Source: Candidatus Liptonbacteria bacterium
GTDB lineage: Bacteria > Patescibacteriota > Minisyncoccia > UBA6257 > 2-01-FULL-56-20
Direction of reading: 5' to 3'
DNA length: 36,757 nucleotides
NCBI GenBank assembly: GCA_043801735.1
Contig: JAZDLT010000020.1
Location: 1-36,757 of the forward strand
Part shown: positions 1 through 36,757 of the stretch, piece after piece
Position numbering within the stretch: position 1 is the stretch's first letter
Layout of the letters: each line of letters starts with the position of its first letter
Program-made: the position numbers and the translations under genes
The notes under the pieces: model-generated
Told to the model about the DNA's origin: nothing
The model's database searches: none
Seen by the model: the letters and a program-made list of their open reading frames with translations, nothing else

Positions 1-763
1 CGGTACGGACCGCGCGTCGGTAGACCCTCAAAAAGATCAGGTAGGCTATAAAAATGTAGAATATCGCCAAGGCGATACCGATTGCAAAAGAACCAAGATG
101 AAACTCTCCGCCCGCGACAATGGAACGTAAACCATCAAAAACGTAAGATGGGGGTAAAAATTGTCCTACCTGTTGCATCCAATGGGGTAGGGTAGAGGCG
201 GGATATAGAACGCCCACAAAGGGAGACATGAGCGCCGGTATGGGCCAGATGAACCATTCTGCAATCGGTCCCCAGCGCAGCATTATGCTCGTGCCCAGGA
301 TTCCGAGTGCTATGCCGGACAAAAAAAGTATAAGCAAGAAGGCCAAGATCGAAAATCCATAAGAGAATGCAGAAAACCCGAACGCAGCGCTAGCTACAAG
401 CAAGAGCACGCCGAAGCTTGCAACGCTTTTTAAAATGCTGGTCGCTATAAGTCCGGACATATATTCCGAAATGGATATGGGGGAGGCGAAAATATTTAAC
501 AGGTTTCGGGTCCAGGTGTCTTCCATAAAGGACATGGTTATACCCTGCATGATACGACTCAAGAAATCCCAGATTAATACTGCACCCAGGAAAACCAGTG
601 CGAATTTGAAGCCGGGAGCAATGGACGTGAGATATCTGCTGGTGAATCCCCACAAGATAATATCCACCGTGCCCCATACCAACATTTGGAACAAACGAGT
701 CGGGTTGTCTCGTAAGAGGTAAAATTGACGGATAAAAATAGCGTAGACCCTAGTTAAATTCAT
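1..763 (-). CDS. ABC-2 type transporter permease, C-terminal end runs off the window
   Basis: Hand translation of the minus strand from ATG at 763 gives 254 codons with no stop (MNLTRVYAIFIRQFYLLRDNPTRLFQMLVWGTVDIILWGF...). It has multiple hydrophobic spans. It starts 4 nt after the stop of the upstream ABC ATPase. It is absent from the ORF track only because it is open at the edge. The listed ORFs 390..677(-) and 435..722(+) are in other frames. Confidence 0.8.
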   Translation of the reverse strand, partial: MNLTRVYAIFIRQFYLLRDNPTRLFQMLVWGTVDIILWGFTSRYLTSIAPGFKFALVFLGAVLIWDFLSRIMQGITMSFMEDTWTRNLLNIFASPISISEYMSGLIATSILKSVASFGVLLLVASAAFGFSAFSYGFSILAFLLILFLSGIALGILGTSIMLRWGPIAEWFIWPIPALMSPFVGVLYPASTLPHWMQQVGQFLPPSYVFDGLRSIVAGGEFHLGSFAIGIALAIFYIFIAYLIFLRVYRRAVRT

Positions 764-767
764 AAGT

Positions 768-1514
768 TTAAGATTCTAGCGACAACGGTTCTCTGGCGAC
801 GGCTATAAAAAGATCCTCCAGATCTTTCTTGTTGTGCTCTCTGGGGAGAGTCTTGGGGTCTCCCTCCAGTAAAATCTTCCCATGGGAAAGGAAGAGAACG
901 CGATCGCAAACCTCGGCTACTTCGTGCATGTTGTGAGACGTCCAGAGAACTCCGCCTCCTCCATTTCTGGCATAATCCTTAATTTTCTGCCGGATGATTT
1001 GCGCAGTAGAAGGGTCGAGAGAGGCGGTAGGTTCGTCGAGAAGAAGCAGATGGGGGTAGTTGATCATGGCTTTGGCCAGCGCGACCCGGGTCTGTTCTCC
1101 AGAAGAGAGCGTACCGACCTTAACATTACGGAAGCGCTCCAGATCAAATTCTCTAATAAGCTCATTAATTCGTTTATTCAAATCCTTCACTTCGTAGATA
1201 AGGCCAAAGATGTACAAATTTTGGGCCACCGTCAGATTCCCGGGGACCTGGGCGTAAACCGCCGCAAAGTTAGTCTTGGCAAGGGCCTTCTCTCGCTCCT
1301 TGCTTATGTCTTTATCCTCAATCCGTACCGTTCCTCCGCTCGGTTCCAGTACCCCCAGAATCATATTTATGATGGTTGTTTTTCCTGCCCCGTTCGGACC
1401 AAGTAAGCCCACTATCTCCCGTGGCTGCACCTCGAAAGAAACAGCATCCACAGCGGCGGTTTCTTTGTATGATTTTTTGAGCCCAACCACTTCCAATACA
1501 GAATCTGAATCCAT
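768..1514 (-). CDS. ABC transporter ATP-binding protein
   Basis: Walker A GPNGAGKTT, ABC signature LSSGEQTR, Walker B LLLLDEPT, H-loop TSHNM. Forms an operon with the downstream permease. Confidence 0.93.
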   Translation of the reverse strand: MDSDSVLEVVGLKKSYKETAAVDAVSFEVQPREIVGLLGPNGAGKTTIINMILGVLEPSGGTVRIEDKDISKEREKALAKTNFAAVYAQVPGNLTVAQNLYIFGLIYEVKDLNKRINELIREFDLERFRNVKVGTLSSGEQTRVALAKAMINYPHLLLLDEPTASLDPSTAQIIRQKIKDYARNGGGGVLWTSHNMHEVAEVCDRVLFLSHGKILLEGDPKTLPREHNKKDLEDLFIAVAREPLSLES

Positions 1515-1605
1515 CTTTCTTGAGATGCATGTAATCTTATCTCAATTCTAAAATAAAGACAGCTCCCTTGTGTGCGAATCTCATCCAATAGATTCCTCTA
1601 GTGGG

Positions 1606-1614
1606 TTATCCACA
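1606..1614 (+). promoter_or_regulatory. Perfect DnaA-box 9-mer TTATCCACA upstream of the rpoBC promoter
   Basis: Exact match to the consensus TTATCCACA, 18 nt upstream of the predicted -35. Confidence 0.45.
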
Positions 1615-1631
1615 CCCACAGGGAAGAGGAC

Positions 1632-1660
1632 TTGACGGACATAACGCGATGAGCTTTAAT
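1632..1660 (+). promoter_or_regulatory. Sigma70-like promoter for rpoBC
   Basis: TTGACG (1632-1637), 17-nt spacer, TTTAAT (1655-1660). Implies a leader of about 200 nt before the ATG at 1869. Confidence 0.45.
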
Positions 1661-1868
1661 GGTCGGGCAATATAAATGAGGAACTAGCCAAGAAAACACA
1701 CCTTGGACGCTGTTGTGTTTTAGTTTTTTATGATTTCTACCCTACACCTACGGTCATCTAGTCCGCCGGCCAGGGAACCGTTGTGTCGACACGGCTCTCC
1801 GCCTTTATGTCGTTAAGTAGCTCTCTCTCCGCCGTATTTCAAAAACAATTGTTACAAAAACCTCATAA

Positions 1869-4800
1869 ATGAAATCTCATCCGTTGCCCATAAAAAACTT
1901 TGGTAAGCATCTCCCCCTTATAGCCCAGCCCAATTTAAACGAGATCCAAATCCGCTCTTACAATGTTTTTCTTAAAGAGGGTTTGCAGGAAATACTAAAA
2001 GAGGTCTCGCCCATTTGGGACCACACCGGCAAGGAGTTAGCGCTTTATTTTGACGGATACTATTTCGGAGAGGCCAAGTACGACGAGAAAACCACCCGTT
2101 ACAAGGATGCGACCTACGAAGCTCCGCTTTACTTGAAGATAAGATTGGAAAATAAGCGCACGGGCAAAAGTCATTCCCAGGAGGTCTATTTCGGGGATTT
2201 CCCGAAGATGACCGACCGCGGAACTTTCATAATCAACGGCGTGGAGCGCGTGGTGGTTTCCCAGCTCATCCGTTCCGCTGGCGTTTACTTCACCGCGGTA
2301 CCCTGGAGGGAAAAAATGCTTTTCGGGGCGAAGGTTATCCCGAATCGCGGCGCCTGGCTGGAGTTCGAGACCGACATTGATGGAACCATTGGAGTGAAAA
2401 TAGACCGACACCGCAAGGTGCCCGTCACCGACCTCCTGCGTGTTTTCGGGGCGAGCGACGAACAAATTCGGGATATGTTCCAGGGAGTGGACGCCGGCGG
2501 TATTTCCTATATCGAAACTACCCTCAATAAAGATATCGCCCGAAACGTGGAGGAGTCCTATCTTGAAATATACCGCCGCCTCCGCCCTGGCGACCCGGCT
2601 ACCGCTCAAACCGCCAAGAATATGGTGGACTCCGTTTTCCACCGCGCCGACCGCTACGACATATCTCCGGTGGGGCGTTTCAAACTAAATCAGCGTTTAG
2701 ATCTAAATCCCAAAAAGGAGAGCGCCCTACTTGACCTAGAGGACTTGAAGGCGATTATTAAAGAAATAATCCGTCTCGACAACACTCCGGACGCGGAAGC
2801 GGACGATATTGACCACCTGGGCAACCGTCGTCTCAAGGCGGTGGGGGAGCTGATGCAAGGCCGTTTGCGCATCGGTTTCGCGCGCTTGCGGCGCATTATT
2901 CAGGATCGTATGTCCACTTTGGACAAGGACAGCATGTTGCCCGCGCAACTGATCAATTTTCGCCCAATTACCGCGGTGATCAAAGAATTTTTCTCCTCTT
3001 CTCAGCTTTCCCAGTTTATGGATCAAATAAATCCCCTGGCGGAGCTGGAGCATAAACGCCGTTTGTCCGCTCTTGGCCCGGGCGGCCTCACTCGCGAGCG
3101 AGCCAGCTTCGAAGTGCGGGACGTGCACCGCTCCCATTATGGCCGCATCTGTCCCATTGAAACGCCAGAGGGTTCCAACATCGGCCTTATCAACTATCTG
3201 GCCAGCTTTGCCCGCATGAACGACTTCGGGTTTTTGGAAACCCCCTATATGAGGGTAAAAAACGGTCGGGTGACGGATGAAGTGGTTTGGTTGGACGCCC
3301 TTTCGGAGGAGAAATACAAAATCGTGCATGCGACCGTTAGCCGAGACGAGAAGTGTAAAATCTTGGACAAGATGGTAGACGTAAGATACGGAATCAATCC
3401 CACCACTTGCCCGCCAGACGAAGTGGACTTTATGGATGTTGCCCCCAATCAATTCATATCCGTAGCGACCTCCCTTGTTCCATTTTTACAACACGACGAT
3501 GCCAACCGTGCCCTAATGGGTTCTAATATGCAGCGTCAGGCGGTGGCCCTAGTGAAACCAGTTGCGCCCTATGTCGGTACCGGTCAGGAAGAAAGAGCCG
3601 CGGAGGACTCCGGCTACTTGGTCCGGGCGGAGGCAAACGGAGAAGTGATAGAGGCAGACGCTTCTCATATTAAGGTTAGGTATGCCAACGAAACCAAAGT
3701 TTACCACCTCGAAAAATTCAAACGCTCCAATCAATTTACCTGTATCTCTCAACGGCCGGCGGTAGTGGCAGGGGATAAGGTTAAAAAAGGAAACCTCCTG
3801 GCGGACGGACCCTCGACCCAGAATGGAGTGCTCGCACTTGGCCAGAACTTGCTCGTGGCTTTTATCTCTTGGGAGGGAGCCAACTTTGAAGATGCGATTG
3901 TTCTTTCGGAACGGGTAGTAAGAGATGACTTTTTCACTTCCATTCATGTAGAGGAATTTTATTGCGACGTGCGGGACACCAAGCTTGGACCGGAGATAAC
4001 CACACCCGACATTCCGAACGTATCCGAGGAAAAGCTGCGCAACTTGAACGAAGAGGGCATTATTCGCATCGGCGCGGAAGTAAAGGCGGGCGATATTTTG
4101 GTCGGCAAGATCTCGCCTAAGGGCGAAGTGGAGCTGACCCCGGAAGAGCGCTTATTGCGAGCGATCTTTGGTGAAAAAGCGCGGGATGTTAAGGATACTT
4201 CGCTTACTTTGCCGCACGGTAAACATGGACGTATCGTGGGCGTGAAAGTTTTCAGCCGTGAACAGGGCGACAAGCTGGAAGCGGGCGTAATAAAGCGCAT
4301 TCAGGTGGAAGTCGCGGACGTGCGCAAAATCCAGGCGGGCGACAAATTGGCCGGCCGGCACGGCAATAAGGGCGTTATTTCTCAGGTTCGTCCTGTGGAA
4401 GACATGCCCTATCTGGAAGATGGCACGCCGGTGGATGTGGTGCTGAACCCGCTGGGCGTGGCTTCCCGTATGAACCTGGGTCAGATTTTGGAGACCCACC
4501 TGGGCTGGGCGGCCAAGACCCTGGGTTACCGCGCGGTTACTCCCGGATTGGATTCCGCCAAAGAAGCAGACATCCGCGCGGAATTGAAGCAGGCCGGGTT
4601 GCCGGAAGACGGCAAGATTAAACTCTACGACGGCCGCACTGGAGTGCCTTTCGATAAACCGGTCACGGTCGGGTATAAATACATACTCAAATTAAACCAC
4701 CTGGTGGAGGACAAGGTGCATATGCGCTCCATCGGTCCTTACTCGCTCATTACCCAGCAACCCCTGGGCGGCAAGGCGCAGTTCGGCGGCCAACGCTTCG

Positions 4801-7800
4801 GGGAAATGGAGGTCTGGGCGCTGGAGGGTTACGGCGCGCGCGCGACCTTGCAGGAAATGCTGACCATCAAGTCCGATGATGTGTTGGGTCGTTCTTCCGC
4901 CTACGAATCGATTATTCGGGGCGAGCCGATTAAGGGCCCCAATATCCCCGCCTCTTTCAATGTTCTGGTGAACGAGCTCAAGGCATTGAGTCTTAATATT
5001 GAGCCCGTATATGATTCGCCCGCCGATCGCAAAGACGACTTTAAGGCGCTACGCATCAGCGTGGCTTCCCCAGACGATATCTTGAAATGGTCTCACGGGG
5101 AGATTCTGAAGCCGGAGACCATCAACTATCGTACCCAACGACCGGAAAAAGACGGGCTATTTTCGGAGCGTATCTTTGGGCCGACCAAGGACTATGAATG
5201 CACCTGCGGCAAATATCGCCGCATCCGTTATAAGGGCGTGATTTGCGACAAATGTGGCGTGGAAGTCACGCGCGCGGTGGTGCGGCGGGAGCGCCTGGGT
5301 CATATTGCCCTAGCCGCGCCGGTCAGCCATATATGGTTTTTCAAAAGTGTTCCGTCCCGTTTGAGCTTGCTTTTAGATGTTTCTTCTGTTCGATTGGAGC
5401 GTGTTATTTATTACGTGGACTACATTGTAACCGTAGTGGACGAAGAGCACCGCAAGGAGGTTCTGGAGGATCTGGATCGGGAATTAAGGGGTAAGCTGAA
5501 AACGGTGGACGAAAAAGACCGTAAGGTGAAAACCGAACTAAACTCGGAAGCCAACCAGTCGCGGGCGACTTTGGAGGCCATGCGTCCCGGTCAGGTTCTG
5601 TCGGAAAACGAATATCTTTCCTTGAGTCGGCGTTTTGGCAGCGTGTTTAAGGCGGGTACCGGCGCGGAGGCGGTGCGGGAGATTTTGGAAAAGATGGATT
5701 TGCGCAAAGAGGTCCACAAGATCGAGAAAGAACTAGAACATTCCAAGGATAAAGAAACGGTCGGGGAAACCAAAATTTTGCGGCGCCTGAAAATGCTGCG
5801 TTCCATGATTAAAAACGGCACGCGCCCGGAGTGGTTGATAATGACCGTTCTACCGGTCTTGCCCCCGGATCTGCGCCCGATGGTAGCCCTCGACGGCGGA
5901 CGCTATGCCACCTCCGATTTGAATGACCTCTATCGCCGGGTTATCAACCGTAACAACCGCCTCAAGAAACTTCTGGAAATAAAAGCGCCGGAAGTCATCG
6001 TTAAAAACGAGAAGCGCATGCTGCAGGAGGCGGTAGACGCCCTGATTGATAATTCCGCCCGCTTCGGCACCCAACAACTTTCCGCCCGGCGCCGCCCACT
6101 CCGTTCTTTGGCGGATATGTTGAAGGGTAAGCAAGGCAGGTTTCGTCAAAACTTACTCGGTAAGCGCGTGGACTATTCCGGCCGCTCCGTCATCGTGGTC
6201 GGGCCCAAGCTTAGTATTGATGAGTGCGGTTTACCCAAGAAAATGGCGCTGGAACTCTTCCGCCCGTTCGTTATTAGTGAAATAATCAAACGCGAATTAG
6301 CGCACAACATCCGCAATGCGAATCGTCTCATAGAACAAGCCACGGATGAAATATGGGCAATCCTGGAAGAGATCACCAAAAATTATCGCGTCCTTTTGAA
6401 TCGTGCTCCGACCCTGCATCGCTTGTCCATCCAGGCCTTCAAGCCGATTTTGGTGGAAGGTCTGGCCATTCAGGTTCCGCCCTTGGTCTGCGCCGCTTTC
6501 AATGCGGACTTTGATGGCGACCAGATGGCAGTGCACATACCGCTTTCGGAGGAGGCCCAACGGGAAGCCAGGGAAATTATGGATGCCGGCCGCAACCTAC
6601 TGAAGCCCGCCACGGGCGAACTAATCACCGCGCCCACCCAGGATTTCGTTTTGGGCACATATTATCTTACTCAAATGTATCCGGAGACCAAGGGCGCGGG
6701 CCGAGCCTTTACCTGCATCAAAGAGGCCCTAATGGCTTACCACTACGAGGCGCTCTCGCTCCATGCCCCAATTCGGGTGGGTGAACATAAAGAGACCACC
6801 CTCGGCCGTCTTATCTTTAACGAAGTTCTAGGGGATACGTTGGAATACGTGAACGAGACCTTGAATAAAAAGAAGTTGGCGCGCTTAATAGAAAGGATAA
6901 TTGTTTCGGCGGGATTGGAAAAAGCCCGGGACATACTCCAGCGGGCAAAGCTTCTGGGTTTTGACATGGCCACCCGGAGCGGCATCACTTGGGCAATGGC
7001 CGATCTTATTATTCCAGCCGCCAAGGCGGGAATTGTGCGCAAGGCGGAAGAAGAAGTGAGCGTTATCCGGGAGCAGTACGATCAGGGTTTCTTGACGGAA
7101 GCCGAACGGCGGGCACGGGTAATTAGCATTTGGGAAAAAGTAAAAAGCGACATCGCCAAACAGGTAACCGGATCCTTGCCCGCGGACAACTCTATTTACC
7201 AAATTATTGATTCCGGTTCGCGCGGTTCTTGGTCTCAGCCGATTCAAATGATGGGCATGAAGGGTTTAGTGGCAAATCCCCGGGGAGAAGTAATCGAATT
7301 ACCTATCAAGTCGTCCTTCAAGGAAGGACTATCTGTGTTGGAATACTTCATCTCTACTCACGGCGCGCGCAAAGGCACGACCGACACCGCTCTTAAAACC
7401 GCCCAGGCCGGATATCTAACCCGCCGTCTGGTAGACGTTTCTCAAGACCTGACTATCAAGGAAGAGGATTGCAGGAGTAAGGACGGTATGGAAATCCTAC
7501 GCAATGACAGTAAAAATCTGGGACAATCTTTTAGTTCTAGAGTGTTTTCACGTACCGCTCTGGAAGATATCCGGGTAGAACGTAAAATTGTCGTCCGCGC
7601 GGGAGAGGCAATAGACCGAGCTACGGCGGATACCATAGACAAATCCGGCCTGGAGAGCGTTAAAGTCCGCTCGCCTTTGAACTGCAAAACCCTTTATGGT
7701 CTTTGCCAAAAGTGCTACGGTTTCGATCTGGGCGACAACAAACCCGTTAAAATCGGTTCCGCGGTCGGGGTGGTGGCTGCCCAATCCATTGGTGAACCGG

Positions 7801-8675
7801 GCACCCAGCTTACCATGCGCACTTTCCATGTGGGAGGCGTGGCTGGAGCGGACATCACTCACGGTTTACCGCGCGTGGAAGAGTTGTTTGAGGTTCGTCC
7901 GCCCAAGGGACGCGCGATCTTGGCGGGCGCGGACGGCCGTATAGAAAAAATAGAAGAAAGGGGCAACTTTAAAATAATCACCCTGACCGTTTCCGGGGAA
8001 AAGGTCCGTGCCAAGGGTAGGCGCACCAAGGACAAAAAAGCCCTGGAATACTCTATTCCCCGCTCCGCGATGATCTACGTGAAAACAGGCGACACGGTCA
8101 AGTTGGGTCAGCAGATAACGGAGGGCAACCTGGATTTGCGCGAACTTTTGGAGTATCGCGGCAGCGCGGAGGTTATCAGCTATATTATCGGTGAGGTCCA
8201 GAAAATATATAGCGCGGAGGGTGCCTCCATCAATAATAAGCATATCGAAATAATTGCCCGCCAAATGTTCTCTCGGGTAAGGGTGAAAGAAACGGGTGAC
8301 GCAGTCGATTTAGTGATGGGCGAAGTTCTGGAACGCTCCCGGTTTCTAGAAATAAATCGTGAGCTGAAGCATCAGGGTAAGCGCCTGGCTAAGGCCCAGC
8401 AACTACTTTTGGGGATCACTCGGGTGGCGCTTTCCACGGAATCCTTTCTTTCCGCCGCCTCCTTCCAAGATACCGCCCGGGTATTGGTTAAGGCCGCCAT
8501 CGAGAGCAGAACGGATTCCTTGCGCGGTCTCAAAGAGAACGTGATTATTGGACGCCTCATCCCGGCCGGGGACACCAGTCGTTCCGGTTTGAGCCCGGAA
8601 ACAAAGGGCGAAGCGCTTATTTCCGAAGCGGTTTCTCCCTCGGAAGAGGGAGAGGAAGAGGCGGTTTCGGAATAA
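1869..8675 (+). CDS. rpoBC: DNA-directed RNA polymerase beta-beta' fusion protein (rpoB and rpoC in one 2268-aa ORF)
   Basis: The N-terminal part (about 1040 aa) carries beta hallmarks (GDFPKMTDRGTFIINGVERVVVSQL, NLGQILETHLGWAA, GEMEVWALEGYGA). The remainder carries beta' hallmarks: Zn finger CTCGKYRRIRYKGVICDKCGVEV, catalytic NADFDGDQMAVH, and GGQRFGEME upstream. The junction ...NIEPVYDSPADRKDDFKALRISVASP... at about nt 5007-5042 has no stop and no in-frame ATG. Confidence 0.95.
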   Translation: MKSHPLPIKNFGKHLPLIAQPNLNEIQIRSYNVFLKEGLQEILKEVSPIWDHTGKELALYFDGYYFGEAKYDEKTTRYKDATYEAPLYLKIRLENKRTGKSHSQEVYFGDFPKMTDRGTFIINGVERVVVSQLIRSAGVYFTAVPWREKMLFGAKVIPNRGAWLEFETDIDGTIGVKIDRHRKVPVTDLLRVFGASDEQIRDMFQGVDAGGISYIETTLNKDIARNVEESYLEIYRRLRPGDPATAQTAKNMVDSVFHRADRYDISPVGRFKLNQRLDLNPKKESALLDLEDLKAIIKEIIRLDNTPDAEADDIDHLGNRRLKAVGELMQGRLRIGFARLRRIIQDRMSTLDKDSMLPAQLINFRPITAVIKEFFSSSQLSQFMDQINPLAELEHKRRLSALGPGGLTRERASFEVRDVHRSHYGRICPIETPEGSNIGLINYLASFARMNDFGFLETPYMRVKNGRVTDEVVWLDALSEEKYKIVHATVSRDEKCKILDKMVDVRYGINPTTCPPDEVDFMDVAPNQFISVATSLVPFLQHDDANRALMGSNMQRQAVALVKPVAPYVGTGQEERAAEDSGYLVRAEANGEVIEADASHIKVRYANETKVYHLEKFKRSNQFTCISQRPAVVAGDKVKKGNLLADGPSTQNGVLALGQNLLVAFISWEGANFEDAIVLSERVVRDDFFTSIHVEEFYCDVRDTKLGPEITTPDIPNVSEEKLRNLNEEGIIRIGAEVKAGDILVGKISPKGEVELTPEERLLRAIFGEKARDVKDTSLTLPHGKHGRIVGVKVFSREQGDKLEAGVIKRIQVEVADVRKIQAGDKLAGRHGNKGVISQVRPVEDMPYLEDGTPVDVVLNPLGVASRMNLGQILETHLGWAAKTLGYRAVTPGLDSAKEADIRAELKQAGLPEDGKIKLYDGRTGVPFDKPVTVGYKYILKLNHLVEDKVHMRSIGPYSLITQQPLGGKAQFGGQRFGEMEVWALEGYGARATLQEMLTIKSDDVLGRSSAYESIIRGEPIKGPNIPASFNVLVNELKALSLNIEPVYDSPADRKDDFKALRISVASPDDILKWSHGEILKPETINYRTQRPEKDGLFSERIFGPTKDYECTCGKYRRIRYKGVICDKCGVEVTRAVVRRERLGHIALAAPVSHIWFFKSVPSRLSLLLDVSSVRLERVIYYVDYIVTVVDEEHRKEVLEDLDRELRGKLKTVDEKDRKVKTELNSEANQSRATLEAMRPGQVLSENEYLSLSRRFGSVFKAGTGAEAVREILEKMDLRKEVHKIEKELEHSKDKETVGETKILRRLKMLRSMIKNGTRPEWLIMTVLPVLPPDLRPMVALDGGRYATSDLNDLYRRVINRNNRLKKLLEIKAPEVIVKNEKRMLQEAVDALIDNSARFGTQQLSARRRPLRSLADMLKGKQGRFRQNLLGKRVDYSGRSVIVVGPKLSIDECGLPKKMALELFRPFVISEIIKRELAHNIRNANRLIEQATDEIWAILEEITKNYRVLLNRAPTLHRLSIQAFKPILVEGLAIQVPPLVCAAFNADFDGDQMAVHIPLSEEAQREAREIMDAGRNLLKPATGELITAPTQDFVLGTYYLTQMYPETKGAGRAFTCIKEALMAYHYEALSLHAPIRVGEHKETTLGRLIFNEVLGDTLEYVNETLNKKKLARLIERIIVSAGLEKARDILQRAKLLGFDMATRSGITWAMADLIIPAAKAGIVRKAEEEVSVIREQYDQGFLTEAERRARVISIWEKVKSDIAKQVTGSLPADNSIYQIIDSGSRGSWSQPIQMMGMKGLVANPRGEVIELPIKSSFKEGLSVLEYFISTHGARKGTTDTALKTAQAGYLTRRLVDVSQDLTIKEEDCRSKDGMEILRNDSKNLGQSFSSRVFSRTALEDIRVERKIVVRAGEAIDRATADTIDKSGLESVKVRSPLNCKTLYGLCQKCYGFDLGDNKPVKIGSAVGVVAAQSIGEPGTQLTMRTFHVGGVAGADITHGLPRVEELFEVRPPKGRAILAGADGRIEKIEERGNFKIITLTVSGEKVRAKGRRTKDKKALEYSIPRSAMIYVKTGDTVKLGQQITEGNLDLRELLEYRGSAEVISYIIGEVQKIYSAEGASINNKHIEIIARQMFSRVRVKETGDAVDLVMGEVLERSRFLEINRELKHQGKRLAKAQQLLLGITRVALSTESFLSAASFQDTARVLVKAAIESRTDSLRGLKENVIIGRLIPAGDTSRSGLSPETKGEALISEAVSPSEEGEEEAVSE

Positions 8676-8780
8676 TTGACGTAACCTTTTAAATCGGTTA
8701 AAGTTTGTAGCGCTTAAGTGCCGCGCGAAGCGCGGTCGGGTGCGTTTTCTGAAACAAAGAACAACTTCTTTATCAGGCAA

Positions 8781-9224
8781 ATGGAACAAGATAACGAAAA
8801 ACAGGGCAGGGATTACGAGGCCTCTTTTTTAAGCCAAGAAGAAAACGGCAAGGAGGTTCTGCTTCAATGGATCGGCCGTTTTGGGGGAGAGGTGCTACTG
8901 GAGGGACCATCGGAAAAGATTGCTCTGGCTTATCCTGTCGCCAAGCAAACCTCCGCCTATTTTGGCTTTGCGCACTTCCGTATGAATCCGGACCAGGCCG
9001 CGGCATTGGCACGCGAACTCAAAACCGCCGGAACGTTTCTGCGCTTTCTTCTGGTTACTCCACCTTGCGTTAAGGCCAAACCCAGGACCATGAATCCACG
9101 CGGCAGCCGCCCGGCGGAGGCGGTGGAGGCCTCCTTGCCGTCCGTAGAGCACAAACCGATCAGCGAGACCTTGAGCAACGAAGATCTGGAAAAGAAAATC
9201 GAAGAAATACTCCGTCAGCAATAG
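8781..9224 (+). CDS. rpsF: 30S ribosomal protein S6 with C-terminal extension
   Basis: S6-like core (KIALAYPVAKQTSAYFGFAHF...FLRFLLV). It sits in the conserved rpsF-ssb-rpsR order. The ORF-track start at 8718 is probably too far upstream; ATG at 8781 (MEQDNEK) is preferred. Confidence 0.8.
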   Translation: MEQDNEKQGRDYEASFLSQEENGKEVLLQWIGRFGGEVLLEGPSEKIALAYPVAKQTSAYFGFAHFRMNPDQAAALARELKTAGTFLRFLLVTPPCVKAKPRTMNPRGSRPAEAVEASLPSVEHKPISETLSNEDLEKKIEEILRQQ

Positions 9225-9273
9225 TAATCACAAACCCGCCCGCCGGTAGGTGAGCAACTCGAATCAAGGAATA

Positions 9274-9322
9274 AATAACGCGAATATATAAACTTGCAAA
9301 AAACACCGACAATTCGCATTAT
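9274..9322. repeat. ORF-less inverted-repeat pair related to the termini of the GxxExxY element
   Basis: AATAACGCGAAT (9274-9285) and ATTCGCATTATT (9311-9322) are 11/12 inverted. The second 12-mer is identical to 28899-28910 and 28980-28991. Confidence 0.5.
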
Positions 9323-9336
9323 TAAATAAAAATTAG

Positions 9337-9352
9337 CTCCGCCGACTGGCGG
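9337..9352. repeat. GC-rich hairpin repeat TCCGCC-GACT-GGCGGA
   Basis: Perfect 6-bp stem flanked by ATTAG on both sides. Same unit as at 20721-20736 and 33202-33217. Confidence 0.7.
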
Positions 9353-9357
9353 AATTA

Positions 9358-9840
9358 GTGAGCACCCCAATGAACTTAAATAAAGTTTTTATCATAGGTA
9401 GAGTGACGGCAGACCCGCAGTTACGCAACACGCCCGCGGGAGCATCGGTTACAACCTTCGGGGTGGCGACCAATCGGGTCTGGCAGGGAAAGAACGGTCA
9501 GAAACAGGAAGAGGCGGAGTTCCACTCCGTAGTGGCTTGGGGTCGCCAAGCGGAGATTGCCAGTCAATTTTTGGTAAAAGGCGCGTTGGTTTATGTGGAG
9601 GGTCGTTTGCGCACTCGCACTTGGCAAGATAAGCAAGGCCAGAATCATAAGGTTACGGAAACAATCTGCGAAAGATTGCAGCTTGGTCCGCGCGCGGGCG
9701 GGGGAGCGGCTCCGATGGGAAATCCCGCCGCTGCATCCGCCAAAGAGAATAAAGCGGAAGACGTGCAGTCCGCGCCGCCAGAAGAGATTCCGATAATCGA
9801 TCTGGAGGATGACATTAAGCCAGAGGATTTACCATTCTAA
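9358..9840 (+). CDS. ssb: Single-stranded DNA-binding protein
   Basis: OB-fold core NKVFIIGRVTADPQLRNTPAGASVTTFGVATNR...EFHSVVAWGRQAE...VYVEGRLRTRTW and an acidic C-terminal tip EDLPF. The start may be ATG at 9367 rather than GTG at 9358. Confidence 0.93.
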   Translation: MSTPMNLNKVFIIGRVTADPQLRNTPAGASVTTFGVATNRVWQGKNGQKQEEAEFHSVVAWGRQAEIASQFLVKGALVYVEGRLRTRTWQDKQGQNHKVTETICERLQLGPRAGGGAAPMGNPAAASAKENKAEDVQSAPPEEIPIIDLEDDIKPEDLPF

Positions 9841-9875
9841 TAAATAATTCATAATTAATAATTAATTATCCAACC

Positions 9876-10076
9876 ATGGTCCAGTGCTTCTTCTGCTCCC
9901 AAAACCTGAAAGATATAGATTATAAAGAAGTATCCCTACTGAAGCGTTTCGTTTCCGGTCAGGCCAAAATTATAGACCCCAAACACACCGGTATTTGTGC
10001 CGGCCACCAGCGCAAGCTTGCCCAAGCGATTAAGCGCGCGCGCTTTATGGGATTTTTGCCGTACGTCAAGAAATAA
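9876..10076 (+). CDS. rpsR: 30S ribosomal protein S18
   Basis: 66 aa. Contains IDYKEVSLLKRFVSGQAKI...TGICAGHQRKLAQAIKRARFMGFLPY, typical of S18. Gene order is rpsF-ssb-rpsR. Confidence 0.93.
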   Translation: MVQCFFCSQNLKDIDYKEVSLLKRFVSGQAKIIDPKHTGICAGHQRKLAQAIKRARFMGFLPYVKK

Positions 10077-10085
10077 AATAAAAAA

Positions 10086-10643
10086 ATGGCGACAGCGAAC
10101 GAGTCGCTTTTCCGGATTTTGTTCGGTCTTTCCCATCAGAATTTTCTTCTGGACGGCCTTTTTGTGTTTTTGGGACAATATCTGCCTTATTTTATGGTTT
10201 TACTGGCGCTCGGCTGGATATATTCTTTCGGGAGCAAGCGGGAGCGTTGGTTTGTATTTTTTGAACTTGCCCTCATTCTTATTTTGAGCAGAGGAATTAT
10301 CACGGAATCTTTTCAGTTTTTCTATAAGCACCTCCGCCCTATGGACGTGTTGGGCGTGGATGCCCTCCTTGCCGAAGGCGGTAACTCTTTTCCTTCCGGC
10401 CACGCTTCTTTTATGTTCGCGCTCTCGGGTGGACTTTTAATGTATTCTTGGCGTTGGGGGTTTACCTATTTGACCCTTTCTTTAGTGAACGGTATCGCGC
10501 GTATAGTCGCGGGGGTGCACTGGCCGCTGGATATTTTGGGCGGTATCGTGGTCGGCCTCTTGAGTGCGGCTTTAATACACTTTCTGCTTGGAAAACACTA
10601 TCCTTCGGAGAAACAAGCGGAGGAGCCGCCCGGAATCACGTAA
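10086..10643 (+). CDS. PAP2-family membrane phosphatase (undecaprenyl-diphosphatase/BcrC-like)
   Basis: PAP2 motifs KHLRP, PSGHAS and ARIVAGVHWPLD. Several transmembrane spans. Confidence 0.8.
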   Translation: MATANESLFRILFGLSHQNFLLDGLFVFLGQYLPYFMVLLALGWIYSFGSKRERWFVFFELALILILSRGIITESFQFFYKHLRPMDVLGVDALLAEGGNSFPSGHASFMFALSGGLLMYSWRWGFTYLTLSLVNGIARIVAGVHWPLDILGGIVVGLLSAALIHFLLGKHYPSEKQAEEPPGIT

Positions 10644-10646
10644 ATC

Positions 10647-10668
10647 AAAAACCCCGCAAGGGGTTTTT
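10647..10668 (+). terminator. Rho-independent terminator after the PAP2 gene
   Basis: AAAAACCCC-GCAA-GGGGTTTTT: perfect 9-bp stem with a T run. Confidence 0.8.
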
Positions 10669-10760
10669 GATAAGTATGGTTGGGCGGACTTTGCTATATG
10701 CTTAGAGTCGGGCACCCCGAAGATTGTTTTTTATCGAATCGCCCTTTGCGGGTTTGTGAC

Positions 10761-10769
10761 TGTGGATAA
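10761..10769 (-). promoter_or_regulatory. Perfect DnaA-box 9-mer (TGTGGATAA on the plus strand) upstream of the lexA-methylase promoter
   Basis: Exact reverse complement of TTATCCACA. It ends 9 nt upstream of the predicted -35. Confidence 0.45.
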
Positions 10770-10777
10770 CCAGCCCT

Positions 10778-10805
10778 TTTACACTTTCGATTTATTTTCT
10801 ATAAT
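10778..10805 (+). promoter_or_regulatory. Promoter of the LexA-methyltransferase gene, leaderless geometry
   Basis: TTTACA (10778-10783), 16-nt spacer, TATAAT (10800-10805). Only 6 nt separate the -10 from the ATG at 10812, and there is no Shine-Dalgarno sequence. Confidence 0.5.
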
Positions 10806-10811
10806 ATCGCT

Positions 10812-12242
10812 ATGATAACAAAAAGGCAAAAACAAACCCTGGATTTTATAACCGATTATCAGAAGCGGAGAGGATATGCCCCCTCTCTTGATGAGATACG
10901 CAAGAAATTAAAACTCTCATCTGTTTCAACGGCTCACTTTCATGTCTCTAAGCTGCGCGACTTGGGATTTTTATCAAAAGAGGAAAACAAACCGCGTTCG
11001 ATTGAGGCGTTTGGCCGTGAGACGATGGTACAAATTCCGCTTTTAGGAACTATCGCCGCTGGTCAACCGATAGAGGCGATACAGAACAAAGAAATGATAG
11101 CTGTTCCCAAAAGTAAAATTCCTTCTTCGACGGAGGTGTATGCCCTCCGCGTGGTTGGCAATAGCATGATTGATGAGAATATCAACGACGGAGATGTGGT
11201 TTTGGTGCGCCAACAAGAAACGGCCGAGAATGGGCAAAAAGTTGTGGCTCTTATTGATAACCACGAGGCAACCTTAAAAAAATTCTATAAAGAGAGAGGG
11301 CAGATCCGCCTACAACCTGCGAACAAAAGCATGGAACCAATTATTTTCAGAAACGGACGAGATGTTTCTATACAGGGAATAGTGCTTGATGTCATTCGCG
11401 AAGAAAGGGCTGCGGATATCCAGTTGCCAGAGCCCAGAGGGCAAGAAAAATATAAGGAACTGCCCGTTAATAAAATTATTTGTGGAGATGCGATAGAAGT
11501 AATGAAGAAATTTCCGCCAAATTCAGTTGATATTGTAGTTACCTCTCCACCTTATGATGCCGTTCGTGATTATAAGGGATTTTCCCTTGATTTACATTCG
11601 GCGGGAAAAGAAATATATCGTGTCCTCAAAGATGGTGGAGTAGCTGTTATGGTAATTCAAGATCAGACAAAAAACTTTGGTAAATCGTTAACTTCCTTCC
11701 GTACGATTACAGATTGGTGTGATAGTTTCGGATTCAAGCTTTTTGAGACGGTTATTTATCGCAAGTATGGCGCGGAGGGCGCATGGTGGAATAAACGTTT
11801 CCGCGTAGACCATGAATATATACCAATTTTTCTGAAAGGCGAGAGGCCGCAATATTTCAATAAAGAGCGTCTAAAAATTCCGTCTAAACATGGTGGAAAA
11901 ACAATGACGGGGGGCGGTACTCGGCTTACGAACGGCGTTCGAATAGCAACTCGCTCAATCAAAATAAACCCAATGAAGTGTAGGGGGACGATCTGGGAGT
12001 ATCTTACGGCGGGCGATGGAAGTCGCCTTAAGCACCAGCATCCCGCAACCTTCCCGAATCAGCTCCCGTATGATTTTATTGGTTGTTTTGCGCCAAAAAA
12101 CGGGATAGTGCTCGATCCTTTTGTCGGAAGTGGCACAACGACTGTCGCAGCAAAGAATCTTGGATACAAATATATTGGCATTGATATCGCACCCGAATAT
12201 TGCGAAATAGCAAGGAAAAGAATACAAGAGGAAACAAAATAG
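10812..12242 (+). CDS. LexA repressor (wHTH + S24 peptidase) fused to a beta-class N4/N6 DNA methyltransferase (SPPY, predicted m4C)
   Basis: aa 1-197 form a complete LexA: the wHTH RQKQTLDFITDYQKRRGYAPSLDEIRKKL, cleavage site IAAG (Ala83-Gly84), nucleophile GNSM (Ser118) and general base ATLKK (Lys156). aa ~216-476 form a PF01555-like methylase, with motif IV DIVVTSPPY (nt 11544-11555) preceding HPATFP and motif I LDPFVGSGTT. One ORF, with no stop in the linker of about 20 aa. Confidence 0.85.
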   Translation: MITKRQKQTLDFITDYQKRRGYAPSLDEIRKKLKLSSVSTAHFHVSKLRDLGFLSKEENKPRSIEAFGRETMVQIPLLGTIAAGQPIEAIQNKEMIAVPKSKIPSSTEVYALRVVGNSMIDENINDGDVVLVRQQETAENGQKVVALIDNHEATLKKFYKERGQIRLQPANKSMEPIIFRNGRDVSIQGIVLDVIREERAADIQLPEPRGQEKYKELPVNKIICGDAIEVMKKFPPNSVDIVVTSPPYDAVRDYKGFSLDLHSAGKEIYRVLKDGGVAVMVIQDQTKNFGKSLTSFRTITDWCDSFGFKLFETVIYRKYGAEGAWWNKRFRVDHEYIPIFLKGERPQYFNKERLKIPSKHGGKTMTGGGTRLTNGVRIATRSIKINPMKCRGTIWEYLTAGDGSRLKHQHPATFPNQLPYDFIGCFAPKNGIVLDPFVGSGTTTVAAKNLGYKYIGIDIAPEYCEIARKRIQEETK

Positions 12243-12252
12243 CCCAGAACGG
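12242..12252. repeat. Left copy of the 11-bp direct repeat GCCCAGAACGG
   Basis: Exact copy of 13231-13241. It starts at the last base of the methylase stop codon. Confidence 0.8.
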
Positions 12253-12261
12253 TAAATTAAT

Positions 12262-13200
12262 TTAGGATAATCTATCTGGTGTCTCTAGTGTGTATTGGAT
12301 TACGGCGCCCTCTGTCATTGCTAAAGAAAGGGGCTGCTTATTCCATATCTCTAAAAATTTCATATTACCTCGACTACCTCTGTTCTGGCCATAAATTTCC
12401 TTAGTAAACTTGTGTTGCTTTAAGTTCTCTAAATTCCAGTTTTCTGATTTAAGTTCCCATCCCGTGAGATCACTAATTAAAGATAGGGTTTCTGTTAAAA
12501 CACCCCCATTAAATTTAAAAAGGTCTATATGTCCATAATAAGTCGGATTGATGGACTTCAATTTAGCTATAAAAGAATCTATCTCTTGTATGAGATCTAT
12601 GACAGATATGTTCTTCAGCTTTACCCACCAATCTGCTTCTGCTCCATGGTGCAAATAATCGAACCAATCTAAAACGTTGCCAGTATACTTGAAAAGAATT
12701 TTCCATACGCCGTCCGCAAAAAATATAGGAGCCAATCCTTGTGTCCTTACAGAAATCTTTCCCGGAGAGTAATTCTCGAGAATGTACATTAAAAAATGAA
12801 TGGCACCAAGTGGGTATTTTCTTGCCAACGTACTTCTCTGTCTGTCAAACCCTCTTATGTAATTTGGATTTATGCAGTCAGACATTTTTTTGTGATAGTC
12901 AATCGGAGGGGTATTGAGCATGTGAATATTCATGTGGTGTCCTACGGAGCGTACCCCCTCCCGCAGAATCTCCATATCTAGAAAAATACACTTTCTAGCC
13001 GAAATGCCGGGCACGATTAACAAAGACTTCCCATCATAAAATCCTTTTATCTGCCAATTGAGATATTGGCTCATAAAAAGACCACACAATAAACCATCCA
13101 CGTCTGGACTTAATATGCAATTTTGTCCAGGATCTATTATCCAAGGATATTTTTTGAGTAGGACAGCATAATCAATTGTTAACGAGGAGGGATGTGACAT
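12262..13200 (-). CDS. Hypothetical 312-aa protein; candidate partner (nuclease/effector) of the LexA-methylase
   Basis: Clean ORF, and the most AT-rich gene in the window by my line-by-line counts (roughly mid-30s to low-40s % GC versus about 50-55% nearby). Convergent with the methylase, 19 nt apart. Weak ordered motifs reminiscent of DHH phosphoesterases (SPDVDG, FLDME, GHH). No family is recognised with confidence. Confidence 0.6.
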   Translation of the reverse strand: MSHPSSLTIDYAVLLKKYPWIIDPGQNCILSPDVDGLLCGLFMSQYLNWQIKGFYDGKSLLIVPGISARKCIFLDMEILREGVRSVGHHMNIHMLNTPPIDYHKKMSDCINPNYIRGFDRQRSTLARKYPLGAIHFLMYILENYSPGKISVRTQGLAPIFFADGVWKILFKYTGNVLDWFDYLHHGAEADWWVKLKNISVIDLIQEIDSFIAKLKSINPTYYGHIDLFKFNGGVLTETLSLISDLTGWELKSENWNLENLKQHKFTKEIYGQNRGSRGNMKFLEIWNKQPLSLAMTEGAVIQYTLETPDRLS

Positions 13201-13230
13201 TTATTGACTTAAATAGAATTTATTCATGGT

Positions 13231-13241
13231 GCCCAGAACGG
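13231..13241. repeat. Right copy of the 11-bp direct repeat GCCCAGAACGG
   Basis: Exact copy of 12242-12252. It lies in TGGTGCCCAGAACGGAACC, which loosely resembles the tRNA-Leu 3' end TGCCCAGGGCCGGAATCGAACC at 13437. Confidence 0.8.
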
Positions 13242-13400
13242 AACCTCCTCCTTCACTAAAGCTACGGATGGACTAGGAGCCGGTAGGTTTGTGCCGCGGG
13301 AGGGAGTCCCCTCCAGAGGCGGGCAAGGAACCCTCATGACCTTGCGATCGCGGGATTTTGCCTGTCCGCCAAAGCTTTGGCGTCGGCGGAAGTCCCGTGC

Positions 13401-13418
13401 GCCCGCCTGTCGGCGGGC
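13401..13418. repeat. GC-rich hairpin GCCCGCC-TGTC-GGCGGGC
   Basis: Perfect 7-bp stem, 19 nt downstream of the tRNA-Leu 3' end. Neighbouring palindromes are CGCCAAAGCTTTGGCG (13367-13382) and GGAGGG-AGTC-CCCTCC (13299-13314). Confidence 0.7.
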
Positions 13419-13436
13419 AGGTCTGCCAATAAAATG

Positions 13437-13518
13437 TGCCCAGGGCCGGAATCGAACCGGCATGGGTTTCCCCACACGATTTTGAGTCGTGCGCGTCTAC
13501 CAATTCCGCCACCCGGGC
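13437..13518 (-). tRNA. tRNA-Leu (anticodon CAA), CCA not encoded
   Basis: Cloverleaf folded by hand: acceptor GCCCGGG/CCTGGGC; D arm GCGGAATTGGTAGACGC; anticodon stem CACGA/TCGTG with loop CTCAAAA; long variable arm; T arm GCCGG-TTCGATT-CCGGC; discriminator A. Confidence 0.92.
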
Positions 13519-13591
13519 AGGGTGAGGTATCTTGCTAGTTTTCAACTGATTGTCCGTATCTTTCGATGCGCACGACTGTCGTGCACGCCTG

Positions 13592-13607
13592 CCTGCCGGT
13601 AGGCAGG
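13592..13607. repeat. GC-rich hairpin CCTGCC-GGTA-GGCAGG
   Basis: Perfect 6-bp stem. A related unit, CCTGCCTGCTGGTCGGCATGG, is inserted at 30817-30837. Confidence 0.7.
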
Positions 13608-13766
13608 TCTACCTCCAGCGTCCGGGCATATCAAGTTACCGTCCTATTTAACCCTTTTTTACCCCTGAGATCAAGGTCATTTCTTTGCGTTAGGGCCCAT
13701 TAATTTATACAATTACAGCAATGGTCAGCGTAATCTCTGGACCAGCTCGGGATAATCAATGAACTT

Positions 13767-14567
13767 ATGGCAAGAGTAATAGGCATCTGCAATCAGAAGG
13801 GGGGAGTGGGCAAGACCACCACCGCGGTCAACTTGGGCGCCTATGTCGCGCTGCAGGGTAGGCGCGTGCTTCTGGTGGATTTCGATCCACAAGCAAACGC
13901 AAGCTCCGCCCTGGGTCATGATCCGCGTTCGGACACCCCCAGTGTTTATCACGGCATTTTGGAACAGGGTGAGCCCTGGGAGCTGGTTCGCCCCTCCGCG
14001 CTTTATAACTTTCACTACATTCCCTCCGCGCCGCATCTCGCGGGCGCGTTGGTGGAGTTGGTAAATATTCCCAAAAGAGAAGGACTGTTGCGCCGTTTCC
14101 TGAATCATCTGCGCCATGGTTACGAATATATTTTTATAGATTTGCCGCCCAGCTTGAGTTTACTTACCGTAAACGGGCTTGTGGCAAGCGACGAGATTCT
14201 TATTCCCGTTCAGGCGGAATACTACAGCTTGGAAGGACTGGGACAGTTGCTCGAAACGGTGAATCTTATCCGTGCCAATCTCGGACACAACTTGGAAGTG
14301 GCGGGCGCGCTTCTTACCATGTATGACGGCAGGGAGCAGCTGAATCGGGAGGTTGCCCACGATCTTCGCGCTCATTTTCCATACCCGGTTTTCGAAACCG
14401 AGATTCCACGCAGCATTGCGTTGGCGGAGGCGCCCAGTTTCAACAAGCCGGTGGTTTTACATCGCCCGGATTCCGCCGGCGCGGAGGCATACCACCGCTT
14501 GGCGCTGGAAATTACCCGCCAGAAAAAACCTACAGGCGAGAAAGAGGCGGGCAACTTTAATGTATAA
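13767..14567 (+). CDS. parA: Chromosome partitioning ATPase ParA/Soj
   Basis: Deviant Walker A KGGVGKTTTAVNLG and the DFDPQ motif. Followed by parB with an 8-nt overlap. Confidence 0.93.
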   Translation: MARVIGICNQKGGVGKTTTAVNLGAYVALQGRRVLLVDFDPQANASSALGHDPRSDTPSVYHGILEQGEPWELVRPSALYNFHYIPSAPHLAGALVELVNIPKREGLLRRFLNHLRHGYEYIFIDLPPSLSLLTVNGLVASDEILIPVQAEYYSLEGLGQLLETVNLIRANLGHNLEVAGALLTMYDGREQLNREVAHDLRAHFPYPVFETEIPRSIALAEAPSFNKPVVLHRPDSAGAEAYHRLALEITRQKKPTGEKEAGNFNV

Positions 14568-15618
14568 CGACGATCGGGACAATTCCTTGAGCAGCAGCTC
14601 CCATGATTCCGGTCTGGGTAGGGGCTTGGAGTCGCTTATCCCCAGCCAGAACTCTCCCGTTCCGGATCCTGCTTCCGGAATATCGCCACTTACCCATTCG
14701 GCGCAGGATGTTCCCGTTGCCGCGGAGGAAGAACCGCTGGACGAAAAAAAGAATTGGGCGTGGGAGGCGGCTAAGAAAAACAAAGAAAGATTACAGGCCT
14801 CGCGCATAGAAGATGCTATCTTTCATGTGGAGGTAAATAGGGTTTTCCCGAATCCGGAACAACCCCGGCGTAACTTTGACCCGGAGGCACTCAAGGAATT
14901 GGCGGCCTCTATCCGTGAATTCGGCTTGCTTCAACCAATCGTGGTTACCAAGGTGGAGCACGAAACCGCTGGAGGAACGCAGGTGGAGTATCAGCTCATT
15001 TCCGGCGAACGCCGCCTACAGGCGGTGAAATTATTGGGACTTGAAACGATTCCGGCCATCATCCGTAACATCAAATTTGAAAAAGAACGCTTGGAACTTG
15101 CGATTATAGAAAACATCCAGCGTGAGGATTTGAATCCCATTGAGATGGCACGCGCCTTCGCGCGACTGCAGGACGAGTTCCGCATGACCCAGCGCGAGGT
15201 AGCCGCCCGGTTGGGCAAAAGCCGGGAGGCGGTCGCAAACACCATGCGCCTCCTTGATCTGCCCGCTCATATTCGGGAGGCCATCGAGAAAAATCAAATC
15301 AGCGAAAGCCACGGCCGCCTATTGCTCTCGGTGGATAATCCATCTGCGCAGGAACGCCTCTTTCAGGACTTGCTGACGCAGGGCATGACCACCCGCGAAC
15401 TCAAAAACAAGGTCCGCGCGGCCTCTGTGCCCAAACACTACGAGCGCCATTCTTTGCCCGCGGAAATAAAAATCATCCAAGAACGTTTGAGTTCCGAGCT
15501 GGGCGCGCCGGTGGAAATAGACGCAAAGGGGGAGGGCGCGGGCCGGATAACCATCAACTTCTTCTCGGAAGAAGAATTACGGCAGATATTGGAAAAAATC
15601 GCGGGCGCGGAGGACTAA
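14560..15618 (+). CDS. parB: Chromosome partitioning protein ParB/Spo0J
   Basis: GLGRGLESLIP, ParB box LISGERRLQAV, and an HTH region MTQREVAARLGKSREAVANTMRLL. The preferred start, ATG at 14560, overlaps the parA stop (ATGTATAA). The ORF-track start at 14353 lies inside parA. Confidence 0.9.
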   Translation: MYNDDRDNSLSSSSHDSGLGRGLESLIPSQNSPVPDPASGISPLTHSAQDVPVAAEEEPLDEKKNWAWEAAKKNKERLQASRIEDAIFHVEVNRVFPNPEQPRRNFDPEALKELAASIREFGLLQPIVVTKVEHETAGGTQVEYQLISGERRLQAVKLLGLETIPAIIRNIKFEKERLELAIIENIQREDLNPIEMARAFARLQDEFRMTQREVAARLGKSREAVANTMRLLDLPAHIREAIEKNQISESHGRLLLSVDNPSAQERLFQDLLTQGMTTRELKNKVRAASVPKHYERHSLPAEIKIIQERLSSELGAPVEIDAKGEGAGRITINFFSEEELRQILEKIAGAED

Positions 15619-17315
15619 ATTATTTGATAGCCTACTTCTTGCACCTCCTTTATCTTCTTTATCTTGATAATCGTCTTTTCTATCTTGCGTGTTTCCGTCG
15701 GGTCGGTCTGTATTTTGATGGTGTAAAATCCGCTATTGGGCTGCTCGGGGGTGTTGATATTGAGAATATTAAAGTGGGATTGGGAAAATATACCAGACAC
15801 GTCTTTCAATAATCCGATTCTGTTTTTAGCAATTATCCGAAACTCCACCCTGGCGGGGGAAGAGACAGAGGCCTTGAGCCCCTTATTCTTGCGTTTCAGG
15901 GTCAAACGTATATGATCGCGGGCGATGCTGGTTTTGGCCGACTTCAACCAATCCTCGGAGGGACGTTTGCCCTTTTGGGTTAGAACCAGGACCACGTCCC
16001 CGGAGTGCAATTCGTAATCCAGTGGCACAAATTTATCGTTGACCTTCGCGCCCACGCAAGAGTCGCCGATATCGCTGTGAATTTGGTAGGCGAAATCCAC
16101 CGGCGTGGAACCAATCGGCAAATCTATCACATCCCCTCTGGGCGTAATTGCAAAAATGCGGTCGCGAAAATAATCCACCTTCATGGAGTTTAGGGCCTCT
16201 TCCGGTTTGTTTCCCGCCAAATCGTCTTGCCAGCGCCGAAGTTGTTGAACCCACTTTAATTCTTCCGCCAACTTGCCGAGATTGGACCGCTTACCCCCTC
16301 CATGCCTCTTTTGTTCGTAGAGCCAGTGCGCGGCTATACCGTTTTCGTTTTCTTCATGCATCTGGCGGGTGCGTATCTGAATCTCCACGAATTTTTCTTT
16401 CGGACCAATGACGGTGGTGTGAAGCGAGCGGTAGCCGTTCGGTTTGGGCATGGCGACGTAGTCCTTAATGCGTCCCGGGAGCGGTGGCCAGATTTTATGC
16501 ACCACCCCCAGGACCAAGTAACAATCCGAAACAGAGTCCACAATAATGCGCATAGCCACTAAGTCGTAAATTTGATTTATATCCATATCGTGACGCATCA
16601 GTTTATGATATAAGCTGCTGTATCTTTTGGCGCGAAAATCTATGGCGTAATTTTTCAAGCCGATTTCGTTGAAGGCCTCTTTTAGGGCGGGCTGGATGTG
16701 TTTCAGATATTTTTCCCGTTCCGCATATTCGTCCTTGACCATGCGCTTCAGCCACTTTTCCTCTTGGGGATAAAGATAGGGAAAAGCCAGGTCGCGCAAC
16801 ATGCCGGAGAGGTTTTGCATACCCAAACGGTAGGCAATGGGCGCGTATATCTCGTCGGTTTCAAGCGCAATCCTTTTTTGCTTTTGGGGCGGCAAGGCGC
16901 CCAGGGTCTGCATATTATGCAGGCGATCCGCCAGTTTAATGAAAACCACCCGCAAATCCTCGGAAATAGCCAGAAACATCTTGCGCATATTTTCCACCTG
17001 GGTCTCTACGCCGCGGTATTTGATGTGGCCCAGCTTGGTTACGCCATCTACCAAAAAGGCAACCTCTTCCCCAAAGTCCCCCTTGAGGGTTTCAAGAGGT
17101 ACGCCGGTATCTTCCATGGTATCGTGCAGCAACCCCGCCGCGATGGTGGTTTCATCCAGATGCCAACCAGACAAATTTTCGGCAGTGGCCTTGACGTGAT
17201 TGAAATATGGCTCGCCCGTTTTGCGCTTCTGCCCGGCATGGGCCTTCTCCGCAAATCTGTAGGCACGAGCAATCAAACCGTCCGGTTCCATCTTTAATAT
17301 TTCCGCGAGAGCCAT
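15615..17315 (-). CDS. Bifunctional RelA/SpoT-family (p)ppGpp synthetase/hydrolase
   Basis: HD hydrolase motif (LLHDTMEDT), synthetase motifs (GYRSLHTTV, EIQIRT), a TGS-like segment and a C-terminal ACT-like segment. Confidence 0.9.
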   Translation of the reverse strand: MALAEILKMEPDGLIARAYRFAEKAHAGQKRKTGEPYFNHVKATAENLSGWHLDETTIAAGLLHDTMEDTGVPLETLKGDFGEEVAFLVDGVTKLGHIKYRGVETQVENMRKMFLAISEDLRVVFIKLADRLHNMQTLGALPPQKQKRIALETDEIYAPIAYRLGMQNLSGMLRDLAFPYLYPQEEKWLKRMVKDEYAEREKYLKHIQPALKEAFNEIGLKNYAIDFRAKRYSSLYHKLMRHDMDINQIYDLVAMRIIVDSVSDCYLVLGVVHKIWPPLPGRIKDYVAMPKPNGYRSLHTTVIGPKEKFVEIQIRTRQMHEENENGIAAHWLYEQKRHGGGKRSNLGKLAEELKWVQQLRRWQDDLAGNKPEEALNSMKVDYFRDRIFAITPRGDVIDLPIGSTPVDFAYQIHSDIGDSCVGAKVNDKFVPLDYELHSGDVVLVLTQKGKRPSEDWLKSAKTSIARDHIRLTLKRKNKGLKASVSSPARVEFRIIAKNRIGLLKDVSGIFSQSHFNILNINTPEQPNSGFYTIKIQTDPTETRKIEKTIIKIKKIKEVQEVGYQII

Positions 17316-17321
17316 GTTTCT

Positions 17322-17350
17322 AGTGTATGTGCGGAAAGACCCTTGCGCAA
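17322..17350 (-). promoter_or_regulatory. Promoter of the RelA/SpoT gene, leaderless geometry
   Basis: Minus strand: TTGCGC (17350-17345), 17-nt spacer, TACACT (17327-17322), then 6 nt to the ATG at 17315. Confidence 0.5.
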
Positions 17351-17488
17351 GTCATCCTCCCGGTAATCCGTCATAAGTCGGACCTTGGAACGTCCCATAT
17401 ACCATGGGATAACGTATTTGCAGAGACCTTGGTTGTGCTATACTTTATCCATATAAAAGTCCCACTAAATCTAAAAAACCAATAGAAA

Positions 17489-20400
17489 ATGACCAAAAAA
17501 CTGGTTATCGCTCTTTTGGGCGTAATGCTGGTTGTGCCCACAACCTCCTTTGCCCAAAGCGCAACCGACCTACAGTCGCAAATAAATGCCATTTTGCAGC
17601 AAATCGCGGCTCTGCAAAAGATGGTCATTAATCAGCAGGGGTCCTCCTCCGGTCAATCCGGTCAGACAACCGTTCCCGCTCCGGTCCAGGCCCAAACTCA
17701 AGTCAACTATGGGCAGGTTGTTTCCGCCTGCCGGGAACTTCGCAACACCTTGCGCGCGGGCACTAAGGGCGAAGACGTATCTTATCTTCAAACTCTTCTT
17801 CAAAAAGAGGGATTTGCCATCAGCCAAGACGAAATCTCCGGCCAGGAGTATGGCGAATCCACCGCCTCCGCGGTGACCGGTCTTCAGGAAAAGTATCGCA
17901 GTGAAATTCTTGCTCCGGTAGGGCTCAAGTACGGCAGTGGCTTGGTGGGTGCGGGCACCCGCAAGAAGCTAAATGCGCTTTATGGTTGCCTGCAGCCGGT
18001 AATCCAACCACCCCAACCGCCAATCGAGGTGGGAGCTCCGATTATCCATAGTGTCTCTGGCCCGACAGTTCTTAAGTCCGGAGAAGTAGGCACATGGACG
18101 ATAAAAGCCAGCGACCCCAACAACGGAACATTGCGCTACCGGGTTATCTGGGGAGATGAAGCGTCTGGAATTTCTGGAATGATGACAACTCCCCTGGAAA
18201 ACTTCGTCCAAACCACAACTTTTACCCACACCTACTATAACCCCGGTAGTGTTTATGAGCCGGTATTTTACGTTACAAACGATTCCGGCCGGATTACCAA
18301 GAAAAGCTTAACCGTGAAAATAATTGACTTGTCTGGCCAGGCTCCGGTCGTCTCCGGCGTTTCCGGTCCAACTACCCTCAAGGTGGGTGAAGTAGGAACT
18401 TGGAAGGTGGGTGTAAACGCCAACTATAACGACTACCTTAGCTACTCGGTTATTTGGGGAGACGAGCTGGCGCAGACGTCAAGTGACGGCAGTTCCGCGG
18501 CTCGTTCCATTAGCCAGTCCGCCACCATGACTCATGCCTATCAGCAGGCGGGAACGTATTATCCGATATTTTATGTTACCAACCAGAACGGGCAATCTGC
18601 CAAAACGAGTATAAGTGTACAGGTGGGAGGAACGGTAACTTCTACGAAGCCGGACATCATAATTTCTGACGTTGTTTGCGACCCGGCGAATCCTAAGGCA
18701 CACGAGTGGATCACCTGCAGCGTAACAGTTGCCAATAACAGTTCCGTGGATATTACAAAATCGTTTGATGTCAATATTCAGGGAATCGCGGTAACGATAA
18801 GCGCTCCCTTGAATGCCTGGGAGAAGAAGACGGTAAAAGCTCCTTCGCCTTTTGGTCTTACTATTTTGGGAAATAACACTCTTAACTTTCCGGCAGATAT
18901 TTGGAACTCCGTTGATGAAAGCAACGAGGATAACAACGTATTTACCACGACCATAAACGTGGGGGATGCGGTCGTCGTATCTGAACAGGTCAAATGTGTA
19001 TTCGATGGCGCGACTAGCGAACAAAAATGCTACACGGCCACCAATAGCTCCGACAAATACTATAATCTTGGTTGTTCCGGCGTCGGCGCCTGCGTAGTTG
19101 ATCTCAAGGGCAACAAGGGAGACCAGATTACCTGGAAGAGCTCCTGTGGTGGTTATGCCTATACCACTATGGATGGGCAAAATGAGTATGCCAAGTTCTC
19201 CTGCGGGACAACTCAACCTTCGGGTTCCATTTCGATTTATCCCGCAACTATCTCACTGGGAGTAGGAGAAAACGTTAAGATTAAGGCCTACTACAGCCCT
19301 GTTTGTCCCCCGGGGGCAGTTTGCACAATGGCCATCCGAGAGATTGAGCCCAAGTGGACCGTTGACAACACAAGTGTGGCCACCTTAATCAGCACTTCCT
19401 GTCAATCTCAACCCGGTTCGACTTGTGATGCCATAATTCCAACAACTCAAATAAATGGCATGGCCGCGGGGAAAACAACCCTACGTGCAACCTGGCAAGG
19501 TGATTCTGGTGCTGTTGCGCTAACCGCCACCGCTCCCGTGACAGTAAATGTGTCTCCGCCCCCAATACCAACGGTATCCGAACAGGTTAAGTGCCTCTTT
19601 GATGGCACTACGAGTGAACAAAAATGCTACACGGCCACCAACAGCTCCGACAAATACTATAATCTTGGCTGTTCCGGCGTCGGCGCCTGCGTGGCGGACG
19701 TCAAGGGCAACAAGGGAGATCAGATTACTTGGAAGAGTTCCTGTGGTGGATATGCCTATACCACCATGGATGGACAGAACGAGTATGCCAAGTTCTCCTG
19801 TAGTGGAACCGTCCCGCCCCCAATACCAACCCCAATACCAACGGTATCCGAGCAGGTTAAATGTTTGTTTGATGGAGATTCAACCAGTAAGCAAAGTTGT
19901 TACATAGCCAGTCCGGCGGGCAGTAACTATGCAGCGATGGGTTGCGATGGCATCGGCGCCTGCGTAGTTGATCTCAAGGGTAATAAGGGAGATCAGGTTA
20001 CTTGGAAGAGCTCTTGTGGTGGATATGCCTATACCACCATGGATGGTCAGAACGAGTATGCCAAGTTCTCCTGTGGGACGACTCAACTGACTTTAAGCGT
20101 GTCTCGAAACAGCTTCAGTCCGGGGGGCAATATTTATCCGGGCGCCAATGGAGCAGAGTTGTTCCGCATAGATATCTCGGCAAAGGGTCAGAGCGCTACA
20201 ATAAAACAACTAAATTTGGAATTAGCCGGAATTCTCGACATGAAGGGAGTGTCTAACATCAAGGCATATGTAGATGGCGTCACGGTCGGCACTCTTTCCG
20301 ATCTGACCAATACCTTCTCCCACTACTATACCGGTAACATTAATACGTCCGGTCTGACTATCCCGGCGGGTAGTACTAAGGTTGTAAGTATCCGGGGCGA

Positions 20401-20674
20401 CGTTTCGCCGGATATTTGGTCTGATTTGAGCTCGCCCTGCCCAAGTTGCACGAAGAGTTTATGGCTGGTGCTGAAGAATATCGTAACCGACCCCGCCATC
20501 AATCAGTCCGCAATTACCGGTTTGCCGGTGAATGGTAATTCGGTGTATATTCCTTATCAATCACCGACCACAACTTCCCCCCAGACCGGAATAACCTCTC
20601 AAAGCCAGGCAGCCGCCACACTTGAAACCATGCGTGCCATGCTGGAAGCAATGTTGCTCAAGATAATGCAGTAG
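17489..20674 (+). CDS. Secreted multidomain surface protein: signal peptide, PG-binding domain, two PKD-like domains, a CARDB-like domain, a Big_2-like Ig domain and three six-Cys repeat modules
   Basis: Signal peptide MTKKLVIALLGVMLVVPTTSFAQS. PG_binding_1-like GEDVSYLQTLLQKEGF...AVTGLQEKY. Two units of the form GPT.LK.GEVGTW...VIWGDE. KPDIIISDV...ANNSSVD. Three cysteine-rich modules of 77-78 aa. Confidence 0.85.
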   Translation: MTKKLVIALLGVMLVVPTTSFAQSATDLQSQINAILQQIAALQKMVINQQGSSSGQSGQTTVPAPVQAQTQVNYGQVVSACRELRNTLRAGTKGEDVSYLQTLLQKEGFAISQDEISGQEYGESTASAVTGLQEKYRSEILAPVGLKYGSGLVGAGTRKKLNALYGCLQPVIQPPQPPIEVGAPIIHSVSGPTVLKSGEVGTWTIKASDPNNGTLRYRVIWGDEASGISGMMTTPLENFVQTTTFTHTYYNPGSVYEPVFYVTNDSGRITKKSLTVKIIDLSGQAPVVSGVSGPTTLKVGEVGTWKVGVNANYNDYLSYSVIWGDELAQTSSDGSSAARSISQSATMTHAYQQAGTYYPIFYVTNQNGQSAKTSISVQVGGTVTSTKPDIIISDVVCDPANPKAHEWITCSVTVANNSSVDITKSFDVNIQGIAVTISAPLNAWEKKTVKAPSPFGLTILGNNTLNFPADIWNSVDESNEDNNVFTTTINVGDAVVVSEQVKCVFDGATSEQKCYTATNSSDKYYNLGCSGVGACVVDLKGNKGDQITWKSSCGGYAYTTMDGQNEYAKFSCGTTQPSGSISIYPATISLGVGENVKIKAYYSPVCPPGAVCTMAIREIEPKWTVDNTSVATLISTSCQSQPGSTCDAIIPTTQINGMAAGKTTLRATWQGDSGAVALTATAPVTVNVSPPPIPTVSEQVKCLFDGTTSEQKCYTATNSSDKYYNLGCSGVGACVADVKGNKGDQITWKSSCGGYAYTTMDGQNEYAKFSCSGTVPPPIPTPIPTVSEQVKCLFDGDSTSKQSCYIASPAGSNYAAMGCDGIGACVVDLKGNKGDQVTWKSSCGGYAYTTMDGQNEYAKFSCGTTQLTLSVSRNSFSPGGNIYPGANGAELFRIDISAKGQSATIKQLNLELAGILDMKGVSNIKAYVDGVTVGTLSDLTNTFSHYYTGNINTSGLTIPAGSTKVVSIRGDVSPDIWSDLSSPCPSCTKSLWLVLKNIVTDPAINQSAITGLPVNGNSVYIPYQSPTTTSPQTGITSQSQAAATLETMRAMLEAMLLKIMQ
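18977..19207 (+). repeat. Six-Cys module copy 1 (intragenic repeat)
   Basis: VSEQVKCVFDGATSEQKCYTATNSSDKYYNLGCSGVGACVVDLKGNKGDQITWKSSCGGYAYTTMDGQNEYAKFSCG. Shares long identical nucleotide runs with copy 2. Confidence 0.9.
19574..19804 (+). repeat. Six-Cys module copy 2
   Basis: Same 77-aa module with few substitutions. Preceded by a PPPIPT linker. Confidence 0.9.
19844..20077 (+). repeat. Six-Cys module copy 3 (more diverged, 78 aa)
   Basis: VSEQVKCLFDGDSTSKQSCYIASPAGSNYAAMGCDGIGACVVDLKGNKGDQVTWKSSCGGYAYTTMDGQNEYAKFSCG. Confidence 0.9.
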
Positions 20675-20720
20675 CCCAAGAGAGGTGAAGCGTGAAGTGT
20701 GAATCCAAAAATCCCGCCTA

Positions 20721-20736
20721 TCCGCCAACTGGCGGA
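20721..20736. repeat. GC-rich hairpin TCCGCC-AACT-GGCGGA between convergent genes (possible bidirectional terminator)
   Basis: Perfect 6-bp stem embedded in AAAAATCCC...GGGGTTTT. It lies between the surface-protein stop (20674) and the topA stop (20747). Confidence 0.6.
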
Positions 20737-20746
20737 GGGGTTTTGG

Positions 20747-22918
20747 CTAGGAAGGAGAATTCTTTTTCCCCCGAGACGCGTATTTTTTCTTTCTCTCCTC
20801 TCGGGCGGTTTTGGCTTCGGCTTCCTTAATCGGATCATATTCCGGCGGCACTCGGGTCGGGTCGGTCCAGGTGGCATAATCGCAGTCCGGGTATCTGTTG
20901 CAACCCCAGAAAATCTTGCCGCGCGCCCGTCCTTTGCGGGAAACCGCTTTTTCCACCAACTCTCCCTGCTTGCCATCGGTTGCGCCTTCGGGCGCCGGCG
21001 AGCGGGTTAGTTTGCATTTGGGGCAAAAGATGCCGGTTGGCTTGGGCGGATCTTTTAAGCTTTTGGTATTTTTGCACTCCGGATAGCCGGAGCAAGCCAT
21101 AAATTTTCCGAAACGGCCCAACTTGATAATCATGGGCTTGCCGCATTTTTCGCAGACCTGATCGGTTTTTTCGTCTATCAAATCTCTTTTGACGACGGTT
21201 TCGTATTTTCCCTCCAGATTTTTGGCGAACGGGTCGTAAAATTCTTTGATAACCCCGCGCCACTCCCTTTTACCTTCCGCAATATTGTCCAATTCTTCTT
21301 CCATTTTGGCGGTAAATTGTATGTCGACTATTTCCGAAAAATTTTCGGTCATTACCTTATTGACTAAAGTACCGATTTCGGTCGGAAAGAAACGGCCCTG
21401 CTGTTTTTCCACGTAGCCCCGTGCCTGAATCACGTAAATAATGGGCGCGTAGGTGGAGGGCCGACCGATGCCGTATTGCTCCAGGGTTTTAATGAGGGAG
21501 GCCTCATTAAAACGCGCCGGCGGTTGGGTAAAATGCTGTTCCGGCAACCATTCCCGTAATTCCGCAACGGAATTTTCCCGCAAGGGGGGCAGTTCGTTTT
21601 CTTCAAATTTGGTTTGCCAGATTTTCAGAAAGCCGTCGAACTTAAGGGTATTGCCGTTGGCTTTCAGCCGGTGGGGGACGACTCCATTTTTTTCCGACAG
21701 CACCTCCGCCCGCACCGCGTCGAAAACCGCGGGATTCATTTGACAGGCGATGAATCTGCGCCAGATGAGATTATAAAGCTTAACCTCTTCCGGTTCGCCC
21801 CCAAATTTTTCGGGGGTTAGGGCCGGCTGGGTGGGACGGACGGCTTCGTGCGCTTCCTGCGCCAAACGGGATTTGTTTTTGAAATGGCGCGGAGTATCGG
21901 GCAGGTATTTTGGGCCCAGGTTTTCTTTTATCCAAGCCCGTCCGGACTTCAGCGCCTCTGCCGCCAAATTAACGGAATCGGTGCGCATGTAGGTTATAAA
22001 ACCGTTTTCATAAAGACGTTGGGCGGTGCGCATGGTGCGCCCGGCGGAAAATCCCAAACGCTGGGCGGCTGCCTGTTGCAAGGTGCTGGTGGTAAAGGGC
22101 GGCATGGGATTTTTGGCGGTTTCTTTGCGTTCCACTTCCGTGATTCGGAAGGAAGCCCCCTCCAAGTCGGAAATTATTTTTTTAACCAGGGCCTCGTTCC
22201 CAAGTTCCAGTTTGTCCAAATTTTTTTCTCCTATGCGATAAAGCTCCGCTTGGAATTCGCCCTCGCCGGATTTAAGCTTGGCAAAAAGAGACCAGTATTC
22301 CTGGTTTTGGAACTTTTGAATTTCCTCTTCTCGGTCCGCGATGAGGCGCAAAGCTACGGATTGCACTCTGCCCGCGGAAAGACCTCTTTGCACTTTGCGC
22401 CAAAGGAAGGGAGAGAGTTTGTAGCCCACAATGCGATCCAAAACCCGCCGGGCTTGCTGGGCATTCACCAGACACAGGTCAATCTCTCGAGGATGTTCCA
22501 ACGCTTCCTGAATAGCCCGCTTTGTGATCTCGTGGAACACGATGCGCTCTACCGGCCTATGGCTTATGGCTGATGGCTGATGGTTCGCCTCTTTGCTATC
22601 GGCTATTAGCTCTGCGCTATTAGCCAGGCCCAGGGCTTGAGTCAGGTGCCAAGCAATCGCTTCACCCTCGCGATCTTCGTCGGTTGCGAGTATGACTTTA
22701 TCCGCCTTGGCAACCAACTTTTTAAGTTCTCCGACCTTCTTTTTGCTTTTGACGGGGACTATGTACTGTGGTTCAAAATCGTTCTCCAAGTCAATGCCCA
22801 GTTTGCTCTTGGGTAGATCTCGGACGTGTCCGTAAGAGGACTCCACCTTGTAGCCGGATTTCAAAAAGCCGGAAATAGTTTTCGCCTTGGTCGGCGATTC
22901 CACAATAATAAGTTCCAT
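20747..22918 (-). CDS. topA: DNA topoisomerase I
   Basis: Toprim N-terminus MELIIVESPTKAKTI and DEDREGEAIAWH; the active-site region ITYMRTDS; C-terminal zinc-ribbon motifs (CEKCGKPM...CSGYPECKN, CPKC...CNRYPDC). Confidence 0.95.
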   Translation of the reverse strand: MELIIVESPTKAKTISGFLKSGYKVESSYGHVRDLPKSKLGIDLENDFEPQYIVPVKSKKKVGELKKLVAKADKVILATDEDREGEAIAWHLTQALGLANSAELIADSKEANHQPSAISHRPVERIVFHEITKRAIQEALEHPREIDLCLVNAQQARRVLDRIVGYKLSPFLWRKVQRGLSAGRVQSVALRLIADREEEIQKFQNQEYWSLFAKLKSGEGEFQAELYRIGEKNLDKLELGNEALVKKIISDLEGASFRITEVERKETAKNPMPPFTTSTLQQAAAQRLGFSAGRTMRTAQRLYENGFITYMRTDSVNLAAEALKSGRAWIKENLGPKYLPDTPRHFKNKSRLAQEAHEAVRPTQPALTPEKFGGEPEEVKLYNLIWRRFIACQMNPAVFDAVRAEVLSEKNGVVPHRLKANGNTLKFDGFLKIWQTKFEENELPPLRENSVAELREWLPEQHFTQPPARFNEASLIKTLEQYGIGRPSTYAPIIYVIQARGYVEKQQGRFFPTEIGTLVNKVMTENFSEIVDIQFTAKMEEELDNIAEGKREWRGVIKEFYDPFAKNLEGKYETVVKRDLIDEKTDQVCEKCGKPMIIKLGRFGKFMACSGYPECKNTKSLKDPPKPTGIFCPKCKLTRSPAPEGATDGKQGELVEKAVSRKGRARGKIFWGCNRYPDCDYATWTDPTRVPPEYDPIKEAEAKTAREERKKKYASRGKKNSPS
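22556..22583. repeat. Heptanucleotide tandem repeat (4 units) inside topA
   Basis: Plus strand CCTATGG CTTATGG CTGATGG CTGATGG. Adjacent is a duplicated 9-mer GCTATTAGC (22602-22610 and 22615-22623). Confidence 0.85.
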
Positions 22919-22964
22919 TAGGGTGCTTGGGCGGGGGACTCTGCTGCGACCGAGGCGGAGGATT

Positions 22965-24059
22965 TCATTTTTTTGCGGAGTATCCCAGCGGGGTTTCGTT
23001 TATTCTATCAGTTAACACAAGCAAGGAAAGGGCCTGGCTCGTGGTTTGAACATCAAGCTTAACCAGTTCCGCGATCTTGTCAATTTCCAGCGATGACTTT
23101 GAAGACAAGAGCACCGTAAGGATGCTTACGGTCTCGCGCGAATCATCCGCGCGGATGGCGGACTTGTCTTCTTCGGGCAAGAGGTCCCAATCTTCCAAGA
23201 TTTGTTCCGGCTCTGTGACCAGTTCCGCCCCCGCGCGGATAAGCAGGTTAGACCCCTTGTAGTTGGGATGACGAACCGGGCCCGGCAGGACGAAAACGTC
23301 TCGGTTTTGCTCCATCGCAAAACGAGCGGTGGCGAGCGAGCCGGAACGCAAACCCGCCTCTACGATTAAAACGCCCCGGCTTAAACCGCTGACTATGCGG
23401 TTTCGCTCCAGAAAACGGTAAGGCAGAATGGGCATGCCGGGCGGATATTCGGAAATCAGAACCCCGCCCGTGTCCATGATTTTTCGGGCCAACGTTTCGT
23501 TGGTGCGGGGATAGATGCGGTCGAGTCCGCCCGGCATCACCGCCACGGTCCGGCCGTTCTCTGAAAAGCAACCTTCGTGCGCGGCCGCGTCAATGCCGAG
23601 CGCCAATCCGCTCACGACAACTAACCCCCGTGCGGCGAACTTGCCCGCAAATTGGCGCGCCAGGGCCTTGCCCTCGGGGGTGGCCTTGCGCGTTCCCACG
23701 ATGGCCACGATTTTATCCGGCTTATCCGAAGGCCCGAGGTTTCTTCCTAAAACATATAAGCCAAACGGAGAATGCGGAATTTCCCGCAACGAACTCGGGA
23801 AGTCGTCGTCCTCTCGAAGGATAAGTTTTATGTCCAGCGCGGAAAGCTCCCGGGATGCTTTCTCGGGACTGGTTCCTCTGCCTGCGCCACTCTGCCAGGC
23901 CTTTGCCCAGCTGCCGAACCTGTCTTTAATTTTACCAAGCGCGGCGTAGTCGGCTTGATGGCATATATTTAAAGCGTGATAAAAATCCGCCTCCTTTGGT
24001 TCCTTCATCTCGTTCAGTTTAGCACGTGGAGCGGGTCGACAAAATATGCTAGAATTCAC
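22965..24059 (-). CDS. dprA: DNA processing protein DprA/Smf
   Basis: Rossmann-like core VAIVGTRKATPEG...VVSGLALGIDAAAHEG...IVSGLSRGVLIVEA. Conserved dprA-topA pairing. An alternative start is ATG at 24008 (MKEPKEAD). Confidence 0.9.
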   Translation of the reverse strand: MNSSIFCRPAPRAKLNEMKEPKEADFYHALNICHQADYAALGKIKDRFGSWAKAWQSGAGRGTSPEKASRELSALDIKLILREDDDFPSSLREIPHSPFGLYVLGRNLGPSDKPDKIVAIVGTRKATPEGKALARQFAGKFAARGLVVVSGLALGIDAAAHEGCFSENGRTVAVMPGGLDRIYPRTNETLARKIMDTGGVLISEYPPGMPILPYRFLERNRIVSGLSRGVLIVEAGLRSGSLATARFAMEQNRDVFVLPGPVRHPNYKGSNLLIRAGAELVTEPEQILEDWDLLPEEDKSAIRADDSRETVSILTVLLSSKSSLEIDKIAELVKLDVQTTSQALSLLVLTDRINETPLGYSAKK

Positions 24060-24065
24060 CAGGAT

Positions 24066-24638
24066 ATGGATGGGAAAATATACAAACGGAAAACGATCCT
24101 AAACACCCTGCTTATTTTACTGATATTGGGCCTATTCGGGGCGTCTTCTTATTGGTTCAAGAAGGATATGAATAAGTACGCGGGAGATATATCCCTTTCC
24201 CGGGGGACGATAGCGGCCACCGCCAAATCCTTGGAAATACTTGCCGCCTTGAAGCAGGGTTCCGGAGAAATGAGTGGGTACCAGAAGGAGATAGAGCGAT
24301 TACTCCCCATTTCGGACGACCTAATATCTTTCAGTGTATGGCTGGAGAACGAGGCCAGGTCCATTCAGACAGTAAAAGTGGCTGCCAGCTTGGAAGATCA
24401 GGAAAATCTTTCCCAAAATGGATTTCCCGCCTACAGATACTTCAGTATATCCGCGGATGGGCCCTACTCTGACTTGACGGGATATTTGGAGAGGATAGAA
24501 GTTAAGAAGAAAGATTATTTAATGACGGTAGACACGGTAAGTATCACCAAAAATGGAGACGCTTACCATCTGGCCGCCCGGGGAAAGGTTTACTTCCGTA
24601 AGATTACCGAAGAAAATAAAGAAAATGTCCCTTCGTAG
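24066..24638 (+). CDS. Hypothetical membrane-anchored protein (one N-terminal TM; PilO-like architecture, low confidence)
   Basis: Start trimmed to ATG at 24066 (MDGKIYKRKTILNTLLILLILGLFGASSYW), because the ORF-track start overlaps dprA. An extended -10, TGCTAGAAT, lies at 24047-24055. Confidence 0.55.
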   Translation: MDGKIYKRKTILNTLLILLILGLFGASSYWFKKDMNKYAGDISLSRGTIAATAKSLEILAALKQGSGEMSGYQKEIERLLPISDDLISFSVWLENEARSIQTVKVAASLEDQENLSQNGFPAYRYFSISADGPYSDLTGYLERIEVKKKDYLMTVDTVSITKNGDAYHLAARGKVYFRKITEENKENVPS

Positions 24639-24846
24639 AATTTATCAGAACTATCAGGAGGTATTCCTCGCGGCTTATGCCCTGATCATAATCGGAGCGA
24701 TAGTGTTCTTCTATGTGTCGGGCATATTCTCTTTGGTGAGGGTCGCTACGGAAGCGACCAGCATCAAGTCCGAATCCTCCACGGAGGTTGATTTTAAACT
24801 AGAGGAAGCCAAAGCGGTTCTGGAGCAGACAAAAATTTCGGAATAA
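24625..24846 (+). CDS. Small hypothetical membrane protein (73 aa)
   Basis: ATG at 24625 (MSLRRIYQNYQEVFLAAYALIIIGAIVFFYVSGIF) has one TM span. It overlaps the preceding gene by 14 nt, which suggests translational coupling. Confidence 0.45.
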   Translation: MSLRRIYQNYQEVFLAAYALIIIGAIVFFYVSGIFSLVRVATEATSIKSESSTEVDFKLEEAKAVLEQTKISE

Positions 24847-24947
24847 GAATAATTTGATTCTGCGCTTTATTTGATATACCCTTGGGCTCGGGGCAGGAAG
24901 ATATATTTGAAAACTGCAACAAAGAGAGGGTTTTTGAAGAAAATATT

Positions 24948-25019
24948 GCGCGGTTAGCTCAGTGGTAGAGCGCTTCGTTGACATCGAAGAGGTCAGAAGT
25001 CCGATCCTTCTACCGCGCA
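24948..25019 (+). tRNA. tRNA-Val (anticodon GAC), CCA not encoded
   Basis: Acceptor GCGCGGT/ACCGCGC; D arm GCTC-AGTGGTA-GAGC; anticodon stem CTTCG/CGAAG with loop TTGACAT; T arm AGAAG-TCCGATC-CTTCT. Confidence 0.9.
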
Positions 25020-25103
25020 CAATGTTTGAAATATATTTAGAATTACCATATATTATTGCGGTTGGGCGCGTACGGCGGCTTGGGGTGCTCCGCGAATAAG
25101 TTT

Positions 25104-25178
25104 GGGCACATAGTTCAGTGGTAGAACGCTGTCCTGATAAGACAGAGGTCGAAGGTCCGATTCCTTCTGTGCCCACCA
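25104..25178 (+). tRNA. tRNA-Ile (anticodon GAU), CCA encoded
   Basis: Acceptor GGGCACA/TGTGCCC; anticodon stem CTGTC/GACAG with loop CTGATAA; T arm GAAGG-TCCGATT-CCTTC; ACCA tail. Confidence 0.9.
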
Positions 25179-25227
25179 ACCTAACCCCGTGGTGCTTGGG
25201 CAAAATGGGGCTATAATTGGCCTATCC

Positions 25228-25917
25228 ATGACAGAATTCCCGGAGCCGTCCATAATCTACCAAGACGAAAATATAGTTGCGGCGAATAAGCCCGCTGGTC
25301 TTTTGGTGCACGGTCTGTCTGGCAAAGACATGGGGCCCACTCTTGCGGAGTGGGTTGTCCGTAAGTATCCGGAAACGAAGGAAGTGGGGGATGATCCCCA
25401 AAATCGCCCCGGCGTGGTTCATCGTCTGGACAAAGAAACTTCCGGGATAATAATCTTGGCGCGCAACCAAAAGTATTTTTCGTATCTCAAATCTCTTTTC
25501 CAGAATCATAAAATGGAAAAAAAATACCTGGCCTGGGTTTACGGTGTGCCCAAGGATAAAAAGATTAGGATAAACATACCTATTGGAATTCGCTCCGGCA
25601 GCGTCCACCGCAGCGTGCATTCCGGCAAAATGTCCAAAGAGGCGGTGACGGACTATTCTGTCAAGGAATGCAAGGAATACAATGGCCGGAAAATATGTCT
25701 GGTAGAGGTCTTCCCGAAGACGGGGCGGACGCACCAAATCAGGGTGCATTTGGCAAGTATCGGTCATCCCGTGGTGGGCGATGCGATTTACGGCGGCAAG
25801 ATGGGGCGGGATGATTCGGGGGGCATGCGCTTGCATGCTTATTCTTTGGAGTTTGAAATCCAGCCGGGCAGAAAAATTTTACTGGAAGCCGAACCGCCGA
25901 AAAGTTTTGATCCATAA
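25228..25917 (+). CDS. RluA-family pseudouridine synthase (no S4 domain)
   Basis: Catalytic motif HRLDKETSGIIILAR, plus GRTHQIRVHLA. Start trimmed to ATG at 25228, because the ORF-track start (25189) sits only 10 nt after the tRNA-Ile end and has no ATG. Confidence 0.88.
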   Translation: MTEFPEPSIIYQDENIVAANKPAGLLVHGLSGKDMGPTLAEWVVRKYPETKEVGDDPQNRPGVVHRLDKETSGIIILARNQKYFSYLKSLFQNHKMEKKYLAWVYGVPKDKKIRINIPIGIRSGSVHRSVHSGKMSKEAVTDYSVKECKEYNGRKICLVEVFPKTGRTHQIRVHLASIGHPVVGDAIYGGKMGRDDSGGMRLHAYSLEFEIQPGRKILLEAEPPKSFDP

Positions 25918-25923
25918 ACATAA

Positions 25924-25932
25924 TTATCCACA
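25924..25932 (+). promoter_or_regulatory. Perfect DnaA-box 9-mer TTATCCACA upstream of the pilin promoter
   Basis: Exact consensus, 18 nt upstream of the extended -10 at 25951. Confidence 0.45.
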
Positions 25933-25950
25933 GTCGCATTTTGCGCGATT

Positions 25951-25959
25951 TGTTATAAT
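25951..25959 (+). promoter_or_regulatory. Extended -10 promoter TGTTATAAT for the pilin gene
   Basis: A TGnTATAAT element. The 13-mer TGTTATAATTAAT is identical to 33164-33176. Confidence 0.5.
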
Positions 25960-25997
25960 TAATGCGTATTCAAAGGTCGAGTTAGGTTAAGTATTAT

Positions 25998-26570
25998 ATG
26001 ACTAAAAAACAAAAGGGTTTCACCCTTATCGAGCTTCTGGTAGTCATCGCCATTGTGGCCGTTTTATCGGTGGTGGTTATCTTGACCCTTAACCCGGCCG
26101 AGCTTCTCAAGCAAGCGAGGGATTCCAACCGGGTTTCCGATTTGTCTACCGTTAAGAGCGCGGTCGCTTTGTATCTGGCGGACGGGCAAACCACTTGGAA
26201 CGTTACTTCCACCTGGTGCTATGCCACGACCAGCACCGCTCCTGCGCGCTGTGGTGGTTATTTCGGAACTCAAGTAACCGCGACTTCCACTGGTTCGGGC
26301 ACGGCAGCCGCAAATAACGGCACGGGTTGGGTACCGCTCAACTTTGCCGCTATTACTTCCGGAGCTCCGTTTGGCCAATTGCCGCTGGATCCGCTAAACA
26401 ACTCCCAGTACTTCTACGCGTTTAACGGTACTTCCACCAATAACTCCTTCAAGCTGGGTGCGAACATGGAAAGTGGTAAGTATGCGAACGGCGGAACAGG
26501 AGACGTGGAAACGACTGACGGCGGTACGGTTACAACGGTTTATGAAGTAGGCACTCTGTTGTCTCTTTAG
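25998..26570 (+). CDS. Type IV pilin-like protein (probable major pilin)
   Basis: Class III signal MTKKQKG|FTLIELLVVIAIVAVLS with Glu at +5. Followed by a strong terminator. Confidence 0.88.
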   Translation: MTKKQKGFTLIELLVVIAIVAVLSVVVILTLNPAELLKQARDSNRVSDLSTVKSAVALYLADGQTTWNVTSTWCYATTSTAPARCGGYFGTQVTATSTGSGTAAANNGTGWVPLNFAAITSGAPFGQLPLDPLNNSQYFYAFNGTSTNNSFKLGANMESGKYANGGTGDVETTDGGTVTTVYEVGTLLSL

Positions 26571-26592
26571 GCCGTGGGATAGCTAAGTCAAA

Positions 26593-26621
26593 GCAAAAAC
26601 CCCCGGAACGGGGGTTTTTGC
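26593..26621 (+). terminator. Rho-independent terminator after the pilin gene
   Basis: GCAAAAACCCCCG-GAA-CGGGGGTTTTTGC: 13-bp perfect stem followed by TTT. Confidence 0.85.
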
Positions 26622-26691
26622 TTTGGGCGCGGAGAGCATATCCGGCTAAGAGCTTGCCCTGGTTTGAGTTTACGAGACCCGGAAATAAAAA

Positions 26692-26718
26692 TGCGTTTTC
26701 TGGTATAATAAAAACGCA
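26692..26718 (+). promoter_or_regulatory. pilB promoter (TGgTATAAT at 26701-26709) enclosed by the 8-bp inverted repeat TGCGTTTT-N11-AAAACGCA
   Basis: A perfect inverted repeat flanks the -10, so this is a candidate operator. Confidence 0.4.
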
Positions 26719-26729
26719 GACCCTAATCT

Positions 26730-28445
26730 ATGAACTTACCTATTCCCATAGAACAATTGAAAGAAAGATTGATTGCGGACGGAATCATCTCGTCCGAGAA
26801 ATTTGACGCATATGTGGCCGAGGCGGAACGGAAAAATCAAAATCTTTTGGAACTTTTAATCTCCGAAAATGTGGCCAGCACGCTTTATCTTTATGGCATT
26901 ATTTCCGAACTTCTGGGGGTGGGCTTGGCCAGTTTGGGGTTACGTCACATAGACGAAAACGTCCTTAATCTTTTACCCGAAGAGGTGGCGCGCCAACAGG
27001 AGTCCATTGTTTTTGGGGTAGAGGAGGATGGGACGTTAGATGTTGCCATGCTTGATCCGAACGACCTGCAGGTGGTGGAATTTTTGACGCAATATCTTAA
27101 GGCGCGCATTAGGCCGTATCTGGCTACCCGGGAAGACCTAAACCGCGGCTATGCCATTTATGGTTTTAAGTCCACATCCGATTTCCAGAAGATAATCGAA
27201 GAGAACGTGCAGGAATCCCTGCGTAAGCAGTCCAACTCCACGGAAGAAGCGGCGGCCGACTTGCCCATCGTGGCGATTGTGGAAAATATCCTGTCTTTCG
27301 CGATATCCCTGCGTGCTTCCGATATTCACATCGAGACCCTGGAAGAAGCCACCCTCATTCGCTACCGCATAGATGGCATTCTGCGGGAAATCATCCGTAT
27401 TCCCAAGTCGGTCCACTCCGCGATTGCAGCGCGCTTCAAGATACTTTCCGGGCTTAAAATCGACGAGCACTATAAACCCCAGGACGGGCGATTTCGTCAC
27501 AATGTGGTAAATCAGACGGTGGACGTGCGCGTTTCCGTTATGCCCACTTTTTACGGCGAGAAGGTAGAAATGCGCCTCTTGGAATCCGCCCAAAAACCCC
27601 TTTCTTTGGAAGAAATCGGCATTTTGCCGCGCATCGCGAGAGTCGTGGAGGATAATATGAGAAAGACCTACGGCATGCTTATAATCTGCGGCCCGACCGG
27701 TTCCGGCAAGTCCACCACCCTTTATGCTTTCATGAATATCCTGAACCGACCCAACGTTAACATTTGTACCATTGAAGATCCGATCGAGTACAATATGCGC
27801 TATATTAACCAGTCCCAAATAAACGTTCAGGCGGGCATCACTTTCGCGAGCGGTTTGCGCGCGCTTTTGCGCCAGGACCCGAACATAATCATGGTCGGTG
27901 AAATCCGCGACAAGGAAACAGCCGCCATTTCCGTGCAGGCGGCCTTAACCGGGCACTTACTTCTGTCTTCGCTTCACACCAACGATGCCCCGACCGCAAT
28001 ACCGCGCCTATTCGACCTGGATATTCCGCCTTATCTGGTCGGCTCGGTGCTGAATCTGGTGGTGGCCCAGCGCCTGGTGCGCCGCATCTGTAATTCCTGC
28101 ATTTACTCCTACGAAGAAAGTCCGGAAAACAAGGAAATAATTTTGCGCCAATTACGCGAGATGGATCTATCCGATCCGGAAAAATTCCTGCTCAAAATGT
28201 TCTTCAAGGGTAAGGGTTGCGCGATTTGCGCGGAATCCGGCTACCGTGGCCGGATCGGCATTTTCGAGATTTTAGCGGTCAGCGATACGATAAAGAAAAT
28301 GATCGTGGAGCCGCATCTTGACCTGGATAAATTACGCGCAGAGGCGCGACAGGAGGGCAGTCGCACTATGTTTGAGGATGGTTTGGAAAAAATTCAGCTG
28401 GGCATAACTACGGTGGAAGAAGTGTTGCGCGTCATAAGGGAGTAA
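26730..28445 (+). CDS. pilB: Type IV pilus assembly ATPase PilB/GspE family
   Basis: Walker A GPTGSGKST, GEIRD, His box LSSLHTND, and a tetracysteine motif CNSC...CAIC. Confidence 0.93.
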   Translation: MNLPIPIEQLKERLIADGIISSEKFDAYVAEAERKNQNLLELLISENVASTLYLYGIISELLGVGLASLGLRHIDENVLNLLPEEVARQQESIVFGVEEDGTLDVAMLDPNDLQVVEFLTQYLKARIRPYLATREDLNRGYAIYGFKSTSDFQKIIEENVQESLRKQSNSTEEAAADLPIVAIVENILSFAISLRASDIHIETLEEATLIRYRIDGILREIIRIPKSVHSAIAARFKILSGLKIDEHYKPQDGRFRHNVVNQTVDVRVSVMPTFYGEKVEMRLLESAQKPLSLEEIGILPRIARVVEDNMRKTYGMLIICGPTGSGKSTTLYAFMNILNRPNVNICTIEDPIEYNMRYINQSQINVQAGITFASGLRALLRQDPNIIMVGEIRDKETAAISVQAALTGHLLLSSLHTNDAPTAIPRLFDLDIPPYLVGSVLNLVVAQRLVRRICNSCIYSYEESPENKEIILRQLREMDLSDPEKFLLKMFFKGKGCAICAESGYRGRIGIFEILAVSDTIKKMIVEPHLDLDKLRAEARQEGSRTMFEDGLEKIQLGITTVEEVLRVIRE

Positions 28446-28941
28446 TCGCGAATAACGCAAATCAAATAGGTAATAACGCAAATATGGAGAGGGATGTAAT
28501 CACCAATATTGCGAGTATGGATTCAAGAAAAGAAATAGTGCTGCCAGAATTAAGCTTCGGTGTCGTCGGAGCCGCATTTGACGTGTTTAATAATCTCGGT
28601 TGGGGATTTCCTGAAAGAAATTACCAGAATGCGTTGGCGGAAGAACTGGCCACCCGTAAGATAAATTTCAAACGGGAAGTTTATATCCCCTTAATTTATA
28701 AAACCTCCAATATCGGTAGATACTTTGCGGACTTCATTATTGAGGATAGGGCGCTCCTAGAATTAAAAGTTGTCTCTAAGTTTGGTTATGTTCATGCCAA
28801 GCAGGTGTTGGCGTATCTCTGTGCGGCCAGATTAAGGTTGGGCATTCTGGTATACTTTACAAAGGATGGGGTTAAGTATCGTCGTGTTTTAAATCCCCAT
28901 TCGCATTATTTGCAATAAATTTGCGATATTAGCGATTACTC
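28440..28941 (+). mobile_element. Compact TIR-bounded element carrying a single GxxExxY ORF
   Basis: The outer 10-mers GAGTAATCGC (28440-28449) and GCGATTACTC (28932-28941) are exact inverted repeats. Inside them are two 12-mers per end: AATAACGCAAAT at 28451 and 28472, versus ATTCGCATTATT at 28899 and ATTTGCGATATT at 28917. Confidence 0.6.
28484..28918 (+). CDS. GxxExxY family protein (PD-(D/E)XK-like fold family)
   Basis: Signature GFPERNY (G-x-x-E-x-x-Y) at the expected position, followed by YIPLIYK...ADFIIEDRALLELK, which is typical of the family. Confidence 0.8.
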   Translation: MERDVITNIASMDSRKEIVLPELSFGVVGAAFDVFNNLGWGFPERNYQNALAEELATRKINFKREVYIPLIYKTSNIGRYFADFIIEDRALLELKVVSKFGYVHAKQVLAYLCAARLRLGILVYFTKDGVKYRRVLNPHSHYLQ

Positions 28942-28944
28942 TAT
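28894..28944 (+). repeat. 51-bp direct repeat, copy 1
   Basis: TCCCCATTCGCATTATTTGCAATAAATTTGCGATATTAGCGATTACTCTAT is identical to 28975-29025. Confidence 0.9.
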
Positions 28945-28974
28945 TATGTTTTCAAGTCAAAATAGTCGTGTATA

Positions 28975-29025
28975 TCCCCATTCGCATTATTTGCAATAAA
29001 TTTGCGATATTAGCGATTACTCTAT
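28975..29025 (+). repeat. 51-bp direct repeat, copy 2 (ends within the pilC start codon)
   Basis: Perfect copy of 28894-28944, 30 nt downstream of it. The pilC ATG is at 29024. Confidence 0.9.
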
Positions 29026-30229
29026 GCTTTATCATTACATTGCCGCGGACAAGACGGGAAGGGTCGTGGAGGCCGATTACGACGCGGACGATCTGGCGGG
29101 AGTTTTGCAGCATATAAACAGCCGGGAACTTCGTCCGGTAGCGGTCCGGCCAGTCAAACCGTCTTCTTTTGGTCTTTCGCTCTCCGGCGGGCGAATAACT
29201 CTCCCGGACAAAGTGTTTCTCACTAAGTACTTGTCGCTAATGCTTAAAGTTGGCACCGACCTACTTTCCGCCATCAACATCCTGATAGCGGATTTCGAGG
29301 GTCCGGCCATGAAGAATTTTTTGTTGGAGGTGCGGGAAAACCTGACCAAGGGCAGGCCTTTCTACGAGGCGTTTGCCAAGCATCCCAAGTATTTCTCGGA
29401 AGTTATGGTCAATCTGGTCCGGGCGGCGGAGGCCTCCGGTAATTTGCAGAAAACTTTTGACGATTTAAGCACATCCCTTCAGAGAGACGCGGATCTGCAG
29501 AACAGGGTGCGTTCCGCGCTGATTTACCCCATTCTTTTACTTGTTACTTCGATGGTAGTCGTGATTTTTTTGGTTACTTTTGCCTTGCCTAAAATCGCCA
29601 AAGTTTTCGCGGACACAGGCATGAATCCGCCTACTTTTTCCCGCATTGTTTTCGCGGTCGGACTTTTTATTAACGACCATATTTACGGAGTGCTCGCCTC
29701 CATAATTCTCACGATCGTTTTTAGCATCTACTTTTTCTTCTTCACGATGGTGGGCAGAAGAGTGGGAGATCGGATAATAGGCGGATTGCCGGTCATCAAA
29801 CAAACCCATCGGGACTTGGCGGTCCAAAGATTTTCCGCCACCTTCAGTTCTCTGATGCGCGCCGGTTTACCTATTATTCAGGCCATTAAAATAACCGCGA
29901 AAGTGGTGGGGACGGAGGAGTTCCGGGTGGCGCTAGTCCGCATCGCGGACGAGGGCCTGGCCAAGGGTATTTCTATCGGCGAATCTTTCCGCCGGGAAAA
30001 GGTTTTTCCGCAGGTGGTCACCAATCTTATCGCCGTATCCGAAAAGGCGGGCCACCTGGAAGACGTGCTCGAAACCATCTCCGAATTCTATGCCTCCAAC
30101 GTGGAAGCGAACGTGCGCGCGCTGGTCTCCGTGCTGGAGCCGCTTCTCTTAATAACCATGGGTCTAATGGTGGGCGGCATCTCGCTGGCGATAATTATTC
30201 CCATCTATCAGCTTACCAATCAATTCTGA
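29024..30229 (+). CDS. pilC: Type IV pilus platform protein PilC/GspF family
   Basis: 401 aa with duplicated GspF-type cytoplasmic domains and three TM spans. Positioned after pilB. Confidence 0.9.
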   Translation: MLYHYIAADKTGRVVEADYDADDLAGVLQHINSRELRPVAVRPVKPSSFGLSLSGGRITLPDKVFLTKYLSLMLKVGTDLLSAINILIADFEGPAMKNFLLEVRENLTKGRPFYEAFAKHPKYFSEVMVNLVRAAEASGNLQKTFDDLSTSLQRDADLQNRVRSALIYPILLLVTSMVVVIFLVTFALPKIAKVFADTGMNPPTFSRIVFAVGLFINDHIYGVLASIILTIVFSIYFFFFTMVGRRVGDRIIGGLPVIKQTHRDLAVQRFSATFSSLMRAGLPIIQAIKITAKVVGTEEFRVALVRIADEGLAKGISIGESFRREKVFPQVVTNLIAVSEKAGHLEDVLETISEFYASNVEANVRALVSVLEPLLLITMGLMVGGISLAIIIPIYQLTNQF

Positions 30230-30230
30230 C

Positions 30231-30725
30231 GTGATGTTCAAACAAGACACGCATCCTTCCGCGACCAAGGGGTTTACCCTAATCGAGGTTTTAACGGTTG
30301 CATCCCTAATAGTTGTACTGGGTGCGATTGGCTTGATGAACCTGGCGGGCCGGCGCAGCAAGGTGGAGGTAGAAACCACTTCCCAGAAGATGGTAGCCCT
30401 TCTGCGGGAGGCGCAAAGCAACTCCATGAGCCAATCCTCCAGTACCGCTTGGGGCGTAAGATTTTGGAATGCAACCGCCACCGCGCCCTTCTTTGTGATG
30501 TTTGGAGGCGGTTCCTATTCTCTAGCGGGGGAGAACGGCCGCTATCGCCTACCGGAACGGGTTTTCTACGCCAGTTCTACTCTGGCCGTGGGCGCAACAA
30601 AAGACGTTGTCTTTTCCCAAATTACCGGCTTACCTAACGCCTCCGCGACCGTAAGCATAGTCAATGTGGGCGGAAAAATTTCTTCCACCATTTCGGTTTC
30701 CGCCACCGGATTGGTGAGTTTTTAA
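30231..30725 (+). CDS. Pseudopilin / minor pilin
   Basis: Prepilin signal ...SATKG|FTLIEVLTVASLIVVLGAIGL. The start is GTG at 30231 or ATG at 30234. Confidence 0.8.
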   Translation: MMFKQDTHPSATKGFTLIEVLTVASLIVVLGAIGLMNLAGRRSKVEVETTSQKMVALLREAQSNSMSQSSSTAWGVRFWNATATAPFFVMFGGGSYSLAGENGRYRLPERVFYASSTLAVGATKDVVFSQITGLPNASATVSIVNVGGKISSTISVSATGLVSF

Positions 30726-30738
30726 TTATTGACCCGCA

Positions 30739-32082
30739 ATGTCTAACGAGCCAACTAGCCAACAAGTCAACCCTCCTTCGTCCGACTTCGGACGGGCAGG
30801 CCCTCCTTCGTCCGACCTGCCTGCTGGTCGGCATGGCTTCGGACGGGCAGGCGAGCCACGCAGGGGTCAATCTCTGATTGAAGTCCTGATCGGCACCGTA
30901 TTGGGCGTCATTATGATTATGGCGGCAGTTTCCATTATTGTGCCGGCCATGAAGAGCAATGCGGATGCCACTAAGAGGCAGGCCTCCATCGCGCTCGGCA
31001 AGGAGATGATGGACAACGTACGGGTCTGGGCGGAATCCGATTGGCACAACATCTCGGTCTTGGCCACCAGTTCCGCGAGCAGGTATTTTCTGCGCTACGG
31101 ACCATCGCCTTTCGCGGCCGCCACCGGTACGGAAGGTTTTGCCTCGGATGTGATAAATAGCGGCATGGTTGCTTATTGGAAGCTAGATGAGGCGGCGGAA
31201 AGCATCTCTTACGATTTCTCTGGCAGCGACAACAATGGCACCTGGATAAACAGTCCGATTTCCACTTCCAGTTGCAAATTTGGTTCCTGCATGGTCTTGA
31301 ACGGCTCTAATAACTACATTCGCGCCAGCTCGTCCATTCCTTTCGGTGCGGGCAGTTTCTCCATCTCCCTCTGGCTTAGAGCCAGCGGAGCGGACGCATA
31401 CAACGCGATTTTTGACGAAGGCGTGCCGGCAGATTCCAGTCACGCGGGCTATCAATTATTCTTATCGGGTGGAGTTTTGAGGTACAACATATCGGATGGG
31501 ACGGGGCATTGGCAAGAGTTGGCGGTAGGCGGATCGCCGGACCTGCGCGACAACAAGTGGCATCATGTGGTTTGGACTTACGACGGCGCAAATTCCAAAT
31601 TTTATCTGGATAACCGTCTTTTAGATACCGACCCTTGGGTATACGGTACCGGCGTCCCGGCGGCGCAGTTCAAGATAGGTAGTTCTTGGGTAAGCAGTTT
31701 CCGCGGACCAATTGATGATTTCCGCATCTATAGTCGCTCTCTTTCCGCTACGGAAATAGAAACCATATACAAGGGCCAGGCGTTCTTAAGGTATTTTTAT
31801 CTGGAGGACACGAACCGAGATGTGAGCGGCAATATTACTGCCGGAGCCGGTTCGCGCGACCCGTCTACCCGCAAATTGACCGTGGTCTATGGTTGGCCCG
31901 GCTCAACCACCAGCTCTCTCGTTTCGTATCTAACCCGTGCGGGCAGCCGAATATTTACCCAGTCCGACTGGTCTGGGGGTGGTGGCTACGAAGATGCTAC
32001 GAGTACGGTCAGCGGCCGCTTTTCTTCCTCGACCAACATAGATTATACTACCTCTACGGGTTCTATCGTGATCGATTTGTAG
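30739..32082 (+). CDS. Pseudopilin-like protein with a LamG/concanavalin-A-like lectin domain
   Basis: Prepilin-like RRG|QSLIEVLIGTVLGVIMIMAAV. LamG-type core: NGTWINS...GSCMVLNGSNNYI...FSISLWLRA...WHHVVWTYDG...FYLDNRL...GPIDDFRIYSRSLSATEI. The unusually long leader contains repeat elements. Confidence 0.75.
   Translation: MSNEPTSQQVNPPSSDFGRAGPPSSDLPAGRHGFGRAGEPRRGQSLIEVLIGTVLGVIMIMAAVSIIVPAMKSNADATKRQASIALGKEMMDNVRVWAESDWHNISVLATSSASRYFLRYGPSPFAAATGTEGFASDVINSGMVAYWKLDEAAESISYDFSGSDNNGTWINSPISTSSCKFGSCMVLNGSNNYIRASSSIPFGAGSFSISLWLRASGADAYNAIFDEGVPADSSHAGYQLFLSGGVLRYNISDGTGHWQELAVGGSPDLRDNKWHHVVWTYDGANSKFYLDNRLLDTDPWVYGTGVPAAQFKIGSSWVSSFRGPIDDFRIYSRSLSATEIETIYKGQAFLRYFYLEDTNRDVSGNITAGAGSRDPSTRKLTVVYGWPGSTTSSLVSYLTRAGSRIFTQSDWSGGGGYEDATSTVSGRFSSSTNIDYTTSTGSIVIDL
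30771..30851 (+). repeat. Tandem 30-nt unit x2, with a nested 21-nt hairpin-type insertion, all in frame inside the pseudopilin leader
   Basis: Copy 1 is CCCTCCTTCGTCCGACTTCGGACGGGCAGG (30771-30800). Copy 2 is 30801-30816 plus 30838-30851, interrupted by CTGCCTGCTGGTCGGCATGGC (30817-30837). Translates as PPSSDFGRAG PPSSD[LPAGRHG]FGRAG. Confidence 0.85.
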
Positions 32083-32189
32083 GAATATAAAGGTGCGAGC
32101 GGACAAGGGGGATTTTACAAAAAAGTCAAAATGGGACTGGAAGCAGTAACGTTAACTGACAACTTACGGCAAGAAATAGGAATAAACAG

Positions 32190-33059
32190 ATGTTTTCTCT
32201 TAAAAACATAACCATTGCGATTCTCTCGGTTTTCGCCCTGCACACGCTTTTCTTGGGTACCCTCATCGTCTATTCCTCCGCCAATATCAGCTCCTCGAGT
32301 GGGGAGTACTGGGCCTGGAACGATATTATTGGCTGGATAGATTTCTACAACACCAACACCGTAACGGTTTCTTCCCCCAGGATTGCTGGTTATGCCAGCT
32401 CCACGGCGGGAGAGGTGTCTTTGGATTGTGCAACCACCAGTGCCGGCGATATCTGCGGCACAAGCAACTACTGGGTCTCGAATGACGGGCTAGGCAACCT
32501 TTCCGGTTACGGTTGGAACGATACCTACGGCTGGATAAGTTTTGACTGCAACAACCACTCCGGTTGCGCCACCTCCGACTACCGGGTATATATAGACCCC
32601 AATACCGGCGACTTCCACGATTACGCCTGGAACGATGTCGCCGGCTGGTTCAGCTTCAATTGCGCCGACCCGAATATTTGTGGCACCTCCAACTATCGTG
32701 TCCGGACTACCTGGACCGCAACTTCTACCACAGGCACATTGAACTCCACGATTTATGATACGGGTATCACGCGGGGAGCCCAGCTTAATTCCTTCATCTG
32801 GCGGGGCAGCGAGCCGGTGAGCACAGACGTGAAATTTCAGTTCGCAGTCAGCAACGCAACGAGCGGCCCATGGATTTTCATGGGTCCGGATGGCACCGGC
32901 AACACCTACTACTCTCCGGAAGCGGACGTTTCCCAACGTTTGGACTACTCGCTCTTTAGCGACAGGCGCTATTTTCGCTACCGCGTGGTTTTGATTTCCA
33001 ATCAAGCCCAAACCATAAGTCCCCAGGTGATGGATGTGGTGGTGAATTGGAGCCCCTAA
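32190..33059 (+). CDS. Membrane-anchored protein with three Trp-rich repeats (W-N-D-x-x-G-W-I/F-x-F), pilus-cluster associated
   Basis: N-terminal TM span. Repeats are AWNDIIGWIDF, GWNDTYGWISFDC and AWNDVAGWFSFNC, each followed by Cys pairs. C-terminal beta-rich domain. Confidence 0.65.
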   Translation: MFSLKNITIAILSVFALHTLFLGTLIVYSSANISSSSGEYWAWNDIIGWIDFYNTNTVTVSSPRIAGYASSTAGEVSLDCATTSAGDICGTSNYWVSNDGLGNLSGYGWNDTYGWISFDCNNHSGCATSDYRVYIDPNTGDFHDYAWNDVAGWFSFNCADPNICGTSNYRVRTTWTATSTTGTLNSTIYDTGITRGAQLNSFIWRGSEPVSTDVKFQFAVSNATSGPWIFMGPDGTGNTYYSPEADVSQRLDYSLFSDRRYFRYRVVLISNQAQTISPQVMDVVVNWSP

Positions 33060-33163
33060 GCGCGAAGCGCTTTAACCAACAACTAACAACCAATAACTCA
33101 CAACAAAGATGGGTCACGAGAAGGTTGTCTGTTGTGGGTGGTAGGTTGTAAGTGCTTCGAGGG

Positions 33164-33172
33164 TGTTATAAT
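33164..33172 (+). promoter_or_regulatory. Extended -10 promoter TGTTATAAT
   Basis: Same 13-mer TGTTATAATTAAT as the pilin promoter. It ends 6 nt before the GTG at 33179. Confidence 0.45.
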
Positions 33173-33178
33173 TAATCC

Positions 33179-33622
33179 GTGCCCCCACATTCCACATTCC
33201 ATCCGCCGGCTGGCGGACCACATTCCCGTTCGGCTCAAGCCACCCTGTCCCTCGTTTTTCTGATTGGTGGTATCATTATACTGATGGGCGTGTCCATGGC
33301 CTTTCTGGTCGTGAGCTTTATTAATTCCGGTTTTGGTTTTCAGGCCGCCAATCAAGCATTGGCCGCCGCTTCCGCGGGAGCAAGCGATGCCATGATGCAA
33401 CTTAACCGCAATAAAGATTTTGCGACCACGGGCTACACCGTTCCGGTCAACAGTTACTCCGCCTCGGTCACGGTTTCTCAAAATACCCCCTCGGTCGGAC
33501 AAGCCACCATTATTTCGGAATCCACGGTAAGTCGCAGGAAAAGAAAAATACAGGCCGTAATTTCAGTCAGCTCCTCAACCGGCAGGATAGACGTGGTAAG
33601 CTGGCAGCAACTAAACCTATGA
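33179..33622 (+). CDS. Hypothetical membrane-anchored, pilus-cluster protein (minor-pilin-like; start uncertain)
   Basis: One hydrophobic span (LSLVFLIGGIIILMGVSMAFLVVSF). GTG start. The N-terminal HPPAGGPH is encoded by the hairpin repeat at 33202-33217. Translationally coupled to the next gene (ATGA overlap). Confidence 0.5.
   Translation: MPPHSTFHPPAGGPHSRSAQATLSLVFLIGGIIILMGVSMAFLVVSFINSGFGFQAANQALAAASAGASDAMMQLNRNKDFATTGYTVPVNSYSASVTVSQNTPSVGQATIISESTVSRRKRKIQAVISVSSSTGRIDVVSWQQLNL
33202..33217. repeat. GC-rich hairpin TCCGCC-GGCT-GGCGGA flanked by CCACATTCC direct repeats
   Basis: Sequence context is CCACATTCCACATTCCA[TCCGCCGGCTGGCGGA]CCACATTCC. Confidence 0.7.
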
Positions 33623-35187
33623 ACCCAACCGCCCCCAAATCTTGGCGCGAAATCCCCTCCAGGGTTTTCGGAATCGTGCCCTGGCGGAAAATCTCTTCAA
33701 TGTTGCGCATAACCCCGGTTATCGGCGGGCTGGAAGTCTCGGACACTTCCTTGCGGTACGCCAGCTGGGATGGAGTGCGTTGGTACCTGACAGTCCTGCG
33801 CTTACCGGAAGGCCTAATGCAAGGGGGTAGGATTCAAGATCCGGTTATATTCCGCCAGGCCTTGCGTCAGCTCAAAAGTCAAATTGACGCGATTCAGGGT
33901 GGCCAGCACAGGATAGATGTGGCCGTGTCTTTGAGTTCGGTAAGCGTCTATAGTCAGGTTTTCTCTCTGCCCGTTATTAAGGAAGAAAATTTGGATAGCG
34001 CCGTTCAGCTTAATATCCAAATGGCTTCGCCCAAGAAGGACTCCGAAAACTATTCCGGCTGGCAATTAGTGGGCGAAGATCAAAGCTCCGTGCGTCTGGA
34101 GATATTGAGCGCGTTTATAGAGAGGGGACTGGTAGATAGTATGGTTGGGGCGTTCAAAGACGCCGGTTTTTATGTCCACTCCGTGGAATCGCGCGCCGCT
34201 TCTCTGGCGCGCGTGATTCGAGAGATGGGCGTTGGTTTCGATATTGAAAAATCCTACTTGGTTTTGAGCGTGGATAGCAGCGGCATGGAATTTGTGGTTA
34301 TCCGACGGGGCAACGTCTACTTCCAGTATTTCCTACCCTGGCAGGATGTTTATGGAGCCGAAAAACAAATCTCTCAAGAAAAATTTATAGCGGAGGTGAT
34401 GCGCAGCGTACATCAGGTCCTTAATTTTTATAACACTCACTGGAACGATCCCCTGGCCGGTCTTTATATTGCCGCTTCCAGCTTGGCGGAAGAATTGACA
34501 AACATAGTCCAAAACAACTTTTCTATTCGAGTTCTGAATTTGGAATTAAACTTCCCCCAAAAAGTCGGCCCGGCCTGGTTCGTGGCAATCGGAACGGGAC
34601 TAAGGGGCATGACCTCTCCCCGCAACGATAAGGAAATCAGCTTACTTGGCATCAGCGCGCAAGAGGAGTATAGGCGCGGCTTGGTTTTGCGCTTTTTGGA
34701 ATTTTGGCGGGTGCTTCTGCCGGTAACGCTTGGCATTCTTTTGTTGGTGCTTGTGGGCGGGGATGTTTTTCTGCGCCAGACGCTTCAAGCCATAGAAAAG
34801 AACGACACCCATTTTAGTCCCGGAGAAAGACAAGTGGGCGAGATAGCGGAACTTCAAAAAAAAGCATCAATTTTTAACGAATCCGTCAGTCAGATTGGGA
34901 TGGTGACCAGTTCCCGCGAACCGCGCTATGAGGCGGTTTCCTATCTGAAACTCATTATGGACGAGAGCGACGTGGATCTGGTTCGAATGGTATTTCCCGG
35001 ATTCGATACTAGGATAGATATCAACGGAGAGAGTCCCTCTTTGGATAAAATTACCGCTTTCGCCAGTAGGTTGCGCTCGGATGGACGGCTTTCGGAGGTG
35101 AATCTTGCTTCTCGGGCCACCCCGAATAAAGAAAAAGGCAACTACTCCTTCTCTATCAGCTTCAAGATGTCCCCAAAGACCAGGTGA
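33619..35187 (+). CDS. PilM-like actin-fold protein fused to a TM segment and a PilN/PilO-like C-terminal domain
   Basis: N-terminal region of about 340 aa with a PilM-like pattern (VIGGLEVSDTSLRYA...LPEGLMQGGRIQDP). A TM span VLLPVTLGILLLVLVGG at about aa 365-385. An extracytoplasmic tail of about 130 aa. Confidence 0.6.
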   Translation: MNPTAPKSWREIPSRVFGIVPWRKISSMLRITPVIGGLEVSDTSLRYASWDGVRWYLTVLRLPEGLMQGGRIQDPVIFRQALRQLKSQIDAIQGGQHRIDVAVSLSSVSVYSQVFSLPVIKEENLDSAVQLNIQMASPKKDSENYSGWQLVGEDQSSVRLEILSAFIERGLVDSMVGAFKDAGFYVHSVESRAASLARVIREMGVGFDIEKSYLVLSVDSSGMEFVVIRRGNVYFQYFLPWQDVYGAEKQISQEKFIAEVMRSVHQVLNFYNTHWNDPLAGLYIAASSLAEELTNIVQNNFSIRVLNLELNFPQKVGPAWFVAIGTGLRGMTSPRNDKEISLLGISAQEEYRRGLVLRFLEFWRVLLPVTLGILLLVLVGGDVFLRQTLQAIEKNDTHFSPGERQVGEIAELQKKASIFNESVSQIGMVTSSREPRYEAVSYLKLIMDESDVDLVRMVFPGFDTRIDINGESPSLDKITAFASRLRSDGRLSEVNLASRATPNKEKGNYSFSISFKMSPKTR

Positions 35188-35651
35188 AGTTTCTCTAGGT
35201 CACCGGTAGACATTTTATTAAGCACGAAACCGCCCGCCTTGCCGCTTTTCCCGTGAATGCCGATTCTTATGCGGGTGAAATCGGGTGTGCCCAGTTCTTT
35301 GAGAATAGATAGAATACCCCTATGCCCGGCCGCTCCGCGATTTTTAGAGATCTTATAAGTGCCGAGAACAAGGTCGGATTCGTCCTGTGCCACTAAAAGA
35401 CGTTCTGGTTCGGTCTTAAAGTAGTTTAAAGCGGAAGCAACGGCGCGGCCGGACTCATTCATATATAGGAGAGGTCGCACTAGAATAAAATTTTCCGCGC
35501 GGCGGTATTCGAATGGTCTCCGGCCCGGTCTTTGCCAAGCGGTCCGGCCGGGCAGGAAATCGAGAAACATACGACCCACATTGTGATAGGTTTTATCATA
35601 TTCTTTTCCCGGGGTACCCAGACCCGCCAGAACTATTTTCGTCCCCTTCAT
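35142..35651 (-). CDS. pth: Peptidyl-tRNA hydrolase
   Basis: GLGTPGKEYDKTYHNVG and DESDL motifs. Start trimmed to ATG at 35651 (MKGTKIVLAGLG). The 3' end overlaps the convergent pilMN-like gene by 46 nt. Confidence 0.9.
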   Translation of the reverse strand: MKGTKIVLAGLGTPGKEYDKTYHNVGRMFLDFLPGRTAWQRPGRRPFEYRRAENFILVRPLLYMNESGRAVASALNYFKTEPERLLVAQDESDLVLGTYKISKNRGAAGHRGILSILKELGTPDFTRIRIGIHGKSGKAGGFVLNKMSTGDLEKLHLVFGDILKLIEKE

Positions 35652-35655
35652 TTTC

Positions 35656-35685
35656 TTGACTGTATTATAACCCATAACATATACT
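35656..35685 (+). promoter_or_regulatory. Promoter of lepB, near-leaderless geometry
   Basis: TTGACT (35656-35661), 18-nt spacer, TATACT (35680-35685), then 8 nt to the ATG at 35694. Confidence 0.5.
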
Positions 35686-35693
35686 AACTGACA

Positions 35694-36272
35694 ATGAAAC
35701 AATTTTTTGCCTCCGCGCTGGAGGTTCTGGAGGTGGCCTTTGTGGCCCTTGGTTTGGTCTTTGTGATCCGCACCTTCCTGGTGCAGCCCTTTTTGGTCCA
35801 AGGCGCCAGTATGTCGCCCAACTTTTCGAACGGGGATTATCTTTTGATAGATGAACTAAGTTACTATTTACGCGAGCCCAAACGCGGGGAGGTGGTGGTC
35901 TTCCGGTTTAATCAAGGCGATCAGGAGCGCGAATCTCTGGTCTATTATATTAAGCGGGTTATCGGTTTGCCGGGGGAGACGATCGAGATGAAAGAGGGAA
36001 AAGTCATCGTTTACAACACGGAGAACAAAGAAGGGTTCACCCTCGACGAAAATTATTTGCCGCGCGGACGGGAAACTCTGGTACGCCCCGGCGGTCAAAC
36101 CAAGTTCGCCCTGAAAGAGGGAGAATATCTGGCCTTGGGGGACAATCGTTCCTACAGCTACGACTCCCGTGACTGGGGAGTGGTGCATCGGGACTGGATA
36201 GTAGGCACCGCCCGCTTCCGTCTCTGGCCCCCCCGCGACCTGCAGGTTTTCGCCGCTCCCAACTATCAGTGA
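35694..36272 (+). CDS. lepB: Signal peptidase I
   Basis: Catalytic Ser box GASMSPN, Lys box YIKRVIGLPGE, and GDNRSYSYDSRDWG. Confidence 0.92.
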   Translation: MKQFFASALEVLEVAFVALGLVFVIRTFLVQPFLVQGASMSPNFSNGDYLLIDELSYYLREPKRGEVVVFRFNQGDQERESLVYYIKRVIGLPGETIEMKEGKVIVYNTENKEGFTLDENYLPRGRETLVRPGGQTKFALKEGEYLALGDNRSYSYDSRDWGVVHRDWIVGTARFRLWPPRDLQVFAAPNYQ

Positions 36273-36280
36273 ATAAACAC

Positions 36281-36757
36281 ATGACTGTCAAAAAAGTTAA
36301 GATAAAGACAAAGAAAATTAAAACCAAAGAAGGGTCTTCGGGCATGCAAACCCCCAAGGGCATGCACGATGTCCTGCCGGCGGAGCAACCCTGGTGGGAG
36401 CGGGTCGGAAAAGTTTCCCGGGACCTCGCGGAATTTTACGGCTTTGGTCGGCTGGATACGCCCGTGATGGAGTCCTTGCGCCTCTATGAAAAGGGCACCG
36501 GCTTGGATACGGATATCGTTCAAAAGGAGATGTATGTCGTTAAAACCAAAGGAGGCGACGCCTTGGCCTTACGGCCGGAATTCACGCCCGGAGTTATGCG
36601 CGCCTACTTGCAGCACTCCTTGAGCCGCTTGGGTCAACCCCAGAAACTCTATTCCATCGGACCGGTTTTTAGACACGACAATCCCCAAGCCGGTCGTTTG
36701 CGCCAGTTTACCCAAGTAAACCTGGAAATAGTGGGTGGACAGAATGACCCCATTTAT
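36281..36757 (+). CDS. hisS: Histidine--tRNA ligase, N-terminal 159 codons (runs off the window)
   Basis: Hand translation gives ...PKGMHDVLPAEQ...LRPEFTPGVMRAY...GPVFRHDNPQAGRLRQFTQVNLEIVG (class II motifs 1 and 2). It is not in the ORF track because it is open at the edge. The start may be ATG at 36281 or at 36344. Confidence 0.88.
   Translation, partial: MTVKKVKIKTKKIKTKEGSSGMQTPKGMHDVLPAEQPWWERVGKVSRDLAEFYGFGRLDTPVMESLRLYEKGTGLDTDIVQKEMYVVKTKGGDALALRPEFTPGVMRAYLQHSLSRLGQPQKLYSIGPVFRHDNPQAGRLRQFTQVNLEIVGGQNDPIY

Follow-up and report, generated by a model that had tools for sequence, protein, structure and literature searches.

The window, meaning the whole 36,757-nt stretch of Candidatus Liptonbacteria bacterium DNA that was analysed (GCA_043801735.1, JAZDLT010000020.1:1-36757), carries two convergent genes between a PAP2 gene and tRNA-Leu(CAA). 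One encodes a complete LexA fused to a DNA methyltransferase; the other encodes a protein of no recognised family, referred to here as the orphan. The features of this locus are:

10761..10770, minus strand: DnaA-box-like sequence TGTGGATAAC (TTATCCACA on the minus strand), marking where DNA homology with other cassettes begins on the left side
10778..10805, plus strand: sigma-70-type promoter TTTACA-16-TATAAT, matching 11 of 12 consensus positions
10785..10802, plus strand: putative LexA operator, a direct repeat TTTCGAT (10785-10791) N4 TTTCTAT (10796-10802)
10812..12242, plus strand: lexA–methylase ORF, 476 aa, a full LexA in frame with a beta-class N4/N6 DNA methyltransferase
10812..11402, plus strand: LexA part, aa 1-197, with winged helix-turn-helix (wHTH), Ala83-Gly84 cleavage site and Ser118/Lys156 dyad
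11526..12242, plus strand: methyltransferase domain, aa 239-476, with motif IV TSPPY (aa 244-248) and motif I DPFVGSGTT
12242..12252, plus strand: left-hand copy of an 11-nt direct repeat, GCCCAGAACGG, identical to 13231-13241
12262..13200, minus strand: orphan ORF, 312 aa, convergent to the methylase; candidate cognate restriction nuclease (nuclease activity inferred)
13231..13241, plus strand: right-hand copy of GCCCAGAACGG, situated 30 nt upstream of the start codon of the orphan
13288..13360, minus strand: tRNA-Leu-derived fragments (3'-half pseudo-tRNA), identified by alignment to tRNA-Leu(CAA) genes
13396..13427, no strand assigned: duplicated hairpin element, with a second copy at 13580-13613 on the opposite side of the tRNA
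13436..13518, minus strand: tRNA-Leu(CAA), called by ARAGORN and Rfam (57.8 bits), its 3' end toward the cassette

The domain content of the fusion comprises LexA_DNA_bind (residues 2-62), Peptidase_S24 (76-191) and N6_N4_Mtase (239-468). The LexA portion is matched by PF01726 (E=2.6e-13) and PF00717 (E=1.1e-30), and scores 183 bits against TIGR00498 lexA, above the curated equivalog cutoff of 111. The methyltransferase is matched by PF01555 (E=1.4e-39) and by PADLOC MTase_II (E=3e-44); its nearest PDB entry is 2zie (TTHA0409), followed by N4-cytosine methyltransferases. All the residues of LexA self-cleavage (A83-G84, S118 and K156) are found in the window fusion and are kept in 90% or more of the 36 divergent fusions compared, as are the motifs IAAG.PI, G.SM and TLKK. 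SOS coupling of the fusion is inferred from these conserved catalytic residues only; both RecA-stimulated self-cleavage and a damage regulon remain inferences. An alternative, which we consider unlikely, is that the LexA part serves only as a DNA-binding and dimerisation module, in the manner of a C-protein, with an S24 domain deaf to RecA and no SOS coupling. In its favour, three related loci feature a LexA-type winged helix without S24 beside the same methylase/orphan pair, so damage sensing is dispensable for the function of the module; bare methylase versions also exist, and classical HTH-fused methylases autoregulate without damage input. Against it stands the retention of the Ala-Gly site, Ser118 and Lys156 across the divergent fusions, which is difficult to account for unless self-cleavage is under selection.

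The ATG of the fusion begins 6 nt past the -10 element of its promoter, a leaderless geometry, and a perfect DnaA box (TTATCCACA, 10761-10769, minus strand) lies upstream. Both features had been claimed in an earlier annotation made without database searches (the sequence-only reading), and both claims held. Of 72 loci, most have this DnaA box ahead of lexA, with 74 copies in lexA loci against 12.5 in shuffles and no enrichment in parA loci, and the promoter string TATAATATCACTATG is near-identical in ~30 loci. The further claim that no LexA operator could be recognised failed: a direct repeat of 11-bp period, overlapping the -35/-10 region, is conserved in ~65 loci, and was overlooked because it is not a palindrome. 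A position weight matrix (PWM) scores this site at 32 bits and finds no other of 10 bits or more in the window, against a background of three sites of at least 14 bits per 650 kb. Neither the window nor 650 kb of related DNA (flanks only, not whole genomes) yielded a second operator; additional PWM matches in the latter were weak and intragenic. Across loci the two half-sites change in step and covary with the LexA recognition helix, pairing TTTCTAT with STAHFH, TTTCGGT with STIHQH, and TTTCGGG with ..IHEH; one contig bears two fusions whose operators differ. This covariation, together with the conservation of the repeat, is the basis for inferring that the repeat is a LexA operator in the fusion's own promoter, and hence autoregulation; there are no binding data.

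The orphan converges on the fusion such that their stop codons lie 19 nt apart. The two genes are co-inherited: the orphan occupies the convergent slot in 52 of 52 loci of its methylase type, and in none of the 25 loci with other types. Moreover, the pairing holds without LexA, both where a bare methyltransferase sits beside an IS240-type transposase and where the methyltransferase carries an HTH only. The family comprises 321 homologs, none annotated; one homolog is recorded in Methanobacterium. In 23 related loci, a C-protein-like XRE gene of 73 aa lies directly upstream of the orphan homolog, its PDB matches including C.BclI and C.AhdI; no such gene is present in the window cassette.

The identity of the orphan could not be settled by homology. 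No match was found in Pfam, NCBIfam, PADLOC or PDB sequences (the last by profile search), and a Pfam search of all 44 members of the family at E<=10 was empty. Lacking a match to a recognised endonuclease family, the orphan does not fulfil the Type II restriction–modification (R-M) criterion of an adjacent known restriction enzyme. The family nevertheless has invariant motifs (SPDxDG, LDME, GHH and DG), and its AF2 model is confident (pLDDT 91). When the model was searched with Foldseek, RecJ, Cdc45 and GAN ranked on top with probabilities of up to 0.94, yet the matches are weak (E ~1e-2, TM 0.27-0.46), and the full model and the N-terminal domain alone both returned weak DHH-family matches only. 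An hhalign comparison with a single phage DHH-like ORF placed the motifs in register without reaching significance (E=0.12), and no RecJ or NrnA genes from which to build a DHH profile were found in the related loci examined. The orphan resembles the DHH phosphoesterases (RecJ, archaeal RecJ/GAN/Cdc45, NrnA, PggH) in the order and spacing of its motifs (DxD, D, (G)HH, D) and in that all its top Foldseek matches fall in this superfamily, but it differs in lacking any Pfam or PDB sequence match, in replacing DHH with GHH, and in its weak structural scores. Known DHH enzymes are exonucleases or phosphodiesterases rather than sequence-specific endonucleases, and to our knowledge none serves as an R-M nuclease. 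We therefore regard the orphan as a new family for which a RecJ-like DHH fold is possible, resting on a weak fold signal from a predicted model. Nor did k-mer avoidance allow a recognition site to be inferred: depletion of GATC, GGCC and TCGA is common to all loci, and that of AGATCT, confined to type A loci (0.66 vs 1.11), is too weak for a call.

The fusion is not restricted to this window. LexA–methylase fusions were found in at least 310 species genomes, are common in Parcubacteria, and involve several unrelated methylase types. The closest relatives of the LexA part (at least ~49% identical) are nearly all proteins of 390-890 aa fused to beta- or gamma-class DNA methyltransferases. To each methylase type belongs a convergent partner of its own, and two of these partners are recognised Type II restriction enzymes in the position of the orphan: an Hpy99I-like nuclease with type B fusions (PADLOC REase_II, E=2.6e-46) and another REase_II with type C (E=9e-55). 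Near-identical LexA sequences precede swapped methylase/partner cassettes. Viral contigs yielded one LexA–methyltransferase fusion and several bare methyltransferases, with a clear phage origin for none. These data place the cassette as a widespread variant of Type II R-M rather than a new kind of system. It has a methyltransferase with motif IV and an AdoMet motif, and its methylase and partner are co-inherited; sequence-specific cleavage blocked by methylation is inferred. The interpretation given in the sequence-only reading was supported, and none of the three conditions it had named for its own refutation was fulfilled: the interval is not syntenic in relatives, the two genes are co-inherited, and no match to an already described subtype emerged. 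PADLOC recognises the methylase alone, and no description of the fusion was found in the literature searched, which excluded the most relevant paper (Sanchez-Osuna, Barbe & Erill 2017, Environ Microbiol 19:3465).

An alternative explanation is that the fusion is the global SOS repressor of this lineage, and that the methylase and its DHH-like partner perform repair rather than restriction, for example as damage-induced methylation plus a RecJ-like exonuclease. This reading draws support from the equivalog score of the LexA part, from the RecJ-type exonucleases among the best fold matches of the orphan, and from the absence among representatives of any stand-alone LexA more than ~47% identical, a few short entries excepted; given this near-absence, these bacteria may have no LexA other than the fused one. 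A 2017 study reportedly handled the LexA of Patescibacteria as an SOS regulator with a regulon. We nonetheless judge this reading unlikely: other fusion types are partnered by genuine Type II restriction enzymes, cassettes are exchanged behind near-identical LexA, and relatives lack the unit at the syntenic site, its surroundings differing at every locus. A single contig carries two fusions with distinct operators, the orphan also pairs with LexA-less methylases and often has a C-protein-like gene in front of it, and the DNA searched holds no second operator.

The compositional and comparative data mark ~10760-13224 (2.5 kb), which separates PAP2 from the 3' end of tRNA-Leu(CAA), as horizontally acquired DNA. 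The GC content of 10760-13224 is 0.408 vs 0.512 elsewhere, the minimum among all segments of the same size, and GC3 is 0.37-0.44 in the island genes vs 0.55-0.63 in flanking genes. At the conserved PAP2 / tRNA-Leu / parA site of at least eight relatives, PAP2 and tRNA-Leu(CAA) are only 130-830 bp apart without island genes. Absence from the equivalent site of relatives combined with deviating composition meets the criterion for a tRNA-associated island. When compared by blastn, homology to other cassettes has a sharp left edge at 10760/61 (>20 loci), and the left neighbours differ in all cassette loci compared. Cassette DNA is 75-84% identical across lineages whose rpoBC proteins are only ~58% identical, and the LexA part reaches 90% identity between lineages with 58% rpoBC identity. 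In relatives, an MjaI-type R-M system and a serine integrase are found at this same PAP2/tRNA-Leu site, the integrase lying at this very tRNA in one of them (L088). No integrase gene is present in the window, and the sole candidate for att repeats spanning the whole island is a 10/11 match expected by chance.

The sequence-only reading had described a lexA–methylase gene and a convergent orphan beside tRNA-Leu(CAA), within a low-GC block that included the repeat-rich 200 bp next to the tRNA. The genes, their domains and the tRNA were confirmed and the low-GC block held for 10760-13224, but the repeat-rich segment (13225-13435) has a GC content of 0.62 and lies outside it. The interval is not syntenic in relatives, and the composition of the segment deviates. 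Vertical inheritance of the block as core DNA, with low GC and a neighbouring tRNA by mere coincidence, is very unlikely. In three other loci too, genes for rpoBC, S6, SSB and S18 lie no more than ~10 kb from the lexA unit, and clear att repeats and an integrase are lacking here; however, the empty site in relatives already contradicts this reading, as do the GC minimum, the variable flanks, and the high DNA identity despite divergent rpoBC.

Several known systems resemble parts of the cassette. M.SsoII/M.Ecl18kI, M.EcoRII, M.MspI and M.ScrFIA are Type II methyltransferases with an N-terminal self-repressing HTH. The window cassette is like such M.SsoII-type systems in its N-terminal DNA-binding domain, its operator within the methylase promoter and its adjoining nuclease gene (here a candidate), and HTH-only versions of it exist. 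Unlike them, it has as its N-terminal module an entire LexA whose self-cleavage site and Ser/Lys dyad are intact, such that repression should lift upon DNA damage; its operator is a direct repeat, and the same LexA module occurs on many unrelated methylase types. In C-protein systems (PvuII, BamHI, AhdI, Esp1396I, BclI) a dedicated transcription factor likewise times M and R expression, and the XRE gene at the 23 loci is of this kind, but in the window control lies on the M side, covalently joined to the enzyme, without a C gene. Relative to canonical LexA, the domains and catalytic residues are the same, as are the autoregulated promoter (inferred here) and the direct repeat of 11-bp period. 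The alphaproteobacterial LexA box is a direct repeat GTTC-N7-GTTC, and two of the related loci read exactly this. The window LexA differs in being fused to a methylase on a mobile, variably present cassette, with no other target in the DNA examined. Lambda CI and SXT SetR are damage-cleavable repressors of mobile elements; the cassette would similarly read the host RecA signal through an S24 self-cleaving repressor, though theirs are separate proteins and this one is fused. Finally, restriction pressure may be eased when DNA is damaged, as in Type I restriction alleviation, which proceeds by HsdR proteolysis, not methylase induction.

Overall, we favour, at a probability of about 0.6, a mobile Type II R-M cassette in which the methylase represses itself and is induced via RecA-triggered self-cleavage of LexA. 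The methylase and a complete N-terminal LexA would be made as a single polypeptide, whose winged helix would bind TTTCGAT-N4-TTTCTAT over the -35/-10 of its own leaderless promoter; since the operator overlaps that promoter, the methylase would keep its own synthesis low, as HTH-fused methylases and C proteins do in classical R-M systems. DNA damage would generate RecA filaments and thereby LexA self-cleavage at Ala83-Gly84, severing the DNA-binding domain from the S24–methylase body, derepressing the promoter and raising methylase output. The additional methylation would shield unmethylated repair and replication products from the cognate nuclease, predicted to be the convergent 312-aa protein; the arrangement could also be a feedback loop that senses self-restriction. 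Heavier transcription across the 19-nt convergent gap may also damp the nuclease gene. The data directly support the domain content, the conserved catalytic residues, the operator–helix covariation, the co-inheritance of the two genes and the island status. Binding to DNA, cleavage dependent on RecA, induction and nuclease activity are all inferred here, as is the direction of the physiological effect: self-cleavage might lower methylase activity instead of raising it, its consequence for methylase stability not being established. Counting against this reading, the orphan is unmatched by sequence to nuclease families, its fold match is weak and no recognition site is inferable, and the window cassette lacks a C-protein gene, an integrase and convincing att repeats.

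A bolder joint reading is possible, in which the parcubacterial LexA is a portable R-M controller and the window nuclease is the first restriction enzyme on a DHH (RecJ-like) fold. Here, one conserved unit of promoter, operator and LexA, bordered by a DnaA box, would have been recombined in frame onto many methylase/nuclease cassettes, and self-restriction or other damage would activate RecA, cleave LexA and yield more methylase. The fused protein may also be the sole LexA of these bacteria.

In any R-M system methylation has to stay ahead of cleavage, and little is understood of the way Type II systems handle damage and repair synthesis. A methylase carrying a RecA-sensitive repressor would, if true, link the SOS signal directly to R-M control. 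The fusion occurs in hundreds of Patescibacteria species and is no curiosity of a single genome. Patescibacteria are reported to be largely without CRISPR, and so may lean on R-M for defence. Current annotation as plain 'LexA' or 'methyltransferase' hides the fusion architecture. The orphan is moreover a candidate new nuclease family, possibly of unusual fold, and the conserved LexA module, joined to one cassette or another, clearly illustrates how defence genes are exchanged as modules.

The adjacency of cassette and tRNA looks meaningful, as a tRNA 3' end also faces the cassette at 12 other loci and the site is used by the MjaI-type system and serine integrase; tRNA-Leu(CAA) lies immediately before parA in most relatives. 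The GCCCAGAACGG copies bracket the orphan ORF only, not the whole island; the left copy has GCCCAG in common with the tRNA-Leu 3' end and the right copy has GTGCCCAG in common with it, the significance of which is uncertain. The GC-rich 13225-13435 is made up of tRNA-Leu-derived fragments and one of the two copies of the hairpin element. No intact tRNA was called at 13288-13360 by ARAGORN or Rfam, and the fragments there align with the T-arm of the resident tRNA. Within them, 13313-13360 aligns (94% over 33 nt) with the 3' 50 nt of tRNA-Leu(CAA) genes from other lineages, and 13288-13308 is identical at 21 of 21 nt to the tRNA 3' end in one related locus. The hairpin element is likewise found between tRNA-Leu and parA in two relatives.

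The segment between PAP2 and tRNA-Leu(CAA) lies on a MAG contig of Candidatus Liptonbacteria (Patescibacteria/Parcubacteria), and its features are as follows.

10761-10769: perfect DnaA box upstream of the fusion
Upstream of the fusion: promoter TTTACA-16-TATAAT, with the -10 ending 6 nt ahead of the ATG
10812-12242 (+): LexA–methylase fusion ORF of 476 aa with three domains, LexA_DNA_bind (residues 2-62), Peptidase_S24 (residues 76-191) and N6_N4_Mtase (residues 239-468)
12262-13200 (-): orphan ORF of 312 aa, convergent, its end 19 nt past the fusion stop codon
13288-13308: shorter tRNA-Leu 3'-end fragment
About 13310-13360: 3' half of a tRNA-Leu (pseudo-tRNA), resembling the tRNA-Leu genes of other lineages more than the resident one
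13396-13427 and 13580-13613: duplicated GC-rich hairpin element, the copies flanking the intact tRNA-Leu
13436-13518 (-): tRNA-Leu(CAA), 3' end directed toward the cassette

The sequence-only reading had described a LexA–methylase gene, a convergent orphan and an adjoining tRNA-Leu(CAA), together with a DnaA box and a leaderless promoter; this observation is confirmed, because the domains, orphan, tRNA, DnaA box and promoter were all found. The fusion scores 183 bits against the NCBI lexA equivalog model (cutoff 111) and matches the PADLOC models for Type II methyltransferases, the best at E=3e-44. Direct reading of its sequence identifies Ala83-Gly84 as the LexA cleavage site and Ser118/Lys156 as the dyad. 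The methylase part features TSPPY as motif IV and DPFVGSGTT as motif I, and its nearest solved structure is Thermus TTHA0409 (2zie), with N4-cytosine enzymes and CcrM ranking next.

Relatives of the fusion are encoded in at least 310 species-representative genomes, the best 80 being Parcubacteria lineages, and the 120 nearest proteins in a large database are, without exception, full fusions. When the LexA part alone was searched against 1.8 billion representatives, proteins with at least ~49% identity were nearly all 390-890 aa long, with LexA spanning residues 1-197; stand-alone LexAs (about 200 aa) mostly show no more than ~47% identity to the window's LexA part. Ten among these long LexA-bearing proteins possess beta-class N6_N4 or gamma-class N6_Mtase/Eco57I/TaqI_C domains. 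Identities of the LexA and methylase parts are discordant (e.g. 92%/40%, 54%/85%, 67%/91%), and the DNA homology of the window ends at the TSPPY codons against type B loci and at the S24 domain end against type C loci (B and C being other methylase types joined to LexA). A single LexA module has therefore been combined with many methylase cassettes. One comparison contig, L057, carries two LexA–methylase fusions (519-2429 and 4992-6311; 2.6 kb between them, starts ~4.4 kb apart), the first with a TTTCGGT-type repeat and the second preceded instead by the palindrome-like GGTGTCA..TGACACC. That their operators differ within one contig is what independent controllers would give.

No LexA operator had been recognised in the sequence-only reading; this part did not hold, as an inferred operator is present in the form of a direct repeat overlapping the promoter. 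In an alignment of 72 upstream regions, TGTGGATAAC is followed by the promoter-overlapping repeat ACTTTCKRT-TTAY-TTTCKRT, and the corresponding site at 10782-10803 (32 bits) is unique in the window. The half-sites always covary (CGAT/CGAT, CGGT/CGGT, CGGG/CGGG, CTAG/CTAG), and the recognition helix tracks the half-site, with STAHFH accompanying CGAT, STIHQH accompanying CGGT, ..IHEH accompanying CGGG and STVDFY accompanying CTAG. This covariation is characteristic of a dimer that contacts a pair of like half-sites, binding itself being inferred from sequence alone. The alphaproteobacterial LexA box is GTTC-N7-GTTC; the fusion operator resembles it, and the related loci L043 and L025 show exactly that sequence.

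The DnaA-type box is specific to fusion promoters (74 copies at lexA loci vs 12.5 expected, with no enrichment at parA loci) and travels with the direct repeat where the pair is inverted (L013, L019). One idea is that the box might couple methylase expression to DnaA, but its role is unexplained. Three long-leader loci (L007, L016, L054) have a second DnaA-type box beside the lexA start codon and, because it runs the opposite way, their operator is flanked by inverted boxes. Two more perfect DnaA boxes occur at 1606-1614, ~260 bp upstream of rpoBC, and at 25924-25932, ~25 nt upstream of a TATAAT preceding a gene for a type IV pilin-like protein with an N_methyl motif (25998-26570), giving three per 36.7 kb vs about 0.1-0.3 expected. 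Here rpoB and rpoC form a single continuous 2268-aa ORF encoding fused beta/beta' subunits (1869-8675), and rpoBC tblastn matches in relatives (e.g. L091, L114) are likewise continuous.

The cassette segment is an island, and its site is an insertion hotspot. GC content is 0.408 in 10760-13224 vs 0.512 elsewhere, the minimum among all windows of that size, and GC3 is 0.37-0.44 in the block, with neighbouring genes at 0.55-0.63. Synteny was compared using loci anchored on parA, which keep the order rpoBC, S6, SSB, S18, PAP2, tRNA-Leu(CAA, -), parA, parB, relA. The PAP2–tRNA gap spans 130-830 bp in L091, L105, L114, L116, L117, L120, L121 and L132 vs 2793 bp in the window, and both the lexA–methylase gene and the orphan are absent from these loci. 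At the tRNA-Leu(CAA) site, L093 carries an MjaI-like restriction enzyme and an N6_N4 methylase that bears a SNase-like domain at its C-terminus (2472-4383); in L088, the window's closest relative by parA, a large serine recombinase (226-1845) abuts the tRNA. There is no integrase gene in the window. Compared with over 20 other lexA cassettes, the window shows DNA similarity from a sharp left edge at 10760/61 up to the methylase stop codon, and left-side neighbours of the cassette are unrelated across 62 loci. The LexA part of L014 is 90% identical to the window's, its rpoBC just 58%. Of 80 other loci, 12 have a tRNA gene no more than 600 bp past the nuclease end, with its 3' end always facing the cassette and its anticodon differing by locus. 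The GC-rich stretch 13225-13435 is debris, comprising tRNA-Leu fragments and a second copy of the hairpin, whose usual place is between the tRNA and parA. The pseudo-tRNA-Leu and doubled hairpin resemble a scar from an earlier integration or duplication at tRNA-Leu(CAA).

The orphan has no matches in Pfam, NCBIfam or PADLOC, and none of its 321 homologs is annotated; the family shares the invariant motifs SPDxDG, LDME, GHH, N..R..D and DG. Its AlphaFold model is confident (pLDDT 91, pTM 0.91), and every top PDB match, for the whole protein and for its N-terminal domain alike, is a DHH-superfamily enzyme (RecJ, archaeal RecJ/Cdc45, GAN, PggH). These matches score modestly (E about 1e-2, probability up to 0.94, TM 0.27-0.46), and an hhalign comparison with a phage DHH-like protein placed the first three motifs in register without reaching significance. 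A DHH-like metal-dependent phosphoesterase fold is a likely model-based prediction, and is not established.

Genomic context places the orphan in the restriction-enzyme position of the cassette; that it cuts DNA sequence-specifically is inferred only. In type B fusions the next gene is convergent, encodes 152-194 aa and carries Endonuclease_7 and His-Me finger domains, the domain make-up of Hpy99I; PADLOC assigns it to REase_II (E=2.6e-46), and the type C partner to a different REase_II (E=9e-55). The orphan family follows the window's methylase type in all 52 loci where sequence continues, and other types in 0 of 25. This pairing is kept with methylases bearing the LexA winged helix only (L066, L067, L170), and with a methylase lacking the N-terminal extension, e.g. 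L168, which adjoins an IS240-type transposase. An XRE gene of 73 aa, resembling the R-M controllers C.BclI and C.AhdI, sits directly upstream of the orphan homolog and in the same direction in 23 loci, as in the classical C–R layout; no XRE/C-protein-like gene is present in the window cassette.

The best-supported model, with a probability of roughly 0.6 for the R-M reading as a whole, is that the methylase gene is autoregulated and that the repressor domain is lost by self-cleavage. The LexA domain would repress the fusion's own methylase gene, and RecA-stimulated self-cleavage would detach it; whether methylase activity then rises or falls is left undecided. Binding, RecA-dependent cleavage, induction and nuclease activity are all inferred. 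Among 36 divergent fusions, at least 90% keep the cleavage machinery. The DNA-binding part alone is enough to serve as R-M controller, because winged-helix-only variants exist. Regulator–methylase fusions are already known, as are self-cleaving repressors of mobile elements. The literature searched, incompletely, contained no description of the combination of a LexA self-cleaving repressor with a methylase, of its breadth or of the candidate nuclease family. On this basis the cassette is best classed under Type II R-M, as a variant rather than a new kind of system.

The window's orphan shares just ~32% identity with orphans adjoining the methylases closest to the window's, and the nuclease gene may therefore have been swapped independently of the methylase. 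An exact 11-nt direct repeat, GCCCAGAACGG, flanks the orphan ORF (12242-12252 and 13231-13241), the left copy directly after the methylase stop and the right 30 nt ahead of the orphan start; GTGCCCAG is common to the tRNA-Leu 3' end and to the right copy plus its preceding base. AAGTCAA lies a few nt upstream of the orphan ATG (13204-13210, - strand), and the motif also precedes lexA in long-leader loci (L021, L026, L034, L078 and others). On a viral contig, a methylase sharing 59% identity with that of the window is followed, on the same strand, by an ORF (L085 8977-9480) that weakly resembles the N-terminal half of the orphan (25% over 173 aa). The 4-mer palindromes GATC, GGCC and TCGA occur at 0.70-0.75 of expectation throughout the Parcubacteria loci compared (L001-L080 pooled), and depletion of AGATCT is confined to loci whose methylase is of the window's type (0.66 vs 1.11).

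What the first reader, a model, noticed from the sequence alone, without database searches (positions are those of the whole stretch)
10812..12242. Complete, apparently autocleavable LexA fused in frame to a DNA methyltransferase
**Seen in sequence.** One uninterrupted 476-codon ORF joins two domains through a linker of about 20 aa.
- The first is a full LexA: wHTH, Ala83-Gly84 cleavage site in IAAGQP, Ser118 in GNSM, and Lys156 in ATLKK.
- The second is a beta-class methylase: motif IV TSPPY comes before motif I FVGSGTT.

**Established knowledge.** LexA self-cleaves on RecA* filaments and is the SOS master repressor. SPPY/F at motif IV is characteristic of N4-cytosine methylases, whereas D/NPPY marks m6A enzymes. 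Some R-M methylases carry small HTH autoregulatory domains.

**Inference.** I am not aware of a described fusion of a whole S24-peptidase LexA to a methylase. DNA damage would sever the DNA-binding domain from the dimerisation-plus-methylase part. That would couple SOS induction to methylase targeting or expression. The protein could be an SOS-gated epigenetic regulator or the control hub of a restriction/defence module.
Basis: partly seen in the sequence, partly recalled or inferred. Interest (0 to 1): 0.86.

Follow-up and report, generated by a model that had tools for sequence, protein, structure and literature searches.

The report
SOS-repressor-fused methylase of a mobile restriction cassette
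The gene really does encode a complete self-cleaving LexA repressor fused to a DNA methylase; it is the methylase of a small mobile restriction-modification cassette common in CPR bacteria, which suggests, so far untested, that these restriction systems are switched by DNA damage.

Summary
ORF 10812-12242 encodes LexA wHTH + S24 peptidase (A83-G84, S118, K156) + a beta-class SPPY methylase.

It is not an artefact or a one-off. More than 120 protein clusters and about 50 of the 80 best genome loci share the architecture, nearly all from CPR/Patescibacteria.

Context changes the reading. The methylase is paired almost everywhere with the convergent 312-aa gene 12262-13200, often preceded by a C-protein gene. 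That is a type II R-M cassette, horizontally mobile and low in GC.

An 11-bp-period direct repeat (10785-10802) overlaps the promoter. Its sequence co-varies with the wHTH recognition helix, so it is probably an autoregulatory operator. A DnaA-box-like site (10761-10769) marks the cassette edge.

The same box-operator-LexA module precedes other cargo:
- LexA is fused to three methylase classes.
- Closely related stand-alone lexA genes are followed by DpnI-like nuclease genes.

Best explanation: a cleavable autorepressor makes methylase expression damage-inducible. Cleavage, its outcome, and whether this is the cell's only LexA remain untested. I found no published description.

The parts
10761..10769 (+). 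DnaA-box-like 9-mer TGTGGATAA. It marks the left edge of the conserved cassette.
   Evidence: Similarity between eight orthologous loci from different CPR lineages begins abruptly at this box.
- Present within 160 nt upstream in 38 of 51 full fusions and 6 of 7 wHTH-only fusions, but in only 1 of 11 stand-alone methylases. Background is 0.016 per 160 nt.
- Also found upstream of stand-alone lexA genes of the same clade.
- Identity with the consensus DnaA box TTATCCACA is my own knowledge. DnaA binding was not tested.
10778..10805 (+). Sigma-70-type promoter, TTTACA-16 nt-TATAAT. The ATG lies 6 nt after the -10 box, so the mRNA is probably leaderless.
   Evidence: The promoter scan matches 11 of 12 positions. 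The element is conserved in close orthologues.
10785..10802 (+). Putative operator: a direct repeat with 11-bp period, TTTCGAT-tttat-TTTCTAT, overlapping the promoter spacer and the -10 box.
   Evidence: - An 11-bp-period direct repeat lies at the promoter in every full-fusion locus except L054.
- The half-site sequence co-varies with the wHTH recognition helix.
- The exact site is unique in the window.
10812..12242 (+). LexA-methyltransferase fusion gene, 476 aa.
10815..10997 (+). LexA winged-helix DNA-binding domain, residues 2-62. The recognition helix is SVSTAHFHVSKL.
   Evidence: Pfam PF01726 E 2.6e-13. Full-length alignment to T. maritima LexA 3k2z, E 4.9e-35.
11037..11384 (+). S24 peptidase and dimerisation domain, residues 76-191. 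Scissile bond A83-G84 at nt 11058-11063, S118 at nt 11163-11165, K156 at nt 11277-11279.
   Evidence: Pfam PF00717 E 1.1e-30. The residues are invariant in 20 of 20 aligned orthologues and are kept in all 51 full fusions read from loci.
11403..11465 (+). Variable linker, about residues 198-218.
   Evidence: This is the least conserved block of alignment A1.
11466..12239 (+). Beta-class N4/N6 DNA methyltransferase domain. Motif IV SPPY at nt 11544-11555 and motif I FxGxG at nt 12120-12134.
   Evidence: - Pfam PF01555 E 1.4e-39.
- PADLOC MTase_II E 3.2e-44.
- Closest solved structures: 2zie (4.8e-22), N4-cytosine methylases 8s9n and 1boo, and CcrM.
12262..13200 (-). NB312, the conserved convergent partner and candidate restriction endonuclease. 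It belongs to an uncharacterised family with a possibly DHH/RecJ-like fold.
   Evidence: - A homologue lies immediately downstream of the methylase in 78 of 83 fetched loci. It is convergent in all but L070 and L082, and this holds whatever the methylase's N-terminus.
- About 40 relatives have an XRE/HTH_3 ORF ending at or just upstream of its start codon.
- No Pfam, NCBIfam or PADLOC hit.
- AF2 model pLDDT 91. The top Foldseek hits in two libraries are weak but are all DHH-family proteins.
- Invariant motifs: SPDxDG, DxE, GHH.

Best explanation
Positions 10761-13200 are a small, horizontally mobile type II restriction-modification cassette. It encodes a beta-class, probably N4-cytosine, methyltransferase and a convergent partner gene (NB312) that is most likely the restriction nuclease.

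The methylase carries a complete LexA as its N-terminal regulatory module. The proposed mechanism has three steps:
1. **Resting state.** The fusion dimerises through its S24 domain. Its winged helix binds the 11-bp-period direct repeat that overlaps its own promoter, which holds methylase synthesis at a set level. This is the same logic as the known 'dual-function methylase repressors' M.SsoII, M.Ecl18kI and M.EcoRII.
2. **Damage.** RecA filaments on single-stranded DNA stimulate self-cleavage at A83-G84. The DNA-binding domain is cut off, and its new C-terminus ...IAA resembles the ClpX-recognised VAA end of cleaved E. coli LexA. The promoter is derepressed and an S24-methylase fragment is released.
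3. **Outcome.** The most likely outcome is a burst of methylase. It would protect DNA newly made by repair or recombination from the cassette's own nuclease. This would be a type II analogue of damage-induced restriction alleviation. There is no terminator between the convergent genes, so stronger methylase transcription may also run antisense into the nuclease gene.

A conserved DnaA-box-like site next to the operator suggests a second input linked to replication.

What is shown:
- the domains and catalytic residues;
- the conserved gene pairing;
- the promoter and operator position;
- the helix/operator covariation;
- the mobility of the cassette.

What is inferred:
- DNA binding;
- repression;
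- RecA-dependent cleavage;
- the direction of the physiological effect;
- nuclease activity of NB312;
- DnaA binding;
- m4C specificity.
For: **Domains.** Searches give the domain hits. The cleavage site, Ser-Lys dyad, SPPY and FxGxG motifs are invariant and are retained in all 51 full fusions.

**R-M context**
- An NB312 homologue lies next to the methylase in 78 of 83 fetched loci, convergent in all but two. This holds whether the methylase has a full LexA, a wHTH only, an excisionase-type HTH or no N-terminal domain.
- An HTH_3 C-protein gene precedes the NB312 homologue in about 40 loci.
- The methylase matches the PADLOC type II MTase model at 3.2e-44.

**Operator**
- An 11-bp-period direct repeat sits at the promoter in every full-fusion locus except L054, and in the window it overlaps the -10 box.
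- The recognition helix tracks the half-site: AHFH/AHYY with TTTC(T/G)AT, (I/V)HQH with TTTCGGT, HEH with TCGGG, and S/HQHV with GTTTAGG. The same code holds in wHTH-only fusions and in stand-alone lexA genes.
- No second operator copy was found in the window or in about 6-kb flanks of 44 loci.

**Mobility and cassette-borne LexA**
- Orthologues 85-93% identical occur in different CPR candidate phyla with unrelated flanks. Similarity starts exactly at the TGTGGATAAC box.
- Cassette GC is 0.35-0.45 against about 0.52 in the flanks.
- Identities of the LexA part and the methylase part are discordant between loci.
- Two LexA-methylase genes lie on one 6.3-kb contig, and the first is followed by an EcoRII-C nuclease.
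- LexA is fused to N6_N4, D12 and N6_Mtase/Eco57I/TaqI_C methylases.
- In all 7 sampled loci, closely related stand-alone lexA genes with the same promoter module are followed within 20 nt, or overlapped, by another gene. The downstream genes are DpnI-like in four loci, NmeDI_C in one, an unfused methylase in one, and an unknown ORF with a PD-(D/E)XK-like motif in one.

**Known precedent.** Fused repressor domains on methylases, and damage-induced restriction alleviation in type I systems, are described in PMC12707154, PMC3978073 and PMC2760811.
Against: - Nothing functional was tested: DNA binding, cleavage, methylation and nuclease activity are all untested.
- NB312 matches no known nuclease family, and its DHH-like affinity rests on weak Foldseek hits (E 0.01-0.08) plus motifs.
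- NB312 is only 31-40% identical between loci whose methylases are about 90% identical. That is unusual for a cognate pair with one specificity.
- The window's cassette lacks the C-protein gene found in many relatives.
- wHTH-only variants show that the S24 domain is not needed for the basic arrangement.
- I could not read whole genomes. I therefore cannot exclude that this is the cell's only LexA, with further operators elsewhere.
- The direction of the effect is a guess. More methylase would mean protection, whereas loss of methylase would mean self-restriction.
- The full-length AF2 model was unusable (pLDDT 57).
Confidence: 0.55

Rival explanations
1. The fusion is the organism's genuine, and perhaps only, LexA. 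It represses a genome-wide SOS regulon. The methylase and nuclease have attached themselves to lexA as passengers, so that losing the cassette would also mean losing SOS control, and their expression follows lexA autoregulation.
For: - The LexA part scores as a lexA equivalog, 183 bits against a cutoff of 111, and aligns over its full length with solved LexA structures.
- PGAP names it LexA.
- Every member of this LexA clade that I sampled is linked to restriction genes, so no 'clean' lexA of the clade was seen.
- CPR genomes are small, and a second lexA was not seen in the window.
Against: - Near-identical cassettes occur in different candidate phyla with unrelated flanks.
- Operator specificity diverges quickly and travels with the gene. 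That is hard to reconcile with a multi-gene regulon, which would have to co-evolve.
- Two LexA-methylase genes with different operators lie on one contig.
- The methylase-based genome scan gave only 293 matching stretches and 224 confirmed relatives among 185,579 species genomes. The distribution is therefore patchy.
- No extra operator was found in 36.7 kb of window or in the locus flanks.
Confidence: 0.2
2. The LexA part is only a DNA-binding and dimerisation autorepressor, as in SsoII. Self-cleavage is not used physiologically, and the system is not coupled to DNA damage.
For: - wHTH-only fusions and a fusion with an HTH_17 domain keep the same gene arrangement. The wHTH-only fusions also keep the same operator layout.
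- Fused repressor domains without any protease are the known norm (PMC12707154).
Against: - The Ala-Gly bond, the GxSM serine and the TLK lysine are kept in all 51 full fusions, while the linker and wHTH vary freely. This indicates selection on catalysis and not only on dimerisation.
- The same complete S24 domain is kept in fusions to three other methylase classes.
Confidence: 0.13
3. The fusion is a damage-triggered suicide or abortive-infection switch. Cleavage destabilises or mislocalises the methylase, the fragments are degraded as for E. coli LexA, the genome becomes under-methylated, and the stable nuclease kills the damaged or infected cell.
For: - Type II R-M systems act like toxin-antitoxin modules (PMC3874152).
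- Closely related lexA modules drive nucleases directly, for example DpnI-like genes, so in those cassettes damage would switch on a nuclease.
Against: - The ClpX-like tag would sit on the small N-terminal fragment, not on the methylase fragment.
- Derepression of the same promoter would make more methylase, not less.
- No data exist on fragment stability.
Confidence: 0.08
4. The fusion is an orphan, SOS-gated epigenetic regulator. The wHTH targets the methylase to particular loci, and damage releases it to methylate elsewhere. It has no restriction function.
For: - Stand-alone relatives of the methylase are common on viral contigs, where orphan methylases are typical.
- L001 has the fusion without NB312.
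Against: - The NB312 partner is conserved in nearly all cellular loci and is often preceded by a C-protein gene.
- The only operator found is in the gene's own promoter.
Confidence: 0.04

Closest known systems
Dual-function methyltransferase repressors of type II R-M systems: M.SsoII, M.Ecl18kI, M.EcoRII, M.MspI (PMC3978073, PMC2760811, PMC12707154)
   Same: An N-terminal DNA-binding domain is fused through a flexible linker to the methylase, and it binds an operator in the methylase's own promoter region to autoregulate the R-M system.
   Different: - Those domains are small HTH regions of about 70 aa on m5C methylases, with no protease and no known damage input.
- They often also control a divergent R promoter.
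- Here the module is a whole LexA (wHTH + S24 self-cleaving domain) on a beta-class SPPY methylase.
- The operator is a direct repeat.
- R is convergent, and no operator was found near it.
LexA / SOS repressor (TIGR00498; solved structures 3k2z, 1jhh, 3jso)
   Same: - It has the same two-domain fold signature, Ala-Gly scissile bond and Ser-Lys dyad.
- It has an operator in its own promoter.
- The direct-repeat layout, with some variants reading GTTC-N7-GTTC, matches the alphaproteobacterial LexA box (my own knowledge).
   Different: - It carries a 260-aa enzyme at its C-terminus.
- It is borne on a mobile cassette.
- Operator specificity varies between close relatives.
- No regulon beyond its own promoter was detected in the sequence available.
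C-protein-controlled type II R-M systems, e.g. PvuII (PMC2175313)
   Same: In about 40 related loci a small HTH_3 gene immediately precedes the nuclease gene, and in many it ends at or overlaps its start codon. This C-R unit is convergent with the methylase gene.
   Different: The window's copy has no C gene. The methylase side has an additional, independent LexA-type control.
Damage-induced restriction alleviation of type I systems (ClpXP proteolysis of EcoKI; PMC12707154, PMC11109961)
   Same: The proposed purpose is the same: to protect unmodified DNA that arises during repair or recombination from the cell's own restriction enzyme.
   Different: The mechanism would be transcriptional and autoproteolytic, acting on the methylase of a type II system. 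It would not be proteolysis of the restriction subunit.
Phage CI-type S24 repressors, and DNA-damage-responsive regulators of defence systems such as CapH/CapP of CBASS (my own knowledge)
   Same: A mobile element carries its own damage-sensitive repressor, with element-specific operators.
   Different: Here the repressor is covalently part of the enzyme it regulates.

Membership tests
LexA (TIGR00498 / COG1974) | N-terminal LexA-type winged helix-turn-helix | tested here: met
   PF01726 E 2.6e-13 over residues 2-62. TIGR00498 scores 183 bits against a cutoff of 111.
LexA (TIGR00498 / COG1974) | S24 domain with an Ala-Gly scissile bond and a Ser-Lys dyad | tested here: met
   PF00717 E 1.1e-30. 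A83-G84, S118 and K156 are invariant in 20 orthologues and are retained in all 51 full fusions.
LexA (TIGR00498 / COG1974) | Operator in its own promoter (autoregulation) | tested here: met
   A conserved 11-bp-period direct repeat overlaps the -10 box and co-varies with the recognition helix. Binding itself was not tested.
LexA (TIGR00498 / COG1974) | Controls a regulon of DNA-repair genes | tested here: inconclusive
   No further operator was found in the 36.7-kb window or in about 6-kb flanks of 44 loci. No SOS genes fell inside the flanks. Whole genomes could not be read.
LexA (TIGR00498 / COG1974) | RecA*-stimulated self-cleavage | not testable with these tools
   This needs biochemistry.
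Beta-class N4/N6 DNA methyltransferase (PF01555) | Motif IV (S/D)PP(Y/F) lies before motif I FxGxG, and the protein matches the family profile | tested here: met
   PF01555 E 1.4e-39. SPPY is at residues 245-248 and FVGSG at 437-441. PDB relatives: 2zie, 8s9n, 1boo, 6pbd.
Beta-class N4/N6 DNA methyltransferase (PF01555) | Base modified (m4C or m6A) and target sequence | not testable with these tools
   SPPY at motif IV points to m4C (established knowledge). However, the solved relatives include both m4C and m6A enzymes.
Type II restriction-modification system | The methylase is genetically linked to a cognate endonuclease | tested here: inconclusive
   Linkage is met: an NB312 homologue lies next to the methylase in 78 of 83 fetched loci, and many relatives have a C-protein gene. 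Nuclease identity is not shown: there is no family hit and only weak DHH-like fold matches.
Dual-function methylase repressor (SsoII / Ecl18kI type) | A DNA-binding domain is fused N-terminally to the methylase, with an operator at the methylase's own promoter | tested here: met
Dual-function methylase repressor (SsoII / Ecl18kI type) | The same operator also governs the adjacent R promoter in a divergent arrangement | tested here: not met
   R is convergent, and no operator copy lies near its start.
DHH phosphoesterase superfamily (for NB312) | Motifs DxD, D, DHH and D on a RecJ-like fold | tested here: inconclusive
   D33xD35, D75, G87-H88-H89 and D163 are invariant. The top Foldseek hits in both the PDB and viral libraries are DHH/RecJ proteins, but at E 0.01-0.08 and TM about 0.3. 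No member hits the Pfam DHH model.

The most novel reading that the evidence does not exclude
In CPR bacteria a portable sensing module has been recruited again and again as the front end of restriction systems. The module is a DnaA-box-like site, a fast-evolving direct-repeat operator and a self-cleaving LexA. It is fused to at least three classes of methylase, or placed directly upstream of DpnI-like and other nucleases. In many of these reduced genomes the cassette-borne LexAs may be the only LexAs. If so, what is annotated as the 'SOS repressor' would mainly be a damage- and replication-sensing switch for genome defence, not for DNA repair.
Probability: 0.25. Interest if true: 0.85.

Novelty: new variant of a known kind. 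Interest (0 to 1): 0.68.

Why it matters
Type II R-M systems are thought to be regulated by C proteins, by small repressor domains on the methylase, by antisense RNA or by promoter methylation. No DNA-damage input is described in the 2025 review checked here (PMC12707154).

A self-cleaving LexA built into the methylase would give these systems a direct, cassette-autonomous link to RecA activation. It would offer a mechanism for damage-induced restriction alleviation, or for suicide, outside type I systems.

The pattern is widespread in CPR bacteria, which largely lack CRISPR (my own knowledge) and so would depend heavily on R-M. It would therefore bear on how these organisms balance defence against self-damage.

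It also provides three further leads:
- a natural set of wHTH/operator pairs with a readable recognition code;
- a candidate new nuclease family (NB312);
- a caution that automatic 'LexA' annotations in CPR genomes may not denote an SOS master regulator.

Tried and rejected
**Rejected explanations**
- An assembly or frameshift artefact is rejected. More than 120 independent clusters and about 50 genome loci share the uninterrupted ORF.
- A viral origin for the fusion is not supported. The viral-contig scan gave 588 relatives, but the best 80 all match the methylase domain only, with no LexA part.

**Searches that found nothing**
- I scanned the window and 44 loci for a LexA regulon, looking for extra operator copies. 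Only weak chance-level matches were found, for example 17471-17488 with 2 mismatches, against an expectation of 1.45 by chance.
- Regex searches for RecA, UvrA, UvrB, RuvB, RecN, Y-family polymerase and Nrd motifs in the fetched loci found nothing.
- I looked for terminal direct or inverted repeats bounding the cassette. None was convincing.
- Placing NB312 by Pfam, NCBIfam, PADLOC and a PDB sequence profile gave no hit.

**Uninformative**
- The AlphaFold model of the whole fusion was too poor to use because the alignment is shallow (pLDDT 57).
- The Patescibacteria SOS paper (Sanchez-Osuna et al. 2017, PMID 28618189) is not held in the library, so I could not compare my operator with theirs.
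- I considered whether TGTGGATAAC is the methylase's target site or a recombination site. I could not test either. It is invariant while both the wHTH and the methylase vary, which argues for a conserved host factor such as DnaA.
- A more distant LexA (P0373) lies on contigs too short to be informative.
Full report
**1.

- The window has one uninterrupted 476-codon ORF at 10812-12242.
- Pfam finds LexA_DNA_bind (residues 2-62, 2.6e-13), Peptidase_S24 (76-191, 1.1e-30) and N6_N4_Mtase (239-468, 1.4e-39).
- NCBIfam's lexA equivalog model scores 183 bits against a cutoff of 111.
- The N-terminal 200 residues align end to end with solved LexA structures; the best is T. maritima 3k2z at 4.9e-35.
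- The C-terminal 260 residues align with beta-class methylases: 2zie at 4.8e-22, then the N4-cytosine enzymes 8s9n and 1boo, then CcrM.
All are invariant in 20 orthologues.
- The exact protein is deposited from a Candidatus Liptonbacteria MAG. More than 120 clusters at 75-93% identity share the architecture, so a frameshift or mis-join is excluded.

**2. It is the methylase of a restriction-modification cassette**

A scan of one genome per species found 224 genomes that encode a relative, and 80 loci were fetched. I mapped the window's four pieces onto all loci: wHTH, S24, methylase, and the convergent 312-aa neighbour 12262-13200, which I call NB312.

- An NB312 homologue lies immediately downstream of the methylase in 78 of 83 fetched loci, and it is convergent in all but two.
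- This holds whether the methylase carries a full LexA, only the wHTH, an excisionase-type HTH_17 domain, or no N-terminal domain.
- In five loci the S24 repressor is a separate 205-aa gene 24 nt upstream of the methylase.
- In about 40 loci an XRE/HTH_3 gene of about 75 aa immediately precedes the NB312 homologue. In many it ends at or overlaps the start codon. This is the classic C-protein-nuclease operon convergent with a methylase gene. The window's copy lacks this C gene.
- PADLOC scores the methylase as a type II MTase at 3.2e-44.

NB312 itself matches nothing in Pfam, NCBIfam, PADLOC or a PDB sequence profile. Its AlphaFold model is confident (pLDDT 91). In two independent structure libraries the top matches are all DHH-family proteins (RecJ, Cdc45/GAN, DHH phosphohydrolases), but only weakly, at E 0.01-0.08. 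The invariant motifs SPDxDG, DxE and GHH fit DHH motifs I-III. I treat 'DHH-like nuclease' as a lead and not as a result.

**3. The cassette is mobile**

- Orthologues 85-93% identical occur in MAGs assigned to different CPR candidate phyla: Lipton-, Levy-, Ryan-, Azam-, Wolfebacteria and Paceibacterota.
- When the upstream regions of eight of them are aligned, similarity begins abruptly at a TGTGGATAAC box and is absent further upstream.
- In the window, GC is 0.35-0.45 across 10600-13200 against about 0.52 on either side.
- The LexA part and the methylase part have discordant identities between loci. For example, LexA is 88-94% identical with the methylase at 68-70% in L015, L016 and L018, while the wHTH is about 52-55% with the methylase at 90-93% in L012-L014. 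The two halves therefore recombine.
- No flanking repeats were found.
- A tRNA-Leu gene lies 236 nt beyond NB312.

**4. A self-contained regulatory module**

- The gene has a near-consensus promoter, TTTACA-16-TATAAT at 10778-10805, matching 11 of 12 positions. The ATG lies 6 nt after the -10 box, so the mRNA is probably leaderless.
- The direct repeat TTTCGAT-tttat-TTTCTAT (10785-10802) overlaps the spacer and the -10 box.
- Every full-fusion locus except L054 has such a repeat, always with an 11-bp period.
- The half-site changes between lineages in step with the wHTH recognition helix:
  - STAH(F/Y/H)(H/Y) goes with TTTC(T/G)AT.
  - ST(I/V)HQH goes with TTTCGGT.
  - STxHEH goes with (T/C)TCGGG.
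  - PT(I/V)(S/H)QHV goes with GTTTAGG.
- The same code holds in wHTH-only fusions and in stand-alone lexA genes.
- Several variants read GTTC-N7-GTTC. That is the layout of the alphaproteobacterial LexA box (my own knowledge).
- The exact repeat is unique in the window, and no further copy lies within about 6 kb in 44 loci, including upstream of NB312.
- This is what an autoregulatory operator looks like. Its rapid diversification resembles mobile-element repressors more than a phylum-wide global regulator.

**5. The DnaA-box-like site**

- TGTGGATAA (10761-10769) is the reverse complement of the consensus DnaA box TTATCCACA (my own knowledge).
- Within 160 nt upstream it is present in 38 of 51 full fusions and 6 of 7 wHTH-only fusions. 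Most of the remainder are one mismatch away. It is present in only 1 of 11 stand-alone methylases. Background is 0.016 per 160 nt.
- Its position and orientation vary, and it stays invariant while the wHTH, the operator and the methylase all change. This argues for a conserved host factor.
- Binding was not tested.

**6. The fusion is one case of a wider pattern**

- A search of 1.84 billion representative proteins returned many proteins of 500-890 aa with a full LexA at the N-terminus.
- Ten of them were scanned. All have LexA_DNA_bind + Peptidase_S24 followed by N6_N4_Mtase (four different subfamilies), MethyltransfD12, or N6_Mtase/Eco57I/TaqI_C.
- Contig L054 (6.3 kb) carries two LexA-methylase genes. 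The first has its own direct-repeat operator and is followed by an EcoRII-C-type nuclease.
- The closest stand-alone LexA proteins (209-220 aa, 60-70% identical to one another, and about 69% to the fusion's LexA part for the query P0271) form a large CPR clade.
- In all seven contexts sampled, lexA carries the same box-repeat-promoter module and is followed within 6-20 nt, or overlapped, by another gene. All seven sit in different neighbourhoods. The downstream genes are:
  - a DpnI-like methylation-dependent nuclease in four loci (PF06044, 1.5e-77);
  - an NmeDI_C-type protein in one locus (a precomputed hit that my own scan did not reproduce);
  - an unfused N6_N4 methylase in one locus;
  - an unknown protein with a PD-(D/E)XK-like motif in one locus.
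- On viral contigs only the bare methylase domain was found.

**7. Mechanism**

The best-supported reading is as follows. The LexA part is a cassette-borne, self-cleaving autorepressor of the methylase gene. It extends the known class of 'dual-function methylase repressors' (M.SsoII, M.Ecl18kI, M.EcoRII; PMC3978073, PMC2760811, PMC12707154) by adding a RecA-sensitive switch.

All 51 full fusions keep the scissile bond and the Ser-Lys dyad, while the linker and wHTH drift. That argues catalysis is under selection.

Cleavage would remove the wHTH, whose new C-terminus ...IAA resembles the ClpX-recognised end of cleaved E. coli LexA (my own knowledge). It would derepress the promoter and release an S24-methylase fragment.

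I favour a protective outcome, in which more methylase is made while repair and recombination create unmodified sites. This would be analogous to the damage-induced restriction alleviation known for type I systems (PMC12707154). No terminator separates the convergent genes, so stronger methylase transcription could also interfere with nuclease expression.

The direction of the effect is an inference. The opposite outcome, loss of methylase followed by self-restriction, is possible.

**8. What remains open**

- I could not read whole genomes, so I cannot say whether the fusion is the organism's only LexA.
  - Against that idea: the mobility of the cassette, the patchy distribution, the operator diversity, and two copies on one contig.
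  - For it: no cargo-free lexA of this clade was seen.
- The paper on the Patescibacteria SOS network (PMID 28618189) is not held.
- Six literature searches and two R-M reviews gave no description of a LexA-methylase fusion.
- m4C specificity is suggested by SPPY at motif IV but is not shown.

**9. Verdict**

It is not a rarity, and it is not shown to be the SOS master repressor.

I rate it a new variant of known kinds (a fused methylase repressor combined with an S24 repressor). It is widespread in CPR bacteria and, as far as I could search, undescribed.

Noticed in passing
L166 5001-6412; L168 5001-6414; L170 4001-5426; L173 4001-5435: Stand-alone lexA genes (211-213 aa) of the same clade carry the same box, direct repeat and promoter. 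Each is followed 6-20 nt downstream by a DpnI-like methylation-dependent restriction endonuclease (PF06044 + PF17726) and then 2-3 small ORFs. The genomic neighbourhood is different in each locus. These LexA proteins end in a conserved tail, KLxWMK.
   Followed up: partly
L054 564-3204 and 4992-6317: Two LexA-methylase fusion genes lie on one 6.3-kb contig. The first (621 aa, permuted N6_N4 methylase) has the operator CTTTCGGTTTATTTTCGGG and is followed by an EcoRII-C-type nuclease. The second has no direct repeat upstream but has a palindrome, GGTGTCAtTGACACC.
   Followed up: partly
window 12262-13200 (-): NB312 belongs to an uncharacterised family of more than 300 clusters, also present in Methanobacterium and a Planctomycetes MAG. 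It has a confident AF2 model and DHH-like invariant motifs. If it is the nuclease, this would be a restriction enzyme fold not among the known ones (my own knowledge). It is only 31-40% identical between loci whose methylases are about 90% identical.
   Followed up: partly
window 13186-13199, and upstream of the start codon in L025, L030, L038, L045, L168, L170 and others: A short motif, (A)AGTCAA or TGTCAA, recurs 5-15 nt before the ATG of long-leader lexA-methylase and lexA genes. It also precedes the NB312 ATG in the window (ttaagtcaataaATG). No Shine-Dalgarno sequence is evident there. The meaning of the motif is unknown.
   Followed up: no
window 13200-13770: The spacer between NB312 and parA is GC-rich (0.58). 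It contains tRNA-Leu(CAA) at 13436-13518 (-) and several GC-rich hairpin repeats, such as GCCCGCCGACAGGCGGGC. A tRNA next to the cassette could be an insertion hotspot.
   Followed up: no
window 1606-1614 (-) and 25924-25932 (-): The only other exact TGTGGATAA sites in the window are both intergenic. A one-mismatch copy (TATGGATAA, 17445-17453) lies in the relA/spoT-to-1061-aa-ORF intergenic region, next to a weak operator-like repeat at 17471-17488.
   Followed up: partly
window 12220-12242: The window's protein ends at ...EETK. It lacks the roughly 8-residue C-terminal tail (...QNKLF/LL) present in nearly all orthologues.
   Followed up: no
window 20747-32082: The window also encodes topA, dprA and a type IV pilus / type II secretion cluster (pilB-like ATPase, pilC-like protein, pseudopilins). 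These are DNA-uptake-related genes about 8 kb or more downstream of the R-M cassette. It also encodes relA/spoT, parA-parB, ssb-rpsR and a 2268-aa ORF at 1869-8675.
   Followed up: no
   Followed up: no
L055 3737-4855 and L062 1395-2510: A second wHTH-methylase fusion, with a different methylase about 28% identical, lies just upstream of the main one. It has its own box and direct-repeat operator.
   Followed up: partly

Follow-up and report, generated by a model that had tools for sequence, protein, structure and literature searches.

Few groups of nucleases are catalogued as thoroughly as restriction enzymes, whose known catalytic folds are no more than a handful. Methyltransferases that control their own synthesis are familiar as well, M.SsoII, M.MspI and M.EcoRII repressing their own promoters through an N-terminal helix-turn-helix (HTH) domain. 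The closest described systems to the locus studied here are the C-protein-regulated Type II restriction-modification (R-M) systems with beta-class N4/N6 methylases, such as PvuII, BamHI and Esp1396I (reviewed in PMC3874152), and a section of the same review deals with antitoxins as regulators. R.PabI belongs to a family of restriction enzymes with a novel fold, which was discovered by genome comparison, and has been biochemically characterised (PMC1874622).

Here we analyse a window of 36,757 nucleotides from a Candidatus Liptonbacteria bacterium, in which a gene for a 312-aa protein (R) adjoins a gene (M) for a LexA-methylase fusion (Table 1). The original prediction took R for an orphan gene, perhaps a single-gene cassette and perhaps the nuclease partner of the methylase; the partnership withstood comparison with related loci, and the orphan status and the cassette did not. 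We propose that the two genes would form a two-gene Type II R-M system, in which R is probably a new nuclease family of a widespread, unannotated R-M pair. It is possible, though we would not call it probable, that the family provides the first case of a restriction endonuclease based on a DHH/RecJ-like phosphoesterase domain, with a previously unlisted AGNCT specificity, and partnered in Patescibacteria and DPANN archaea with a self-cleaving-LexA methylase fusion that feeds DNA breaks back on methylase expression.

Table 1. Features of the M/R locus and its borders (positions in the window)
Feature	Position	Strand	Description
Terminator hairpin of upstream PAP2-like gene	10644..10671	+	Inverted repeat; left edge of low-GC islet
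TTATCCACA, DnaA-box consensus	10761..10769	-	Just upstream of methylase promoter; position conserved in relatives
Methylase promoter, TTTACA-16-TATAAT	10778..10805	+	Promoter scan, 11/12 match; 6 nt before ATG
Direct-repeat operator, TTTCGAT-TTAT-TTTCTAT	10785-10802		Overlaps methylase promoter
M gene	10812..12242	+	476-aa fusion of LexA winged-HTH, S24 self-cleaving peptidase and beta-class N6_N4 DNA methyltransferase
Left 11-mer copy	12242..12252	+	Within 19-nt M/R spacer; vestigial 3' coding tail of methylase
R gene	12262..13200	-	ORF call; 312-aa protein of unannotated family; probable restriction endonuclease, N-terminal DHH-like alpha/beta domain
tRNA 3'-end-like scrap, GGTTCCGTTCTGGGCACCA	13227..13245	-	Lies 26 nt before R start codon; spans start of T loop, 3' strand of acceptor and CCA
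Right 11-mer copy	13231..13241	+	Inside tRNA-3'-end-like scrap
Decayed tRNA-Leu(CAA) copy	13313..13371	-	D arm to acceptor 3' strand; deletions in anticodon stem
Intact tRNA-Leu(CAA)	13436..13518	-	3' flank is a variable insertion site

R and the LexA-methylase form a conserved pair

The 312-aa protein had no match at E<=1 in Pfam, NCBIfam, PADLOC or PHROGs, sequence searches of the PDB (phmmer and the A1 family profile) gave only spurious antibody matches, and tblastn against annotated plasmids and phages gave none. It is not an orphan, since a word search found 321 homologues at E<=1e-3 and an exhaustive profile search 593 cluster representatives, none of them annotated, in hosts that include Patescibacteria, DPANN archaea, methanogens, Bacteroidota, Planctomycetota, Elusimicrobia and Chlorobi. 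The family thus has hundreds of members in bacteria and archaea that are invisible to Pfam, NCBIfam and PADLOC, and if our proposal is true the defence annotation of Patescibacteria and DPANN genomes misses a common R-M type. Residues D33, D35, G53, D75, H89, K128, P130, N175 and W179 are invariant in the family, D33, D35, D75 and H89 down to 21% identity in the family alignment, and such invariant acidic and histidine residues argue for catalysis.

A homologous N6_N4 (SPPY) methylase, 53-91% identical to the MTase domain of the window, lies within 150 bp of the R homologue in every one of the 85 loci compared, which bears out the suggested partnership with the LexA-methylase. The two genes are convergent in 72 of the 85 loci, as they are in the window, where the reported 19 nt between the stop codons were confirmed, and in the other 13 M lies upstream on the same strand. 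A small ORF ends at the R start in 39 of the 75 loci examined for it; some 33-35 of these ORFs are HTH_3-like as judged by reading their sequences, and Pfam assigned seven of ten to HTH_3 and three to other HTH or AbrB types. Natural fusions also occur, of MTase with R (P0203) and of HTH_3 with R (P0178). The unbroken pairing with one methylase lineage, as in Type II systems, the controller genes and the M-R fusions are R-M signatures, and it is likely that R and the LexA-methylase were acquired together as an R-M pair in which the 312-aa protein is the restriction partner. Gene linkage, islet boundaries, confidence of the structural model and word avoidance are observed directly; the nuclease activity of R and its catalytic residues we infer.

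In having separate R and M genes in convergent or tandem order, and in many loci a small gene for an HTH_3 controller immediately before R, the family resembles the C-protein-regulated systems, and it shares with them a patchy spread across phyla, a low-GC islet and the avoidance of a short palindromic word. It differs from the C-protein-regulated systems in that R falls in no restriction-enzyme family of Pfam, NCBIfam or PADLOC, in that the window copy is without a controller gene (13201-13435 holds only tRNA debris) and in that the window methylase carries a complete LexA repressor. No promoter for R emerged from the promoter scan, and R, without a controller gene or recognisable promoter in the window, may be transcribed by read-through from the same-strand tRNA-Leu. 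As with R.PabI, the restriction partner is recognised here from R-M gene context and mobility, without likeness to known nuclease folds; unlike the half-pipe R.PabI, R is Rossmann-like, and it is a predicted enzyme where R.PabI is a biochemically characterised one. The m4C system of D. radiodurans, considered as a relative, was rejected, being of the GIY-YIG type and unrelated.

The pair lies in one low-GC islet

R was predicted to be the most AT-rich part of the window, and this is so: its ORF has 38.1% GC, and the lowest-GC stretch of 939 nt lies at 12286-13224. The implied restriction of the low-GC patch to this gene did not hold, as low GC extends to the methylase (43.3%) and to the spacer that precedes it (42.9%), both well below the flanking genes (49-55%). 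M and R together make up an islet of about 2.6 kb (about 10672-13245) between the PAP2 gene and tRNA-Leu(CAA), a variable site in which two decayed tRNA-Leu 3' remnants are also found, and DNA similarity to other LexA-MTase loci starts at about 10760. Syntenic relatives have rpsF-ssb-rpsR-PAP2 followed, after 130-400 bp, by tRNA-Leu-parA-parB-relA, compared with 2793 bp from PAP2 to tRNA-Leu in the window. Because the site between PAP2 and tRNA-Leu is empty in these relatives (L112, L118, L130, L119, L115, L114), M and R form one islet, and the spread over bacterial and archaeal phyla, the GC content of 38-43% versus 51% and the empty sites are as found in horizontally mobile genes.

AGNCT is a candidate target

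When all 1024 5-mers of the window are ranked by depletion, the first four places go to the four AGNCT words, with 9 occurrences observed against 78.5 expected (a 9-fold depletion). Pooled observed/expected ratios were 0.24 in the 17 loci with a MTase at least 72% identical to that of the window (a 4-fold depletion), 0.64 in the remaining R-M loci and 0.88 in syntenic loci that lack the pair, and depletion was correlated with MTase identity (Spearman rho -0.33, p=0.004). That a palindromic word is so strongly avoided, and the more so the closer the methylase is to that of the window, implies selection at the DNA level. Among 4- and 6-mer palindromes, the avoidance of GATC and CTAG was generic and uninformative. 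Since AGNCT has an observed/expected ratio of at least 0.77 in 19 of the 74 R-M loci whose number of sites allows a judgement, and some control loci are also depleted, the site is assigned on statistical grounds, and part of the effect could come from other systems. AGNCT, for which word avoidance in the hosts speaks indirectly, is somewhat more likely than not to be the specificity of the pair. The methylase would then protect AGNCT sites, and R would cut them when unmethylated, probably binding the palindrome as a dimer. Provided that it is not already the target of a known enzyme, AGNCT would add a useful specificity to those available, and our literature search on AGNCT, DHH-type restriction enzymes and LexA-methylase fusions found nothing relevant.

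A full LexA repressor fused to the methylase

The M protein comprises a LexA winged-HTH domain (residues 2-62), an S24 peptidase (76-191) and an N6_N4 methyltransferase (239-468), and matches TIGR00498 lexA with 183 bits (cut-off 111) and PF01555 with 1.4e-39, as well as PF01726 and PF00717. Its translation contains AAG, GNSM and LKKF, in keeping with the Ala-Gly cleavage site and the Ser/Lys dyad of LexA. Motif IV of the methyltransferase is TSPPY, and because of this SPPY motif M probably methylates as m4C; its PDB relatives include N4-cytosine MTases. Comparison of the gene tails showed the M ORF to be 7-8 codons shorter at the 3' end than in relatives, with an apparent frameshift in the tail (12230-12260), and the activity of the window copy is therefore not assured.

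Like M.SsoII, M.MspI and M.EcoRII, the window methylase has an N-terminal DNA-binding domain and a conserved operator that overlaps its own -35 and -10 elements. In about 20 loci this operator shows both conservation and co-variation ahead of the LexA-MTase gene, and it has a single exact copy in the window. GAAC-N4-GTTC, the LexA box of Gram-positive bacteria, does not occur close to the M or R gene. Unlike these methyltransferases, M has a direct repeat and no palindrome as its operator, and it bears a full LexA with the self-cleaving S24 module, which would make the repression DNA-damage-sensitive. The LexA winged helix may repress the methylase promoter through this operator, and RecA-stimulated self-cleavage of S24 after DNA breaks would lift the repression and raise the methylase level. 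The fusion suggests a self-correcting circuit, in which self-restriction gives an SOS signal and more methylase is made, and we put forward such SOS feedback as a tentative model of methylase expression.

A DHH-like domain in R and its alternatives

The AlphaFold model of the 312-aa protein (pLDDT 92.9, pTM 0.92) has a Rossmann-like N-terminal domain that may resemble the DHH/RecJ phosphoesterase domain. The best structure matches found by Foldseek in the PDB and BFVD were RecJ-Cdc45, RecJ2, RecJ, GAN, DhhP and phage RecJ, and a model of the N-domain gave probabilities of up to 0.92, its 11 best matches all belonging to the DHH family. These matches are weak (E 2e-3 to 7e-3, TM 0.23-0.41; N-domain TM 0.38-0.41), and PD-(D/E)XK, HNH, GIY-YIG, PLD and half-pipe folds were not among the 50 matches listed per search, so that neither the Foldseek lists nor the family libraries place R in a known restriction-enzyme fold or family. 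The DHH/RecJ (RecJ, archaeal RecJ-Cdc45/GAN, NrnA, DhhP) resemblance suspected from the motifs is thus the best and only consistent structural match, and the proposed search for a nuclease fold yielded this weak match, which sequence profiles do not confirm. Pfam DHH (PF01368) had no match to R at E<=1, the A1 family profile found no DHH protein in the PDB, and hhalign of the family profile with an NrnA/DHH alignment gave a probability of 0.2%, with only an 11-residue motif-I stretch aligned; this last result is a weak negative, the NrnA alignment being narrow (>=63% identity). RecJ or NrnA genes for a broader DHH profile were absent from the 1.5 Mb of retrieved loci.

In R, beta1-DxDG-helix, beta-D and beta-G(H/Q/N)H follow one another in an order that appears collinear with DHH motifs I-III. 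Its DxD, D and xHH elements lie at the ends of strands and include invariant Asp and His residues, and D33, D35, D75 and H89 are located where those motifs would be; R is also of a size similar to NrnA. It departs from the superfamily in motif III, which is G87-(H/Q/N)88-H89 instead of DHH, with Gly in place of Asp; H88 and E77 vary. Motif IV is not clear, D163 being nearly invariant but within a helix, and GGGH (DHHA1) or a similar conserved motif was not found in residues 230-312. Residues D33, D35, D75 and H89, at the C-terminal strand ends of the N-terminal domain, would form the metal centre of R, and we regard such a DHH-like catalytic centre as having a little under an even chance of being correct. 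If it is, a RecJ-like metal centre widens the catalytic-fold repertoire of restriction enzymes.

The likeness could instead be generic Rossmann-like convergence, R then being a restriction enzyme whose fold is either altogether new or a known one in very divergent form. TM values below 0.5, E values of about 1e-2 to 1e-3, the negative profile comparison with NrnA and second-tier matches to other Rossmann-like folds (NAD synthetase/PP-loop, SIS domains) all suit this explanation, which we take as a serious minority possibility; DHH proteins, however, lead three independent structure searches, and the order of strands and motifs agrees with motifs I-III. A DHH-type protein need not be a restriction enzyme either: its known members are exonucleases or nucleotide phosphodiesterases and not site-specific endonucleases, and no DHH protein is known to be a sequence-specific double-strand endonuclease. 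With the canonical DHH Asp missing, and with NrnA-like PggH, DhhP and the non-catalytic Cdc45 among the nearest structures, R might be a phosphodiesterase that acts on nucleotides or oligonucleotides (like a nanoRNase, or like a cyclic-dinucleotide or pAp phosphatase) or a Cdc45-like scaffold beside an orphan regulatory methylase. We consider this improbable in view of the constant methylase pairing, the controller genes and fusions, the word avoidance that follows methylase similarity, the invariant acidic and His residues and the lack of the DHHA1 GGGH motif in the alignment.

The 11-bp repeat and the tRNA-Leu surroundings

As first described, GCCCAGAACGG is present exactly twice in the window, once on each side of R, and a third copy is absent even with one mismatch allowed. 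Its supposed role as an insertion boundary did not survive comparison with chance: 20 of 100 shuffles contained the 11-mer at least twice at up to one mismatch, and the window has about 20 isolated exact direct pairs of at least 11 nt whose copies lie 50-1200 bp apart, where first-order Markov simulations gave 13.5 +/- 4.7. The left copy begins at the G of the methylase TAG. The +1 frame across it reads IAQNGKLI*, the L056 counterpart being ...EKQNGLF*, encoded by ...CAGAACGGG..., and since tail comparison shows 8 of its 11 nt to be homologous to the methylase C-terminal coding tail of L056, the left copy is native to M. The right copy is embedded in TGGTGCCCAGAACGGAACC (13227-13245), whose reverse complement ends CTGGGCACCA and is tRNA-Leu-3'-end-like, the tRNA-Leu genes of relatives ending ...GGGCACCA; the resemblance claimed for this copy holds to the extent that such a scrap exists, and the local match to the tRNA-Leu 3' end is weak. 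Judged from these comparisons, the 11-bp repeat is a chance coincidence of the vestigial 3' tail of the methylase with a tRNA scrap, a caution for sequence scanning, as chance should suffice to produce exact 11-bp repeats on both sides of a gene somewhere in 37 kb.

That R alone is a cassette integrated at a tRNA-derived att-like site, with GCCCAGAACGG duplicated on both sides, would fit the geometry, both copies being direct and intergenic with exactly one gene between them and the right one lying in the scrap beside the decayed tRNA-Leu copy. R partners have also been swapped in evolution, loci with a methylase about 90% identical having an R only 66% (L003) or 37-38% (L031, L044, L056) identical to that of the window, and in L011 and L056 too R starts 25-30 nt past a tRNA 3' end. 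We nevertheless hold this explanation to be very improbable. Besides the chance level of such pairs and the coding homology of the left copy, the convergent arrangement is ancestral, integrases and other mobility genes are absent, and the hoped-for empty site with one 11-mer copy was not seen in relatives, whose empty sites lack both genes and whose compared junctions never contain the 11-mer. R and M travel together across bacterial and archaeal phyla. Nucleotide identity of the locus to every relative is only 67-79%, and any partner swap is therefore ancient and an exact scar not expected; no recombination breakpoint was detected inside the methylase (L003 versus L044, L056 and L031), identity being flat along the gene.

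tRNA-derived sequence near R, as had been anticipated, is real. The decayed copy is nearer to the tRNA-Leu of relatives than to the resident gene, with 94% identity over 33 nt to that of L098, L095 and L090 by blastn and a local alignment score of 75 against 21.4 +/- 3.7 for shuffles; ARAGORN and Rfam did not call it. An Rfam E-value scan of 13100-13800 returned tRNA-Leu only, and no known RNA in the 200-bp GC-rich spacer. The surroundings recall tRNA-linked genomic islets in their low-GC foreign genes at a tRNA 3' flank, in the decayed tRNA 3' copies nearby and in varying cargo, relatives carrying other genes at this variable site, including another R-M pair in L091. The window islet differs from them in having no integrase, in that no tRNA-derived repeat was found at the far (methylase) edge and in that the tRNA remnants lie between tRNA and islet and not on both sides. 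A tRNA lies within 700 bp of the module in 8 of the 85 loci, about the background rate by a rough estimate, and in 7 of these 8 its 3' end faces the module, an orientation that is suggestive only.

R and its methylase as a probable restriction-modification pair

The 312-aa gene (R), carried on a contig of a Candidatus Liptonbacteria MAG that the window covers entirely (36,757 bp), encodes a product with 100% identity to NCBI protein V1856_01110 and probably acts as the restriction subunit in a Type II restriction-modification (R-M) family that is widespread and unannotated. In the window, this gene goes with a LexA-fused methylase, a predicted AGNCT specificity and, tentatively, a DHH-like catalytic domain. 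The interest of this family lies in an unusual nuclease architecture, contingent on biochemistry. R had been taken for an orphan, a description that no longer holds, since a word-indexed search returned 321 homologues at E<=1e-3 and an exhaustive profile search 593 cluster representatives, 377 of these below 1e-10. Every named homologue is a "hypothetical protein", and scans of the 312-aa protein with Pfam, NCBIfam, PADLOC and PHROG models gave no match. A scan of species-representative genomes yielded 80 R-homologue loci, and the host taxa include Patescibacteria, Woese- and Pacearchaeota, Methanobrevibacter, Planctomycetota, Bacteroidota, Ignavibacteria, Elusimicrobia, Chlorobiaceae and others.

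By tblastn, each of 85 loci has, within 150 bp of R, a methylase that shares 53-91% identity with the MTase domain of the window; it converges on R in 72, lies upstream in the same orientation in 13, and has a LexA part in 30. Moreover, an ORF of 55-200 aa ends at the R start in 39 of the 75 loci with enough upstream sequence; about 33-35 of these small ORFs, read by eye, are HTH_3 (Cro/C1-type)-like, and Pfam assigned seven of ten to HTH_3 and three to AbrB/MazE-like or winged-helix families. HTH_3 (Cro/C1-type) regulators are the class to which R-M controller proteins belong (PMC3874152). These upstream ORFs and two natural fusions, one of an N6_N4 methylase with the R family (P0203, 623 aa) and one of HTH_3 with the R family N-terminus (P0178), are further marks of an R-M system. 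R partners have been swapped between methylases over evolutionary time: methylases with about 90% identity to that of the window have R partners 66% identical to the window's R in one locus (L003) and only 37-38% identical in three others (L031, L044, L056).

An apparent two-gene insert at a variable tRNA-Leu site

The features described in the original prediction (repeat positions, ORF, convergence, low GC and a nearby tRNA-Leu) were all correct: the two 11-mer copies do enclose R, 19 nt separate the stop codons of R and the methylase, and R (38.1% GC against 50.5% in the window) does correspond to the most AT-rich stretch.

Coordinates of the features discussed (window positions)
Feature	Position	Strand	Remark
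DnaA-box consensus (TTATCCACA / TGTGGATAA)	10761-10769		just 5' of methylase promoter
Methylase promoter TTTACA-16-TATAAT	10778-10805		11/12 match; 6 nt 5' of ATG
Direct-repeat operator TTTCGAT-TTAT-TTTCTAT	10785-10802		overlaps -35/-10 of methylase promoter
Methylase gene, 476 aa	10812..12242	+	ORF, convergent with R
11-mer GCCCAGAACGG, left copy	12242-12252		exact match
R gene, 312 aa	12262..13200	-	ORF call
Lowest-GC 939-nt segment of window	12286-13224
tRNA 3'-end-like scrap GGTTCCGTTCTGGGCACCA	13227-13245	-	right 11-mer inside
11-mer GCCCAGAACGG, right copy	13231-13241		exact match
Decayed tRNA-Leu(CAA) copy	13313-13371	-	between R and tRNA gene
28-nt GC-rich hairpin-forming repeat	13400-13427, 13586-13613		82% identical; either side of tRNA-Leu
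tRNA-Leu(CAA)	13436-13518	-
Long internal direct repeats	19019-20063		offsets 273, 597, 870 nt
Exact 52-nt direct repeat ATCCCCATTCGCATTATTTGCAATAAATTTGCGATATTAGCGATTACTCTAT	28893-28944, 28974-29025		spacing 81 nt

From these features R had been proposed to be a single-gene cassette at an att-like site. We collected 80 syntenic loci through ParA (48-76% identical to the window's copy), and the full order rpsF/ssb-rpsR-PAP2, spacer, tRNA-Leu(caa)(-)-parA is present in nine relatives, followed by parB-relA wherever the contig reaches. In six relatives (L112, L118, L130, L119, L115, L114) only 130-400 bp separate PAP2 from tRNA-Leu, and in the window the same interval is 2793 bp and corresponds to the methylase plus R. 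The methylase (43.3% GC, GC3 40%) and its upstream spacer (42.9% GC) lie well below the flanking genes (GC 49-55%, GC3 55-61%). The six short spacers and the low GC of the methylase led us to reject a cassette consisting of R alone, and the inserted unit is probably methylase and R together.

The flanking repeat does not rescue the cassette, as it is within chance expectation. No third copy of the 11-mer occurs in the window, even with one mismatch allowed, and the 11-mer was found at least twice at up to one mismatch in 20 of 100 dinucleotide-preserving shuffles. Furthermore, leaving aside two truly repetitive regions, the window has about 20 isolated pairs of exact direct repeats, each at least 11 nt long and spaced 50-1200 bp apart, with 13.5 +/- 4.7 expected from first-order Markov simulations; the repeat is without statistical distinction. 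Methylases of relatives close with a conserved ...KLF* tail. In L056, with an MTase domain that shares 90% identity with that of the window, the 3' end reads GAA AAA CAG AAC GGG TTA TTT TAA (EKQNGLF*), and the same region in the window reads ACA AAA TAG CCC AGA ACG GTA AAT TAA, with IAQNGKLI* in the +1 frame after TAG. The window's methylase ORF thus stops (12225-12264 region) 7-8 codons short of the conserved tail, which reflects a genuine frameshift or nonsense mutation or else a mistake in the assembly. By this comparison, 8 of the 11 nt of the left copy are vestigial methylase coding sequence past a premature stop or frameshift. Since the left copy is methylase-derived and the 11-mer was not found at corresponding positions in any related locus, the two copies are of independent origin, and chance is the best reading of their match. 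Nor would partner exchange account for an exact scar: L044, L031 and L056 resemble the window's DNA from 10760 up to the methylase stop and L003 does so from 11447 through R, with nucleotide identities of just 67-79% along the whole length. No recombination breakpoint is visible inside the methylase in these comparisons, and the swaps are too old to have left an exact 11-bp scar.

On the other hand, the resemblance of the right copy to a tRNA-Leu 3' end is real, as it sits in the 3'-end-like scrap and a decayed tRNA-Leu copy lies close by. This remnant shares 94% identity across 33 nt with tRNA-Leu in L098, L095 and L090 (local alignment score 75 against 21.4 +/- 3.7 in shuffles) and matches the resident tRNA only weakly. 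In two of the short-spacer relatives, L118 and L130, a second copy of the tRNA-Leu 3' end lies some 200 bp downstream of the gene. Because of the tRNA remnants, the PAP2/tRNA-Leu site has the look of a hot spot linked to a tRNA. A large gene occupies it in L117 and L122, whose translation looks like a peptidoglycan transpeptidase/carboxypeptidase, and in a further syntenic relative (L091, 2472-4383) a different methylase (427 aa, SPPY) and a 208-aa ORF, seemingly another R-M-like pair, lie directly at the tRNA-Leu(caa) 3' flank. The duplicated ends in L118 (~7475-7700) and L130 (~1340-1560) include about 20-60 nt of flank, and the stretch between them is conserved and tRNA-like, with a CTCAAA anticodon-loop-like piece. 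In L123 and L129, tRNA-Leu is flanked by sequences similar to the window's 28-nt hairpin repeat.

AGNCT as the predicted target

Avoidance of a palindromic word is a classical footprint of restriction pressure. Against a third-order Markov expectation, the four AGNCT words show stronger depletion than any other of the 1024 5-mers in the window (9 observed vs 78.5 expected, ratio 0.11, z = -7.8), with similar depletion for all four central bases, and AGCT is not depleted. Across 17 loci with a methylase at least 72% identical (Patescibacteria, a Flavobacteriaceae MAG, Pacearchaeota and an uncultured archaeon) the ratio is 0.24 (70 vs 286.7), across 64 loci with more distant methylases 0.64 (760 vs 1182.8; AGSCT 0.44, AGWCT 0.82), and across the 80 syntenic ParA loci 0.88 (1447 vs 1646.7); in close syntenic relatives lacking the methylase-R islet, AGNCT is mostly not depleted. 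Depletion is correlated with methylase identity (Spearman rho -0.33, p = 0.004), and AGNCT is the most depleted of 16 XYNY'X' patterns in 41% of R-M loci vs 21% of controls. Given this avoidance, we predict AGNCT as the recognition site. The TSPPY motif of the methylase and the N4-cytosine methylases among its PDB relatives lead us to predict m4C as the protective mark. In the literature searched, REBASE apart, no paper gives AGNCT as the site of an R-M system. Also depleted in the window are CTSAG (CTCAG and CTGAG, 5 each vs 29.5 expected, both strands) and GGWCC (52 vs 90), which hints at more restriction systems elsewhere in the genome.

A tentative DHH-like fold for R

An AlphaFold2 model of R from a 68-sequence alignment (pLDDT 92.9, pTM 0.92) consists of an alpha/beta domain at the N-terminus (strands 27-30, 50-55, 59-62, 71-74, 84-86), a helical middle part and a small C-terminal region rich in beta structure. 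With the full model, the best Foldseek match in the PDB was Methanothermobacter RecJ-Cdc45 (7bhi, E 2e-3), followed by S. aureus RecJ, GAN, PggH, RecJ2 and P. furiosus RecJ, and phage RecJ and DHH phosphohydrolases were matched in BFVD (E 3e-3, probability 0.75). Residues 1-200, modelled separately (pLDDT 89.3), gave the DHH family as all 11 of the 11 best PDB matches (probability up to 0.92, TM 0.32-0.41), and no PD-(D/E)XK, HNH, GIY-YIG, PLD or half-pipe structure was among the Foldseek matches listed. In an alignment extending down to 21% identity, D33, D35, G53, D75, H89, K128, P130, N175 and W179 are invariant and G36, S85, G87, N113, Y129, H135 and D163 nearly so; the elements strand-DxDG-helix, strand-D and strand-G(H/Q/N)H, in this order, run collinear with DHH motifs I-III. 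Against this, profile searches were negative: Pfam DHH did not match R, the family profile retrieved no DHH protein from the PDB, and hhalign against an NrnA alignment was not significant. Moreover, Gly replaces the DHH Asp in motif III, and the GGGH/DHHA1 motif is absent. The DHH resemblance raised in the original prediction is therefore the best structural lead for R, and membership of the family is tentative.

Predicted regulation of the methylase and R

The operator overlapping the methylase promoter is a direct repeat, not a palindromic LexA box, and has one exact copy in the window, with none before R. Its half-sites co-vary among loci (TTTCGGT/TTTCGGT, TGTTCGC/TGTTCGG), as would be expected if the fused LexA winged helix used it as its operator. 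The fusion carries a full LexA part (above the lexA equivalog cut-off, with AAG site, GNSM and LKKF visible), so DNA breaks could lead to cleavage of the fusion and de-repression of the methylase. The adjacent DnaA box is conserved ahead of the LexA-MTase gene in some 20 loci, which suggests that methylase expression may be tied to DnaA. For R, no controller gene or consensus promoter was found in the window; as R shares its strand with tRNA-Leu, an arrangement also seen in L011 and L056, it could be transcribed by read-through.

Elsewhere in the window, the 52-nt direct repeat lies in the second-lowest-GC patch, and the long internal repeats at 19019-20063 are probably a repeated domain inside a coding region.

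What the first reader, a model, noticed from the sequence alone, without database searches (positions are those of the whole stretch)
28440..29025. GxxExxY ORF behaves like a miniature TIR-bounded mobile element inserted between pilB and pilC, with a perfect 51-bp duplication
**Seen in sequence.**
- The 144-aa GxxExxY gene is bounded by exact inverted 10-mers: GAGTAATCGC at 28440 and GCGATTACTC at 28932.
- Each 10-mer is followed inward by two copies of a 12-mer: AATAACGCAAAT twice on the left, and inverted 10/12 and 11/12 copies on the right.
- The left terminus contains the pilB stop codon.
- The right terminus plus the last 25 nt of the ORF (51 bp, 28894-28944) is repeated perfectly at 28975-29025, where it supplies the sequence immediately upstream of, and including, the first bases of the pilC ATG.

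**Established knowledge.** GxxExxY proteins belong to the PD-(D/E)XK-like superfamily. They are notorious for sitting in odd places such as 23S rRNA intervening sequences, and their function and mobility are unresolved.

**Inference.** This is a discrete insertion that split a pilB-pilC junction and regenerated the pilC 5' region. It would be unusually clear evidence that these genes travel as self-contained elements.
Basis: partly seen in the sequence, partly recalled or inferred. Interest (0 to 1): 0.66.

Follow-up and report, generated by a model that had tools for sequence, protein, structure and literature searches.

The report
Compact TIR-bounded GxxExxY nuclease element
A 502-bp unit carrying one small nuclease gene between transposon-like inverted ends sits exactly between two pilus genes; the same ends flank this enigmatic gene family at many other gene junctions in related bacteria, alongside empty sites and gene-less miniature copies, so these genes look like self-contained mobile elements.

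Summary
Window 28440-28941 is a discrete 502-bp unit. It has a perfect 10-bp terminal inverted repeat, GAGTAATCGC / GCGATTACTC. Each end carries two AATAAYGCRAAT subterminal 12-mers. Between the ends lies one intact PD-(D/E)XK (PF13366 / TIGR04256, GxxExxY) ORF. The unit lies between the pilB stop codon and the pilC ATG.

The same end architecture bounds 27 other Parcubacteria GxxExxY genes at 12 or more different gene junctions. Six terminal positions are invariant at both ends in 28/28 elements. Moranbacteria, Bacteroidota and others show the same layout with different repeat sequences.

- **Empty sites:** relatives have pilB|pilC junctions with stop and start only 1-4 nt apart.
- **Derivatives:** ORF-less miniatures of 105-190 bp, internal-deletion copies and pseudogenised copies exist. 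One miniature lies 0.9 kb from its apparent parent.
- **Composition:** the element has 40% GC against 50-51% in its flanks.
- **Arm mismatches:** they show no RNA-wobble bias, which favours protein-bound DNA ends over an RNA stem.
- **Stability:** elements are stable over population timescales and often inherited vertically.
- **The duplication:** the "51-bp" repeat is 52 bp exact. It is a duplicated right end, a recurrent family feature, and not target regeneration.

Catalysis of mobility by the nuclease is inferred, not shown. I found no literature describing these elements.

The parts
26730..28445 (+). pilB-like T2SSE ATPase gene. Its last codon and stop (GAG TAA, 28440-28445) lie inside the element's left terminal 10-mer.
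   Evidence: ORF list. PF00437 T2SSE at 391 bits.
28440..28941 (+). The whole 502-bp element: left end, GxxExxY ORF, right end.
   Evidence: Inverted repeat I1, 30 nt at 87%. GC 40.4% against 50-51% in the flanks. Empty sites in relatives. Same architecture at 27 other loci.
28440..28449 (+). Left terminal 10-mer GAGTAATCGC.
   Evidence: Core AGTAATCGC: positions A1, G2, T3, T6, C7 and C9 are invariant at both ends of 28/28 elements.
28451..28462 (+). Left subterminal 12-mer 1, AATAACGCAAAT (family motif AATAAYGCRAAT).
28472..28483 (+). Left subterminal 12-mer 2, AATAACGCAAAT. It starts 21 nt after 12-mer 1 and directly abuts the ATG at 28484.
   Evidence: Family start-to-start spacing is mostly 19-22 nt.
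28484..28918 (+). GxxExxY / PDDEXK_3 ORF, 144 aa from the first ATG; the database call starts at 28517 (133 aa). The PD-(D/E)XK motif is intact: D72, E82-x-K84 and G30/E33/Y36 in 133-aa numbering. The C-terminal tail is translated right-end repeat.
   Evidence: AlphaFold2 model pLDDT 89.5. Best PDB folds are Cas4 SSO0001, lambda exonuclease and MGME1.
28899..28910 (-). Right subterminal 12-mer 2 (ATTCGCATTATT on the + strand), overlapping the 3' end of the ORF.
28919..28930 (-). Right subterminal 12-mer 1 (ATTTGCGATATT on the + strand).
28932..28941 (-). Right terminal 10-mer (GCGATTACTC on the + strand), first copy.
28945..28973 (.). Spacer between the two right-end copies. It is possibly a decayed ORF 3' end (AAGT....ATAGTCGTG against AAGTATCGTCGTG), but the support is weak.
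   Evidence: Local alignment of the left extension gives p = 0.04; the right extension is not significant.
28974..29025 (+). Second, exact 52-nt copy of 28893-28944. It holds the last 25 nt of the ORF, both right 12-mers (28980-28991, 29000-29011) and the right 10-mer (29013-29022). It abuts and overlaps the pilC ATG.
   Evidence: The single-copy arrangement in L001/L047 abuts pilC identically.
29024..30229 (+). pilC-like T2SSF gene, starting 2 nt after the (second) right end with no Shine-Dalgarno sequence in between.
   Evidence: PF00482 at 158 bits.
9222..9370 (+). Probable ORF-less relic of the same family. It lies between the stop (TAG) of ORF 8718-9224 and the ATG (9371) of the next gene. 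TAGTAATCAC (8/10 of the 10-mer) overlaps the stop. Inverted 12-mers AATAACGCGAAT (9274-9285) and ATTCGCATTATT (9312-9323) both fit AATAAYGCRAAT exactly.
   Evidence: By my own arithmetic, about 0.009 chance matches to the degenerate 12-mer are expected per strand of the window.

Best explanation
Window 28440-28941 is one copy of an ultra-compact, TIR-bounded selfish DNA element of about 0.5 kb. Its only gene is a ~130-aa PD-(D/E)XK nuclease of the GxxExxY (PDDEXK_3) family.

**Shown.**
- The unit is a discrete, compositionally foreign insertion in the 1-4-nt gap between the pilB stop and the pilC start.
- Its ends are (G)GAGTAATCGC-N-AATAAYGCRAAT-N7-10-AATAAYGCRAAT, inverted. They are conserved at the ends of the same gene family in many unrelated junctions.
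- The two ends of one element co-vary.
- ORF-less miniature, internally deleted and pseudogenised derivatives exist.
- Elements always lie co-oriented inside operons.
- The left end supplies stop codons for the upstream gene, and the right end abuts the downstream ATG.

**Inferred.**
- The nuclease, probably as a dimer or higher oligomer, binds the helically phased 12-mers at both ends and cuts at or near the AGTAATCGC termini.
- Movement or copying then relies on host repair or recombination, because no joining enzyme is encoded.
- The ORF is expressed by read-through transcription of the host operon; no promoter or terminator was detected.
- Only insertions that fall in the tiny stop-start gaps, in the sense orientation, survive in these gene-dense genomes.
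- Mobility is rare. Copies persist vertically for long periods, decay into miniatures or relics, and are sometimes replaced.
- The second right end in the window is a local duplication of one end, later kept identical, and is not part of the insertion mechanism.
For: 1. **Conserved ends.** 28 elements share the end architecture. AGTAATCGC positions 1, 2, 3, 6, 7 and 9 are invariant at both ends. Flanking inverted repeats are significant in 40 of 42 family loci across Patescibacteria, Bacteroidota and Ignavibacteriota, with lineage-specific repeat sequences.
2. **Many junctions.** At least 12 junction types are occupied: pilB|pilC, prfB|ftsE, aaRS|cytidylyltransferase, permease|response regulator, ClpP|2-Hacid_dh, tRNA_edit|AIRS and others.
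3. **Empty sites.** pilB|pilC is empty in L049, L050, L057 and L058. ftsE|ftsX is empty in L005, L024, L028 and L038 but filled by a miniature in L022.
4. **Derivatives.**
 - Miniatures occur in L009, L013, L017 and L022.
 - L046 has an internal deletion and L040 a 5' deletion.
 - L006, L038 and L025 are pseudogenes that keep their ends.
 - The L022 miniature differs from the full element 0.9 kb away by 3/44 at each end and shares its spacers.
5. **Co-varying ends.** Ends of one element are more alike than ends of different elements: 3.9 against 5.1 mismatches per 24 nt; 0 of 20,000 permutations reached the observed mean.
6. **No RNA signature.**
 - Arm mismatches comprise 64 transversions, 23 GU-type and 23 AC-type.
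 - The spacers differ in length between the two arms.
 - So there is no RNA-stem signature.
 - The 12-mers start 19-22 nt apart, about two helical turns.
7. **Intact nuclease.** The catalytic D...ExK motif is invariant or nearly so. The model has pLDDT 89.5 and matches nuclease folds.
8. **Foreign composition.** GC 40% against 50-51%.
9. **Position in operons.** The upstream stop lies -6 to +12 nt from the left end in 26 of 28 elements, and 15 use the TAA inside AGTAATCGC. The downstream ATG lies 0-6 nt after the right end in 24 of 28. All are co-oriented.
10. **No own signals.** There is no promoter or terminator enrichment.
Against: - **No recent movement seen.** Identical proteins (P0042 in 24 contigs, P0053 in 15) always sit in the same context.
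- **Vertical residence.** Same-junction elements are about as diverged as their flanking genes, for example 70% against 78-79% and 60% against 47-61%. This fits long vertical residence and purifying selection on the ORF, which is unusual for a purely selfish gene.
- **No target-site duplication.** None of 3 nt or more is visible.
- **No joining activity.** A 130-aa nuclease has none, and no IS family known to me (my own knowledge) uses a PD-(D/E)XK enzyme as sole transposase.
- **Not in phages.** The terminus pattern is absent from viral contigs.
- **Limited same-genome evidence.** Only one miniature (L022) is clearly closest to its co-resident full copy.
- **No biochemistry.** No binding or cleavage data exist.
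Confidence: 0.7

Rival explanations
1. Domesticated or mutualistic system of the RAYT/REPIN type. The GxxExxY nuclease is a long-term, vertically inherited resident. It maintains or disperses its cognate short repeats, or serves the host at gene junctions. It is not the engine of an autonomous transposon, and the full 'element' itself rarely or never moves.
For: - Same-junction copies are as diverged as their host genes.
- Identical proteins never occur in two contexts.
- Most ORFs are intact despite their age.
- ORF-less inverted-repeat doublets sit at other junctions.
- Paralogues in one genome (L021 and L027, same contig) carry different, self-matched end variants.
Against: - Pseudogenised and deleted copies and loss or replacement in L048 argue against an essential host role.
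- At least 12 junction types imply that full copies did insert repeatedly.
- The element is compositionally foreign.
Confidence: 0.2
2. RNA-level module like a 23S rRNA intervening sequence. The inverted ends exist to form a long stem in the operon transcript. The stem would be cut by RNase III, or would bring the upstream stop next to the downstream start. That RNA function is what conserves the ends.
For: - The MFE fold pairs the left end with a right end.
- The stop codon and the ATG sit at the base of the would-be stem.
- Published IVSs have terminal inverted repeats that form an RNase III-cleaved stem around an ORF (PMC4990558).
Against: - Arm mismatches show no G-U preference: 23 GU-type, 23 AC-type and 64 transversions.
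- Spacer lengths differ between the arms.
- Position 19 of the first 12-mer is systematically different on the two sides, G against T/A.
- Any TIR folds this way.
- The model does not explain empty sites or the DNA-level spread to new junctions.
Confidence: 0.07
3. Free-standing homing endonuclease gene. The nuclease cuts the empty allele of a specific junction and is copied in by double-strand-break repair. The inverted repeats are incidental.
For: - It is a small nuclease gene wedged between conserved genes, with empty alleles in relatives.
- There is no target-site duplication.
- The same junctions recur across genera: prfB|ftsE eight times and pilB|pilC five to six times.
- Another small nuclease ORF (GIY-YIG-like, identified by eye) occupies pilB|pilC in L056.
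Against: - At least 12 unrelated junctions are hit by elements with nearly identical ends.
- The insertion point relative to the prfB end varies by 0-4 nt.
- Conserved structured TIRs and ORF-less miniatures that still spread are not features of homing endonuclease genes.
Confidence: 0.08
4. Ordinary regulatory DNA or a chance repeat around a resident gene, with no mobility.
For: None beyond the a priori possibility. No same-population insertion polymorphism was observed.
Against: - Relatives lacking the ORF lack the repeats and have a 1-4-nt junction.
- The repeats travel with the gene to unrelated junctions.
- The shuffle controls exclude chance.
Confidence: 0.01

Closest known systems
Bacterial IS/MITE-type TIR elements (for example IS630-mobilised MITEs and the Neisseria Correia elements)
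   Same: - Terminal inverted repeats with subterminal repeated motifs.
- One short ORF between the ends.
- ORF-less miniature derivatives of 100-190 bp that share the ends.
- Location in intergenic gaps.
- Presence/absence polymorphism between relatives.
   Different: - No DDE, serine, tyrosine or HUH transposase is encoded; the only protein is a ~130-aa PD-(D/E)XK nuclease.
- No target-site duplication is visible.
- Orientation is strictly with the host operon.
- Insertion falls exactly at stop/start junctions.
- Copy number is very low and there are no recent jumps.
RAYT / REP-REPIN systems (IS200/IS605-like HUH Y1 nucleases flanked by their REP sequences)
   Same: - A small single-domain nuclease gene is flanked by inverted copies of its own short cognate repeats.
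- Gene-less inverted doublets lie elsewhere in intergenic DNA.
- Persistence is vertical and long-term.
- The protein and its repeats co-evolve.
   Different: - The enzyme fold differs: PD-(D/E)XK, not HUH.
- The 12-mers are not palindromic hairpins.
- A distinct conserved terminal 10-mer is present.
- Gene-less copies are few, at least in the about 0.4 Mb sampled.
ORF-containing 23S rRNA intervening sequences (S23p / four-helix-bundle ORFs; GxxExxY ORFs are also reported there, from my own recollection of the TIGR04256 family description)
   Same: - A small ORF is enclosed by terminal inverted repeats.
- Distribution is sporadic.
- Such sequences have long been suspected to be mobile, with the ORF needed for mobility (hypotheses quoted in PMC4990558).
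   Different: - This copy lies between protein-coding genes, not in rRNA.
- No RNA-type covariation was found.
- None of the 11 loci scanned lies in rRNA.
Free-standing homing endonuclease genes (for example the phage T4 seg/mob genes; my own knowledge)
   Same: - A small nuclease gene is inserted between conserved genes.
- Empty alleles occur in relatives.
- There is no target-site duplication.
- Copies degenerate and are lost.
   Different: - Homing endonuclease genes have no TIRs and no miniature derivatives.
- They target one long specific site, whereas here many unrelated junctions are occupied.
TnsA of Tn7 and Cas4-like nucleases of mobile elements
   Same: - The catalytic fold is PD-(D/E)XK, acting (TnsA) at transposon ends.
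- The best structural neighbours of the model are Cas4 SSO0001, lambda exonuclease and MGME1.
   Different: - TnsA works together with a DDE transposase (TnsB).
- No sequence-level relationship was detected: a profile search of PDB chains gave 0 hits.
- The TM-score is only about 0.57.

Membership tests
GxxExxY protein family (Pfam PF13366 PDDEXK_3 / NCBIfam TIGR04256) | Score above the curated cut-offs of the family models | tested here: met
   PF13366 at 107 bits against cut-off 22. TIGR04256 at 106.9 bits against cut-off 35.
GxxExxY protein family (Pfam PF13366 PDDEXK_3 / NCBIfam TIGR04256) | GxxExxY motif and the PD-(D/E)XK catalytic signature (D ... E-x-K) | tested here: met
   G30, E33, Y36 and D72 are invariant; E82 and K84 are at least 90% conserved in 24 homologues and present in the window protein. 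The predicted alpha/beta nuclease fold has pLDDT 89.5.
GxxExxY protein family (Pfam PF13366 PDDEXK_3 / NCBIfam TIGR04256) | Nuclease activity | not testable with these tools
   No biochemical data exist. There is no solved structure by sequence search.
TIR transposable element / MITE parent | Terminal inverted repeats conserved among copies | tested here: met
TIR transposable element / MITE parent | Copies at different genomic sites, and empty sites in relatives | tested here: met
   At least 12 junction types. Empty pilB|pilC and ftsE|ftsX sites.
TIR transposable element / MITE parent | Non-autonomous derivatives that share the ends | tested here: met
   Miniatures in L009, L013, L017 and L022, and the L046 deletion derivative.
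TIR transposable element / MITE parent | Target-site duplication flanking the TIRs | tested here: not met
   No direct repeat of 3 nt or more, and no duplicated host codon, at filled against empty junctions. The sequences are too diverged to exclude 1-2 nt.
TIR transposable element / MITE parent | Encoded transposase of a recognised catalytic class (DDE, DEDD, HUH, Ser, Tyr) | tested here: not met
   The only ORF is PDDEXK_3.
TIR transposable element / MITE parent | Demonstrable recent transposition (identical copies at several sites) | tested here: not met
   Identical proteins are always in one context. The nearest evidence is the L022 miniature, with 3/44 mismatches per end to its neighbour.
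RAYT/REPIN system | HUH Y1 (IS200/IS605-like) nuclease | tested here: not met
   The protein is PD-(D/E)XK.
RAYT/REPIN system | Nuclease gene flanked by inverted cognate repeats that also occur as gene-less doublets | tested here: met
   The window relic at 9274-9323 is one such doublet.
Homing endonuclease gene | One long, specific target site, with all copies at homologous positions | tested here: not met
   At least 12 unrelated junctions are occupied, and the insertion point at prfB varies by 0-4 nt.
23S rRNA intervening sequence | Located inside a 23S rRNA helix and excised from the RNA | tested here: not met
   The element lies between pilB and pilC. There is no rRNA in the window or in the 11 loci scanned. 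RNA excision is not testable here.

The most novel reading that the evidence does not exclude
GxxExxY/PDDEXK_3 proteins are the mobilising nucleases of a previously unrecognised, phylum-spanning class of ultra-compact TIR elements.

- The family has about 21,000 clusters at 50% identity.
- The elements are about 0.5 kb, have MITE-like offspring and live in the stop-start gaps of operons.
- This would be an insertion-sequence class whose sole enzyme is a PD-(D/E)XK nuclease.
- The same elements would be the origin of the ORF-bearing inverted-repeat 'intervening sequences' of 23S rRNA.
Probability: 0.4. Interest if true: 0.85.

Novelty: new variant of a known kind. Interest (0 to 1): 0.72.

Why it matters
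**What is known.** GxxExxY/PDDEXK_3 is a very large family: 20,878 clusters at 50% identity with E <= 1e-3. Its function was listed as 'Unknown' in the 2012 PD-(D/E)XK census (PMC3424549). The term 'GxxExxY' appears in only 3 papers of the searchable library, and neither of the two listed has it in its title or abstract.

**The open question.** Whether ORF-bearing, inverted-repeat-bounded intervening sequences are mobile, and whether the ORF provides mobility, has been asked since the early 1990s (hypotheses summarised in PMC4990558).

**What this locus and its relatives add.**
- A concrete anatomy that can be tested directly. It comprises a defined 10-bp terminus, two phased 12-bp putative binding sites per end, an intact nuclease, natural miniatures and known empty sites.
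- If the nuclease is the mobilising enzyme, it would be a new enzymatic class of prokaryotic insertion sequence.
- If not, it is a PD-(D/E)XK analogue of the RAYT/REPIN relationship.
- Operon stop-start junctions in gene-dense CPR genomes turn out to be a niche shared by several families of tiny inverted-repeat elements. This matters for annotating start and stop codons and C-terminal extensions in these genomes.

Tried and rejected
- **Exact-protein look-ups.** The window's 144-aa ORF and PilC are not on record. The database gene call starts at M12.
- **RNA-stem reading.** Rejected as the main constraint. There is no G-U bias and the spacers are unequal. The MFE pairing of the ends is expected for any TIR.
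- **Rfam.** Only tRNAs were found in the window and in 11 loci, so the rRNA/IVS context could not be examined.
- **PDB.** A sequence profile search gave 0 hits. The fold search gave only generic Cas4 / lambda-exonuclease / MGME1 neighbours with TM-score about 0.57, so no mechanistic assignment follows.
- **Promoter and terminator scan of 28300-29150.** Nothing above shuffles.
- **Terminus pattern in viral contigs.** 0 matches.
- **Recent transposition.** Identical proteins in different contexts were sought and not found.
- **Clustering by junction.**
  - Only the closest pairs cluster (L005-L010, L008-L009, L006-L011, window-L001).
  - Deeper relations are unresolved at 60-72% identity.
  - Ancient vertical inheritance and repeated site-biased insertion therefore cannot be separated.
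- **Longer tandem duplication.** I tested whether the window's duplication was originally an 81-bp tandem duplication reaching into pilC. The left extension is marginal (p = 0.04) and the right is not significant, so this is left open.
- **Target-site duplication.** None was seen.
- **Literature searches.** Searches for GxxExxY, PDDEXK_3/PF13366/TIGR04256, IVS with inverted repeats, and Patescibacteria MITEs returned nothing describing these elements. Two searches failed on syntax.


Full report
**1.

Reading 28200-29300 and running the repeat finder confirm each stated feature.
- GAGTAATCGC lies at 28440-28449. The pilB-like ORF ends at 28445, so GAG TAA is its last codon plus stop.
- The exact reverse complement GCGATTACTC lies at 28932-28941.
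- AATAACGCAAAT occurs twice, at 28451 and 28472. Inverted copies lie at 28919 (11/12) and 28899 (10/12).
- A direct repeat spans 28890-28944 and 28971-29025. Its exact part is 52 nt, 28893-28944 = 28974-29025, not 51.
- The ORF 28484-28918 is PF13366 PDDEXK_3 (107 bits) and TIGR04256 GxxExxY (106.9 bits). The public gene call starts at M12, giving 133 aa.
- The neighbours are T2SSE (pilB-like) and T2SSF (pilC-like) genes.
- The 12-mer is over-represented: 13 matches against 4.8 +/- 2.3 in shuffles. The flank-to-flank inverted alignment has z = 8.6.

**2. It is a discrete insertion**

Homologue names place the window in Parcubacteria/Patescibacteria. A PilC-based scan of metagenome contigs returned pilB|pilC junctions from relatives.
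- **L047** (identical in this region to L001): PilC is 84% identical, the junction is occupied by the same element, and there is no duplication.
- **L049 and L050** (60-61%): empty. They read ...AGA GAA TGA g ATG CTT TAC and ...GAA TAA g ATG.
- **L057 and L058** (49%): empty. They read ...AGG GAG TAG aatt ATG.
- **L048**: PilC is 82% identical to the window and 88% to L047. It carries a different ~105-bp AT-rich inverted-repeat insert instead.
- **L056**: carries a small GIY-YIG-like ORF (identified by eye).
- **L051**: carries arrays of right-end-type subrepeats without an ORF.

The PilC identities give the grouping (window,(L047,L048)). The element was therefore either lost or replaced in L048, or gained twice. 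The element has 40.4% GC (GC3 44%), against 50-51% (GC3 61-63%) for pilB and pilC.

**3. The ends belong to the gene family, not to the locus**

A profile-guided scan of one genome per species gave 43 GxxExxY loci. I printed and aligned their flanks.

Twenty-eight Parcubacteria elements share this architecture at both ends, in inverted orientation: (G/A)G-AGTAATCGC-N-AATAAYGCRAAT-N7-10-AATAAYGCRAAT. Positions A1, G2, T3, T6, C7 and C9 of the terminal 9-mer are invariant at both ends in 28/28.

The genomic contexts differ:
- pilB|pilC in the window, L001/L047, L014, L040 and L046, and a related ATPase junction in L021;
- prfB|ftsE in eight genomes;
- an aminoacyl-tRNA synthetase | cytidylyltransferase junction in two;
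- a permease | response-regulator junction in two;
- ClpP|2-hydroxyacid dehydrogenase, tRNA_edit|AIRS, and several singletons.

More distant family members have the same layout with other repeat units:
- Moranbacteria: CTTTACTAATTACTAAT...;
- Bacteroidota and Ignavibacteriota: ACACGAAT / ATTCGTGT units;
- Berkelbacteria: CATAGAT units.

In all, 40 of 42 loci have flanking inverted repeats with z >= 2.7, and 37 have z > 5.

**4. Derivatives typical of a decaying mobile element**

Scanning all held DNA for end signatures and reading the hits showed the following.
- **ORF-less miniatures** consist of a left end plus a right end and span 105-190 bp. They occur at L009 5083-5266, L013 6012-6166, L017 6510-6639 and L022 6269-6399.
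- **An internal-deletion copy** keeps only the last 26 codons (L046). A 5'-deleted copy occurs in L040.
- **Pseudogenes with intact ends** occur in L006 (two stops), L038 (frameshift) and L025.
- **The L022 miniature** lies between the ftsE stop and the ftsX ATG, 0.9 kb from a full element at prfB|ftsE. It differs from that element by only 3/44 at each end and has the same spacer sequences. The next-best elements differ by 6-9.
- **The same ftsE|ftsX junction** is empty in L005, L024, L028 and L038, with the stop 0-4 nt from the ATG.
- **In the window itself**, 9222-9370 looks like a relic. TAGTAATCAC overlaps the upstream stop. Two inverted 12-mers that fit the motif exactly lie at 9274 and 9312.

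**5. What constrains the ends**

The two ends of one element are more similar to each other than to the ends of other elements. Over 24 nt the means are 3.9 against 5.1 mismatches, and 0 of 20,000 permutations reached the observed mean. Ends therefore co-evolve within an element.

This is not RNA-type conservation:
- Arm differences comprise 64 transversions, 23 changes that would be G-U on the sense RNA and 23 that would be A-C.
- The spacer between the two 12-mers differs in length between the arms of the same element.
- One position of the outer 12-mer is systematically G on the left but T/A on the right.

The 12-mers start 19-22 nt apart, and the terminal motif starts about 10-11 nt before the first 12-mer. 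That is roughly two helical turns and one helical turn. This phasing fits protein binding on one face of duplex DNA; the link to protein binding is my inference.

**6. The protein**

The GxxExxY motif and D72 are invariant, and E82-x-K84 are at least 90% conserved, in 24 homologues. The AlphaFold2 model is confident, with pLDDT 89.5 and pTM 0.83. Its best PDB neighbours are Cas4 SSO0001 (TMq 0.57), lambda-type exonucleases and MGME1. A sequence-profile search of PDB chains gave no hit.

The family is huge: 20,878 clusters at 50% identity with E <= 1e-3.

**7. Position and orientation**

In all 28 elements the upstream gene is on the same strand.
- In 26 of 28 its stop lies -6 to +12 nt from the left end.
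- 15 use the TAA inside AGTAATCGC.
- L022 and L026 read AGT AAT CGC TAA, and L004 and L007 stop at +12.
- In L015 and L017, which have extra left ends, the stop lies at about +30.

The terminal motif is therefore element DNA that supplies stop codons in two frames.

In 24 of 28 the downstream gene starts 0-6 nt after the right end. Two further loci are cut by contig ends, and two have no gene there.

Empty junctions have only 1-4 nt between stop and start. Selection alone could therefore explain this precision, and a target preference cannot be separated from it with these data. No promoter or terminator signal stands out, which is consistent with read-through expression from the host operon.

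**8. Tempo**

Identical proteins seen in 24 and 15 contigs always have the same neighbours. Elements at the same junction in different species are about as diverged as the flanking genes. Only the closest pairs cluster by junction.

Movement is thus rare. Many copies are old vertical residents with ORFs under purifying selection. This is the main reason to keep a RAYT/REPIN-like 'resident nuclease plus dispersed repeats' model as the chief rival.

**9. The duplication**

In L001/L047 a single right end abuts the pilC ATG exactly as the window's second copy does. The duplication is therefore not needed to restore pilC.

Duplication of one end together with a few adjoining ORF bases recurs:
- right ends in L009 and L016;
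- left ends in L015, L017, L021 (44 nt exact, including ATGGAT) and L027 (45 nt exact);
- the miniatures of L009 and L013.

In the window the 52 nt are identical, whereas the adjoining bases are at best weakly similar (p = 0.04 on the left, not significant on the right). This suggests homogenisation of the ends, or a mechanism that regenerates them. I cannot assign a mechanism.

**10. Comparison with known systems, and novelty**

The element works most like a TIR insertion sequence with MITE offspring, or like a RAYT/REPIN system. It fails defining tests of both:
- it encodes no recognised transposase class and shows no target-site duplication;
- it is not HUH and has no palindromic REP.

It is not a classical homing endonuclease gene, because it occupies many unrelated targets and has TIRs and miniatures. 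It is not in rRNA.

The library held only three papers mentioning GxxExxY and two mentioning PDDEXK_3 or PF13366. Of the four listed, the 2012 PD-(D/E)XK census gives the family's function as 'Unknown', and none of the other titles or abstracts concerns it. Searches on IVS mobility and on Patescibacteria MITEs found no description of these elements. The IVS literature still treats the origin and mobility of ORF-bearing IVSs as open (PMC4990558).

I therefore rate this a new variant of a known kind. There is a substantial chance (about 0.4) that it represents a new enzymatic class of insertion sequence.

**11. Confidence**

| Claim | Confidence |
|---|---|
| The window feature is a discrete member of a TIR-bounded element family that has inserted at many junctions over evolutionary time | about 0.9 |
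| The encoded nuclease recognises the 12-mers and is responsible for end cleavage or mobilisation | about 0.5-0.6 |
| The statement as a whole | 0.7 |

Noticed in passing
window 9222-9370: Probable ORF-less relic of the same element family, between the stop of ORF 8718-9224 and the ATG at 9371. TAGTAATCAC overlaps the stop. Inverted 12-mers AATAACGCGAAT (9274-9285) and ATTCGCATTATT (9312-9323) lie 26 nt apart. A GC-rich stretch sits where the outer 12-mers should be.
   Followed up: partly
L048 520-630 (pilB|pilC junction); also L051 1040-1140: The relative whose PilC is 88% identical to L047 lacks the GxxExxY element. In the same gap it has a ~105-bp AT-rich inverted repeat built of AAATGCAAAAT-like units. 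The same motif occurs in L051. This looks like a different family of junction-dwelling miniature elements, and like turnover at one site.
   Followed up: partly
L026 6128-6276 and L025 6259-6380 (ftsE|ftsX junctions): Other stop-start gaps are filled by inverted arrays of short units: (TTTCTAAT)x9 facing AGAAATTAGAAATT in L026, and ATTAAGTATTAAGT facing AATTCATAATTCATT in L025. Several unrelated repeat families seem to share this niche in CPR genomes.
   Followed up: no
L056 730-1143: A small ORF between pilB and pilC looks like a GIY-YIG nuclease (MFYYTYILQS...YTGYT...). A second kind of small nuclease gene thus occupies the same junction. The identification is by eye and was not scanned against Pfam.
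   Followed up: no
L051 1480-1600: Upstream of pilC lies an array of at least six right-end-type subrepeats (ATTCGCGTT.., ATTCGCATTAT, ATTCGTATTATT ...) plus ACTAAT-type repeats, with no GxxExxY ORF. These appear to be stacked relics of several elements.
   Followed up: no
proteins P0095-P0098, P0104, P0108 and others: Many of the best-scoring family representatives are about 250-280 aa with two GxxExxY domains. These could be tandem fusions, or read-through of tandem elements. If they are real proteins, they would fit a dimeric working unit.
   Followed up: no
L021 4899-5000; L027 4870-5000; L009 2700-2780; L016 5400-5470; L017 4790-4960; window 28893-29025: About a quarter of the elements carry an extra copy of one end together with the first or last few ORF bases. 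The copy is often exact over 44-52 nt while the neighbouring bases have diverged. The mechanism is unexplained.
   Followed up: partly
N-termini of database proteins P0014, P0015, P0018, P0029, P0062; L022 4983: The 12-mer AATAATGCGAAT contains an ATG and reads N-N-A-N in frame. Many annotated GxxExxY N-termini ('MNNAN...', 'MRMLANNAN...') are therefore translated end repeats. The true start codons are uncertain.
   Followed up: no
window 29013-29026, and the right ends of most loci: Downstream genes start 0-6 nt after a pyrimidine-rich right end (…ATTACTCY ATG) with no Shine-Dalgarno sequence. In empty sites an AGGGAG or AGAGAA sits in the last pilB codons. How translation of the downstream gene is kept up after the insertion is unclear.
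   Followed up: no
window 1869-8675: A single 2268-aa ORF occupies 6.8 kb of the window. It was not examined.
   Followed up: no
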